Assembly: GCF_902459465.1 (NCBI RefSeq)
Contig: NW_022985708.1
Span: 1-64,000, forward strand
Reading direction: 5' to 3'
Length of the DNA: 64,000 nt
Source of the DNA: Asterias rubens
Taxonomy: Eukaryota
The notes beneath the pieces were generated by a model, which saw only the letters and a list, made by a program, of their open reading frames with translations, searched no databases and was not told the origin of the DNA. Numbering within the stretch: position 1 is the first letter of the stretch; every line of letters begins with the position of its first letter. Position numbers and translations under genes: made by a program. Below are positions 1-64,000 of the stretch, in pieces.

Positions 1-215
1 CTGAAGAAGCCTCTGATGTTGCATGTGCAACTTTCATTCAGACTGCATCAACTACACGGATACTATCTAGCAACTGGTTGAAGGGGTACAACCTACCAGA
101 TTTTCCTCCTGCCATATGTCAAAAGCTGGAAACGGGCCAAGTGCTGAAGGAAGGGGAGAGGTCAGCTATGTTAGATGCTATTTACAGTAGCATAACAAAG
201 CACACATAGTATATA

Positions 216-250
<35 letters not shown>

Positions 251-3200
251 GGCATTTATGTAGGCACTTTTAAGCATTGTATCAAAGTGCCTACAACATT
301 ACTACCCCCTCTTCATGGGGCCTTAAGCATTCCTGAAACCATCTCAACTCCTTTAGTATGCAGCCCCACTACGACAGCCATTTCGGCGCACACGTACTTA
401 TCATTCACATCAACGATCTCTGTACCCATTTACTCCTGGTTGAAGCAATTAAAGTTAAGTGTCTTGCTCAAGGACACAAGTGTCATAACCAGGACTCGAA
501 CCCACACTCTGGTGACTCGGCCGGCCATCAGAACTTGAGTTCAAAGTATAAGGTTGATCATGCTTAATGTTTTGTTAAATCATTTGAGTACTTTCTCAAC
601 TTTGCAGAGGAATCAGTCAGGAAATTTAAATGATTCAACACCTACAATAATGCAGCACATACACCTACAAAGTGTAGTTTGGCTATACTGGGATTTGGTA
701 CATTGTGGTGTCAGGTGACCACCCCACCCCCCGAAAAAAAAAAAAAAATGTTTTACCAAAGTGCATTTAGATTATACCTCAAGAGCATCATCTCATTGTG
801 TGCAAAAAAAAGCTATTCTATAGTATTCTTAACATTGAGGGTGAAGGGAGATCAAATGCTCCCTCCTCATCTCAATCATGAGAAGACCAGTGTTCATAGA
901 AATAGCAAAATGCTCTGGACTAAATACTGTGTCGGTTCGATAGGTATTAACATATAATATTGATACATGACTAATATAGATATCACACAAATAAACTGGT
1001 TAAACAAATTCTGTTGCTTTTCATCCCATGTATGGTGGAAAATGGGCTAGTGGCCTGGACTTTTACTTTCATCTTGTAATTTTTTCTCTCAACCAGCTAT
1101 CCTACGTCTGAGCAGTACAACAAGATAACACATCTTCTTTTGGAGAAAATGCCTCATTTGGCCCGTCAGCCTAACATGACTTTAGACAATGCCCAAGTAA
1201 GTATAAGTTGATAAGTTAGATTTTTGTTTGTGACAAACGGTAAAGTAAAAATTTTTAAATTTAAGTAATTTTGCATAGGGGATAATGAATACAAATTTTC
1301 ACTATTTTTTTAGTATTAATTTATATAATACTGTTGTGTATAAAATGGATTTCAGAGTCTCTGGAAATACAGGTTGCAGTATAAATTTGCCAATTCCCGC
1401 AAGCGTGATGACCAAAACATACCATCAGTCCTGCTGCACAAGAGGAAGTCAACATCAGACAACTACTCAACCATATCCAAGAAGCAGTCTCCTCCACAGT
1501 GGGGTGACTAACTACAAGCCGTTACGCCCAAGTTCAGAAGATGACGCCTCGATCAATGCCCACATAACATGGATGAAGCAAGAAACAAAAAAAAAGAAAC
1601 CCAACCATGAGCGTGTCCAGTTGGCAATGTGTGCAACATTAGCGGATCGTCGACAACTCATTACTGGAGGCAAAGCAACCATTAAGGAGATCCAAGAAGT
1701 TTATCCATGGCTGTTCGATGAAGAAGAGGTATGCCATTACATTATTTCTGTTATTATACATTAATGGACATGAATCTCATAAACACATCAACGTAGCCAA
1801 ACTTTGTTTCACCAGCCTGCTTTGCCCTCTCTGTGTGCACGACGATCATTATTCATGATTATATTTGTTTTGGTGGCCATTGTAAACTTAAATGCTTGTT
1901 TGGCAGGCATCTCGTCTTTTTTATTTTATTTTTATTTTTAAGAAGCCCTTATTCACTCTATCAAGATGATCAAGTTTGTTTTTAAACTTGGCAACATACA
2001 TTTCAAGTGTACAGGTGACTCTTAACTTTAAGAGAAGAAGGAAACTAACCGACTTCTACTTCATTGACTTTTACTTTTCATTGAAAAAATCTCATTTGTT
2101 TAATTGGTCAGACTTAGTATGAATGACACCTAGTTAGAGCTAACACATATGGCAAAAGTGGTTTGTGTGAGGTGTACCAAAAATAGCCAAAGGAAGAGTT
2201 AGTTAGTTCACCCGTTAGGATTTGAGCAGGTGGTAGGGTGAAAGGTCACACTACCCCCAATAAAAAACCTGTAGTACATGTTTTGGTAAATTCAAATTTA
2301 TTTATTACAACTTTTGATATCAAATACACAGGCGCAAACAAGAAGAATCACAAACACTTTGCAAATACTTGAGGGCATGCAAAAAAAAAAGGCCATTGCC
2401 ATCCTAACACATGCAGATATACAGGTCAAGTAATTCATAACTTATTGACACCGACAGATACTGGTAGAATTCAATCGTCTGCGATCTGGAGAAGAGACCA
2501 TCAATCAGCTCTTTGATGCAGGTATGATGAAGTATGGCAATGCAGTCAACAGGCTTGTCAGTGGTGTCAAAAATCCAGCAGCATGTTTCAAGCAGGCCTT
2601 GGACATTATTAGTCACCAACGGAATGAAAAGAGTCGTACAGGTGTGTAACCTACAACACATGTGACCCTCAGTCCTAAAGCCTCATACCTTTATGAAGCT
2701 GCGTGTTGTTGTAATGGAGCGTAGAACTGATATTCATTTGTACAGAGCATGTTAATGACTGGCACTTTTTGTCATGGTGTGAAAACAATTTCAAGTGACC
2801 CATGGGGATGCCATTCAGCTACAAATGAAACTGAAGGAAATGCAGTTTAGCACCCACCCCCAATCCATGCGCTGTGTATTCGTTTCATTATATACAGAGC
2901 AGTTGTCAACTGGACCTCCTGTAATTAGCATAGGAAAACTGTTTCTTATATTGCAGGGTTTTATACAGTCATGTGACAAGGTGATGAAGGACCAAGCCAG
3001 AGACGAGGAAGTCCTTTAACATTCTAGAATAACATTCTTTAAATAAGTATGTTTTTTCTGCATTTTTTACAGAAGCTATCAGTATTGCTGCCATCCCTTG
3101 GCATCCCATGTACACTAAAAGAAAAAATCTGCAATATGTTGATTCTGGGTGATGAAGATGGGGTACGTAAAGGGTTGCTCACACTGCAGCCGTAACAAGA

Positions 3201-4695
3201 AACAATAACACTCAAAAGAACATGGTCTATTGGTTGAATAAGCATGCGCATATTCCACACAGTATAATTAACCAGTAGACTTAAACAATTGAGTGCCTCT
3301 CTGTTTCTTGTTTTTGTGATGCATCTCTGCTTTTTAAATAAGGAATAAAAGAGTGGTAGTGAGGTCTTAAATGACCCTTTAAGACTGGCAGGGTCATGTC
3401 CATGCAATAAAGGGCCAAGTTTGAATGGGCATGGTTTATGTCAGCATTGCGTCATTAAGGTAGGCGTGTGGCTATGAGTGCTTAACACGCGTTAGCCAAC
3501 CGGTCTTAAACAAGTCCAGCTCAGACATAAAAACACCCCCATGTGACATGCTCTCCATTGGGAATAGCGAAACTGTCTGGGATATTATGAATGAATGATC
3601 AAATCCAAAACTCTTAATTGACTTACTCATGACTTGAATTATAACTTGTATTAATTTGTCACATGTTGGGTTGAATTAACACTCAACTTCATGGACTTAA
3701 CTTGGACTCAACTCAAACGCAAGACAAAGACTTGAACTCAAGAAAGAAAGACATTGATAATTTTGAATGACTGATATACAAACTCTCAAATTCACCTTCG
3801 GTTACAATTCACTTTGGCTGAACAAACAAAGTGAAGAATACATTATTTGGACCTTGGACCACCATTTATCCTACACTATGCATGAGGCAGTCTCATTTAT
3901 ATACTCATAAACTGGTGAGGGTTTTTGAAATTGCATCTGCAACATACCAATGGCCAATTTGTATTGTTTTGAATTAATAAACTCCTCAGAGAGAGTATAT
4001 GCACTGTGATTGGTCGAAGAGTGGTCACGTTGGGGTGTATTAAAATGTGATGTAAAGACAAGTTCTGTGGAACAAGTGAAAATTCACAGTAAAGGTATTA
4101 ATTCATGGGAACAACAGTGTGAGGACCTGGTCTTCACTGGGTAGTAATGACCATGGCCGCTGTTAATGAAAATCGCTTTTGGCTTGGTCCATTAACAACA
4201 GCCAGCCACCAACCCGGTCATTACCACACAGTGAAGACCAGGTCCTCACACTGTTATTCCCTAATTAACACACTGTTATTCCCTAATTAAAAGTATTTAT
4301 TTTTTTCATATACAGGGGACAGCTTGGCCTGTCATTGAGGGTAATGACAACAGACTTGAGGACTGCACTTCATTTGACGTGATCATTGATGGGTTGGCTG
4401 TCAGCAGCTCCACTTGTCTCCTGACATCGGTGAAGTGTATTTAGCCAGCTTTTATGTTTTCAATTTGGCTTATCCCACATGCCTCAGGAAAACTTTGTCT
4501 TTTTTCCAGAAAATTGTCCTGAACATCCAAGACAATATTCCTCTCGACCGCAGTGTTATATCTTGCCTGGACAAACTGAATAGGTACATTGACTGTGACC
4601 ATTTTTCTTGGTTAAAGCAATGTGTTACTAACATAAACCAAGTAACTGCATTTGACTCAGTAGTTCCTCTTGATCAAAGCATTGTGTCTTACTAG
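1..4695 (+). pseudogene. Spliced SAMD3-like CMC accessory (ORF2/TnpA-like) gene, frameshifted
   Basis: Approximate GT-AG exons: 1-208 (YNLPDFPPAICQKL..AMLDAIYSSI), 1097-1196 (YPTSEQY), 1356-1728 (SLWKYRLQYKFANSRKR..HITWMKQE..YPWLFDEEE), 2458-2641 (ILVEFNRL), ~3075-3162 and ~4315-4695 (LASFYVFNLAYP..LSFFQK). The frame must shift near 1500 and near 4435. Confidence 0.7.
217..545 (-). mobile_element. tRNA-derived SINE in intron, with (ATT)n tail
   Basis: Minus strand reads GTGTGGGTTCGAGTCC (B-box) then TGTGTCCTTGAGCAAGACACTTAAC. The plus-strand (AAT)n run at ~217-248 corresponds to a 3' (ATT)n tail. Confidence 0.55.
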
Positions 4696-4985
4696 ATAAA
4701 CAAGTTACATGTACATATACTGCATTTGACTCAGTATGTTCCCCTCGATCAGATCATTGTGTGTTTATACTAAAGTAAACCAAGTTAAGCTGCATTTGAC
4801 TCATCAGTATTTTTCCTCTTGATAAACGCATTATGTCTTACTATGAACAAGTTTTACTGCATTTGACTTAGTATGTTCCTCTCAAAGTATTGTGTCTTAC
4901 TAAAATAAACCAAGTTAAACTGCATTTCACTTAATTAGCATGTTCCTCTTGATCAAAGCATTATGTCTTGTTAAGATAAACTGAA
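4646..4985 (+). repeat. About 5 degenerate 63-74 bp tandem repeats (CTGCATTTGACT..CCTCTTGATCAAAGCATT..) in the E1 3' region
   Basis: Unit starts at ~4646, 4720, 4790, 4857 and 4920. Confidence 0.8.
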
Positions 4986-7238
4986 TATTCTTCTTAAAGG
5001 TACATTACAGGATTGATAAGGATCACTCAAATACTTTAATTGTTGAATTTCTGTTTGAAAGCTTAATGGTTATGAAGTTAGTACTAGGACTGTGAAATGT
5101 TTCCCCCTGAAATAAGGGCATATTCGAAAAAACTACCTGATAATCTAAAAACAAACAACATCTGATTTTGTTTGTTAACAACCCAAATTGACCATATGTG
5201 TACAAAATAACCATTGTTCATTGATTTCTCTATAACATTAATAACGATTTTGATACAAATCACAAGTTTGTTTTAAGATGTAATTGAATTGAATGCATCC
5301 AACCAAAAGCCAATCCTGTATCGTACCTTTACCCTAAGAATTAATCTTACTTGTGACAATTCACTTCAAATAGTTTTGACAGGGTGCCTTTGGAATAGTG
5401 AATGGGCCTCTGGCAAAATATTGACTTGACAGTTGTTGTATTATTCCAGTGTTCGTTGGAAGTTTTCTTCTTAAATAGGGAGGGGGGGTAACCTGAAACA
5501 TAGGAAAGTAAATAGTTTTCCTTGAATATTGTTGTGAACAGAGGCATTATATCCATGTTTTTACAACACGTGTGATTCAGGATGTCATTATCTCTTATAG
5601 CCATTTGATAATCTCAGTTTGAACATCATAATTCTTACATCATTGGGCATCATTTGTGTTAAGAAAAAAATGCATTTTGAATAGACTGAAATGTTTGCAT
5701 AAAAGATGTAGGGATGTAAATTTAAATTAGTGTCAATGGAGCTTTTTCTCAAAAAGTAGCAGTTGTACCTGGCAACGGTGACCCCCAGTTAAAAACAATG
5801 ATGTTCTTGATTATAACAACCCCAGATCTGCCAAATGTAATGTCATTGGACAAAAATATAATGACAAATATGGAGAAAATATATACAGTCATAAACATTG
5901 GGCAAAAACCCTCTGTTGGTACTTTTTTTTTTAAATGTCATCTTGTATATTTGAAGGAATTTTTAGCAGATAAATAAAATTGAAGGGAAACTGTAGGGGT
6001 TCAAGAACCCTCTTTTGAGAAAGTAAAGGGTAAATGAGTGTGCTAATTTTAAACAAGCAGTTTTATCACATTATTTATTTATAAATTGTGTGGAGTTCAA
6101 TGAACTTTGAGTCACCATTGTATTAGTTATGCCTTGTTGAGATTAAATTTGAATTAAAGAATTTTCAGAATGTATAAAGTTGTCGAAGTATACTTTCTAG
6201 TAAGATTTTAATTTATAATCCATCTTAAATTCTAAATGGTTTCTTTCATGGAAAACAGTTTAGAAAATGATTTTGTTTTTGGATGAACAATTTTCCATTT
6301 TTTGTTTGATGATGCAACAATACACAATGTCCAGGTACATCAAAAGAACGTGGGAAGACATTCCTGACTGATGCCAACTAGTCAAGATTTAAATTGTTGC
6401 TTTGACTAATGCCATTAGTCAAATCAACGAACGACCTAAAGTGAAGTACTGGACCAAGATTAAAAGTCGCTGGACTAATCTAAAAAGTCGCTGGACTAAG
6501 CCAAAATGTTGATGGACTAAACATTAGTCGTATGAGACATCTTTTTAGTCAAGTCACTGGACTAATGTAAACTAGTCACATTTCTGACTAAATCCTTAGT
6601 CATGCTCAGACTTTTGACTACTTAAAATTAGTCGGGTCAGACATGACGCTGGACTATTTTTTTTTAGTCAAATTGACTAATTAATTTTTAGAGTGTATCG
6701 AAGCGTTTCGGAGACCAAAAATGTTAGACCCCTATGGCTAGGGCTCACGGGGAGTCTTATATAGTTTCTAACTGACCAGTAAATCATGTGTCAGGTTGTA
6801 CGTTTACTTCCCCTCATAGTCATTACACAGTAATCTATCCAGCTGTGTTCAATAGATTACTGTGTATATATGGGGAAGTCAACCTGATACATGATTTATT
6901 GGTCATCCTTAAATCAGCACACTGTGGAATACTCCTTGAATTAAACAACACTACACCCAGTCACTCAAGCCTTGGCTGTTTTCAGCAATACAGCACAGTG
7001 GCGTTTATGCCTGAACTTATTGATCCTGCCGAGTTACAAAGTAGAAGTAGAAGTAGAAACCTGATTTACTAATTACGATTACTACCATCAAACAACACTG
7101 ATTAAACCAATAAAATAACTCATTATGACTCATAATGACTGCGACAGGTAGTTTTGTGTACTTACGAATAAGTAGTTTGCTGTAATTGCTTGTTATTTCT
7201 ATTTTTAAATTGTATTCACATACTTTACCATCCATTAG

Positions 7239-10200
7239 CTTCTGTTGAGGAAATGCAAGCCAAGAAGAACGCTTCCAGGGTCAGAGTACCAAAAGTGCTA
7301 GATACCAGCGTTGAGGAGAGCTCATCAGAAGATGAGCAAGTCACACGAAAAGAAACTGCCAAGGGACGTGTAAGTTGCATTTAATTATAAAACAAATTAT
7401 GTAGTTTGTGAGCAACACCTTAGGCTTAACTGTGGTAACCATACTACCAACTACATTGAATGATTACATACAATACAAAAATGCCAAATTTTAGTTGCGA
7501 TAATCAGAACCCTCCATCCCCCGATGGTTGCAGACTGGAGGGTTGCAAGACAATCCTATGTACTACTAGTAGCAAATCACTGATGTGATACTTTATTATT
7601 AGCCGTGTTCGCATTGGACTTATTTTGGGTAAACTAACCGATCAAATGGGCAACTTAACCATTTTAAGTCCATTGCGAGCAGCCCAGGAAGTTGTCCTCC
7701 CTTGTAACTTACCTGACCCGACTGGGTAGTTTAACCACTTCTGCCCGGTTAAATTGACCAGGTTAGTTTAACCGAGCCGAAAGGTCCAGTGCAAGCGAGA
7801 TCTTGAACACGGCTTAAGACTGTTTTGTCAGACTTTTACCACATTTACCACTTTCAAAAATCATGACACACATTCTAAGAACTTTAGGATTTTATCTTTA
7901 ATGTGTAATGAATCAATTTAGAACACTTAAACTAAAAACATCATCAATAAGATTTTAAGAAAACAAATTAATAATAGAAATACATTGTCGTTTCACTTAT
8001 AATCGGTTCCCTTGATTTAATTGCTAACCTTTCTGACGATATGCTTTCTAATTAAGTGGAATGCAGTATGCACCCACCCCTTATGTTATGCAAATGGTCA
8101 TCAGGGTCGACATGACACTGCTTGCACAGAAAGCTTTTGGTTACCACCATTTATAATGTCAAGCTTTGTTTACATTTAATTTAAATTGTAGAAAGAGCAA
8201 AAACGGGACCAAATAGCTTCTAGGCAAAAGAGCTTAAAGTCCATAATATCGGAGAATATTGCCAAAAAGAAGGCGTCGCCCCTCTTCCCTTCAGAAGATC
8301 AGCCAATGACCACTTGTGAACACAGTGATTGTGTCTCGAAGTTGCAGAGATCAAAAAGAAAGCACAAGGAGGTACACGCCAAGAACAGCGAGCTGGAGCA
8401 GGAAAATAAGAAACTCAAGACATCAGTTCTTGAGTTGCAAAACTTAAATAAAGACCTCCAACAACAGCTATTAAAGACTCTGAGTGAAAAAACACAAGGT
8501 AAGCTATGGGAAGATCAAAATCAAAAGTTTCTACATCTTTTGGGCAGCAGAATTAAAGGTACGGTGGACTATCCATGATGACTTGACTATAATTAGATTC
8601 ATTTGAAACTATAGGATTGAAGCCGGAGGCATTTTACAATTAGTATAAAACCCATGACATTTTTTTGCTTGTTCTGTTTGGTCATTTATAAGAAAATAAC
8701 AAAATGCTTTCTCTGCCCTGAGCCCCTATAGGTAATTTTTGGGCATTGTATTGAGAAACAAAATCAGCTCACTATCGCTGTGTTTTTGAAAAGTACATGA
8801 CATCAGAAATTCATTTTTTTTTAGTTACCATCTCTCAATTAAGTTCTGACATTCTGATTAATAAGGCCTTTTTTTTCAAGATGGCAAAAATCTTTACCAC
8901 CTGATTTAATATGAAAAAGGTAAAGGTTTCACTCAATTCAATGTTTTCCCGATGTGGATTTTATTATAAATTAATTATTTTTTAACCACAACATTCCCGT
9001 TCCACAAAGAGCTGACATGCTAAAATCCTTGACTCGAAATATTAATGAATTCCATTTTCACCATACCCAGAAGACAACATGCAATTTTTTTATGCTGGAA
9101 AAGTTATGTACCCTGTTTTGGAAATATTGTTTCAGTCGTGTCTAAAAATCCACCAGCAAAACAACGATCCGAGGAGCTGGTTGTTTCTACTGAAGATAGT
9201 GAAGCTAGTATCTCACAAGCCTCCAATTATGTTGAAGAGGATGGAATGGTAAGAAGTTTTTTGTTGTTTTAAGTGCATGTTTAAAAGAAAATTTAAAGGG
9301 AAGTCTACCCTTACTAAAGTCTTCGCTAATTCAAACTTAACATTAAATTACAGAATACAAAACATAGTACATATACCTGAGCAGGTAATTCAATGCACCA
9401 CGATTTTGATGTCAAATTTTCTTAGAGTGAAGGAGACTGCCAGTTGTATACATGTAAATGTATAGTGCATATGTGTACATAAATTGTGGTTTTTACTCAC
9501 AGATTTCAATTGGTGCTGGGATCAGCTTGACATCTATCCAGTGGGATGCACTGCAATGCCAGAAAAAGCATTCACTCTTCGTCAAAGGTCTGGCTGTGGC
9601 AGTTTGGGGGACTGGCAATTTGAAAGACAGGTCGGTTGAGGGAAAAGTGTGTCCCCGATACAAATCAACACGCGAAGCCAGGGCTCCCTTAAGTCCCCAG
9701 AAGGTCAAGGCTATGAAAGGTATGTGTATCCAATTTCACTGGTTTAGAGTTGAACACAAATTCATAAACAATTACTGCAGTTTCAGACAGACAAACCTAA
9801 AGATGAATTACCCGATCTTCTGAATGAGAAGATGGAAAGAAGAACAACAAAACGTATAGCCTTGATTCAAGTCTGTTGGCGTAGTGTACCCCGGCCCGGT
9901 GCGGCACGATTTAGCAACAACTGCAGTGCATACACTGTAAAAAGTGGCCGCACTTCATGCACTTGTAGGTGCATGGGAATTGGTACAAGCTGCACATGAA
10001 GTGTGCATGTAGTTGCATATTGACACCTGAGAAGCTTGATGCGATGTGAAATAGCTGAAGAACAACACCTTATGTGCTTGATGAAGCAGTGATGTACCTG
10101 AAGTGATAGCTAATACAGATTTTGACTATACTTAAGGCACTTGAGGTACTTAGGATTAGCGTATGTGTGTCATTTCATACCTCACGTGTATTAAAACTCT

Positions 10201-13200
10201 CACCTCAGCCAACGGCCTTCAGCTGAGCAGCTTCTTGGCACACCTGAAGCACATCATGTATTTAACACACCAAAACGTGTACTACCTCAGGCGCCAAGGT
10301 AGCACCTGGTGCACTATGAATACCGCGCTTATTAAAATACACTACAAAGTGAAGTACCCCAGGCGACGAGGTAGCACCTGATGTACTATATGAATACCCT
10401 ACTTACACAAATAGACAAGAAGTGAAGTACCTTAGGCGCCAAGGTAGCACCTGATGCACTATGAATACCGCGCTTATATAAAATACATAAATAATTGAAG
10501 TACCTCAGGCGCCAAGATAGCACCTCGTGCACTATAAACACCGCACTTGTAAAAATACACCAATAATTAAAGTGCCTTAGGCGCCAAGGTAGCACATGAT
10601 GTACTATGAACACCGCGCTTATAAAAATACACCACAAGGTGAAGTACCTTAGGCAACAAGGTAGCACCTGATGCACTATGAATACCACGCTTATAAAAAT
10701 ATACCACAAAGGGAAGTACCTCAGGCGACGGTAGCACATGATGCACTACGCCTAAAAAAACCACACACATCAGAATTGAAGTATTGCAGGTGCCAATTGG
10801 TAGCACCTGATTCACTATGAATACCTCGCTTATAAAACAACACAACCATAAAGTATTTCAGGTAACAAGGTATAGCACTGATGTATTATGAATAGGCCTA
10901 CCTCGATTATAAAGAAGTGAAGTAGGCCTATACCTTGGGTACCAATATAAGTACCTGATGTAGCCTACTATGGTTGCATCAGGTGGCAAGGATAGCACCT
11001 GATGTATTGAGTCATGGGAGTATAAAAAGGATTTGTGTGTGCATGGGCGGGCCGGGCAAGGGGATCAGGGCTGGTGGTCATGATTCCTTCACGAACTTCA
11101 TGCCGTCAGAAATCTAGAGCCCGCGTATACCAATATCACAATGTCGGCTGAAGCACCTGAAGCAATATCCCGCCCTTTTTGATCACATGACAGGGTCTTA
11201 CAATGTTGGCTGAAGCACCTGAAGCAATATCCCGCCCTTTTTGATCACATGACAGGGTCTTACAATGTTGGCTGAAGCACCTGAAGCAATATCCCGCCCT
11301 TTTTGATCACATGACAGGGTCTTACAATGTTGGCTGAAGCACCTGAAGCAATATCCCGCCCTTTTTGATCACATGACAGGGTCTTACAATGTTGGCTGAA
11401 GCACCTGAAGCAATATCCCGCCCTTTTTGATCACATGACAGGGTCTTACAATGTTGGCTGAAGCACCTGAAGCAATATCCCGCCCTTTTTGATTACCAGG
11501 GTCTTATTGGTGTATTAATTTTTACAAAGACGTTTACAATACTTTTATTTTACAATAACCAGTAGGCCTAAAATTCTATAAAATTATAGAACTACCATTT
11601 TGACTATGTGGATTATGTATAAAAATAAAGTAGTTTCTGCTGGCATGCATCACCATTTTTAAATAATGAACTATTTTAAAAACTTGATTATTTTTCCTCC
11701 TGCGCGCGCACGGCACACTTCACTACGCGGCTGTGTCGACATGTCCTAACATGTAAACGCGTTACGCGAATGCTGCGTGTGTGTGTGCGTGTGTGTGTAA
11801 CTGCCTCCAAACGTGGACCCTCACCAGAATACACACCTTCCAAACGGGGACAACACAGGAACCGTGGACGTCCACGTTTTTAATTATGCAATTTTCGTGA
11901 AATATTCAGTCATCTGAGGGCGCTCTATAGATTTTAAGCTTATCAGGCAGTTGTCCACGTTTGGATAGTACAAACTGGAATTCGGTGTGTGTTCATACCC
12001 CCTAATTCCTTGTCGTATGACAAATTTGTATATTAATGCTTGCGCGCGATTCAGGTGCCCCCTCAAGCGGTGGATCTTTGACAATCACTGGGCGCTATGG
12101 AAACAGTGCGCGCCAAACGCCTGCCTGCATTTTATGATGTCCTCGCTTCATCGAGTAAATTTCTGGTGCAAGACAGCGACGTATAAATGACATATTTTTG
12201 TACATTTACCAGGTATTTAAACATTCATGTTCGTTTTAATTTTACTGTTAACCCTTTTATATTATCTATTTTGTCCACCAAGGTTGTGGTTTACATGCAT
12301 GGCAAGAAAATACGACTAATTAAAGAAGTAAAAATTCCCCCACATTGCATATGAAGAGTATGTTTTTTTTTTTTATACTGTATGTACTAGTACGTCCACT
12401 TACTTTATGTACATGTACATGTACTTAGGCCTACACGTACACGTTAAAATTAAACACTAGTTAAGTTTTACTGTACTCGGAATAAGCATTACTGTTCGAT
12501 GAAAATGGCTGGCTGCATACATCTGTGTTGTAACGTCAACGATGAGAAAATCAAAGTTCTGCAGAATTACACACGAAGATTGGTTGTTGCTGTAACTGTC
12601 CTTTTTATTTTAGTGGCATTTTTGGTTGTGTTCAGTATTGTCGAAGCATTTATGTAAAGATAGTATAAATTAATTTGAACTCGGTGCCACTACATTACAC
12701 TAGTGACTAGGACAACATCAATCAGTGCTAGGCAGTTACAATCAAACATAATTTACAAGCATGCCATAGGAGTTCAGCCTACTTTTCTACATTTAAGGAG
12801 ACCTGGTCATCATCTGATCCTCCACTCTCAAATGGTAGGCCCTATGGAAATATAATTTATGTTTTTCTTCATTCATGAACAAAAGTAACTTTGTCAGTTT
12901 CTCATATTCCAGATTTCTAATTTATTTAAAGGACTAGTATTGTTGTTCACTATTAACTAATTGATGGGGGTTATTAAGTAGCTAATGTATTCTTAGCTCA
13001 TGTCATGGTCATGTCAAATGGAGGATCAAGGGTTTTGCAACTAGGGCTTAGCCTTAGTTAGTAGTGGTGAGTTGTCTACATGTGAGTTGTCTACATGTGA
13101 CCAACATAAGTTATGTTGGTCACATGTACATGTAGACAACTCACATGTAGTATCTCACCACTACTTACTATTCCTCACATTCTATGTCAATGTCAAGTAG

Positions 13201-16200
13201 CTAGTTAGACAAAATGTTCCGGTAATTTGGTGACACAAATTCAATTTTGAGGATCAGGTTGGCTTGGTGATTTCATTCCCTGCCTTTCACCTCTGCATAC
13301 ACGGGTTCGAATCCCAGGAGCCATGCATGTGGTTGGGGTTTCCCTACCTGATTGCAGGGGATTTCTTCATTTTTTTGTTTTTTCGCCCACATCTTAAACT
13401 GAACATTTCTTCACAAATCCTATTCGTTAATGGCACTAATTGTGCTGTTGTTTGATACAAAAATAAATAAATAATTAATAAAATGTTTGTGCCCATTATA
13501 GTCACAATCCAATTTCATGATGTTTTGTATTGAATGCAAAAGTGCCAGTATTTGTTAACACAACTGTCAAAATTGTCCAACCTTTTTTGTATACACAAAA
13601 GTTACTTTTAAGCTTCCGATTAGTGGAATGAAATCACTTAAAATTGTTGCTTTAAAAAATGTAACATGGATGTGTTGCTAAAGGTTCAGTCAAGTTGTCA
13701 AAAATCGTGCCAAACATTTATGTATTTCCCTTAGTGATTCAGTAAAACTAAAAGCTTAAGGAGTCCAAAGTATTTTTGGGCTAATGGTGACAAAGGTTTA
13801 AGAGACTTTTTATCCAAGGCTACACTACAAGTATAATATATTAGGGTTTTAGTATTATTTGTTAATACTATAGTGATGTGTTTTGTATCAAATCACAGAA
13901 TATGCCTTTACCGAGAAGAAGAGTAGCTCCATTAGCCGAAGCCAAACAGTTTTGTGCATCAGGAGTAGACCCAGATGGGTTCGTTCGAAAATTTGTCAAC
14001 GACAAAATAGGTAAGCTAAGTACATGTATGTATGTTGCAAGGAAATACATTATCGGCCGTTTATGTTGCTAAAAAGAATTGTAGTTTTGGGGCTGACATG
14101 AATTTTCATCATGTTAAAGATTTTTCTGACTTCTGGTTTTTGTTTTTCAGGGTATGGTCTGTTCACAACCAAACAGTTTCAAAAGGAAAACTTCCTTTTA
14201 GAGTATAGAGGAGAAGTCGCTTGTGGACAAGACAGCGAGGACAGCAGCGAAAATTGCTATGAGTTCTTATTTCAACATAATGGGGTTGACTATAGGTAAG
14301 TGCATAATGAGACAATTATTCAACAGCAAAGTCATAATGCTGGTTTTGTTACTTTGTACACTACTAGTTAATAATGATCAAGTGAACAAAACAATGGGCT
14401 GGAATAACCAATAAGTTATTCTTAATCTATGCTTTGCCCACCAATTGAATCAAAACAATCGCTGTACATTTTTAAACACCTGTAAATATTCTAAGCTAAT
14501 TAATAATTTGTGGTTATAAAGTTTGAGAAACATTTATCGCTATATCAAAAGAGTCGTAAACTATATAGGTACATCTAGATTGATTAGTTTAGTTTGTAAC
14601 TTCAAGATGGTTGGCCTATTTCTGAGCCAAATAAAATGGGAAAGTTACCGTAAAATTCAAGTACTGTATCACCATTTGTTAAAACATGATACAAAAAACC
14701 TTATGAATCAAGTATACTCTGAAGTAAACAATAATTTTTTTCTTGTTTTTCTTCCTTAACAGGATTGATGCATCAAGGAAAGATTCGTGTCTGGCCAGAT
14801 ATATTAATGATGATGCAAAGCAACCAAACTGCAGAATGAAAAAAATACTAATTGACAATTACCCTCATCTGTGTCTGTTTGCCTTGGAAAACATTGATCT
14901 GGATGAAGAAATCAGATATGATTATGGTCCAGGAGAATTTTCATGGCGAAAGGTATGAAGTAATTTAGTTTTATAGTAACTGGAAATAATCAGTTTGAAC
15001 AAATTGCTCTCCACAGCCAAAATTCATCTTTATTTTTGAGAACATTTCATTTGAAGTTGAAGTATTTTTTAAACTGTTGTTTCAGAGACTGCCCTCAATC
15101 TAATTTCTGCTAATTCAAGTAAAGAACTTTGTTGCATGGTTAAATCACTGTTGTGTGAAAGTATTTAGGATATTTTGTGGCAAATTGAAGTATGCATAAA
15201 AAAGAGGGTTAATTAAGTCGATACTTTTCTTGAAGATGTTAAGAGTCAGTTCAGGTAACTATTTGACATAGTTGCTCACGGTCAAAAAATAATTTTTTTT
15301 TATACTTTGTGGGTGGAAGGGCCTTGGGGTGCAAGTAAACAAAATTGCATTTTCAATTCTATATATAGCCCGTTGCCATGGTTACGGCTCATTTTGTTTT
15401 TTGGCCATTTTAGGCCGATTTTGGGGTCTGAAAAACTGGTTTTTAGCTCATATTTACAACTCCACCCCACCAAAATGCAAAATTATTTCAAAAAACCTTT
15501 TATATCACTACAAAGTATCATCCTTGGCCTTCCTTGAGAAAAAAAAGTATTGCTTTAAATTTCACCCTTGTGCTATTTTTGCATCATGCATTACAGTATG
15601 TTTTTAGAACTTGCAAAATTGACATTTTTGCCCTATTTTTGGACCCCAAAATGTCAACTTGCCAGGGGTCTCAGAAACCAGTTTTTCAGACCCCAAAATC
15701 GGCCTAAAATGGCCAAAAAACAAAATGAGCCGTAACCATGGCAACGGGCTATATATAGAATTGAAAATGCAATTTTGTTTACTTGCACCCCAAGGCCCTT
15801 CCACCCACAAAGTATTAAAAAAATTAATTTTTTGACCGTGAGCAACTATGTCAATTATTTACCTGAACTGACTCTGTTAAGAACACATGTTTATACCATT
15901 TTACTACAAAACCTAACTTTAAGGACTATCTTCCATGCAACTATTGAAGTTGTCCATGTATAATATTATTATTACGTGTAATCTTTTCTTTTTTTAGGAC
16001 AACCACAGAGAAGATGAGACATCAAATGAAGATGAGGCATTTTGTGATCCAGGCATTTCCAGCAATTCTTCTAGAGATGGTGGTTATGTAGATCCTGCTG
16101 CTGGTGGCTTTGTTGTGGATGAGGCATCTTGTGATCCAGGCATTCCCAGCAATTCTTCTAGAGATGGTGGTTATGTAGATCCTGCTGCTGGTGGCTTTGT

Positions 16201-19200
16201 TGTGGATGAGGCATCTTGTGATCCAGGTATTCCCAGCAATTCTTCTAGAGATGGTGGTTATGTAGATCCTGCTGCTGGTGGCTTTGTTGTGGATGAGGCA
16301 TCTTGTGATCCAGGCATTCCCAGCAATTCTTCTAGAGATGGTGGTTCCGTAGATCCTGTTGCTGGTGGCTTTGTTGTGGATGAGGCATCTTGTGATCCAG
16401 GCATTCCCAGCAATTCTTCTAGAGATGGTGGTTCCGTAGATCCTGTTGCTGGTGGCTTTGTTGTGAATGAGGCATCTTGTGATCCAGGTATTCCCAGCAA
16501 TTCTTCTAGAGATGGTGGTTCTGTAGATCCTGCTGCTGGTGGCTTTGTTGTGAATGAGGCATCTTGTGATCCAGGCATTCCCAGCAATTCTTCTAGAGAT
16601 GGTGGTTCTGTAGATCCTGTTGCTGGTGGCTTTGTTGTGGATGAGGCATCTTGTGATCCAGGCATTCCCAGCAATTCTTCTAGAGATGGTGGTTCCGTAG
16701 ATCCTGCTGCTGGTGGCTTTGTTGTGAATGAGGCATCTTGTGATCCAGGTATTCCCAGCAATTCTTCTAGAGATGGTGGTTCTGTAGATCCTGTTGCTGG
16801 TGGCTTTGTTGTGGATGAGGCATCTTGTGATCCAGGCATTCCCAGCAATTCTTCTAGAGATGGTGGTTCCGTAGATCCTGCTGCTGGTGGCTTTGTTGTG
16901 AATGAGGCATCTTGTGATCCAGGCATTCCCAGCAATTGTTCTAGAGATGATAGTACTGCAGATTATGCTGCTGGGGGCTTTATTAGGGATGAGGCATCTT
17001 GTGATCCAGGCACTCTATGCCATTCTTCTGGAGATGCAAGTCCTGATGACACTGCTAAGGGCTCTGTTGCAGAATCTTTAGACACTTTTGACAACACAGC
17101 TACTCCTGTATTGTTCCAACTCGGACAAGAAGTGACAGATTTAGTCACATGGGTTAATGAAAACAACTCGGATTTGGATGACCCTTCCAGGGCTTGTAAA
17201 AAATACAGTGTTTTTTCCAAAACCCAAGAGGATGCTGACCTTCATGATCCCGATTTTTTCGTTCCAGAATCATCGGATGAAGCACCCAAGATTAACATTA
17301 TTCCTCTTCCTGTCAGAAGAAGGCATGGGGTCCAAAGCAACAGAAGGCAATATTCTCTGGGTAATCATCTAATACCCCAGTATGATTCTTTCTATGATTC
17401 AGATGTTGAAAGTGATGTTGAAGATTCTGGTTCAGATTTTGTTCCTGTTTCTGCCGATGAAAGTGATGTTGAAGATTCTGGTTCAGATTTTGTTCCTGTT
17501 TCTGCTGATGAAAGTGATAACGAATTTGCTTTGGCTGCTAGATCTACTCCAGTGACTAGGGCTACAAAACAAATTACTAACTCAAAGCAAATAACAGACC
17601 CAAGTGATAAAGACCATCCTGATGAAGACGATTCTGGCATGGTATATGAGAATGAGGAAGTTTCTGAAAGCATTGCTGATAACGAAGTTTCAGGCACACT
17701 GACAGTAGCAAACACTTCCAAAGGTCATCATCAAACTACAAATTTAGGCTCACCTGGTCAAGTTCCTGTAGTCTCCAGTTCTACTTCATTGAATACATCA
17801 GACATTGAAGTACTAACCACTTCAAATGAAAGAGGTAAGCGCAGTTGGGACAAGCCTCAGTTTTGTCCATTCTGTCTGATTCCACAAAAGAAGTTGCCAC
17901 GGCATTTAGCATCTATTCACAAAGAGGAACTACAAGTAGAGCAGTGGCTTGCCACAAAAGACAACAGAGAACGGACAAAGCAGCTTACTATTATGAGGAA
18001 CTATGGAAACTTTCTTCATAATGCGAAAGTACTTGACGAGGGAAAGGGCACTCTTATCGTAGTGTATAGGCCCTCATATAAAGTTAATCCCACTGACTAT
18101 TTGCCTTGCACCAACTGCTTTGGCTATTTTGCACAAAATGATTTATGGAAGCATAAATGCTGCCAGACAGTTGATGTTGAGGTAAATGATGCAGAAGAAC
18201 CATATCAAAAGAAAAGAAAAACTGGACTAAGAAAAGCTAGCAGAATGATGCTGCCAACCAAACCAGGTGTTAGTCAGCGAACCCACCAAATATTGTCCAG
18301 CCTGAAAAGTGACAATATAAGCAGACTTGTCCGATCAGACCGACTGATTACGATGTTTGCAGAGAAGTTGACAAAGAAGCATGGTCACTCAAAAGATCAG
18401 GAAGGCTACATAAGACAGCGGTTGCGTGAGGTGGCCAGAATGGTTTTAGAGTACAGACTGTTCACTCAGCATTCTAATGCTATGTTAGCTGATCTCATTT
18501 GTCCAGAGAAATTCAATGAAGTCATTGAAGCAACAAGACGAGCAGCAGGATTTCAAGAGGAAACCAATTTATACACAACCCCAAGCCTTGCACTGAAAAT
18601 AGGACATAGCCTGAAGTCATGTGCAGAAATTCTAAGAGGAGATGCACTTTTGTCCAGGGACACAGTTCTTGAGAAGGATTGTAAGGCTGTAATATCATTG
18701 TACAACTTGAATTGGGAAGGCGAAGTAAGCCACCATGCTCTGAGAACATTGCATGAAGTCAAGAGGAACAATCCTAAGTTGTTGCCGTTAACTGGAGATA
18801 TTGTTAAATTATCAAGGTACCTCAAGAATCAAGTACAAGAAAGGCACAAAGAGCTGCAGAAAACTAACAAGGATGTGCCCAAAGTTTGGACAAAGTTGGC
18901 TGAACTTCTTCTGACACAAATCATTGTGTTCAACCGTAAAAGGCCTGGAGAGGTATCGAAGATGACCTTGAGTGATTACAGCAAGTGTGCTAATGGGGAA
19001 ACCTGTGTTGTTGATGGCGCCTTGTCACCACTGGAGAAGGCACTGTGTAAGGTGCTATGGAGAGTCGAAATTATCGGAAAACGTTTGCGAACCGTTGTAG
19101 TACTATTCACTGCCCAGATGAAAGAGGCCCTTGACACACTGAGGAAAAGAAGAATTGATGCAGGCATAGATGTCAACAATGTCTTCCTGTTTAGTAATCA

Positions 19201-22200
19201 GAGAGGACTGGCACACATTAGGGGGACTGACACACTTAGAGAACATGCCTCAAAGTGCAAAGCAAGTAATCCTGAATTCTTACGTGCAACCAGACTCAGA
19301 AAACACATTGCAACAGTATCGCAAGTGATGAACCTCCAGGACAATGAGCTTGACCTGCTGGCAGGCTTCCTTGGACATGATGTGAGAACACACCGTGAGT
19401 TCTACCGCATGCCTGAGTCCACACTTCAAGTTGCAAAACTTTCAAAGGTCCTTCTGAAGATGGAGAAGGGTGATGTACAGGGATTAGCTGGTAAAAGCCT
19501 GAAAGATGTGGAGCTGGACCCTAGTGAAGGTATGATAGATACAACTACTCTAAATTTACCAATTCGATTTGAAACATTAGTTGATACAGGTCAATTTTGA
19601 TTGAGCCTGAACTGTGTCTGACCTTTATTGCATGTTTAATCATTAATCAAAATTGAATGGATACTTAAGTTCAGAAACAAATCTGATAAAACACATATTA
19701 TGGTATAAAGGTTTATGTAAACCTACACAATACTTTTATGGTAGCAACATACATTGTGATGTGAAACATAATTTGACATGGACCCTTTTGAGGGAGGCTT
19801 TAAAGTATTACATTTAAAACATGTTTTTTTATAGAATACGATACAGATGAGAAATCAGACGATGACAGTGATCCTGAACCTGAGACATCTGTACCAGAGA
19901 AAACAAAAGGTTAGTACATGAGACTAGGATCAGTCACAAATACTACAAAGTTTTACTAAAAACTTGACTGGTTGGCTCAGTGTAGGCATGTGTTCATATT
20001 CTGGGCTAGATGCTGTGTAGCAGCTTTGATGTGTCACTGACAGCCACAAGTTGGTCATTTTACCTTGCCAGCCATGTTCCAACCATTTGTACTGAAATCG
20101 TTGAAATGTGAATGTTTTCATGACTTAATGCTATGGAATATAAAATGGAGTCTAAACATTCCTTTCTAATCAGTTTTTTTTTCTGACTTGCCACAATTAT
20201 AGCCATAACTTGCAACCACCCCATGTAAAATGAAACTAAACTGATGACAACTTTAAATCATAAATGTAACCATGCACTGATTTGTTTTTAGTTAGATTTA
20301 CAAAAGTAACACCAGCTATGTTTATGTGCTAAAGAATGTGCTTTTAAAACTCTTTAGATGTTCTTTGTCCCCTCTACAAAAAGACAAACTAATCTTCCTT
20401 AGCTTCACCTTACAATCAATTTTGCATCAGCCACATAGGGTACACAATTTTGTTCATGTCCCTTGTTTTCCCCTTGGTCCTCATCATGGTCAGTTGCATG
20501 CTGACTATACCTATCATGCTGTGAGTGCCTGCATTACAAACCAAATCATCAGTATTGATATTATTATGTTTCATTTCTATTTGAGGTGTTTAATAATTAA
20601 TTTATTGCATTTTTTCACTTCATACAGAACCAGCAGAAACAGAAGCTGCACAACAACAACGGAAGAAGCAATGGACATTGGCTGAAAAACAAGCAGTCGT
20701 GAGACATCTTGGAAGCTTCTTAAGGTCAAGGAAAGTTCCAGGGAAGGGACCGATTTCTGCTCTCATGAAAGCTGAACCCCGTCTTTTTACTGATCGTTCC
20801 TGGAGAAACGTCAAGGACTTTGTCAGAAACCAAGTCAGGAAAAAAGATCAGTTTAGCTTCCTTAAGAATCTTTGAAGAAAGCAACTATGACAAAGCCAGC
20901 TATTTGAAACTGTGTTTGCACGTATACAGCATATTAAGTTTAATTTTAATTCTTCGTTTTTCTTCTTGCCAAGATGAGAGAACAAGCAGCCATTAATCGA
21001 AGTTTATTTCCAGTAACGAGTAGTTGCAAACGATTAAGCTTAATACTGAAATATTGTTTTATCTTACTCAAAAGTTTACTTATTTATTTGGTTTAAATGC
21101 ATTTTCATTTGCATGTATTGTTTGTTAAAAAGAAATGTAGCAATTACATGAAAGTTCCAACATTTTGTGAGGTTTAGGGCTAAAGTACAGTTAGCTTTCT
21201 TAAAAACTTTTGAAGTTAGAAACTAACAAAGCCAGCTATTTGAAACTGTGTTTGAACAGTTGAATGAAGTGGTTCATCTTCATACAGGCCATTGCAGTTA
21301 AATGATAATTAACAATCAAAAAGATCAGCTCAATTATTTTGTTTGTGTTTTCCGTGCCAAGTTGGGAATTTATAGTGTACTGTGTAATGCAAAGAACTTA
21401 CTATTAATGCAGCGTGTTCATATATTTTGAAAACTCAGTGCTGGTAAAAGCAAGACTGGCTTATACCTCATAAAGATTAATTACATGTATGTTATTAACT
21501 ATTCTTTGTTTGTTTTTCAATGCCAAGTTGGGATTGTGTGGTAATTGCCATGTTTAACAGAGAGTGTGTATACAAAGCGACCATTTTGGTTTTCATATTT
21601 GTCAGGCCGAAGTAATTTTATTTGTTTCACATTATACATTTGTGTTTGTAAATGCAATTTTATTTTCCTTTGCTGCACGTATTCAGCATATTAAGTTTAA
21701 TTTTAATTCTTCGTTTTTCTTCTTGCCAAGATGAGAGAACAAGCAGCCATTAATCGAAGTTTATTTCCAGTAACGAGTAGTTGCAAACGATTAAGCTTAA
21801 TACTGAAATATTGTTTTATCTTACTCAAAAGTTTACTTATTTATTTGGTTTAAATGCATTTTCATTTGCATGTATTGTTTGTTTTAAAAGAAATGTAGCA
21901 ATTACATGAAAGTTCCAACATTTTGTGAGGTTTAGGGCTAAAGTACAGTTAGCTTTCTTAAAAACTTTTGAAGTTAGAAACTAACAAAGCCAGCTATTTG
22001 AAACTGTGTTTGAACAGTTGAATGAAGTGGTTCATCTTCATACAGGCCATTGCAGTTAAATGATAATATTAACAATCAAAAAGATCAGCTAAATTATTTT
22101 GTTTGTGTTTTCCGTGCCAAGTTGGGAATTTATAGTGTACTGTGTAATGCAAAGAACTTACTATTAATGCAGCGTGTTCATATATTTTGAAAACTCAGTG

Positions 22201-25200
22201 CTGGTAAAAGCAAGACTGGCTTATACCTCATAAAGATTAATTACATGTATGTTATTAACTATTCTTTGTTCGTTTTTCAATGCCAAGTTGGGATTGTGTG
22301 GTAATTGCCATGTTTAACAGAGAGTGTGTATACAAAGCGACCATTTTGGTTTTCATATTTGTCAGGCCGAAGTAATTTTATTTGTTTCACATTATACATT
22401 TGTGTTTGTAAATGCAATTTTATTTTCCTTTGCTGCACGTATTCAGCATATTAAGTTTAATTTTAATTCTTCGTTTTTCTTCTTGCCAAGATGAGAGAAC
22501 AAGCAGCCATTAATCGAAGTTTATTTCCAGTAACGAGTAGTTGCAAACGATTAAGCTTAATACTGAAATATTGTTTTATCTTACTCAAAAGTTTACTTAT
22601 TTATTTGGTTTAAATGCATTTTCATTTGCATGTATTGTTTGTTTTAAAAGAAATGTAGCAATTACATGAAAGTTCCAACATTTTGTGAGGTTTAGGGCTA
22701 AAGTACAGTTAGCTTTCTTAAAAACTTTTGAAGTTAGAAACTAACAAAGCCAGCTATTTGAAACTGTGTTTGAACAGTTGAATGAAGTGGTTCATCTTCA
22801 TACAGGCCATTGCAGTTAAATGATAAATAACAATCAAAAAGATCAGCTAAATTATTTTGTTTTGTTTTCCGTGCCTAGTTGGGAATTTATAGTGTACTGT
22901 GTAATGCAAAGAATTACCATTAATGCAGCGTGTTCATATTTTAAAACTCAGGACAAGTTAGACAAAGCCTGGTTTCAAATTACATTGTACTATGTGTTAT
23001 GTTCTTTTGTTTTGTCTCCTGTGCCAATTTTGAATTTATTGTGTACCGTGTAATGCAAAGATTTGACCTTTTATGCATTGTGTACTCATGAAAGCTGAAC
23101 CACATATGTTTACTAATCGTTCCTGGAGAAACGTGAAAGACTTTATCAGAAACCAAGACAGAAAGAAAAATCCATTTAGCTTTCTTAAAAATCTTTAAGT
23201 TAGAAACTAACAAAGCCAGCTATTTGAAACTGTGTTTGAACAGTTGTGTGAAGTGGTTCATCTCCATACAGGCCATTGCAGTTAAATGATAAAAAACAAT
23301 CAAAAAGATGTGCTATATATATATTAATTTTGTTTGTGTTTTCCGTGTTAGGGTGCCCTTTAAAGCATGTGAATCTAGTATGGGTTGCAAGAAAAGAATT
23401 CCGCGGTAAGCAAAGCCATGAAATTGGAACTAATACACTTGTTTGTTGCAGGGGAAAGGGAGAGGTTTTTTGTTGGCCATTTTGCCATGTTGGAGTTCTT
23501 ACTAAAAAAATAAGTAACCATTTTTTGACTAGGGTTCTTTCTTAGACCTTTTGAGTTTTCGTTAAAAAAATTGATGTTAAATCCAAGGCTAATTAAAAAA
23601 TAAAAAAAAATAAAAAAAACACTCAGTTGAGTGTCCCCAAATTTTGTATTCTTAGTTGGCAGTGCTTTTAAACTGAACTCTGATGGCCATTTGGTATTTA
23701 AATGCTTGGTGACCATCGTGGGAAAGAAATGCCCTCGTCGTCCTCTCTATGAAAAAAATTCAGGATGATTAACTTTGTTTTCTTACTTAGCGTAATGAAG
23801 TCTCTGTCTCTAAAAAGGATCTAACACCAATACTTCAAGGTTTACATAAACAAGATGCTCTGTCATCAACCCGTGTCTAAACATGTACATGTACGAGGCA
23901 ACTTTTTCATGATCACTAAGTAAAGCATACAATTACAAGTTGGACAGAGGCTGGCTTCAATTGCGTGAATAAATGTTTTAATCATTTTGTGGAGTTTAAT
24001 CTGTGTGACTTTGTTTATTCATTAAATTGTTGGACCTTTATTCTTATTGTACCACCGTGGACATCTTGTGTATTATTTCCCTTTACCTCCTGGTAAGCGT
24101 GGTACTAATCCGCCGTGGACATCTTGGTCATTATTGTCCCCCTTTGTACTCTTATTATACCACCGTGGACATCTTGCTTATTATTGTCCCCCTTTGTACT
24201 CTTATTGTACCACCGTGGACATCTTGTGTATTATTTCCCTTTACCTCCTGGTAAGCGTGGTACTAATCCACCGTGGACATCTTGGTTATTATTGTCCCCC
24301 TTTGTACTCTTATTATACCACCGTGGACATCTTGTGTATTATTTCCCTTTACCTCCTGGTAAGCGTGGTACTAATCCACCGTGGACATCTTGGTTATTAT
24401 TGTCCCCCTTTGTACTCTTATTATACCACCGTGGACATCTTGTGTATTATTTCCCTTTACCTCCTGGTAAGCGTGGTACTAATCCACCGTGGACATCTTG
24501 GTCATTATTGTCCCCATTTGTACTCTTATTATACCACCGTGGACATCTTGGTTATTATTGTCCCCCTTTGTACTCTTATTGTACCACCGTGGACATCTTG
24601 TGTATTATTTCCCTTTACCTCCTGGTAAGCGTGGTACTAATCCACCGTGGACATCTTGGTTATTATTGTCCCCCTTTGTACTCTTATTATACCACCGTGG
24701 ACATCTTGTGTATTATTTCCCTTTACCTCCTGGTAAGCGTGGTACTAATCCACCGTGGACATCTTGGTTATTATTGTCCCCCTTTGTACTCTTATTATAC
24801 CACCGTGGACATCTTGTGTATTATTTCCCTTTACCTCCTGGTAAGCGTGGTACTAATCCACCGTGGACATCTTGGTTATTTTGTCCCACTTTGTAATCTT
24901 ATTATACCACCGTGGACATCTTGGTTATTATTGTCCCCCTTTGTAATCTTATATACCACCGTGGACATCTTGGTTATTATTGTCCCCCTTTGTATTCTTA
25001 TTGCACCACCGTGGACATCTTGGTTATTATTGTCCCCCTTTGTACTCTTATTGTACCACCGTGGACATCTTGTGTATTATTTCCCTTTACCTCCTGGTAA
25101 GCGTGGTACTAATCCACCGTGGACATCTTGGTTATTATTGTCCCCCTTTGTACTCTTATTGTACCACCGTGGACATCTTGTGTATTATTTCCCTTTACCT

Positions 25201-28200
25201 CCTGGTAAGCGTGGTACTAATCCACCGTGGACATCTTGGTTATTATTGTCCCCCTTTGTACTCTTATTATACCACCGTGGACATCTTGTGTATTATTTCC
25301 CTTTACCTCCTGGTAAGCGTGGTACTAATCCACCGTGGACATCTTGGTTATTTTGTCCCCCTTTGTAATCTTATTATACCACCGTGGACATCTTGGTTAT
25401 TATTGTCCCCCTTTGTAATCTTATATACCACCGTGGACATCTTGGTTATTATTGTCCCCCTTTGTATTCTTATTATACCACCGTGGACATCTTGGTTATT
25501 ATTGTCCCCCTTTGTATTCTTATTATACCACCGTGGACATCTTGGTTATTATTGTCCCCCTTTGTACTCTTTATATACCACCGTGGACATCTTGGTTATT
25601 ATTGTCCCCCTTTGTACTCTTTATATACCACCGTGGACATCTTCGTTATTATTGTCCCCCTTTGTAATCTTATTATACCACCGTGGACATCTTGGTTATT
25701 ATTGTCCCCCTTTGTAATCTTATATACCACCGTGGACATCTTGGTTATTATTGTCCCCCTTTGTATTCTTATATACCACCGTGGACATCTTGGTTATTAT
25801 TGTCCCCCTTTGTATTCTTATTATACCACCGTGGACATCTTGCTTATTATTGTCCCCCTTTGTAATCTTATATACCACCGTGGACATCTTGGTTATTATT
25901 GTCCCCCTTTGTATTCTTATTATACCACCGTGGACATCTTGCTTATTATTGTCCCCCTTTGTATTCTTATTGTACCACCGTGGACATCTTGGTTATTATT
26001 GTCCCCCTTTGTACTCTTATTGTACCACCGTGGACGTCTTGTGTATTATTTCCCTTTACCTCCTGGTAAGCGTGGTACTAATCCACCGTGGACATCTTGG
26101 TTATTATTGTCCCCCTTTGTACTCTTATTTATACCACCGTGGACATCTTGGTTATTATTGTCCCCCTTTGTACTCTTATTGTACCACCGTGGACATCTTG
26201 TGTATTATTTCCCTTTACCTCCTGGTAAGCGTGGTACTAATCCACCGTGGACATCTTGGTTATTATTGTCCCCCTTTGTACTCTTATTGTACCACCGTGG
26301 ACATCTTGTGTATTATTTCCCTTTACCTCCTGGTAAGCGTGGTACTAATCCACCGTGGACATCTTGGTTATTATTGTCCCCCTTTGTACTCTTATTGTAC
26401 CACCGTGGACATCTTGTGTATTATTTCCCTTTACCTCCTGGTAAGCGTGGTACTAGTCCACCGTGGACATCTTGGTTATTATTGTCCCCCTTTGTACTCT
26501 TATTATACCACCGTGGACATATTGTATTTCCCTCATCCTCCTGGTAAGCGTGGTACTAATCCACCGTGGACACCTTGGTTGTTCTTGTCCCTCTTTGTAC
26601 TCCTATTATACCACCGTGGACAGTATTGTGTAGTATTTTTTTCTCATTTGGGTTTAATTGTTGCCTTTGTATTGTACGCCTAACCGTACACCCCGACTTA
26701 ATGACCCCAACAGAGACTGCTGTTCAGTGTACATACACATGTATGACGTATACAGTCATGTACATGTACATGTCCACGGTGGTACAGTCAAAATCCACAC
26801 GTCCACGTTTGGCTGCCTTGTCTTCTATGTATGATATGTTTAGGTTTACGTCCACGGTTTGGTCGTGATAATTCGGCAACTCCAGAAACCCTGAACAAAA
26901 ACTTTTACCTGTTCTAATCACACATTTAATAAATGTTCAGCGTACTAGCATCTGTAATATGATAAAACAGCCTACGAGACCATCAAAATACTGCCGTCCT
27001 CGTTTGTATAGTAAGATTAATATGTCCACGGTTGCAGGTCGTTACAAGTATGGGTGTGTGTGTAATGTACATGTGTATTTTGTGTGTAATGTACATCGCA
27101 GTTAGTTTGGAAGTGTTGTAGCGGCCTGTCAGATAATAGCTATAGCAAAGCATGGCGTCCAGTAGCAGTGTTGAACTTTCTGAGCTACAGCTGAAGTCAA
27201 CTAGTGAATTGTGTGAATTTCTGCGAACACTTTCAATTCCGGAGGACGTTGTTGACAAATTTGAGAGTAAGTATAATAGTATGGCTGGTGTTGTAAATTA
27301 TTGTTCCCAAGTAATAAACAAATTGTCTTGCACAGTCACCAATGTTGACAGTACAGAAATGTCATTGTCATGACGACATGCATGATGAATGGGCATGATG
27401 AGGAAGATTGAATGATTGATAGGTTCATACATACAGTACTATTCTCTATAGCCATAGGCCTATTATAAAGTGTTAATGTTCTGGTTGTACTTGCTGGGGA
27501 GAGATGCAGAATTAAGGTTTATGTCTGGTTTGTATTTTTACCCGAAAACGGGATCAAGTCGCGTACGTTCTGGTCGTTCCCATTGACCAGCGCGCTGGTA
27601 CACGGCACTAACGTACTGTAACTCGGTACGTACAGCAATATTCCCTGACAACCAGCGGGCGGCCTTATATAGCGTAAACATAAAACTTTAACTCTAGCGC
27701 GCCGAATTTAAATTACTTTTCTTTAAAATTTACATTACAAACACATATTTTTTGTTTGGATTTTGTGGAAAATTAGACTCAACATGACATGAAAGAGGCA
27801 TAGATAACATAATTTGGGTCAGTACACTGATTGAATGATAATCATGTCAAACAAAATACATTTTCTCTACTAGGCCTACTTTAACTATCTACTTGCAGGA
27901 GATATTTTATGTGTAAACAAAAAAAAAGTTTTTTTGTGGTGTTCTGTTCTTTTGGTTTTTTTTAAAATAAGCTTTTATCATTTTAAGTAACACAGATATT
28001 TAAAAATATGGTATGTATTCCAGACCTGCAGATTAAAACATTAAAAATGCAATGCATGTTTGATATGTACAGGTGAGGGAATTTGTGGTGAAGTTCTACC
28101 ACTATCATTGGCAGAATTGATGGAACTGGCACCTCGTATCGGACCACGTCGAATACTGCAGAAGCGAATCCCTCAGCTCCTTGGATACTTGGTAACAGTT

Positions 28201-31200
28201 ATTATTTAATCACTGATTGTAAATTATGCCACATCAGTGTTTGTTATGTCCTTTTAGGACAAATTTAGAAGTCTGCTTTTCTAAGCACCTTATAGAAAAA
28301 CACAAATATGATGCAGGTTTCATCATCAAATGTGGTTATTGTGAAGCCACATATGTGAAATATGATTCCTTTCGGAAACACATGTATCGCAAACATCAAA
28401 ATGAGCTGTCACTAGAGAGGAACATTTCTGAAGATGACTTGAGTGATAGGGAAAATCCTATGGATGAAGTTGATCATATTGACAACGAAACCACCGGTGG
28501 GCCATCATCAATAGGGCAATGTGCATCATACATTCTTCAGTTACATACCTCTAAAAATGTATCACAGACTGCTGTAGATGTAGTTGTTAGTAACACCAAA
28601 GAACTTATCTCAAATATAAATGATGTCAATTGTCAGAAAGTTATGGAACATCTTCATTAAGTTGGTGTCAACACAGACAATATTGACCTTGAAGGTATTT
28701 TCACAGATAACCCATTTACTGGTCTGGAAACCAGGGCAAAGCAAGACAAGTATTTTGAATCAAAAATGGGTTACATCGCACCAGAAGCAGTTGAAATTGG
28801 AACAAAATATGTTGTAAAAAGAACAAAAAACAACAAACGTTCAATGTTCTCAGAGGCTGTGTTTGGCTATTACATTCCATTTTGGAAATCTCTTGAGAGT
28901 CTTTTGCAACACAGTGAAATTGCTGAAGAAGTGGTGAAAGGACATGCATCTGCTGATGGGTATATGTATGACATCTGTGATGGATCATACTTTTCCCATC
29001 ATCCATTTTTTCAAGATGATGATTGTGGCATTCAAATTTTGATGTACAACGATGACATCGAAATAGTCAACCCTATAGGATCACATGTTAAAAAACACAA
29101 GCTTTCAATGTTTTATTGGTCCCTCACAAATATACATCCATCGTGCAGATCAAAGTTGTCTACAATTAACTTACTTGCTGTTGCAAAGTCAGTCGATTTG
29201 AAGAATGAAGTTGCAGCTTTTCACAGTGACTCACCGGCATTACGTAAGCTGCTTGAAGATTTTAAAGTGGCCCTACATAGGCTTGGAACAGAGGGAATAC
29301 GATTCTTACATGGCAACAATGAGTACCTGAAGAGAGGGGGACTTTTAGCAGTGCTTGGAGATACACCAGCTCTCCATGTTATTGGTGGATTTAAGGAAGG
29401 TGTTTCTTTTGCCCACAAAAAGTGCAGATCATGTGAATGTACTGGAGAGGAAATGACACAGCGATTCACCGAGTCAGAATTTACTCTGCGACAGGAAGAT
29501 GATCACATTAGAAGATGTGAGACACTGAGAACTCTGAGCAAGGATGCTCAAGTGTACTGGTCAAAGCATTATGGAATCAACACTTCCAGTATTCTCATTA
29601 AGTTTCCCTTCTTTAAGGTGACTGAATGCCTCATGCATGATGTTATGCATATTTTTTTTGAAGGTTTAGCACCACGTGAATTGACACTTCTTCTTCGTCA
29701 TTGTATATCTGAAGGGTATTTTACACTTCATCAGTTCAACAGATATGTAAAATCATTCAACTTTGGGAGCAGGTGGTCCAAAAACAAGCCTTGTGACATA
29801 GCCCCTCAGACCATCCAGCCTGGACATCAGTTAAGGCAGGATTCAACCCAGATATGGTGTTTGGTTCTGCATTTACCACATATTATAGGTCACATGGTTC
29901 CAATCGGTGATGAAAAATGGAAGAACTTCATCCGTCTTATCCAAATCATTACACTATGTACTTCACATCGTGTTGATGCCTCAACAGTTGCGTCATTGGA
30001 ACAGTTAATTGCCACTCATCATTTAAAATATACGCATCTATATCCTGAAGAGAATGTCACTCCAAAAATGCACTACTGTGTGCACCTACCAAAACAAATG
30101 CAGAAGTTTGGACCTCTGCGTAATTTGTGGGCTATGCGAATGGAGGCAAAACATTCACAGGCCAAGGGGAGGAAATGGAAAAATTTCAGAAATATGCCAT
30201 ACTCAGTCAGTGTGCATTATCAAAAGTGGATGTGTGGTAGAATGACATCTGGTGATGGAAACAGTCTTCCTTACTTCATAAAAGAAGCAGACAAGGTGAC
30301 AGAAGGGACAGATGAATTACTAGATAATAGTCATCATTTCTATCCCTCCCTTGTGGCCGCAAATCCTGAAATTGAGGAGATTGCACCTGTAGTTGTTATG
30401 TCTACAGTGAGTGTTACTATCAATGCAATTACCTACAAAATTGGGAATGTTCTATACTATAAAAGAGAAAATGACAACCGGCAGTTTGGAAAAGTCATTG
30501 CAATTATCGTTGGAAACATGCAAAAGTACCTAATCTTAAACAAGCTGGAAATTGTTCAGTTTAATTCGCATTTAAACAGCTATGAGGTAAAATTTACAAA
30601 TGCTGATGTATGTGTTTATCCTGTGCCAGAAAGGCTATGGTACCCATGGCCCATTATCTTTTATAAAAATTCCACAAAGTGGTTTGTCACTGTAGAAGGT
30701 GATATTGATGTAGAGCAGTTGTAAATTTCAATCCCATCAATAGAATGCAGAATTGGATGACACGTCTGCTGTTTTTCATGCACAGCAAGTAGTCTGCAGA
30801 GCACAGCAAGTACATGTAGTAAGGAGAGCACATGTGGTAACTCCAGCAGTGCAGGAGTTGATTCTGCTGGAAAATCATCAGGTACGTGGTAATTCTGTGG
30901 TGTACACCATTGATACAAGTGTGCTGATTCTCTTTGTATCATAGGGGGTTTAATGTATTTGATTTTTTTTTCCCAATTTAAAACAATAGTTTGTTAATGG
31001 TTTTTCAGTTAACTGCAAAAGCACTGAACTCAGTAAAAGCAAGCAGCCCAGTAATTGCAAAAGTAAGCAATCAACCATGTGTATTTTGCAGAAAGACTGA
31101 TGCTAATTGTAAGACTGAATAATCCAATATGCCTATCGTTTGTACAAGCAATTTATAGAAGTGCTCATCAAGTGACTAATTTATTTAAAATATGATTGAT

Positions 31201-34200
31201 CACTTTAAAAACTGCAGATGATGCAATCATTCTGATTGAAAGGGACATCTCTGATACAGTGAAGTTGTCCTATCCCTGTGAACTGCCAAGGTTTTCCAAG
31301 GTTGTGCACAAGGCTCTGCAGACAGGAAGTGTCTACAAGGAATGGGATCAATTCGTCAGAGAATCAGCAATTTTTTACTTGCCAGATATGCCAGCTTCTG
31401 ATGGATTAGCTCGGATTGCTTACCATAGCATCGGTAGATCCATGTTCGATGCGTTTCCTTGTATTGCCAGTGCTGGACAAAATGCTTGGGTAAGTACACT
31501 TTGGAAATTTGTTAAATTGTTTTGGTCTGGAAGCTTGCAGCCTGCTTACAAGGATGCTGCAAACTTATAGCAGCCAGGGTGTGCAAAAATGAAACTTTAC
31601 TTGCAAAGTTATAATCAAGACAGTCCAGGAGTCTGAAAAGCCCTCTAGTTTAGGAGTTGATTCAACCATGAATCAACAACCTCTACATCTAAAGTTGACC
31701 ACACAGGTTAATGTCCACAAACATCCATTTGTGCATATCACAGTCACATGTTTTTTTTTATTTTTGGCTCTTGTTTTCAGTCTCACTTCAACAGATGCTT
31801 AAGCTCAAAGATACGATGGGAGAGACAGAAGCGACTCAAAGTGATGAAACGCAAAGAAAGCCCAAAGGACCCTGATGCAGCAAGTAAACGTCCTTGCACA
31901 AATTCATCTCCCCCACCACTAGCACTCCCTTCCATTCAAGAGCCTTTGATCAGCGAAACAGTGTATGCTACACACATCAAAGAAATTCAAGTAAGCAACA
32001 CTTTCTTAGCAGACATACTTACAAACAACAGTTGTTAAATTAATTGTATTAAAACTTATTGCTGTAAATACTTGGACTTACTGGGCCATGGCATCAGTAC
32101 AGGCAAGGAAGTGGGTAGGTCATTCCATGCCAAGTTGATTGACAATGACCAACTTGGATAAACAAAAAGCATGAAATTCAAGCAATCAGGGTCGCGTTTC
32201 TACAAATAAATTTAAGTACCTTGCTGTACAATTTGTTTGCATCTGCCCATTTTTGAAATGTATTGTTATTATTTATTTATTTATTATATTATTTTCTCTC
32301 TTTTTTGGGGGGAGTCCATTGATTGTTGTAATGCTACAACACTCGATCTAAAACTTTTGATATTTTGGACAAAAGGGCTCAAATTCAGAACTAAACAGGC
32401 CTATAAACCAGTTTAGGGCTAAGAGCACTAGAATAATAGGACATCTGCTCTAGAATGAGAAAGGTTGTGGGTTCGTATCTCACCCGAGTTGCAGTGTATT
32501 TTTTCTGCAGAACTCAAAAGCACTGAGTAGGCCCACACAGTGCTTGTAACAACGTTGGTGTAATTGGAAAAATTCAAATATAAATTGTTCCCGATGCAAG
32601 AATCACACCATTGCACACAATTTGTTTGGACTTTTAGAAAGTGTTTACAGGCACTCGTAAGACAGACATGACACCCACAGTGATGGCCCACTTGGACAAC
32701 CTAATGCAGGAGACATTCCCACGTAGAAGGAAGCTAATACTGGCCCCAGACAACATGGACACATCAGAACTAGTAGAAAAGCTTTGGAAAGATTTCCCAT
32801 GCCTTCAAAATGACACATGCGTAAGTATATATATAATTGAAAATGTGGCCTCTCCACCTTTCTCCATTCCATTAAATGCTTTTGTTAATAGCTCTCTTCT
32901 ACCCCCTTGACCCTGAAAGAGACAGGATTATGGGGGCTGTGTCACACCCCCAGCCCACAAATCCCTTTAAATGTCAATACAATTTTCAATTATCCAAAAG
33001 CGAACTGATTGAGTTTCAATCCAAAGGCAGACTCGTGGCAAAGATAGTAATGTAGTAATGGTACAAAATATCATATGAAATTATTCCATCTATAAGTGTG
33101 TTGTATTTTTCAAAAGAAACAACTTAAAACATGTTGGACAAATCGATTTTTAAAAGCTCGCTGGTCAGGGATCTTTTTAAAGTCATTGAAAATACCTCAG
33201 AATACATGTACTTTGATTCTTAATTAATCAAACCCCTATTTTTATGATGCAGGTCACAATTTTGCAGTTTTCACTGACAAGTAGGACACTTATTGAGCTC
33301 AAAATTTCATAGTACAGTCTCTTTACACCTCAATAGAATTCCAGATTGGATATAATTAAGGCATTTTAATCAGTATAATTGTCCAATGCTGTGGGGGGCC
33401 TGTAAAAGCCACTCCAAGCAGTTTTCATTATTTCCATTGTTTCTTTTCATAGCTAATGCAGGAGATCAGACGTTGTGACATACACCTTGACACATACTAC
33501 AATGACAACTACTTGGGTGTGCTGGAGAACCTTGGTAAACTGTATGATATTCCACACGATGTAAGTGTAGTTGCATTGATTTTTTGTTTTTTACAAATTT
33601 TACTCAAACAATTTGGAATTATTGGATCCAACAGCTAAAAATGCAGATTATAATTAGATTAATGAAAACAATAATTGTAATGTGTGGGTTTATGGGCTTA
33701 TTACTGATACAATCATTATGTATTGAATTGGATCAAACTAGTTTTCTCTCTGATGCATAGCTCTAACTTCAACAAATTGCATAACAAGCAGTCACAGATT
33801 AACAAGCAGTCACAGATTAACAAGCAGTCACAGATTTTTTAGACTTGAGAGCCAAGTGGAGTCATTTTGGTGACCGAGTCCTGTCTTGTGGAAATAGTTT
33901 ACAGTTTTTGAGATGGAGATAGTGTAATTTTATGCAAAGGAGTATAACACAAATATTGTTGTCAAAACCATAAGGAGTAAATCAGCAGATCAGATAGGCA
34001 TCAGGAACTTATAGATTTTGTTCTGAACATTCCCAGGAATCATAGAAATAAAATGTTCTCCTTTTAACAAATTTCCATTTTATTTTTCAGACCGACTTTG
34101 ACCATGTTCAAGTCCTTAAGGAGACGGAAGTGCGCCTGAATAAACGCATCAAAAAAACAGAGGTCATCAAGGTCTTGAAGGTACTGATAACATTAATGAC

Positions 34201-37200
34201 ATGTTGGAGTAGCAGGTTGGGCTTGTGCTTCAGCAGTTACGAGTTAAATCATACTTGAACGAACATATTGTCCCACCTCCCCTCTGCCATCTCAAGTGCC
34301 ATCTCCAAAAACAAACAAACAACCGGAAAAACAGACTAACAAACAACCGAAAAAACAGACTAACAAACAAGAAAGCCACTGCTCAATTACTGAATCAAAC
34401 ATATTCACTCTATTTTTTTATCTCATCCTGCAGCTCAACTCGGACTCCATGGACTCGAAAGTAAATGGCCAGACATCACCTAGCCTCGTCATTACAACTG
34501 ATGATAACCTTGTTACATCTTCTCATGTCGTGGGTTTTGGGCGGACCCTTGTTGAGATGCAGGGGGAAGGTGCGTTGAAGAGGGGACTGCGGTCGCTTAT
34601 GGCAACCTACTACATCCTTGATTTCGAGTATCCTCCAGGATACTCGATGATGCTGAAATTCATACAGCACTACCTGATGGGCAGGATAGTGAAGGACATC
34701 CCCAAGTCGATCAAAACATTGTGCTCCAAGGCTGGAGTGGCTAACAGTGTGGATTAAGCGGTTGGGTGAGACAAAGCTATGCTTGGTGGTTAAGTAGAAG
34801 TAAGGTTTGGGGTAGTGCCATGTGAACATTTCTTGAGTGTGTGTCACTCAAAGTTTCGACCAGGAGCAATTTCGGACAAGAACATTTGTTAAACTAACTT
34901 TCCCGAATGCTGCATGAACAAATTAATGACAAAAAAAAATATTTTTCATAATTTTGCCGTGGATTTTTGGTGCATATATATTCTTGACACATCGACAGTA
35001 AGGGAGTTGAATCTGTTTGATACGTTGATGTGCTTTGCTAATATTTTCACTTGGTGCTACCCCAAACCTTGCTTCAAAAAGTCTCCCGATGTATAGCTGT
35101 TTATAGGCTGTACTCTTTCTGTACAATTATCTTAATTGCCAATACTTTATGTTCACCGAACTTTGAAACTGAGGATTATGCAATAGGTATTTTAATTTAA
35201 CCCTCCTTTGTAAACAGTACAATTTGTTAAGAAGTTGTTTGACCCCTTCAATTTTTCTGGGTTGGAGGGTTTTGAAAGGTCGACTAAATGTGTCGCTATG
35301 TATAGTACAGTACAATTTGTCATAAAGTTGTTTGACATGCCAAAACTTTTCCGAAAAAAAAGAGCAATCCTACACCCCCGCCCTAACCCCCATCTTACAC
35401 CCCACCCCACTCTGCCCCCCCCCCCCCGGTTTTTTGGTGTGGTAAAAAAAAAGGTAATCCTACACCCCAACCACACCCATATTGTCACCCCAGGTGTCCT
35501 GGCTTGGAAAAATAACCAGTCAATCTTGCACCCCAACACCCTTCCAGACCCATCCTCTTCCCCATCCCACCCCCATGCTCTTATTTGGTTAAAAAACTAC
35601 ACCAAAAACAATCAATCCTACACCACCCCCCTACAAAAAACAAACTCCTCCACCCGCACACCCAACAGTATATAGGAGGGTTAATTTAATAGAAAACGTT
35701 GGAACAACAGAAAAAAGTTGGAACAACGTGCCATTTTTCAGCACCTAACCCAAACCATTAATTCAATGATAATTAATCATTAGAGTAGACAGGAACCAAC
35801 TTATTGACAGATTTCTGAAAGAGCACAATATTAATGGTTCAAAGAATTTTGGGTAATTTTTGGTAAATATTTCTAGGACAGATCTTGATTCAGAAAGCTT
35901 AAGATAAAACAATTTCCTCATCACTTTATATTTAAAGGATTTAATCTTGCCAATTTGTGTTCACACAAACATTTCAACAACTCTTTTTAAAATAAAAGTG
36001 GGCATATTAGTGACAACAATGACCTTCTAACACATAGACATGTACCATCACTAGTAAAACTGAAATTAAGGTGTGTTTTTTATGAGCCACGTTTGGAACC
36101 ATCAAACGTTTTCTTTTTCCTGCCTAAACGTTATTTTATCGTGTTTTATGAGCATTCAAATGTTTTTAGAATGTTTCATGACATTAGAAAAAGTGATCAT
36201 TTGCAAATTTTGATAATAAGGTGTCTTTTTAAAAGTCGTAATTTAATCAAGAACAATTGTAACTTTTTACTTTGAATTTCAAGTTGTGTTGTTAAAGTTT
36301 TCAGTATAATTATGACATGCAAATGGTGTTCTGTATTCGAACATTGTTTGTTATCTAATAAGTGATTTACCAGATTTCAATGTAAAGTATACAATATATT
36401 TTTTTCTAATAAATCATATTCAGAGTTGATATTTCATTTTGAAATTGTCACTGTTTTTGTTTTTTTAGAATGCATCTGAAAACCTGTCTGACACCATCCA
36501 GTGATAGCATCTAAAGCGCATGATATGGCAGTAGTTTTAAACTATGCACTAAGGACACATCACCTCAAGTAACTCACGCACCAAATTTGTTCATTCGTTC
36601 TCCTCCGAGATGTGAAACTAGCACCTCATGTGTTCATGATCCCAGGGCAAAGGTGTTGCTATATGTGCTAGTCAGCAGGTGCTAGTTCAAAATTTTACCA
36701 TCACCTGAGGAGAGCCTAAACCGATACCTGTATTACATGAGGCAATAGGCGCACCTCAAGTGTTCATGATTCTGGGACAAAAGTGGTGCTAGTCATTATG
36801 TGCTAGTCATTATGTGCTAGTCAGCAGGTGCTAGTCCAAAATTTCACTATCACCTGAGGTGGGCCTAAATCATTACCTGTACCACATGAGGCAATAGGAG
36901 CACCTCAGGTGTTCATGATTTTTGGACAAAAGTGGTGCTAGTCAGCAGGTGCTAGTCAGCAGGTGCTAGTCAGCAGGTGCTAGTTCCAAATTTTACTATC
37001 ACCTGAGGTGGGCCCAAATCAATACCTGTACCACATGAGGCACAGAAGCACCTCAAGTGTTCATGATTCTGGGACAAAAGTGGTGCTAGTCATTATGTGC
37101 TAGTCATTATGTGCTAGTCAACACAACTGACACATGAGGTGCATGAAATAAGTGCCTCAAGTGTTCATGATTTTGGGACAAATATCTGCTGTCCCACAAG

Positions 37201-39148
37201 TGCATGATGTGCAGTCCATTTTTACAGTGTAGACAGTGTATATTAATACATGTTTATTACATGTACATGTACTGGTACATACATTGTACAGCGAGAACAG
37301 TATAGCGAAGTCGTGAGTACGGTTGTTCTTTCAACCTTGTACGCGTGAGTAAAACAACAGCCTCGAACGGTTTGTAACTGAAAGCTTATGTGTTTCTTTA
37401 TATTTTCTTGGAAATCCAAGAAAAGCGCTTATGCAGGATGTGGGCGTTTCATTCTAAACATTGGCCCTTCACAGGCGCGATTGAGAATGACCTATTGACC
37501 TGAACTACAAGGCTGCATAATTACTGCTGCTATGCTAGCTAGCATGCAATCCATGACGACTGTGTTAAACATGTACATGTACGATGTACACATATGCACA
37601 CACTGTGTTATACCATGGTTATACGCTGTTTACATCGTGAACATCATGGCAGCTTCGACAGTGTCGGACCATGGTCGGACCGAGAAATAATTGGTAGTCT
37701 GAAATATGCCGCAGACAAACTCCAAATTGACGATTTCCATTCAGAACAGAAGACCATTCTTCAATGTTTTCTTCAAGGGCATGATGTTTTCGTTAATTTA
37801 CCAACTGGGTTTGGTAAATCGGCTATATTTCATTGTTTAATACAAGAACCATCTAAACACTATTGTTCCAAATTATGTAAATGGTAAACTGGTATGCTTC
37901 TTTAAACTGCTGTGTTACTATTTACTGAAAGTGAAACTTTGTAAAATTTGTTCACCCCGAGTCATCGTCATAGTCGTATTTTCTCAATTTTCTTTTCAAC
38001 TTAAATTGGTTGGTGCACCACCAGCCGCTGTACTAAGTGTAACGTTAGGCGTTGTCATAAGTTTGATTGAATTGATCTTTTAGTTGTTGTTCAACCACGC
38101 GGCCATCTTCTACTTTTTGTACCCTTCTCAAACACTTGTCACACACTTGATGTGACATGCAAGGGTCAGTCATTGATAAGTTGATGCTCAAAACAGAATC
38201 AAGCCTGCTGATTAACTGCCTGGAAGTTGTTTTATCTTGTTGGAAGCTCTTGTAGTTGTGCTGTGATGTACTGTTGCAAATTATACACCATTGATTTCCA
38301 GCAACTGCCCTTTTTACTGTGGTAGGGATTTCTCCCTGGCCCGCCATTGCGTTTTCCTTGCAACAGGCTACCACATGTGTGTTTAGTTTACGCTGTACAT
38401 AAATACTATGACCTAAGGAGCACGTGTGCAGTGTTTGCAAAACGTTGTGACTGACATCGCAGCGAGAGTTGCTAGGCCAACCAACAACCAATGAGAACGG
38501 GTTTTTAGTCAACATTAGCATAATGAGCTCTGCCCTAAATTTGGGCATTTACAAAACCATCAAGGCGTTGATTCTGTGAGTACCCTCACACGATCGAGCA
38601 CGCACACACTGACATGACTGATACTGCACACAGACACATGCACGGACGTAGCTAGCTGGTAGCTCGGGCGGGTAGCGTGGCGCAAATAAAATAAAAATTA
38701 AAACAATACAATACAAATTATAAAAAAACTACAACGCCTTGATCAAGGCTACAAAAAGACCGAGTTTTGAATGATTTGTAGCCGTTGCCAAAAATATTAT
38801 TGATGGGGAATAACCATGGAATAAAACATTAATTAACACGTTCATTTGCACACCGAATCCTACTTCGCAAATGGGTCACGATTCACATTGATTGCTCAAA
38901 GTATGAACCCGCTTTTAGTCGAAATGTTTTTGTTTCAACAATTCTTGAAGAAGACATAAATAAGGTGATAAGAACCTAACAAATGTTTTGTCTTTTTTTT
39001 TTATTTAGAGTGTTTTATGGACCGACTGGCACGATTACATGTTGCCACAGAAGAGAGGGCTTTGGAATCGATAAAGTTCAAGAAGTATATCACTGAGAAA
39101 ATTCAAGACATTAATAGATTGATTAGGAAACAAACAGTAAATGAGTAA
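7239..39148 (+). CDS. Coiled-coil + BEN-domain protein (5' exons outside window); last intron inflated to 29.3 kb by nested insertions
   Basis: Phase-compatible, stop-free exons 7239-7369, 8192-8498 (coiled coil), 9136-9248, 9503-9719 (SLFVKGLAVAVWGTGNLKDRSVEGK..PLSPQKVKAMK) and 39009-39148 (ECFMDRL..KYITEKIQDINR*). The last exon completes a BEN domain across a phase-1 junction. Confidence 0.75.
7602..7813. mobile_element. PIF/Harbinger-like MITE
   Basis: TIR GCCGTGTTC...GAACACGGC, inner GCATTGGAC/GTCCAGTGC match, TTA on both flanks. Confidence 0.6.
9950..11000. repeat. E2 left subterminal repeats (~70-80 bp degenerate units with GAAGTACCT/GGTAGCACCTGATG)
   Basis: Recurrent GTGAAGTACCTTAGGCGCCAAGGTAGCACCTGATGCACTATGAATACCGCGCTT units, clearest at 10280-10900. 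Confidence 0.8.
11146..11491 (+). repeat. 62-bp near-perfect tandem repeat, ~5.6 copies
   Basis: GGCTGAAGCACCTGAAGCAATATCCCGCCCTTTTTGATCACATGACAGGGTCTTACAATGTT at 11146, 11208, 11270, 11332 and 11394, partial at 11456. Carries the E2 subterminal GAAGCACCTGA motif. Confidence 0.95.
13061..13164. repeat. ~104-bp near-perfect palindrome (hairpin MITE-like)
   Basis: GTAGTGGTGAG..GACCAACATAA-G-TTATGTTGGTC..CTCACCACTAC, with TTA on both flanks. Confidence 0.7.
13255..13480 (+). mobile_element. tRNA-derived SINE copy
   Basis: GCCTTTCACCTCTG..GGGTTCGAATCCC (B-box) and an A-rich AAATAAATAAATAA tail at ~13460-13480. A degenerate relative lies at ~56580-56700. Confidence 0.5.
13902..20875 (+). CDS. 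SET-domain (SET8/KMT5A-like) - repeat linker - Zn-finger - tyrosine recombinase - Myb/SANT-like fusion protein, 1432 aa
   Basis: Exons 13902-14010, 14151-14295, 14763-14952, 15998-19529, 19835-19909 and 20628-20875, all GT-AG, total 4299 nt with no internal stop. SET motifs: GYGLF, EYRGE, IDAS..LARYIND, EEIRYDYG..WR. YR motifs: NRKRPGE (~18932), GKR, RATRLRKH (~19283), LGHD (~19370), FYR (Tyr ~19403). C-terminus: KKQWTLAEK..RSWRNVKDFVRN. Confidence 0.85.
15242..15875. mobile_element. Foldback MITE (~640 bp, ~200-bp TIRs) in intron 3 of the SET-YR gene
   Basis: 15242-15444 is a near-perfect reverse complement of 15675-15875, with TTAA adjacent to both ends. It explains the mirror-image ORFs in the track. 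Confidence 0.8.
16031..17030 (+). repeat. 87-bp (29-aa) coding tandem repeat, 11 full copies plus a partial
   Basis: Unit DEASCDPGIPSNSSRDGGSVDPAAGGFVV, starting at 16031, 16118 ... 16988. A further 51-bp duplication (ESDVEDSGSDFVPVSAD) lies at ~17408-17510. Confidence 0.97.
20918..23270 (+). repeat. ~757-760 bp tandem triplication 3' of SET-YR, plus a diverged copy of the last exon
   Basis: GCACGTAT(A/T)CAGCATATTAAG at 20918, 21675 and 22435. 23088-23198 reads MKAEPHMFTNRSWRNVKDFIRNQDRKKNPFSFLKNL*. Confidence 0.9.
24030..26625 (+). repeat. Two-monomer satellite (50-bp A and 58-bp B units; AB higher-order 108 bp) with core CCACCGTGGACATCTT
   Basis: Roughly 45-50 cores. A continues GGTTATTATTGTCCCCCTTTGTACTCTTATTATA; B continues GTGTATTATTTCCCTTTACCTCCTGGTAAGCGTGGTACTAAT. 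A-only runs dominate ~25350-26000. Confidence 0.95.
27152..34757 (+). CDS. SAM-domain / SAMD3-like accessory protein (ORF2) of element E2, spliced
   Basis: SAM domain across exons 27152-27266 and 28073-28191 (EFLRTLSIPEDVVDKFESEGICGEVL..ELAPRIGPRRIL). Further exons: 31009-31062, ~31220-31489, 31781-31990, 32638-32820, 33453-33560, 34091-34180 and 34434-34757 (YYILDFEYP..FIQHYL). The join from exon 2 to the exons after 30.7 kb is not fully resolved. Confidence 0.7.
28226..30724 (+). pseudogene. CMC/EnSpm-type DDE transposase (~832 codons) with one in-frame nonsense codon
   Basis: ORFs 28226-28660 and 28766-30724 are in the same frame. TAA at 28658-28660 is followed by sense VGVNT..PFTGLETRAKQDKYF. 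Two N-terminal C2H2-like fingers, then YNDDIEIVNP, GDTPA, CRSC, HDVMHIFFEG, PKMHY, WAMRMEAKH. Confidence 0.85.
32430..32610 (+). mobile_element. Degenerate tRNA-derived SINE (related copy ~55090-55290)
   Basis: GCTCTAGAA..GGTTGTGGGTTCGTATCTC..CCCGATGCAAG. The 55.1-kb copy shares TTCTAGAA..TTCAAATCC..CCCTGATGCAAG. Confidence 0.4.
36540..37200. repeat. E2 right subterminal repeats (~130-150 bp units with GTGCTAGTCA microrepeats)
   Basis: Three to four copies of CACCTCAAGTGTTCATGATT..GGACAAAAGTGGTGCTAGTC..CACCTGAGG..CATGAGGC. Confidence 0.85.
37670..37850 (+). pseudogene. RecQ-like SF2 helicase N-terminal fragment
   Basis: LKYAADKLQIDDFHSEQKTILQCFLQGHDVFVNLPTGFGKSAIF: Q-motif plus Walker A (LPTGxGKS). 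The rest of the helicase is absent. Confidence 0.7.
38045..38347 (-). pseudogene. Truncated ZAD-like Zn-finger ORF, probable N-terminus of an AcademH-like transposase
   Basis: MAGQGE..CIICNS..RLDSVLSINL..SHQVCDKCLRRV; converges on the RecQ fragment. Confidence 0.45.
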
Positions 39149-39842
39149 ACCCGTTCTTTTAAAGGGAACATATATGGATACCTTTGGTTTTTGGAACCTT
39201 TGGATTGTTTGAATCCTATCTAAATGTAGGGATGAGATGGGTCTACATGTACAAATGTACTGTTTGTTTTATAATCAATCTGTTGATATCTTGAATCCTA
39301 TGTAAGTGTAGAAATATAAGGCCTACATCAAAACTAACCGGTGAAAATTGTATTTGAAAAGGTTGTAGCGTTTTTGAGATAGATCACCAAAAATCCGGAG
39401 CGGTTATGTCCACACAGGAAGATTAAAGTGTGTGCACAACATTGGTAAGGTTGAAAAATAAAAGTTCACAGATTTGCACATAACTTACATGGTATAAAAA
39501 TGGTCATGGTGGAAATTTTCCATTGAAATAGTTTTGCTTGAAATGTCATAGCTTTTAGAAAATGAGTAAAACAAACTGTCTTTATCCTGCAGGATAAAAT
39601 CTTACCTTGGAAAAAGGTTAAAACACATAATGGGGTTTTTCACTGTTTTCTCATGAATCTGAAGACCAATATTTAGCTTAAACTTTCACAGGTTTGTTAT
39701 TTCACGTATATGTTGGTCACATCAAGTGTGGATTTTAGTCTTTGACAATTACCAATGTTGTAGGCACCATTTAACCAGTGTTGTAGTCAAGTCCTTTTCA
39801 AGTTCTTTCCGAGGCCAATGCAAATAATGAAACGGCCAAATT

Positions 39843-40375
39843 AGTTCACGTCTTGTACTTTTTCGCAAAATTACTCAAGAATACTTGCCATTGTTTAACT
39901 TTTCAAATGTTTAATTGTACAGTTAGAATCAAGTCGTGAGCAAGAAGACTGTGATGTCCCAACACACTTACTTTCACTAAGGAACAGCAGATAGGGTGTT
40001 TGTTGAGACGGAAGTACTGTAAGTACACAAAATTAAGCAAAAGGAGTCGGGCTCGATCAAATTCAAGGTTTTTGCCTAATTTTGCGAGAAGTTTGGTATT
40101 TACAGCAGACTTGTTTTTCCAAACACAGTCAAACTGCTGTTCCTTATTGAAAAAAAAAGTGCTTGGACCTTAGTCTTGTTACACAAGACTTGATTCCAAC
40201 TGTATCACCTTTATATACACACAGCCTAAAAAGTTCATGTCTTGTACTTTTTCACATAATTTCTTAAGAATACTTGCCATTGTTTAACTTTTCAAATGTT
40301 TAATTGTACAGTTAGAATCAAGTCGTGAGCAAGAAGACTGTGATGTCCCAACACATTTACATTCACTAAGGAACA
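39843..40375 (+). repeat. 144-bp direct repeat pair (39843-39986 and 40232-40375)
   Basis: Near-identical AGTTCA..GAATACTTGCCATTGTTTAAC..CACTAAGGAACA. The second copy runs directly into the GGGATCCC satellite. Confidence 0.85.
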
Positions 40376-40724
40376 ATGGGATCCCATTCAGCGGGGTCCA
40401 ATGGGATCCCATTCAGTGGGGTTCAATGGAATCCCATTAGACCGTGGGCTGAGGGCCAAATTTTTTTTTTTTTGTAGTCCACCTCACGAATCTACTTTTG
40501 CTTGTGCTTAAAAAATCGTAAAAACACCACTGATTATGAATATGAAATTCGCCAAGCCGAAAAACTGCACATGAAAAAGATATTAATTAATTAAGTTGGG
40601 AAAAATCGGAAACTAATAAAGCCATGATTATTTTGATTATCCAATCACGGCGCCTCTTTCATGAGCTATCGCGATGCGTTGACCAATGAGGAGGCGCGTT
40701 TCACGGTGAAGCACCACAACAACA

Positions 40725-43700
40725 ATGGCGTCTTCATCAGACATGGCGGACACATCGGAAGGAGAGGAAAGTGGCGATGAAGGTTCTATTTATTGTTGTA
40801 TGCATACTTGTGATAAAAAATCTAAGCTAGTGAAGTTGACAGACAAAAGCTACGCTAAATTTAGGGACTGCAGCCTGCGATGGCGTGAATTAAACTGTCC
40901 CAAAAGTTTAATTGCTGCCACGTTTTTGGAGAACGACCACGACGACCGTGATGATGATGATCGCAACCCTCCTCCATCCGGTTCCGGTGATACTTCACGC
41001 GGTTCAACGCGAGGACGACCTAGAGGAGGAAGAGTAAGGTAAACATGGAATCGAGCGATATTTTTGTGTGTGTAATTTAATATTTAATGCATGTAAAACA
41101 TTTTTATGACTGAGTCACCAAAGACTGACTTTCGAGTTCGACTGTCACTAGTCAGTTTCATTCATTATCGATCGTGCAGCAGCACTGCATACCGTCGTCC
41201 GTGCAGACAGTTTTTTGTTCCCTTTGGATTTTACTATAGTCACAAGGCCTTCCTATTTTAGTCCGATTTTTTTGTCCTTGGACAAATCTGAAACAAATGT
41301 GATTCAATAGCTTAGAAATATATCTGGCCTACACCATGTATGTGAATGTATACTGTCAAGTGTCGTGTAGTCTGTAATGTAGCTCTGTAGTAAGTCACAA
41401 TCTCACTGTACTTGAAAAAAAAAATCATTTGGCCTGCATTCAGAATCCCTTGCCCTTCCTTGTTTTGTTGAATTTTGAAACCGGTTTTACCTGCCAAATA
41501 TGTCTGACACTTAGATTTTTTTAAATTAATTAATTTGTGTGCTGTCTTAATAAACAGTCTCAAGGTTATAATATATGCATCCACTTTTTGAATGGGCAGA
41601 TTCGACTCGACACAAAAACTTCAACGCACTTTTCAGATGTGTATGTGAAGTTCTAGCGTCACTCGCAGAATGATTGTCTTTTTGAAAAAAAAAATCTGCC
41701 CCTTGAACAAGTGTACATTTTATAACCATGAAAGTGCTTATTTGTTGTCCTTTTTTCTGGAGCTGGACTCATAATTACAAATTTTCAAAGAAATTGTCCT
41801 ACTTGATACAGATATTAGTCATAATGTCACATTATACAAAGGTTTTAACATAAAAAGGCTTGCAGCAGTGACTAACTATTGGCATTTTTTGTTCCTCTTT
41901 TTTAAAAATAGAAGGCGAAGTGGTCAGCCGGGCTATCACTTGGAATGTTACCGCCACTATTGTAACACAACAAAGATTAAGCGGGCAGAGGAAAGACAGA
42001 AAAAGAATCAGCTGGAGGAAATTAAAGAAGGTAAACTACCAAATATGCATTTAAGTACATTAACATAGGTATACATTTCTTTTGTCTAGTGTAAGGAATT
42101 TTTGAATCAAGTTACACATTTTTGTATAGAGCAGATCCTTCACCCACTCATTTTTCCCAAGGAGACAAGTGACCAAAGGAAACAAAAAAATCAAAATTTA
42201 ATGACAAAATGAAAGAAATTGTGAACTGTACATGTGTACATGATCATTGAAATAGTTGTTAATGTTTTCATCCACAGAAAGTGAACTTGGTGAGAATCAA
42301 GACAGCCAAGATCATCTACCAACAAAGCGGTTGCTGCGATCAGGGTCAGAGCAAACACAGGTCATTCCAACTCCAGGCCGGTCACATGTTCTCCCAATAC
42401 AGTGCATCATTTGCCGAGAGACAAAATACACCAGGGAAAAAGCTTCGCAGAAGAGAAAGAGAGAGCGATTGGTTCAATGCGAGACAAATCAGGGAGGGCA
42501 GTTAGTCAAAGCTGCCAAAATTCGACAAGATGAACAGCTGTTGTTGCAAATCCAAGACCGGGATCTTGTAGCCATTGAAGCCCGGTATCATAAAAGCTGT
42601 TATCTTAAATACACAAAGATTGTTCGTCTAAACAGTTCAAATGATCAAAGTGAAACTCCACAAAAAGATTTTGAAATTTCATTCCAAAAGTTCAGTCAAG
42701 CTGTATTGAAAGAAAAAATCATCGAAGGTAAAGAAATCTGGCGTCTCACAAAACTAACCAAGGCATTTGTTAAGATTGTTAAAGAAGTTGAGGGAATAGA
42801 TGCAGAAGGATATAAAACTCATAACTTGAAGAATAGGATCAAAAAGGCACACCCTATTATTTGTTTTTCTAGACCCTCACGTTTCTTTGAAAGTGATATT
42901 GTATTTGCAGGTAGTTTAGATGTTATGGATGTTGTTGAGGAAGCAGTTCATGAGTCTTCCACCAGTGAGAGTGAGAGTACAAGTAGTGGAGATTTCACAC
43001 CTGAGAAGACAGCTAACTATCCTGGGGAGATTAGAGAGCTTTATTTGGCAGCACAGAATCTCAAAAATTTGATGGAGAACTCAACGACTACTGGTCCCTG
43101 GCCTCCAACTGCAGCTGATCTGACTATTGATAAAATCCACGAGATTGTCCCCTATCAACTCTTCAACTTTTTAGCATGGAGCACCGGCTGCAGCAGTGTC
43201 CCAATAAGTTCAGGTAGGATTGCAGTAGCAGAAGAAGATGAGCTTCGAGTGTTGTCTATCGCTCAAGATATAATGTATCTTAAGGCAAAGGGAAGGACTC
43301 TGATGCCAAAACATACCGCCCTTGCCATGGCAGTGAGGCATTTTACCGGGTCTGCTAAGTTGATCGGTCTTCTTAATGGTTTAGGTCATTGTGTTTCAAA
43401 TTCAGTTGTGCTGGGCCATGACACTGCACTTGCTAAACGGCAGCTTGCCATGAGTGATGTTCTACTCCCACCAGGGACGCAGCCAATTTTCAGCACTCTA
43501 GTGTGGGACAACAACGACTTCGATGAAGAAACTATTTCGGGCAAGGGTACTACCCATAACACAAATGGAATCATCATCCAACGCCCAACATCATCCTCAG
43601 TTAATCAATCACCTGCAGAAAAGTATGTCCCTAAATCCAATGCAAGGTCATTTCAACCACTCCCAACTGAGATCAAGCCATATCTTGGATTAAAGAAGAA

Positions 43701-46700
43701 GGGACCTCGGCCATTTGGGAAGGATGTTCTTCTAGGAGAAGAGAATCATTTACAAGCCCAAGAGAATCCTCGAAAATTGGATCTAGCTTATGTTTTAATG
43801 AAGCTGGCAGGAGTATCAGAAGAGTTTTTTGCAGGATGGACAGGATTCAACACGACTCTTAATTGTTCCAACGTTCCATGGATGTCAAAGGTAGGATACC
43901 TTCCCATTATTGATGCTAGCCCGACTGAGTATGATACCGTTTTCACCATTTTGGATAGAAGTGTTGAAATAGCAAGTAGTCTTGACCAGGAGAAAATAGT
44001 TGTTGTTTTTGATCAAGCTATTTATGCTAAAGCACAGCAGATAAGATGGAGGAATGATGAATTTATGAATAAAGTTGTTATTCGACTTGGAGCGTTCCAC
44101 ACTGCCATGTCATTGTTGGCATGTATTGGAAAGAGATTTCGAGACGCGGGCTTAGAGGATATAATGATTGAGTCTGGTATTGTCGCTCAAGGTTCCATCA
44201 ATGGTGTGATGAATGGACACCACTACAACCGCAGCATGAGATCTCATAAATGTGTGATGGAGGCATTGCAACGGCTGCGATGGCAGGTGTTCTTAAACAC
44301 TCTTCCTGATGAAGAGAAAGATTCAGTACTTGGGGTACTGGTAATACTTCAGAGTTCATTTCCAAGTGCAGCATTCCAGGAGCACGTTCAGTCTGAACGA
44401 TTTGCAGATGTACTTAAGTCTTACAGTCAGTTCATATCTACTCATTCCAATGATCCAACATTTGCTGTTTGGTCATCATACATTGAGATGGTAGAACTTC
44501 TTCTTCTTTTTGTAAGAGCCACTCGAGAGGGTAACTGGGATCTTCATCTTTCAAGCATTCGAAGTTTGTTGCCGTGGTTCTTTGCATATGATCGCACAAA
44601 TTACTCAAGGTACCTGCCTGCTTATTGGCTCGAGATGTGTGAGCTACCGGTTCGTCATCCATTAGTTCATGATGCATTCATGATTGGCGAGTTTGCAGTT
44701 CAACGACAGCAAGAACATGGTTTTTCTCAAGTGGCTTGTGACCAGGCAATCGAACAAACCTGCAATCGGGACACCAAGACGAAGGGGGGAATGATAGGTT
44801 TTACAACGCGTAAGGGTGCAGTTCAAAGATGGATACTATCACAGCATGAGCGATCTGCAATTTCAAAGCGGTGTGAGGAGATGGCAGGGCAAGGTGAGAA
44901 AACCAGAAGAAGAAAAGATCTTGACAAAACACGGATAAAGAAGGATGAAGAAGATGTGCGTTCTGTAATCAGTTGTATTGAAGCAAGGATAAATCCCTTT
45001 GAAGAGTCTAATGAGCGTTTGCTCCATATTTCGTCAGGCGTGGTAGCTTCCAAAGAGGTCAATAAGGACTACCTTGAAGCAAGAGAAAGAGGAGATGCTT
45101 CTTTTGTTGTCTTTTGCAAAGACAGGTTGCATGTAAGTGATGTTGATATGTTTGCTACCCTCAAGAAACAAAAGCTAAAAACATTCAGTTCCATGAACAA
45201 AATGACAACTTCAAAAGTGAAGGGGAAGGAAGTAACACTTAAGGCAGACAGAACGCTTTTTCAGCGGCTTCTCATTATTGCCAGCGTAAGGAAATTAGAC
45301 ATCCCCAAAATGTTAACATACAACCTCGGACCATTGCCTTTATCACTTGCAACTTTCAATGGGTGTCTTAATAAGACAACAAAGGCCAGTCTTATGCATT
45401 ATATTGAATCTATTGTCGACCCCTCCCCAGTCATGGATAGTGTCCCAAAGGGTAGTGTTTGGCTAGTGGATGGAATGGCTATGCTTCAAGAACTTCCACA
45501 GAGAAGTATTCCAAGTACATTTGGTTTGCTGGCAGATCATCTCCTGAGACAACTTGTAAATTTGGCCAGAGGTGTGCACAGTGATGCTGTTCACTTTGTG
45601 GTTGACATGTATCCCAAAATCAGCATCAAGAATGCAGAGAGAGGAAAACGAGCTGCAAGTGGAAGTCAGGTCACCAAAATCTATGGCGAAGACCAGAAAG
45701 TTCCTCATCAGTGGAAGAAATTCCTTTCATGTAGTGATAACAAAGTGGCGCTTCAGAATTTCTTGTTTGAAGCATGGAGTAAACGACCTGCGAAATCGCT
45801 GCATAAAGTCACAGTTTTCGCTGCTCATGGTTGTCATTGCCATTCACTGAAAGATGTGGCGGGTGAAATGGTGGTTGAAAATATTGCAGATTTGGAGTGC
45901 AACCATGAGGAGGCTGATACTCGACTCTTTCTTCATGCAAAGCATGCAGCTTTGTATCAAACATCCTCCAACACAACAACAGCTCATGTTATAGTCAAGA
46001 GTCCTGACACAGACGTATTTGTCATAGGTGTTTGTAAAGCCAACAGAATTGGAACGACTTTGCTTCTTCATACAGGACGAGGAAACAACAAACGAGTCCT
46101 TAACCTTACCAATGTGCACAATTATCTTGGAGCAGAAGTTAGTGATGCCTTGATTGGACTTCACTGCTTTACAGGGTGTGATTCGGTTAGTGCATTTTAC
46201 GGGAAGGGAAAGAGTAAGGCGATAAAATTGATGATGGGCGATAGTGATGTTCAGAAAGTTTTCAAGCAGATTGGTTCGTCTTTCGAAGTTAGTGAAGAAG
46301 TCATCAAAGCCATTGAGAGATTTGTTTGCAAATTATATGATCAAGACTGTTCCTTGGTTAATATGGCAAGATACAACATGTTTTTGATGGTTACAAAAAC
46401 AGAGGCTGCCATGCCACCTACAAGTGATTCACTGCAGCAACATATTTTCAGAGCAAACTATCAGGCTGCTATCCACACTAGGTGTTTTGAACAAGTTCAG
46501 GACATCCCTAGTCCACATGGTCATGGCTGGAAGATTGTCAATGACATGGATCTTGATATATTATGGGGAGATCTCCCACCAGCTCCAGATAGTGTTCTTG
46601 AACTGTCCAATTGTAGGTGTAAAAAAACCAAATGTAAGGCACCACTAGCCAGCCTCAAGGGCAAGTGTTCTTGTCGTCAAAACAATGTTCCATGCACAGA

Positions 46701-46785
46701 TTTATGCACTTGTATAGGTTGTGAAAATTCTCTTTCAACTGAAAACTCAGATGATGAGGAGATTGACTCCGATGAAGATTGTTGA
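40725..46785 (+). CDS. Academ transposase: DDE core + XPG/FEN-like nuclease + Cys-rich tail, 1646 aa
   Basis: Exons 40725-41038, 41912-42030 and 42278-46785, 4941 nt in frame. DDE-like motifs VWDNND, VFDQAIY, RLGAFH, DQAIEQT. PIN/XPG-like motifs DGMAML, HEEADTR, SPDTDV and H3TH-like FTGCDSVSAFYGKGK. C-terminal CRCKKTKC..CSC..CTDLCTC. Confidence 0.9.
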
Positions 46786-47396
46786 TGTTTACTAAGTGTA
46801 ACTACTGGTACCTTAACTGTGATCCTTTGTATGACCATTTCTTGTTGAATTACTTATTTGTGCTGCACAATTGATATGTACATAACTTTCTTGGATAATT
46901 GTTGTGAGAACTATACTGACGAACTATTAATTACATGAAAATGTATACTAAATATAATAATAGTTTAATCTGCAAAATCAAACAGGCTTTTGAATTTTAG
47001 AAGAAAAAAAATTCCTTTGGATAACGAATACATTTTCAAAAGCCATTGTATATTGAAAGTCATTTCATCATTTATTTGTACAGTTTTTCAATAACTAACC
47101 CTTTATGACTACGATTCTGCCTGTTAAAATAAATTAAAATTAAGGTTTATGCATTTTCCTACAAAAGGGAGTGGAAATATCTGAAATGCCAAACTCTTAT
47201 GTTTTAGTTAACAGATCACACTGAGGAAAGAAAGAAACCGACCATTGACATCTGTTGCTTTATCTCAACGATTTATTTATGTATTTTTGTTGTTGAATGA
47301 AATGGAATTTTGTATTTTACTTACTTTGCTGTGAAACGACATATTGAAGTTGATAAGATATTTCATATGATTATTGAACACACTATTGAACAAGTA

Positions 47397-47579
47397 CAGG
47401 GCCCAATTTCATAGAGCTGCATAAGAAGAAAATATTGCTTAACAGTTTCCTGCTTAGAAAATGAGAAGGATACAGCCACAAATTGTACATGTAACATGGT
47501 ATTTTAGCTGGTAACCTTACCCTGGTTAGCATTCTTCGTTTTATGCTTAGCTATTTCAGCTCTGTGAAATTGGGTCCTG
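47397..47579. mobile_element. Small MITE inside the AcademX 3' region
   Basis: CAGGGCCCAATTTCATAGAGCTG ... CAGCTCTGTGAAATTGGGTCCTG inverted ends. Confidence 0.6.
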
Positions 47580-49739
47580 GTTACAACAAAAATATACATT
47601 TGTTTATATTGATAGTTTTATTGTTAACGGTAAAGAATTTTGTTTTCAAGTTACTCTGCTGTTGTGAAAAAATAAAATGGAAAATTAATATATATCAGAG
47701 AGAAGAATTGTAAGTTTGAGTTACTATTGTCATTTTGTTTCCACAAAAAACAACCCTTATTTAAATGGTTTAAAACAATTAAATTACTTGCATTTGCAAT
47801 TGGAAAATTTAACAGGCAAAATTATTAAGTTAAAAATTCATTTCAGTCAAAAAGAACTGTTAAAAACAAAACTTTTATAAGATTTAATGGGCTGGAAAGT
47901 CCAAGAATCCACTTTATGGAATTAATATGGCAAAAAGTTCCTTGTGTGTGTGGGTGTCTTTTTCTAGAAGAGCTAGGTTCAGATCAAAATGTGTGCACAA
48001 ACATATGGGGCGCTGTGATCCATAGCTCCCCATTGCTTTATGCACAGTTCTCTCATTTTGGCCAATAGAGGGCGCTATTTTCTAGACAATTTTTTTAATT
48101 AGGCATAATTAATTAGTGTGCAGTTTTTTCCACTGGCGAATTTTGGATTCTTATTTAGGACCATCAGAAGTAACTCTGTGCAAAAAATCAGGTAGATTCC
48201 AAGGGTGGACTACAGAATTAAAAAAATAGAGCTCTTTTTGAGGTTCAGCCCACGGTCTACATTCAGTGGAATCCAATGGGATCCCATTCTGCAGGGTACA
48301 ATGGGATCCCAGTTAGTGGGGTCCAATGGGATCCCATTCAGTAAGAGGCAACGGGATCCCATTCAGCTGGTCCCAATAGGATCCCATTCTGCATGATCCA
48401 ACGGGATCCCATTCAGCGGGGACTAATGGGATCCCATTCAGTGAGAGGCAATGGGATCCCATTCAGCTGGTCCCAATGGGATCCCATTCTGCAGGATCCA
48501 ACGGGATCCCATTCTGCAGGGTCCAATGGGATCCCAGTTAGTGGGGTCCAATCTGCCTTTCAACTTGCTATATAATTTTCCAGCTGGTTCTCTTCAATTT
48601 ATATTTTTATATATGTATTTTCTACAACTGTGTGCTGTATTTTTCCATTTCCTACAATATTTTGCAATTACAATCAGAATACATGTACGTAACGCTTTGC
48701 CTCAATTTAGGGATCCAGCGGGATCCAATCAGCGGGGTCCAATGGGATCCCATTCAGTGAGACGCAATGGGATCCCATTCAGCGGGGTCCAATGGGATCC
48801 CATTCAGTGAGGTCCAATGGGATCCCATTCAGTGGGGTCCAATGGGATCCCATTCAGTGAGACGCAATGGGATCCCATTCAGTGGGGTCCAATGGGATCC
48901 CATTCAGTGGGGTCCAATGGGATCCCATTCAGCGGGGTCCAATGGGATCCCATTCAGTGGGGTTCAATGGAATCCCATTCAGTGGAATCCAATGGGATCC
49001 CATTCTGCAGGGTACAATGGGATCCCAGTTAGTGGGGTCCAATGGGATCCCATTCAGTAAGAGGCAACGGGATCCCATTCAGCTGGTCCCAATAGGATCC
49101 CATTCTGCATGATCCAACGGGATCCCATTCAGCGGGGACTAATGGGATCCCATTCAGTGAGAGGCAATGGGATCCCATTCAGCTGGTCCCAATGGGATCC
49201 CATTCTGCAGGATCCAACGGGATCCCATTCTGCAGGGTCCAATGGGATCCCAGTTAGTGGGGTCCAATGGGATCCCATTCAGTAAGAGGCAACGGGATCC
49301 CATTCAGCTGGTCCCAATGGGATCCCATTCTGTAGGATCCAACGGGATCCCATTCAGCTGGTCCCAATAGGATCCCATTCAGCAGGTACCCAACAGGATC
49401 CCATTCAGTGGGGTCCAATGGGATCCCATTCTGCGGGATCCAACGGGATTCCATTCAGCAGGACCCAACGGGATCCCATTCAGCAGGACCCAACAGGATC
49501 CCATTCAGCAGGACCCAACGGGATCCCATTCAGCAGGATCCCATTGAAGTGGATAGTCTCAATGGAATTTTGGGAGATAGGATCCCGTTAGGTCCCATAG
49601 AATCGGATCCCGTTGGGTCCTGTTTAACGGGATCCCGTTGGCTCACTTTCAGTTGGACCCAACGGGATCCCATTGTCCCAATTTCCAATGGGATCCAGTT
49701 CAATGGGATCCCGTTGGATCTTGTTCAACGGGATTCAAC

Positions 49740-49757
49740 TGGATTTTTCTCCTGGGG
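49740..49757 (+). mobile_element. Probable right terminus (CCC-type CMC end) of the element carrying the BEN gene
   Basis: The satellite ends in TTTTTCTCCTGGG (reverse complement CCCAGGAGAAAAA), like the CCCAGG start at 59334. The matching left end is not in the window. Confidence 0.45.
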
Positions 49758-49906
49758 AAGTACATGTATTGTCAACGCAGCTTGGTGGTGTATCCCTGAA
49801 ATGCGATAGTTGGACAGCTGTCATACATATCAGTCACAATATGCTCTTCTTAGCTACCAAAATGACCTTATTTGTTAATGTATTTTTTTACTCTTTTTTT
49901 CTCTAG

Positions 49907-50013
49907 ACAATTTTCAGCAGTAGGTTCTGCAGAAACTGCAGAAACTGGAAGATGTGCAGGCCCAGATAGTTGATATGCTGGCAAACCTGGCAAAATCATC
50001 AGCAACTACACGG
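49907..50013 (+). other. Orphan exon encoding a short coiled coil (VLQKLQKLEDVQAQIVDMLANL), next to the gap
   Basis: Polypyrimidine tract plus AG acceptor(s) at 49906 or 49923, and donor GTAGGT at 50014. Resembles the middle of CMC accessory proteins. Confidence 0.3.
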
Positions 50014-50031
50014 GTAGGTCCTGCCGACCTG

Positions 50032-50531
50032 NNNNNNNNNNNNNNNNNNNNNNNNNNNNNNNNNNNNNNNNNNNNNNNNNNNNNNNNNNNNNNNNNNNNN
50101 NNNNNNNNNNNNNNNNNNNNNNNNNNNNNNNNNNNNNNNNNNNNNNNNNNNNNNNNNNNNNNNNNNNNNNNNNNNNNNNNNNNNNNNNNNNNNNNNNNNN
50201 NNNNNNNNNNNNNNNNNNNNNNNNNNNNNNNNNNNNNNNNNNNNNNNNNNNNNNNNNNNNNNNNNNNNNNNNNNNNNNNNNNNNNNNNNNNNNNNNNNNN
50301 NNNNNNNNNNNNNNNNNNNNNNNNNNNNNNNNNNNNNNNNNNNNNNNNNNNNNNNNNNNNNNNNNNNNNNNNNNNNNNNNNNNNNNNNNNNNNNNNNNNN
50401 NNNNNNNNNNNNNNNNNNNNNNNNNNNNNNNNNNNNNNNNNNNNNNNNNNNNNNNNNNNNNNNNNNNNNNNNNNNNNNNNNNNNNNNNNNNNNNNNNNNN
50501 NNNNNNNNNNNNNNNNNNNNNNNNNNNNNNN
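50032..50531. other. Assembly gap (500 N)
   Basis: Run of N. Confidence 1.
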
Positions 50532-51275
50532 CCTGAAACTTGCCATAATGTTTATTCTACCGAAGTTTCCATGATGACGTTAAACAAAATCAACACTAGA
50601 GGGTGTTTTTGACTTGTTTTGCATATTCTGTTGTCACAAATTGTATTTTCCCCAGAATTTCTATCTTGTTTTGTCCTATAATCTTACAAAATTTGGCAAA
50701 CTTGTTTATTTTGACATACTCAACATGGTTACAACTTTTGTTCATACTGGAGTCACTTTAGTTGAGGGTGCTATAATCCATTAATTTAATATTGGGTACA
50801 GGGCAACTGCTACAACAATTCACTGTACATAATGAAATAAACTGAATTTAAATTGAATTATTGTGTAGGTCTGTGTAGGTATAAACTACTATTCCCAAAT
50901 ATTTAGGAAAATATGTAAATAAGTAATTATTTAGTCTTTAAATATCATCTCTAAATTTTTTAATCTTTTAAATATGTTTGGTTAAATTTAAATAATGCCA
51001 TGCATCTTTGTTAATAAGTACATGTAATGCGATAAAGGACCGCGCCTTCGGTTTGACAATGACCCTCCACTCTCTTTTATTCTCTTTTAAGATATGTCTG
51101 TTCCGAGCTTGGCAATCATCAAATTATGAATTTTTTATGATTTTTTTTTATTGTTTGATTATATAGGTTCTGAAACATTCTGAAACATCTGCTACATAAT
51201 ATCAAACCTGAGTTGTATTAAGTCCATATAGAGCTATTCAAATACTAATTCAAATACAGTGGCAAGTTGACCATC

Positions 51276-54200
51276 ATGCCAGTTTATACAATTTGGAGCA
51301 GTGACAGGGAGCTAAGAAAAAGCATCGTGGCCAGCAGCTTTCACGAGATACTTGAAAAAGGTATTTGTACTGTCATCTTACCACTTTTTGTAAAGTTATG
51401 TTGTGTTTTTACGTTTTAGCTTTAATTAACTGCTAGAATTACTACTATTCCTCATGGAAAAGGGGACATTTATAATTTTACCCAAAACTATTAGTAATTG
51501 TGCAGGCCAAGGCCTTTCATGCATCAGTTCATTAGCCCAACATTAGGTACTTGGATAGGGAACTGACACAGATTTAAGTCAAGTAGTTCAATATGTGATC
51601 ATTTCATTCTTTTGTATCAGTAAAACATCACATCAATACAATTGTATTATTATTATTGTTTGTTTGATTTTGAGGGCGCTATTTTATCATTTACCAGGCA
51701 CTTATTCATGACGTTATTACAGGACTTAGAGAAACACAATTCGCACCTGACTGTGACAAGTAAAAAACCTAAACCATCGCATCTTCCTGAACTTAGGTCA
51801 CAAATGTTTATATATGAAGCTTCCACTATGGTGCTGGGTCACCTCTTCCAAACACTTGTCAAACATTGATCACATCTTTTGTAGGAAAAGCCAAGTTTGA
51901 TCTCAAGAGTCATGTGGAGGCGAGAGAGGTGACGGAAGAAGATGGTACAGACATTGACGAGGATGAAGTCCTACAGGAAATTGGGACTGGAACAACTTCC
52001 TGATACTTCTTAAAACGGGAGAAACTTGGAAACCAGCTGAACTGTTGTCGCCAGTAGTTAACAAAAGTGTACATGATGCTCCTGAATTACATCTTGTCGA
52101 AACAAGAACAAGTCAACCAAGCACACAATCTGCAAGCTCATCTATGGTCAATCAGAATATCCGAGTCATCTCCCACTATCCCCCTTCAGCCCAGCGGGTA
52201 TCGCAAACCCTTTCATCGGGGAAGGAGTGCGTGGTTTGGAGGGAAATGATATCTGAGGCTGCAAACTTCTACTTAGGCAAGCACCCAAATCTGAGCAGTG
52301 CTACAGAATATGGCTGTATTGGCAGGAAAATGTTTGGCACCTTTCCATCTATACGACGTGATGGAGAACTTGAATGGGTATGAGTCCATTGTTTTGCTTT
52401 TTATAGTAGTTGAAAGAGACATGGTCTCCAAAAACACATGTGGTTGAAGAAAAAATTGCAAATGAATTTGTTCACCCGCAGTGCGCAAAGAATGACATAC
52501 TAAAACAGACATGCTGAAATCGAAGTTGTGAATGTGCCTTAGTTGCAAAATTCAAAAATGTCTAACAAATTTTTACATGTTTCCATTGATTTGGTCATAA
52601 CTCGATCGTCCCACCTATCATTTTTGGTACTTTCAATGCCCAAGATGTTTTTTTTTACAAGATTTCTATTTTCATAGTTTGCATACATGTACAACCAAAA
52701 TGGCCACCAATTTAACGATTTATCATTGATTTGGTCATAAAGTTGGTACTTTAAATGCTTAAAATTTACATATCATGGTGGGTAATGCCAGTGCATATGC
52801 TTCTACACAAGATTATATATAGACCCTTGATTACATGCAAACTACAACACTCTAACCAAGGGATAGCTATGCCTAGATAAGCCTGAGGAAAAAATTACTT
52901 TAGAAATTTAAAGTAGTCAAAATGTTATGTAGGACAAGTTATATGGCAAAAACGATGGAAACATGTAAAATTGAAAGACATTTTTTAATTATATATTTTA
53001 GGCATATTCCCACTTATTTACTTGGGTTTTATGCGGAGTTTTAGTATGTCACTCTAGGGAACTTACCAAAATGCATGCACTTTAATGAAGACACATCTGT
53101 TGCAATTTGTTTGAGGTTTACATAACAAAATGAGGTAGTTTGCCTAGACTAATACTACTATAATAGATGCCTGTTAATACAAGCCCCGTATATTGTTGGG
53201 AGAACTTTGCAAGCTTTGAATACAAAACAGTGTTATTTGGATTAAAACACCAATGACTAGCTTTCAACCAGATGAGAGTGGACAGTCACCCAGTCACAAT
53301 TTAATTGTGGCTTATGCAAGCTAAATTAATTTTAAAAGGGAATTTATTAACCTTGACCTCTTTTGTTGACCTTGTTTTTAGTGAACTAAGTCGTTTCAAA
53401 CATTTTCAACACAAATGTGGCTTTTCAATATCTATGGGTATTTAAGGAATAACAACTTCACACCAGACCCATTTCTAATCGTACATTATTCTTTGTCTCT
53501 TTTGTTTGTTCCAGTCCTTCTTCACCAAATGCCTATCACAGAGAATCAGACATATTAGGTGGGCGGATAAAAAGCGGACACACCCGTTGAACATAAGTCA
53601 AGATGGTTCTGGCAAGTGCCTCGTGTTGCCCCTATGCTTTGCAGCTCAAATGAGTCTACAGATCAATCGATTGAAGATTACGAGAAGCATCTTACTGAAA
53701 TACAGCAGGAATGGAACAAAGGAAAGAAGAGAAGCATCACACATCTGAAGATGCTACTTCAGGAGGCCTTCCACAACAACCAAGAGTGGATTAGAGGGCT
53801 CCCAGACTCGGAATTTGCACAAATTTTGAGAAAGATTCCTTGCTACGAAGACGGTGAAATGGTAAGTCATGGCATGTCTTATATTTTAGTTATACAGATA
53901 AAAGGACGCACCATTCATAACAAGTAAATGTTGTTCCCACACAGTAGGTAAAGTAGGATATGGAACATAGCTCTTCTGGATCCCCAAAGACCCTAGCACT
54001 CCATGAGGCCTCTTAGAATATGGAATGCATTTGCTGTATGTTTTTTAGTCCAAATACCGTTTGAGGGATTGAAAGCAACCTCCCATCCAACAGACTGTTC
54101 AACAAATTAAGTGCATCATGCAGTAGATGCAAAGGCCATACAAAAATAATTTCTGGAAAATTCAAATTACAGTGTGGGGGAGGGGGGCATCTGGTGTGGA

Positions 54201-57200
54201 ACCTGAGGTAGGTTGAGCATGCCATTCTTGGGGTAGGGGTTGGTCCCTCTTTAGCTACCTTATGGTGCTGCACGTGATGCAACACAGGCCTTACCCTTCA
54301 GTGTTTGTTTTCGTAGCACACCAGTCTAGTATACTGTGCTTTTTACTAGCCCGCAGACACTGTTAGTTGCCTAGATTGTAACCTGTGCATTTTTTATAGT
54401 CTGTCTGAGATATATTCTTAGTGATATTTATACCTTATATTTGTGTTATATTCGCTGTCATTTTCAACATTTGTTCTCACAATCAATTTTGTGGAATATT
54501 CCACAAAATTGATTGTGGGAACAATGACAACGACAAAAATGACAGTGAAGACGAAGTGATTATGGTTTAATAAAGTTACAAGGTTACAAGAATTTGTTTT
54601 AATTTCCTGTATTACATCTGAAAACAAAACTTTTTTTAAGTTGCCCACCGGGCAAGTTGAGAAGTGGGTTTTACTAGCCCACAGTAGTTTTTCTACTAGA
54701 CAATGTATACCGGGCTAGTGTTATAATGTTCGCTGACTGGTGCAGCAAAACAAGATATCTATGCAATTTTGCATTATTTTTTATCTATATTACAATTTGG
54801 TATTTTAAACAGGTAAATGAAGACTTTAAGAGGATTGTTGGAGATAAGCAATTTCGAATGATACCCAACAACATCAAGGTGTTAATGGAAGCTGTGGAAA
54901 GTCTCATGCCCGAGTCATCACGTACAGAGGTAGGTATAACACTTATCTTGGTATGACACTTATTTTGAAATAAATACAGAATTTTTACCCATGACCTTTC
55001 GCATTCTAGAGCATACCTCTTCTATCACCGAGCTTGCCCAATAAAAGCCAGTAAGAACCCTACATGTATGTACCGGCGGGATTCTTACATAGGATTCTCA
55101 ATGGCCTCTAGATAAGGGGCAAGCTTGGTTAGGGGGTCTGTTCTAGAAGGCCGTGGCTTCAAATCCTGCTTGAGACATTTATGGATTTTTGTCACAGCAC
55201 TCGTAAAGCGCCGAGTTCACTGTGCTTTATGTACATCATGTATGAGGGCAAAAGTATTGTTTAACATTCCCCCTGATGCAAGAATTACAGTATTCAATGA
55301 ATGTTGCTATTGATTTCCCTTCAAGAATTTTGACTAAAATCACCCAGAATTGGCAAAATCAATGACAATTTATTTTTAATTAAGTTTTTTAGTGCTTTAC
55401 TTGCTTTAGACATGACAAACTTAAATGTTGTCATTTCAAAAGCATAAGATTTGTTTACCACATTATTGGTCAAGTGTCTGGAAGTGATTCCATACTTTAC
55501 TAAAATCAACATATATAACCAGCCTGTGAAAATCTCAGCTCATGTAGTTATTTCTTTTACGACAAAACAGTGAAGTGCATTCAGCATTTTGTATTCATTT
55601 TAATGGCCACATGGTTTGTTTTTGTAGAAAAATACAAATTTTTGACCTTATTTTATTAACTATTTGCAATCGATAACACATTAGGCAGAAATATTTTAAG
55701 GACAGTTTTCTACCATCATCATCTTTGTACCATGTTCTTGTAAATCTGTGAACATTTACTGAGAGAATGATTGAAGTGATCAAACACATAGAGAAGGCAA
55801 CAGCATTCGATAAAGGGAAAGGCGTCAAAACTCGGAAGATCATCACTGTTAAAGAGGTAACTGTAAATGGTATAAATTTCTGTCTCAAGGTGAATTGAGC
55901 CATGGAGGAAAGAGACAGGTTGTAGTCATGGACCCTGGTGCTCCAGGTTCAATGCTGTAGTTAAGGTCTGAAAGTGAAGACCTGAAGAACTAACTGACAC
56001 CTGTGTGGGTCTTACTGGTCTTCGCATCCCTCTTGGGTTTGACACCCTGTGGTCTCAGTCTTTGTTTCCGTTCAAGAGTATAGATTTTGATTTTTTGCAT
56101 AATTATTAAAAGCTCTTTCTCTGAGAAAGGACAGTTGTTATCATTCAGTGTTGTAGGTCTGGTCTCGCTGCTCGAGACCGTTATTTTTGCGGTCTTGGGT
56201 CTTGGTTTCGGCCTGCAAAAGTCTCGGTCTCAGAAGGGCTGGTCTCAGTTTCGGGAGGGGAGGCCTCGGCTGTCAATGTCTCGGTCTCAACCCTCAAGAC
56301 ACTACAACAAGTAACGCTATTTTATGTACATAAATTAAGCAACGCCAACAACTCATCAACTCATCAGACTTCGAAATGCCATCGTAATTGGTTTTTCAAC
56401 CCTCGGCAATAAATACAGACATTATGTTCGCTCACCCCCCTATGCAAACATGCAATGTCATATACATTCATGCAGTACAAGAAGGAGGTTTTGATGAAAA
56501 TTCTGCACTTGGTTAATTTCCCCATTGGCCCAAGTGGAGAATTTTGTCAGTAAGCGCAGAATTCTGCAGTAAGCAGAGCCATGAAAATGGGCCCAGGTTG
56601 GTGTATAATAGTGGCACCTTTCCCTGTCTTTGGACCCGGTTTGAATCCCGGACATGGGCCTTGCATATGAATTAGATTTTCAGCCCTACCTGAAGTCACA
56701 GGATTTATCTGAACTGGATTTTTGGTTCAAATAAATCACATGATCTTTGGAGTTAGTTCTACTTCTAGTGGTCTAAAAAGTGTATTACTGAACCAAATTC
56801 AAATCTGATTGTTCACATTTACCCATTTCAATTTTTGAATAGTGAAATTTGCCCAATTTCTTTAAAAGTTATGGGTTAGGTTGGTCCATACTGACAGCAT
56901 TGAATGTATTTTAAATAGTCACCAGGCATGTGGCTGGGTTATACCACCAATTTCAAGTAGGGGTGTTTTTGGACTGTTGTAAGTGCTCAACATTAACCGC
57001 ATACTATATTGTTGAGATGAGACAGTGGTCTTGTGGAAAATAAACAAATCAGCATGTGGGAAAACAATTTATTCTTTGCAGTGTTGCCAGACATTTTTCC
57101 ACTTTTGGCTTGAGTTTTAATGATGTGAAAACACTACTTATGGTAACCACCTTTGTTATCAACATTTATTGAAAATGAAATATTTTGTTATCAAAATAGC

Positions 57201-59043
57201 TCAGCTGTAATGGTAAGTTAATTACAAAAAGGCACTGGAGTGTTGCCATAACTGCGTGTTAACCTGAACAAGAATGGGGGATCAATCTTTGCACTCACTC
57301 CCCCACCCACACCCCCGCAACATTTTTATGTAATTTCTTAAACCTGTAGCTGGTCATCATGAGACTTGCTAACTTTATGGTAAATCTTTGCATCTTGGCA
57401 TTTTTGTTTTGCCATGACAACCAAAATATTTTGAATTGTATTTTTTTTTTTCATGAATTTTGTTTATTGGTCATATTTTCTCTTGAAGAAAAGAAGGCTT
57501 CTGAACAAAATCCTGGAAAAATACCATTGTTACCAACAACAAAATAAGGCGATATGCCGAGTTAGGGTAAAGTTAGCAAGTCTTGTGCCGATCAGCTGCA
57601 AGTTTAGGAAATCACAGGAAAATACTGTGTGTGTGTTTGTGGGGGGGGGGGGGGGGGGGGGCAGCATGATCTCCACTGCTTTTTTTCAGGTTAAACCCCA
57701 GTGATGGTAACACTCAAGTGGTTTACTTTAATTGACCATTACAGCTGATCTAATTTGATATAAGATTTAGTTTAATTTCAATTTTTATTTTATTAAAAAA
57801 GTTGTATACAGGGTAAGTGTCCGGCATCACTGCAAAAAATTAAGTATTTCCCCCAGCTATTTTGTTATTTTTTCCACACAAGACCAAGTGGACGATGTTC
57901 AAATCAGAACACTACCATTTTTATGCTTGAAAAAGTAAAAACTAAAAAAAAACTATTTCAAATGATTGGCATAACCCATCTCTGTGCTGACCCAGCCACA
58001 TGTTGATTATTTTATACATAAATTTTAAAGGCAAATTTCACTTATCAAAAATTGGGGAAAAGGGTGAAACCACCCTGAAATAGTTATTTGTGCTATTTCT
58101 ATGGCAACAAGTTGTTTATTAAGAAAATGTTCAAACCAAAGGTCAAACAATGTAAGTATGAAGGAAGTCTGTTTTTGACCGTGGCCACCATATGTTTATT
58201 TACAGTCCCTTACTTAGTCCCTAAGGTCTCAAAACTCGTCTTATGATTTACTTCAAAATTGTTCTCATTATTTGAGAAAAGATTTTGAGTATCTTTTAGT
58301 ACCTACAGGGATCCGAAAATTTTTGTTTTATTTGTTTGTTCGTTTTTTTTTTTTTTTAATTATTGTTTTTTTTTGGTATTATTATTTGTTTTTATTTGGA
58401 AGGGGGGGGGGGGGGGGGGGGGGGGTGGCGATCAAGGTATTTAACCAGGGTAAACCAAACTTATTAGACATATTATATGGGCTTCATTTTGGTAGCCCAA
58501 CTGGGTCTGCCCCTGAAGGCTACTAGCATGAATTTTCATGTAGTAATTTTGAAACTTTTTGGAGCCTCTGTTTTTCGTTCTGCAACAACATACCCGTGGA
58601 AAATTATTTTGTTGCCAAGTGCGGACTATGCATATTGTAAATTGCTTTCATATTTCAAACATTTAACTTTCAGGACGTACAAGATGACGAAGTTGATGAC
58701 ACCTTGAAAACTGACGATAGACAGCCACCTAAATTCATGATCATCAAAAGTGACGGCAAGATCAGGGGAGTTTTCATCGTTGGAGATGGTGTCCACATTT
58801 CTTGTAGTAAAACAGTCGCAGACGCTGTAATCACGCTGCTGCTGGGTGTGTATTATGTTTTTGATTTGGAGTACCCCAAAATATATTCACAACTTCTTGG
58901 TACACTCCAGACTCATTGTATTGGTGGGGTGCAATTTGAAGGGAAAAAAAAGTTCAAAGTATAAGGTCTTCAGCAACACACTGCGCCAAAAGCTGGCAGT
59001 AGCATTATCATCAACTTCCATCAGTGGAAATTCTGTTGACTAA
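51276..59043 (+). pseudogene. CIDE-N-like domain fused to an SAMD3-like CMC accessory protein, several frameshifts
   Basis: Exons 51276-51360 (MPVYTIWSSDRELRKSIVASSFHEILEK), 51885-52377 (EEDGTDIDEDEVL..LILLKTGETWKP; frameshift at ~52000), ~53515-53861 (frameshift ~53610), ~54812-54929, ~55700-55857 and ~58674-59043 (GVYYVFDLEYPKIY; poly-A slip ~58950). Confidence 0.7.
56146..56312. mobile_element. hAT-like MITE with GGTCTC/GAGACC internal repeats
   Basis: CAGTGTTGTAG ... CTACAACA ends with many GGTCTC motifs between. Confidence 0.4.
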
Positions 59044-60702
59044 TCCTTTAAATGTTTCAATTTGGCCAAAATTTAAAGGATTTCGCATTGGATTCCTGTC
59101 TACTTGAGCATTTTCTGAACAAACAAGTTTAAAGTTTCACAAGTTCGTTTCAGTATTTTGATTCTGATGTTTACAGAACTTTGAATTATACCTTTAATTT
59201 CTGAAAACCGTTTTGGGGCACAAAAACCTTACAATGTACCTTTCAAATTAAAGGTTATTTTTAAGGCTTTAAAAGACTGTGTTAAACATTTGACATTTTA
59301 ACATGTTTTTAGGTGTTTATACTGATGTAGAATCCCAGGTAGCAAGCCAACGTTGGTCCAACGTTGGAAACTCGCAACTTGTTGGACGTTGGAAAAACTG
59401 GTTGGTCCAACGTTGCGGCAACGTCGGATTTCATTTGCTATAACGTTGGAATCTTTGGTTGGTTTCACGTGTTTCCAATGTTGGAAACTTGTTGGGAGTA
59501 AATGAGAAATATTTTGTTGAAGAAGAAATGGTCGGGGTGGGGGATGCTGCTGGAAATTACGTCTACTGGATATATTTTGTTAAACCCAAGTACCATTTCC
59601 ATTGTTAATTCATGTTTCTGATTGTGTGTAGTATGCTTGAACAATAAAAAAATACATGTATCTCATAAACATTTGAAGGAAAAAATAACAATATTTTATT
59701 CAGGCAGTTTTTAAGATATACAGACACACTGGCGGATCTATAATTTTTTTTGGGGGCCGGCCTAAAAGTCAAAATTTCAGTAAAATAGTTAAACAGAGAA
59801 AACACGAAAAGAAAAACATTCACATAAAACTAACATGGTTAAGGCATTCCCCTTCCTTCTCTCCTCTCCCTTTTCTTTCCTTTTCCTACTGTTTTTTACA
59901 ATTCCTTTTGCGGGGGGGGGGGGGGGGGGGGGAGCTTTGGTCTGTGGATGCAAGAGTTACACCAAAAACAGACTTGTTCCCAATACGTATTGGGAGCACC
60001 GTGTTTGTATAGTATTGTTGTATTAGCACTTGCAAAGCAAACAGTGTAGAGACTGGAAGCCAGTTTATTCCCCATTCTAGGCTGGTTCCCACATCCAATG
60101 CTGCACATAAATGTCAAGTACAGTGCAGGGAACTAGTCTGGCTGTGGGCACATGTGTGCATATACACATGGTCATACACACCACCACGTTGTTCATTCAT
60201 CATAAGCACTCTGTTCCTTGACCTCGCCTCGTTATTTACCACAAAAATCTATCTGCTTTTGAGTGTGATTTGTTTCCACATTTTGACCCAGGTCGTCCTG
60301 CGTTATATTTATATGTTGCATTGGTTTCTTCAGTACAATTGTGGGTATGTATCAGGTCATTATTATTTGTTCCATTGACTTGAAATTGCAGCTTTTTAGG
60401 CCACGTTTTTTATCAAAATGATGGATGGCTGTCACGAAAGTACTACTAGTACTACTACTACTAGTACTATAGTGTCAGCGTTTTGCTTTCATTTTCAACA
60501 TGGTCAAATGTAAATCAACGTGTAAAATTGGTAGCTGTTTGAAAATACTGACTTTATATGAAGTTATATGGATGTTAGCCTTCAGCTGTCATAGGAATAT
60601 TCACTGTCTTCATTCCTTACTATATAACCTCACATTATAGCTGAGCTAGATGGGTCTACGACTTGTTGCATGTAGGGCAGGCCACCTTTGTAAAATTTCA
60701 GC

Positions 60703-62919
60703 ATGGCTCATCGACCTTTGTCATTGTGTGTGAAGTTCAAACCAACCTTCGTTTCAGCACGCAATAGACAAGCCCGGACAAGAGTATTAAGATACCTTCA
60801 GTCAATTGAAACAGAGAGACCTAACTCCAATCATACAGCTCAGTCAGAGGTTGCTGGGGATAACTGGCATTCTTTTGCAAATGGTACTGATGACATTTCA
60901 AATCGTGGTCCTAGTTCACACATGGATAGGCCTAGTACTACTAGTAGTCCAGAGCATTCATCAGTCAGGGAAGAATCTGAACATTCCACAGCTGCTGACA
61001 TTAAAAACGATATGTCTACGCCTAGTGATGATACTACTAGTACTAGTGATAGTGACGAAGATGATAGAGAACCTCATGAAATTGATTTTCAGGTGTACCC
61101 GCTTGATGAAACCGCCAGCAATTCAAGTTACAGTTCAAATGTCAGTGCTCACAAAGACAGGAATAATAATCAGTTAAAAGACAGTCTAGCTCAGTGGGCC
61201 ATTGAATACAAAATTCCACAAGTTGCCTTGTCGGGTTTGCTATCCCTGCTTCAAGTTAACCATCCAAATCTTCCAAAGGATGCTCGAACACTACTTCAAA
61301 CAACTGTCTCTTACTCAACAAAGGTGATCGGTGGAGGGTCATATCATCATTTTGGACTACAGACCTCAATAACATCTAAACTCAACTCTTATAGCGGGCC
61401 CCAGTATATGAACCAGTTGTCTTTGCAGATGAATATTGATGGGCTTCCATTATTCAAGAGCTCATCAGGTCAGTTCTGGCCAATATTGGGCATGATTGAG
61501 CAGTTACCGCAGAAGGAGCCCTTCATAATAGGGCTGTTCTATGGTAACTCTAAACCTCAGGTTACTGAATTTTTGGCAGATTTTGTTGAGGATATGCATG
61601 CAGTACAAGCCGCTGGAGGAATACGATTTAAGGATCGTTTGCTTCCTCTGGAGATATCCACTATTATCTGTGACACCCCTGCCCGAGCGTTTGTGAAATG
61701 TGTGAAAGGTCACAGTGGCTATCATGGATGCGATAAATGCATTCAAGAAGGTGAATGGGATGGACGCTTGCTCTTTCCTGAAACTGATTCTGCTCTCAGA
61801 ACTGATAGGGACTTCAGTGACATGACTGATGATGGACACCACACAGGCACATCACCCTTTCATCTGTTAGGCCTTGGAATGATTTCGCAGTTTCCCGTAG
61901 ACTACATGCACCTCGTTTGCCTAGGGGTAACAAGGAAGCTAATCTTGTTGTGGAAAAGTGGCCCACTGACATGTAGACTGAGTTCAAGAGAATTCCTTGG
62001 GATGTCAAACTCTTTGGTGGCTCTCAAGTCATGTATGCCAAGAGAATTTTCTCGCAAGCCACGCACACTTACAGAAGTTGACAGGTGGAAAGCGACGGAG
62101 TTCCGGCAATTTCTTTTATACACTGGTCCTGTTATCCTTGCCCATGCTTTACCTAATCCAATGTATAAAAATTTCTTGCTGTTTTCAATGGGAATCCACA
62201 TTCTGATCAGCCCATCTCTCTGTCATGCTATGTGCGATCTTGCCCACAAGCTTTTAGTTGCTTTTGTGCGGCATTTTGGCGACATGTATGGAAAGGATAA
62301 ACTGGTGTACAATGTTCATGGACTGGTTCATCTTGCTAATGAGGTCAGATTGCATGGCAATTTGGACAACATATCAGCATTCCCATTCGAAAATTTCTTG
62401 GGTCAGTTGAAAAAAATGGTTCGTTCTCCCAAGAACCCCCTTCAGCAGGTAATCAGAAGATTGTCGGAGAATGGTTCAATCACAACACACAAGAATAGAG
62501 GCATCAACGGAGTGAAAAAACGGCATTCTGAGGGTCCTCTGCCTGTACACTTCGGGGCATGTCATCAGTACAAAGCGGCTAACCTTCCTGTTGGTTATGT
62601 TTCTTCAGTGGAAGGTGATAACTGTGTGATGGTCAACCAGCAGATAAGCTTGGTTCGAAACTTGCTGGTGAAGAACAATGTTATCTACATTGCTTTTCAA
62701 CCATTTCAGCAGTGTCGGGATTTCTTTTCATATCCACTGAAATCATCACATGTTGGAATATTCGAAGTGGCCATGTTGAACGATGATCTTGAGGTTGTTC
62801 CGGCTCAGGCTATTTCATCTAAATATGTACTTCTTCCCAAAGTCAGTTGCAGGGTAAATGACAGACCGGGTGATGTTAATGAAATTTACATTGCTGTACC
62901 ACTTCTCCATACAGTATGA
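60703..62919 (+). CDS. CMC/EnSpm-type DDE transposase, 738 aa, uninterrupted
   Basis: NIDGLPLFKSS, FWPIL, CDTPARAFVK, GCDKC, DYMHLVCLG, WKATEFRQFLLY, YNVH and SAFPFEN motifs. Confidence 0.9.
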   Translation: MAHRPLSLCVKFKPTFVSARNRQARTRVLRYLQSIETERPNSNHTAQSEVAGDNWHSFANGTDDISNRGPSSHMDRPSTTSSPEHSSVREESEHSTAADIKNDMSTPSDDTTSTSDSDEDDREPHEIDFQVYPLDETASNSSYSSNVSAHKDRNNNQLKDSLAQWAIEYKIPQVALSGLLSLLQVNHPNLPKDARTLLQTTVSYSTKVIGGGSYHHFGLQTSITSKLNSYSGPQYMNQLSLQMNIDGLPLFKSSSGQFWPILGMIEQLPQKEPFIIGLFYGNSKPQVTEFLADFVEDMHAVQAAGGIRFKDRLLPLEISTIICDTPARAFVKCVKGHSGYHGCDKCIQEGEWDGRLLFPETDSALRTDRDFSDMTDDGHHTGTSPFHLLGLGMISQFPVDYMHLVCLGVTRKLILLWKSGPLTCRLSSREFLGMSNSLVALKSCMPREFSRKPRTLTEVDRWKATEFRQFLLYTGPVILAHALPNPMYKNFLLFSMGIHILISPSLCHAMCDLAHKLLVAFVRHFGDMYGKDKLVYNVHGLVHLANEVRLHGNLDNISAFPFENFLGQLKKMVRSPKNPLQQVIRRLSENGSITTHKNRGINGVKKRHSEGPLPVHFGACHQYKAANLPVGYVSSVEGDNCVMVNQQISLVRNLLVKNNVIYIAFQPFQQCRDFFSYPLKSSHVGIFEVAMLNDDLEVVPAQAISSKYVLLPKVSCRVNDRPGDVNEIYIAVPLLHTV

Positions 62920-63018
62920 GAAATGACTACAAAATTAGTTTGCATGTCACATATTGTATTTTTTTAAATCAATGCAACATCAGGTGTATTTAAATGAATC
63001 TTTATGCAGCAACTCACC

Positions 63019-63949
63019 ATGGATCTGAAAACATATGTGATGGTCGAGTTCAAATCCAAGGCAGAGGTCGCTGTGGTCCACAAGAACTGGATAGTTGTAG
63101 GAGACCACAATACAAAATGCAAGTGGCCCCAAGTGTCACCAAGTGCAATTCGTCTTCACCGAATGGTAGTGGGAGAGATGAAGGCAGCAGCAGAATGGGA
63201 CTGTCATGACATCGAAATCCTGTATCAGTCGGGTAAGTACATATAACTTCGGTGTTCTGTGTACATGAACACAAGAAGAGTTTTGTTGCATATGTTTCAT
63301 ATCCAGTTGTGGCATTTTTGAGAACAAATTCCATTATCCGTCTCAGGAATGATCGATATGTACGTGATGCAAATTATCTTTTCACATTTTGTGAAAAGAG
63401 AAGAACACTTTGTAAAAAACGCACTGTACATGTATATATCCACACATCTGTTTTTCTAGCAAGAAGCCATAAATATTCTGTTTATTTCGGACAGTTTCAT
63501 GTTTCTGTATGATTTAAATAGTCACACCGCTAATGTCAAAATGTAATTAAAGACTAAAAAATGAAGCTTACTGCTCTTATACATTTGTAGATTCCAGTTT
63601 ACACATTAGCTCGTTATAAAGATGGAGCCAATACAGAGTAATAACATGCCCCATACATGGTATAAATACAAAATATACTTGCATCAATGTAAAATACTAA
63701 ACTTTGTAGGTGGGGCAAATTTAATTGACAAAGCTTTCAAGAAGCAGTGTTGATACAGAATTTCCCAAAATAAGAAAGCCTTGTAAGATATGTATTTACT
63801 TTGATGTGCTTGAAACTATTAGATGACTATCTGAAGTGCAAGGAGAAGATGAAACTTCTTCTTAAGGAGGATGTGTCCATAGAATGCCTGCAGACGCCCT
63901 CTGAAGGCTCAACAGCCGAGAACATCAGGAAGAGCAAACGAAGAAGGAT
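63019..63949 (+). CDS. 5' exons of the E5 accessory gene (DUF4806-associated type), partial
   Basis: Exon 63019-63232 (YVMVEF..VAVVHKNWI..CKWP..W..HDIEIL) joins in phase 1 to 63823-63949 (DDYLKCKEK..RKSKRRR). Confidence 0.6.
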
Positions 63950-64000
63950 GTAAGTAATTAGGGAGTTTGGTAAATGGTCTCACATACATGTACCTTGACA

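What the first reader, a model, noticed from the sequence alone, without database searches (positions are those of the whole stretch)
13902..20875. A histone-methyltransferase-like SET domain spliced in frame to a tyrosine recombinase in one transposon protein
Seen: six canonical exons give an uninterrupted 1432-aa ORF. It runs SET8-like SET (no Cys-rich pre/post-SET), 29-aa repeats and an acidic linker, two Zn-finger-like motifs (CPFC..HLASIH; CTNC..HKC), a YR core (R in NRKRPGE, K in GKR, TRLR in place of HxxR, LGHD, FYR), and a Myb/SANT-like tail. The ORF track misses the fusion because SET is split by three introns. Established: Cryptons use a YR, and SET8/KMT5A writes H4K20me1. Inference: the element may carry a chromatin writer tethered to its recombinase, marking its ends or target site or resisting silencing. 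The canonical SET NH motif reads ND here, so catalytic activity is uncertain. I recall similar predicted proteins in other animal genomes but cannot tell whether the fusion has been described functionally.
Basis: partly seen in the sequence, partly recalled or inferred. Interest (0 to 1): 0.88.

Follow-up and report, generated by a model that had tools for sequence, protein, structure and literature searches.

The report
SET-domain tyrosine-recombinase transposon gene
This sea-star DNA holds an intact, transcribed jumping gene whose single 1432-residue protein joins a histone-methyltransferase-like SET domain to a DNA-cutting tyrosine recombinase; the fusion is ancient and common in animals but is missing from the public gene model here and, as far as I could find, from the literature.

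Summary
Six GT-AG exons give a 1432-aa open frame, and transcript contigs from three runs skip exactly the three 5' introns. One contig joins SET exons 1-3 to the start of exon 4.

The domains are:
- an N-terminal KMT5A/SET8-like SET domain;
- a recombinase half that folds as a two-domain tyrosine recombinase, with R, K, R, H and Y invariant or nearly so in the family;
- a tail that is a three-helix homeodomain/Myb-like bundle.

The gene sits in a ~15.3-kb element (11796-27053) with ~22-bp imperfect inverted ends, clusters of a GTCCACG(G/T)T motif, a 52-copy motif satellite and (GT)n on both sides. A second sea star, a sea urchin and a killifish show the same plan. This matches the published description of CryptonV, a group of microsatellite-targeting tyrosine-recombinase transposons. 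I could not compare it with the Repbase sequences.

SET and recombinase co-diverge (r = 0.96). SET is under purifying selection (dN/dS 0.12). "ND" in place of "NH" is the family norm.

This copy is about single-copy in Asterias rubens, and RefSeq annotates only residues 898-1432. What SET does is untested. Other first-reader notes of this scan cover this same stretch.

The parts
11774..11798 (.). left flanking (GT)n microsatellite
   Evidence: the only (GT)>=5 runs in window 1-40000 are at the two element ends
11796..11818 (+). left terminal inverted repeat TGTAACTGCCTCCAAACGTGGAC
   Evidence: 18/23 match to the reverse complement of the right end; conserved in Patiria miniata
11807..11964 (.). 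left subterminal cluster of the GTCCACG(G/T)T motif (11810-, 11861-, 11870+, 11953+), including a back-to-back palindromic pair at 11860-11879
12180..12212 (+). 3' part of a 5'UTR exon (its start was not determined); GT donor at 12213, spliced to 13899
   Evidence: (loose ends at 13896 in X4, X5, X6, X8)
13899..14010 (+). exon 1 (ATG at 13902); SET N-flank
14151..14295 (+). exon 2; SET first half (GxG, EYRGE)
14763..14952 (+). exon 3; SET second half (RYINDD, EIRYDYG, conserved W)
15998..19529 (+). exon 4: repeats, acidic linker, two zinc-binding clusters, tyrosine recombinase
16031..17036 (+). 11.6 in-frame copies of an 87-bp (29-aa) repeat
17864..17920 (+). zinc-binding cluster 1, C-x2-C-x9-H-x4-H
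18107..18160 (+). zinc-binding cluster 2, C-x2-C-x11-H-x-C
18302..18865 (+). recombinase N-terminal (core-binding-type) helical domain
   Evidence: aligned to Xer/Cre residues ~1-130
18866..19465 (+). recombinase catalytic domain: R1130 (18941), K1176 (19079), T1246/R1249 (19289/19298), H1275 (19376), Y1284 (19403)
19835..19909 (+). exon 5, acidic
   Evidence: (loose end at 19529)
20628..20875 (+). exon 6: three-helix homeodomain/Myb-like tail and stop codon
24054..26622 (-). internal satellite (50/108/216/472-bp periods) carrying 52 same-strand copies of GTCCACGGT
26772..27033 (+). right subterminal motif cluster (26772, 26801, 26850, 27024)
27024..27046 (+). right terminal inverted repeat GTCCACGGTTGCAGGTCGTTACA, followed by AAGTATGG
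27054..27066 (.). right flanking (GT)n

Best explanation
Window 11796-27053 is an intact, transcribed, low-copy DNA transposon of Asterias rubens that moves (or moved until recently) by a tyrosine recombinase. It is of the microsatellite-targeting kind published as CryptonV.

Its only gene makes one 1432-aa protein with these parts, in order:
- a KMT5A/SET8-like SET domain;
- a fast-evolving repeat and acidic linker;
- two zinc-binding clusters;
- a two-domain tyrosine recombinase (R-K-TxxR-H-Y);
- a homeodomain/Myb-like three-helix tail.

Shown here: the fusion, the splicing, the folds, the conserved ends, the (GT)n flanks in four species, co-inheritance of SET and recombinase, and purifying selection on every domain.

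Inferred mechanism: the recombinase, probably with the zinc clusters and/or tail reading the GTCCACG(G/T)T motif, synapses the two inverted ends and excises a circle. In the circle the two ~22-bp arms face each other across a spacer that contains AAGTATGG plus GT repeats, which is a lox-like site. Strand exchange with a genomic (GT)n tract needs only GT-repeat identity in the overlap. That would explain both the microsatellite target and the (GT)n on both sides after insertion.

Inferred role of SET: it is an integral working part of the transposase. It either methylates a lysine (H4K20 by analogy with KMT5A) or grips the histone tail on nucleosomal donor or target DNA. The 52-site satellite could concentrate the protein on the element.
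For: Fusion and expression:
- The open frame is complete.
- Transcript contigs skip the three 5' introns, and one contig spans exons 1-4.
- RefSeq P0192 equals model residues 898-1432.

Recombinase:
- The AF2 model has pLDDT 82.8.
- Foldseek against PDB: the top 49 hits are all tyrosine recombinases.
- Foldseek against AFDB Swiss-Prot: the top 30 are all XerC/D/S, matched over nearly their whole length.
- VIA-align: Z 11.1 to the XerD catalytic domain at rmsd 3.0 A, and Z 10.8 to XerH over 261 residues.
- 5 of 44 members reach Pfam Phage_integrase, best E 4.8e-5.
- R371, R490 and H516 (numbering of alignment A1) are invariant; K417 and Y525 are kept in at least 90% of the 44 sequences.

SET:
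- The top 14 PDB sequence hits are KMT5A/SETD8, E ~1e-14.
- GxG, N100, E134, Y137 and Y139 are invariant.
- dN/dS is 0.12, against 0.09-0.10 for the recombinase and 0.41 for the linker.
- SET and recombinase distances correlate at r = 0.96; Mantel 0 of 2000 permutations.
- SET-bearing members occur all over the recombinase tree.

Element:
- The window is colinear with the Patiria miniata locus only between 11777 and 27063.
- The termini are 75-82% conserved although dS is ~1.
- Imperfect TIRs abut (GT)n in the window, Patiria, S. purpuratus and Nothobranchius.
- In the window the motif occurs only inside the element.
- No RT or other long ORF lies in the element apart from frames through the satellite.

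Family:
- 14,024 cluster representatives match at E <= 1e-3.
- At least 6 lineages occur in S. purpuratus, and the gene tree disagrees with the species tree.

Literature: CryptonV families insert specifically in microsatellites (PMC8869645, citing Repbase Rep 2012 12:2034).
Against: - This copy is at about single-copy depth in a DNA run of the species (226.7 against 163.7 for unique flank).
- No second copy, empty site or circle junction was seen, so current mobility is not shown.
- No contig bridges the (GT)n tract.
- The window and Patiria copies could be orthologous. With dS ~1 the flanks would be unalignable either way, and the flanks hold no usable host genes.
- The first His of the usual HxxR box is Thr throughout the family.
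- The SET 'NH' His is Asp, so catalysis is not assured.
- Similarity to Repbase CryptonV sequences could not be tested.
- A second A. rubens family member (L005) has neither SET within 10 kb upstream nor (GT)n.
Confidence: 0.7

Rival explanations
1. It is a domesticated, immobile host gene. An old transposon was fixed in sea stars, and its SET-recombinase protein is kept for a host function such as H4K20-type methylation in development. This is how PMC10368294 reads the related 'KMT5A-like' genes.
For: - About single-copy depth.
- Expressed and spliced.
- Strong purifying selection on every domain.
- Intron positions in SET are the same as in Patiria.
- The nearest relative is in another sea star, as expected for an orthologue.
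- Related urchin and Hydractinia genes are developmentally regulated (PMC10368294).
Against: - The non-coding termini, TIRs and motif arrays are conserved at a divergence (dS ~1) at which the introns no longer align, so cis-acting recombination sites are under selection.
- The catalytic R, K, R, H and Y are intact and conserved across the family.
- The same ends-plus-(GT)n plan is seen in urchin and fish copies.
- Thousands of family clusters, many lineages per genome and a gene tree unlike the species tree fit a transposon family.
Confidence: 0.2
2. The main product is the recombinase alone, like the 535-aa RefSeq model that starts at Met898. SET-containing mRNAs are a minor read-through or upstream-exon form, so the two activities are mostly not tethered.
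For: - RefSeq annotates only residues 898-1432.
- No single contig crosses the tandem repeats at 16116-16908.
- Some relatives are annotated in isoforms with and without SET that have identical recombinase parts.
Against: - The frame is open from the ATG at 13902 to 20875.
- SET exon 3 is spliced to exon 4 in three runs, at depth similar to the recombinase part (about 6-7 against 8-14).
- SET and recombinase co-diverge with equal mean identity.
- Full-length SET-to-tail proteins are annotated in many phyla.
- De Bruijn contigs are expected to break at tandem repeats.
Confidence: 0.08
3. The recombinase belongs to a tyrosine-recombinase retrotransposon (DIRS, Ngaro or PAT) rather than to a DNA transposon.
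For: Such retroelements are present in this genome according to other notes of the scan.
Against: - The 15.3-kb element holds no reverse transcriptase, RNase H or gag ORF.
- Its ends are short inverted repeats next to a microsatellite, not split or inverted long repeats.
Confidence: 0.01

Closest known systems
CryptonV (Repbase group; Kapitonov & Jurka, Repbase Reports 2012, as cited in PMC8869645)
   Same: A DNA transposon that encodes a tyrosine recombinase and no reverse transcriptase, and that inserts specifically in microsatellites. Here (GT)n lies on both sides in four species. CryptonV was first described in cnidarians, and SET-first relatives of this protein were reported there too (PMC10368294).
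   Different: Sequence identity to the Repbase consensus could not be checked. I found no published statement that CryptonV proteins carry a SET domain, TIRs or internal arrays of binding motifs.
CryptonA / DUF3504 and the classical fungal Cryptons (Goodwin 2003; Kojima & Jurka 2011, PMC3212892)
   Same: A single-gene tyrosine-recombinase DNA transposon, often with introns. The proposed mechanism is a circular intermediate with site-specific integration at a short sequence shared by the element end and the target.
   Different: No Pfam DUF3504 match. It has ~22-bp inverted ends, a microsatellite target, and SET, zinc-cluster and three-helix tail modules.
KMT5A / SET8 / PR-Set7 (H4K20 monomethyltransferase)
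   Same: It is the closest solved SET domain. Both have a minimal SET without Cys-rich pre/post-SET regions. GxG, Asn, ExxYxYG and the C-flank Trp are kept.
   Different: SET is N-terminal here, not C-terminal. The His of the 'NH' motif is Asp in 35 of 41 family members. It is fused to a recombinase. The substrate is unknown.
SETMAR (primate SET-mariner transposase fusion), chromoviral integrase chromodomains, and the methyltransferase-like domain of DIRS elements
   Same: Each joins a chromatin-related module covalently to a transposase or integrase (my own knowledge).
   Different: SETMAR is a host gene that captured a dead transposase. Here the fusion lies inside the element and is inherited with it. 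Chromodomains read marks rather than write them. DIRS elements are retrotransposons.
XerC/D/H, Cre, lambda Int (bacterial and phage tyrosine recombinases)
   Same: Two-domain fold, the Lys in the beta-hairpin, the R..R..H..Y arrangement, and the flexible segment that carries the Tyr.
   Different: Only 7-17% identity. TxxR replaces HxxR. The protein also carries ~900 extra N-terminal residues and a C-terminal DNA-binding-like tail.

Membership tests
Tyrosine recombinase superfamily | Two-domain fold: helical core-binding domain plus catalytic domain | tested here: met
   only recombinases and topoisomerase IB among the top matches; Z up to 11.1
Tyrosine recombinase superfamily | Catalytic R, K (beta-hairpin), R, H/W and the Tyr nucleophile in canonical order and spacing | tested here: met
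   R1130, K1176, R1249, H1275, Y1284. H-to-Y spacing is 9, as I recall for XerD. K lies in the turn between strands 410-415 and 421-426 of the model
Tyrosine recombinase superfamily | His at the first position of the HxxR box | tested here: not met
   Thr (T487 of A1 = T1246) in at least 90% of 44 members
Tyrosine recombinase superfamily | DNA cleavage and rejoining through a 3'-phosphotyrosine | not testable with these tools
   needs biochemistry
Crypton (tyrosine-recombinase DNA transposon, broad sense) | Encodes a tyrosine recombinase but no reverse transcriptase, RNase H or LTRs | tested here: met
Crypton (tyrosine-recombinase DNA transposon, broad sense) | Mobility: copies at different loci with the same ends | tested here: inconclusive
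   Family level: yes. This lineage is about single-copy in A. rubens, and orthology with the Patiria copy is not excluded
CryptonV | Target-specific insertion in microsatellites | tested here: met
   (GT)n at both ends in 4 of 4 SET-type elements examined; not seen in L005
CryptonV | Recombinase sequence groups with Repbase CryptonV consensus proteins | not testable with these tools
   Repbase and Dfam are not available here
CryptonA / DUF3504 | Match to Pfam DUF3504 (PF12012) | tested here: not met
   no such hit for the window protein. In the alignment-wide scan it is absent from the 25 most frequent of 42 families (the other 17 were not shown)
KMT5A/SET8-type SET domain | SET fold; closest by sequence to KMT5A; no Cys-rich pre/post-SET | tested here: met
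KMT5A/SET8-type SET domain | Canonical NH(S/C) cofactor-pocket motif | tested here: not met
   N-D; KMT5A 'RLINHS' aligns to 'RYINDE/D'
KMT5A/SET8-type SET domain | H4K20 monomethylation activity | not testable with these tools
   needs an enzyme assay
Myb/SANT domain (tail) | Match to a Myb/SANT profile | tested here: not met
   no Pfam Myb/SANT hit in any of 38 tails
Myb/SANT domain (tail) | Three-helix homeodomain-like fold | tested here: inconclusive
   pLDDT 88.7 with three helices. The matches are nearly all homeodomains or Myb domains (TM by target up to 0.72), but E is 0.9-10
DIRS/Ngaro/PAT retrotransposons | Reverse transcriptase and RNase H beside the recombinase | tested here: not met

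The most novel reading that the evidence does not exclude
Many animal phyla host a very large superfamily of tyrosine-recombinase transposons whose recombinase is a platform for interchangeable chromatin and protein-modification modules. The modules seen here are a SET methyltransferase (the commonest), a protein kinase, an OTU deubiquitinase, a chromodomain and BRCT. On this reading the SET module is catalytically active despite ND-for-NH, and is needed for excision or integration on nucleosomal DNA or for setting the chromatin state of the element through its 52-site binding array. The 'expanded KMT5A-like H4K20 methyltransferase genes' reported as switched on at embryonic genome activation in Hydractinia and sea urchin would then be these transposons.
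Probability: 0.3. Interest if true: 0.85.

Novelty: new variant of a known kind. Interest (0 to 1): 0.62.

Why it matters
Transposases that carry their own histone-modifying domain are almost unknown. Chromoviral integrases read marks, and SETMAR is a host fusion.

Here a SET domain has been inherited together with a tyrosine recombinase across echinoderms, hemichordates, molluscs and fishes. It evolves at the same rate as the recombinase and is under purifying selection. It is therefore very likely a working part of the transposition machinery.

That makes one question directly testable: does a mobile element write, or hold on to, a histone mark in order to cut, paste or protect itself?

Three further consequences follow:
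- Dozens of 'KMT5A-like' genes per genome in sea urchin and hydrozoans, published as candidate developmental H4K20 methyltransferases, should probably be re-read as transposon genes.
- The public gene model at this A. rubens locus lacks the first 897 residues of the protein.
- The element gives a concrete lox-like model for how a eukaryotic recombinase targets (GT)n microsatellites, which may interest people who build site-specific integration tools.

Tried and rejected
- A profile search of the recombinase half against PDB sequences gave no recombinase hit, only weak zinc-finger matches. Fold comparison was needed.
- Pfam on the window's recombinase half gave nothing significant.
- Pfam on the tail gave nothing.
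- Flank synteny with Patiria: no flank ORF of the window hits the Patiria locus. But the Patiria flanks are short and gene-free, and the window's right flank is another transposase-like gene (zf-BED ORF plus a 652-aa ORF). The test cannot separate orthology from transposition.
- DNA runs at the left end: contigs stop at the (GT)n tract, so no empty site or alternative flank could be read. Depth suggests about one copy.
- Exact-sequence look-ups of P0004 and P0003 found no locus.
- Literature: no paper in the library holds 'Crypton' together with 'SET domain' in a relevant sense. 'CryptonV' occurs in 3 papers, none of which describes its protein. Kojima's 2020 review is not held.
- DIRS-type retroelement: rejected, no RT.
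- Separate SET and recombinase genes: rejected on the spliced contigs.
- A second A. rubens member (L005) shows neither SET nor (GT)n, so these traits are not universal in the wider family.

Full report
**1.

Joining the six exons 13902-14010, 14151-14295, 14763-14952, 15998-19529, 19835-19909 and 20628-20875 gives 4299 nt. That is 1432 codons plus a stop, with no internal stop, and every border is GT..AG. The big exon alone is a 1161-aa ORF in the mechanical list. Pfam SET matches exon 2 (E 2e-3) and exon 3 (E 7.6e-8). The 29-aa repeats are an 87-bp unit present 11.6 times at 95% identity.

**2. Transcripts show the fusion**

Runs X4, X5, X6 and X8 (the coded species 'organism A') hold contigs that cover the exons and skip the introns. 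The joints are 14010/14151, 14295/14763 and 14952/15998, all GT..AG. One 590-nt contig (X5 record 8) runs through exons 1, 2, 3 and into exon 4. Most intron stretches have almost no depth, so these are RNA.

Loose ends at 13896 match 12180-12209. This reveals a 5'UTR exon that ends at 12212 (CAG|GT) and is spliced to 13899. Loose ends at 19529 read the first bases of exon 5.

The RefSeq protein LOC117299409 of Asterias rubens (P0192, 535 aa) equals model residues 898-1432 exactly. This identifies the species and independently confirms the exon 4-5-6 splices. It also shows that the public model lacks SET, the repeats, the linker and the zinc clusters.

Two caveats apply. No contig crosses the tandem repeats at 16116-16908, and some contigs retain intron 4.

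**3. The C-terminal half is a tyrosine recombinase**

Sequence profiles barely see it. The window's own sequence has no Pfam hit, no PDB recombinase turns up by profile search, and 5 of 44 relatives reach Phage_integrase, best E 4.8e-5.

The fold is clear:
- The AlphaFold model of residues 760-1325 has mean pLDDT 82.8.
- Its 49 best Foldseek matches in the PDB are all tyrosine recombinases: XerH, XerD, XerA, Cre, lambda Int and Tn1549 Int.
- The best 30 in AFDB Swiss-Prot are all XerC/D/S, matched over nearly their whole length.
- VIA-align gives Z 11.1 to the XerD catalytic domain (rmsd 3.0 A over 155 residues) and Z 10.8 to XerH (261 residues).

In a 44-sequence alignment (A1), R371, R490 and H516 are invariant, and K417 and Y525 are kept in at least 90%. 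These are R1130, R1249, H1275, K1176 and Y1284 of the protein.

The Lys sits in the beta-hairpin turn, and the Tyr sits in a low-confidence flexible segment. From my knowledge of solved recombinases, both are typical. The first His of HxxR is Thr in the whole family. Two Cys/His clusters upstream are conserved throughout (seven of eight residues invariant).

**4. SET**

The N-terminus of the Patiria relative is 64% identical to the window's. Its best PDB matches are 14 KMT5A/SETD8 sequences (E ~1e-14), followed by MLL1, ASH1L and EZH2.

Across 41 family SET domains, GxG, Y55, N100, E134, Y137 and Y139 are invariant. The position of the 'NH' His is Asp in 35 and His in 6. So ND is a conserved family trait, not decay.

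**5. Tail**

Residues 1352-1432 are conserved in 38 relatives, with the consensus K..WT..E..AV..HL...KLPGK...RTW.NIKDFVRN. They match no Pfam family. They fold with pLDDT 88.7 into three helices. The structural neighbours are nearly all homeodomains and Myb domains bound to DNA (TM by target up to 0.72), but the E-values are not significant.

**6. The gene lies in an element with defined ends**

A (GT)n tract (11774-11798) is followed by TGTAACTGCCTCCAAACGTGGAC. At the other end, GTCCACGGTTGCAGGTCGTTACA-AAGTATGG is followed by (GT)n (27054-27066). The two ends are 18/23 inverted repeats.

The 9-mer GTCCACG(G/T/A)T occurs in the 64-kb window only inside the element:
- four times near the left end, including a back-to-back palindromic pair;
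- 52 times, all on one strand, in a 2.5-kb satellite at 24054-26622;
- four times near the right end.

The only (GT)>=5 runs in the first 40 kb of the window are those at the ends.

**7. The same plan in other species**

- Patiria miniata (L001, protein P0001, recombinase half 82% identical): colinear with the window from 11777 to 27063 and nowhere else. Both termini align at 75-82% and abut (GT)n.
- S. purpuratus (L002, P0027, 45% identical): an imperfect GT tract, inverted arms (..TCAATCGGGGAGG), its own motif variant CTCCAC(A/G)(G/T)T in an internal array, and a GT-rich tract at the far end.
- Killifish (L003, P0054): the gene lies between (TG)170 and (TG)234, with inverted ends GTTTTTGTGG(C/T)ATA and a satellite just inside the left end.

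Between the two sea stars dS is 0.75-2, and the introns do not align. The aligned termini are therefore under constraint.

**8. Selection and co-inheritance**

dN/dS, window against Patiria:

| Region | dN/dS |
|---|---|
| SET | 0.12 |
| Zinc clusters | 0.15 |
| Recombinase | 0.09-0.105 |
| Tail | 0.07 |
| Linker | 0.41 |

SET intron positions are the same in both species. Over 39 proteins, SET and recombinase distances correlate at r = 0.96 (Mantel 0 of 2000; r = 0.63 among deep pairs only), and mean identity is equal at 0.49 and 0.50.

On a maximum-likelihood tree of 59 recombinase halves, SET-bearing rows lie in every major clade. Several 'SET-less' rows are identical, or nearly so, to SET-bearing ones, which points to isoform or annotation differences. 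S. purpuratus has at least six interleaved lineages. This fits one old fusion inherited as a unit within a diversified transposon family.

**9. Size and modularity of the family**

The recombinase profile finds 14,024 cluster representatives (50% identity level) at E <= 1e-3, and 3,950 at E <= 1e-30.

Named hosts include sea stars, urchins, sea cucumbers, brittle stars, crinoids, hemichordates, annelids, nemerteans, molluscs, a priapulid, a beetle and many fishes.

Of 59 representatives with at least 120 residues before the recombinase, 13 have SET, 2 have BRCT and 1 has a chromodomain. Other members carry:
- a protein kinase, with SET (P0077) or without it (P0099);
- an OTU protease (P0043). 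The OTU fusion is one uninterrupted ORF on a metagenome contig, so it is not a gene-model artefact.

**10. Copy number here**

In DNA run X13, element depth is 226.7 against 163.7 for unique flank, so the element is about single-copy. Contigs stop at the (GT)n tract. A second A. rubens member (P0146, 40% identical, L005) has the recombinase and tail but no SET within 10 kb upstream and no (GT)n.

**11. What is known**

CryptonV is cited as a tyrosine-recombinase DNA transposon lineage, some of whose families insert specifically in microsatellites (PMC8869645, citing Kapitonov & Jurka, Repbase Rep 2012). Nothing else about its protein is in the papers I could search.

The 2011 Crypton survey does not mention SET. 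A 2026 paper notes that Crypton groups differ in their accessory Pfam domains (PMC13465315).

Ayers et al. 2023 (PMC10368294) found 65 KMT5A-like genes in Hydractinia, 24 in Hydra and 61 in S. purpuratus. [quoted passage not shown] The authors read them as new H4K20 methyltransferases. The present analysis indicates that these C-terminal ends are the recombinase.

In Chlamydomonas, active Cryptons integrate at a short sequence shared with the element's end (PMC9977147). This is the mechanism I extend here.

**12. Mechanism (inferred)**

Excision as a circle would bring the two ~22-bp inverted arms together across a spacer of AAGTATGG plus GT repeats. Tyrosine recombinases need identical overlap sequences in the two partner sites (established knowledge). 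A GT-repeat overlap would therefore direct integration into genomic (GT)n and leave (GT)n on both sides, as observed.

The zinc clusters and/or the three-helix tail are candidates to read the GTCCACG(G/T)T motif, and the satellite could load many protein copies. SET would then act on nucleosomes, or on a partner protein, at these sites. Whether it methylates or only binds is open.

**13. Verdict**

Mobility of this single copy and any SET activity are not shown.

It is best filed as a CryptonV-like element whose SET-recombinase architecture I could not find described as such. The main uncertainty about novelty is what the Repbase entries already say.

Noticed in passing
window 15242-15875: A 634-bp foldback, MITE-like insertion in intron 3, with 201-nt arms that are 98% complementary. 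Its depth in RNA runs (hundreds, against ~10 for the exons) shows it is highly multicopy and transcribed elsewhere.
   Followed up: partly
window 23085-23195: A second, partial copy of the last 37 codons of the tail exon (81% amino-acid identity), 2.2 kb downstream of the stop. It also matches the Patiria tail exon. It could be an alternative or decayed last exon.
   Followed up: no
window 21517-22494: A tandem duplication of ~760 bp in the 3' part of the element; identical small ORFs recur at 21517/22277 and 21564/22324.
   Followed up: no
window 19530-19834: Some transcript contigs retain intron 4 (X4 19500-19797, X5 19523-19849, X6 19508-19658). Retention would end the protein at 19600 and remove the three-helix tail.
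   Followed up: no
window 9800-11600: The left flank is repetitive: 72/145-bp repeats at 10267-10748 and 62-bp repeats (5.7 copies, 99%) at 11138-11493. DNA depth is 4-17 times the unique level.
   Followed up: no
window 28226-30724: The right flank holds a zf-BED ORF (144 aa) followed by a 652-aa ORF with no Pfam match. This is probably another transposase-type gene.
   Followed up: partly
window 17831-20875 (public model LOC117299409): The RefSeq protein for this locus is only 535 aa (model residues 898-1432). The first 897 residues, which include SET and the zinc clusters, are missing from the public annotation.
   Followed up: yes
proteins P0089 (Dissostichus), P0101 and P0106 (cyprinids); P0078 (Pimephales), P0093 (Clarias): Recombinase halves from fishes of different orders lie very close on the tree (path lengths ~0.15). 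This hints at horizontal transfer among teleosts.
   Followed up: no
L003 11559-22040: In the killifish copy the linker is built from a ~32-aa unit encoded by exon-like units that recur every ~1047 bp. Repeat-rich linkers therefore recur in this family, but by different means.
   Followed up: no
L005 (A. rubens CABPRM030000015.1, 113239-136388): A second family member in the same genome (P0146, 40% identical) has a 48-bp satellite (16.5 copies) directly upstream of the gene, but no SET and no (GT)n within 10 kb.
   Followed up: partly
window 50032-50531: A run of 500 N (assembly gap or mask); left untouched.
   Followed up: no
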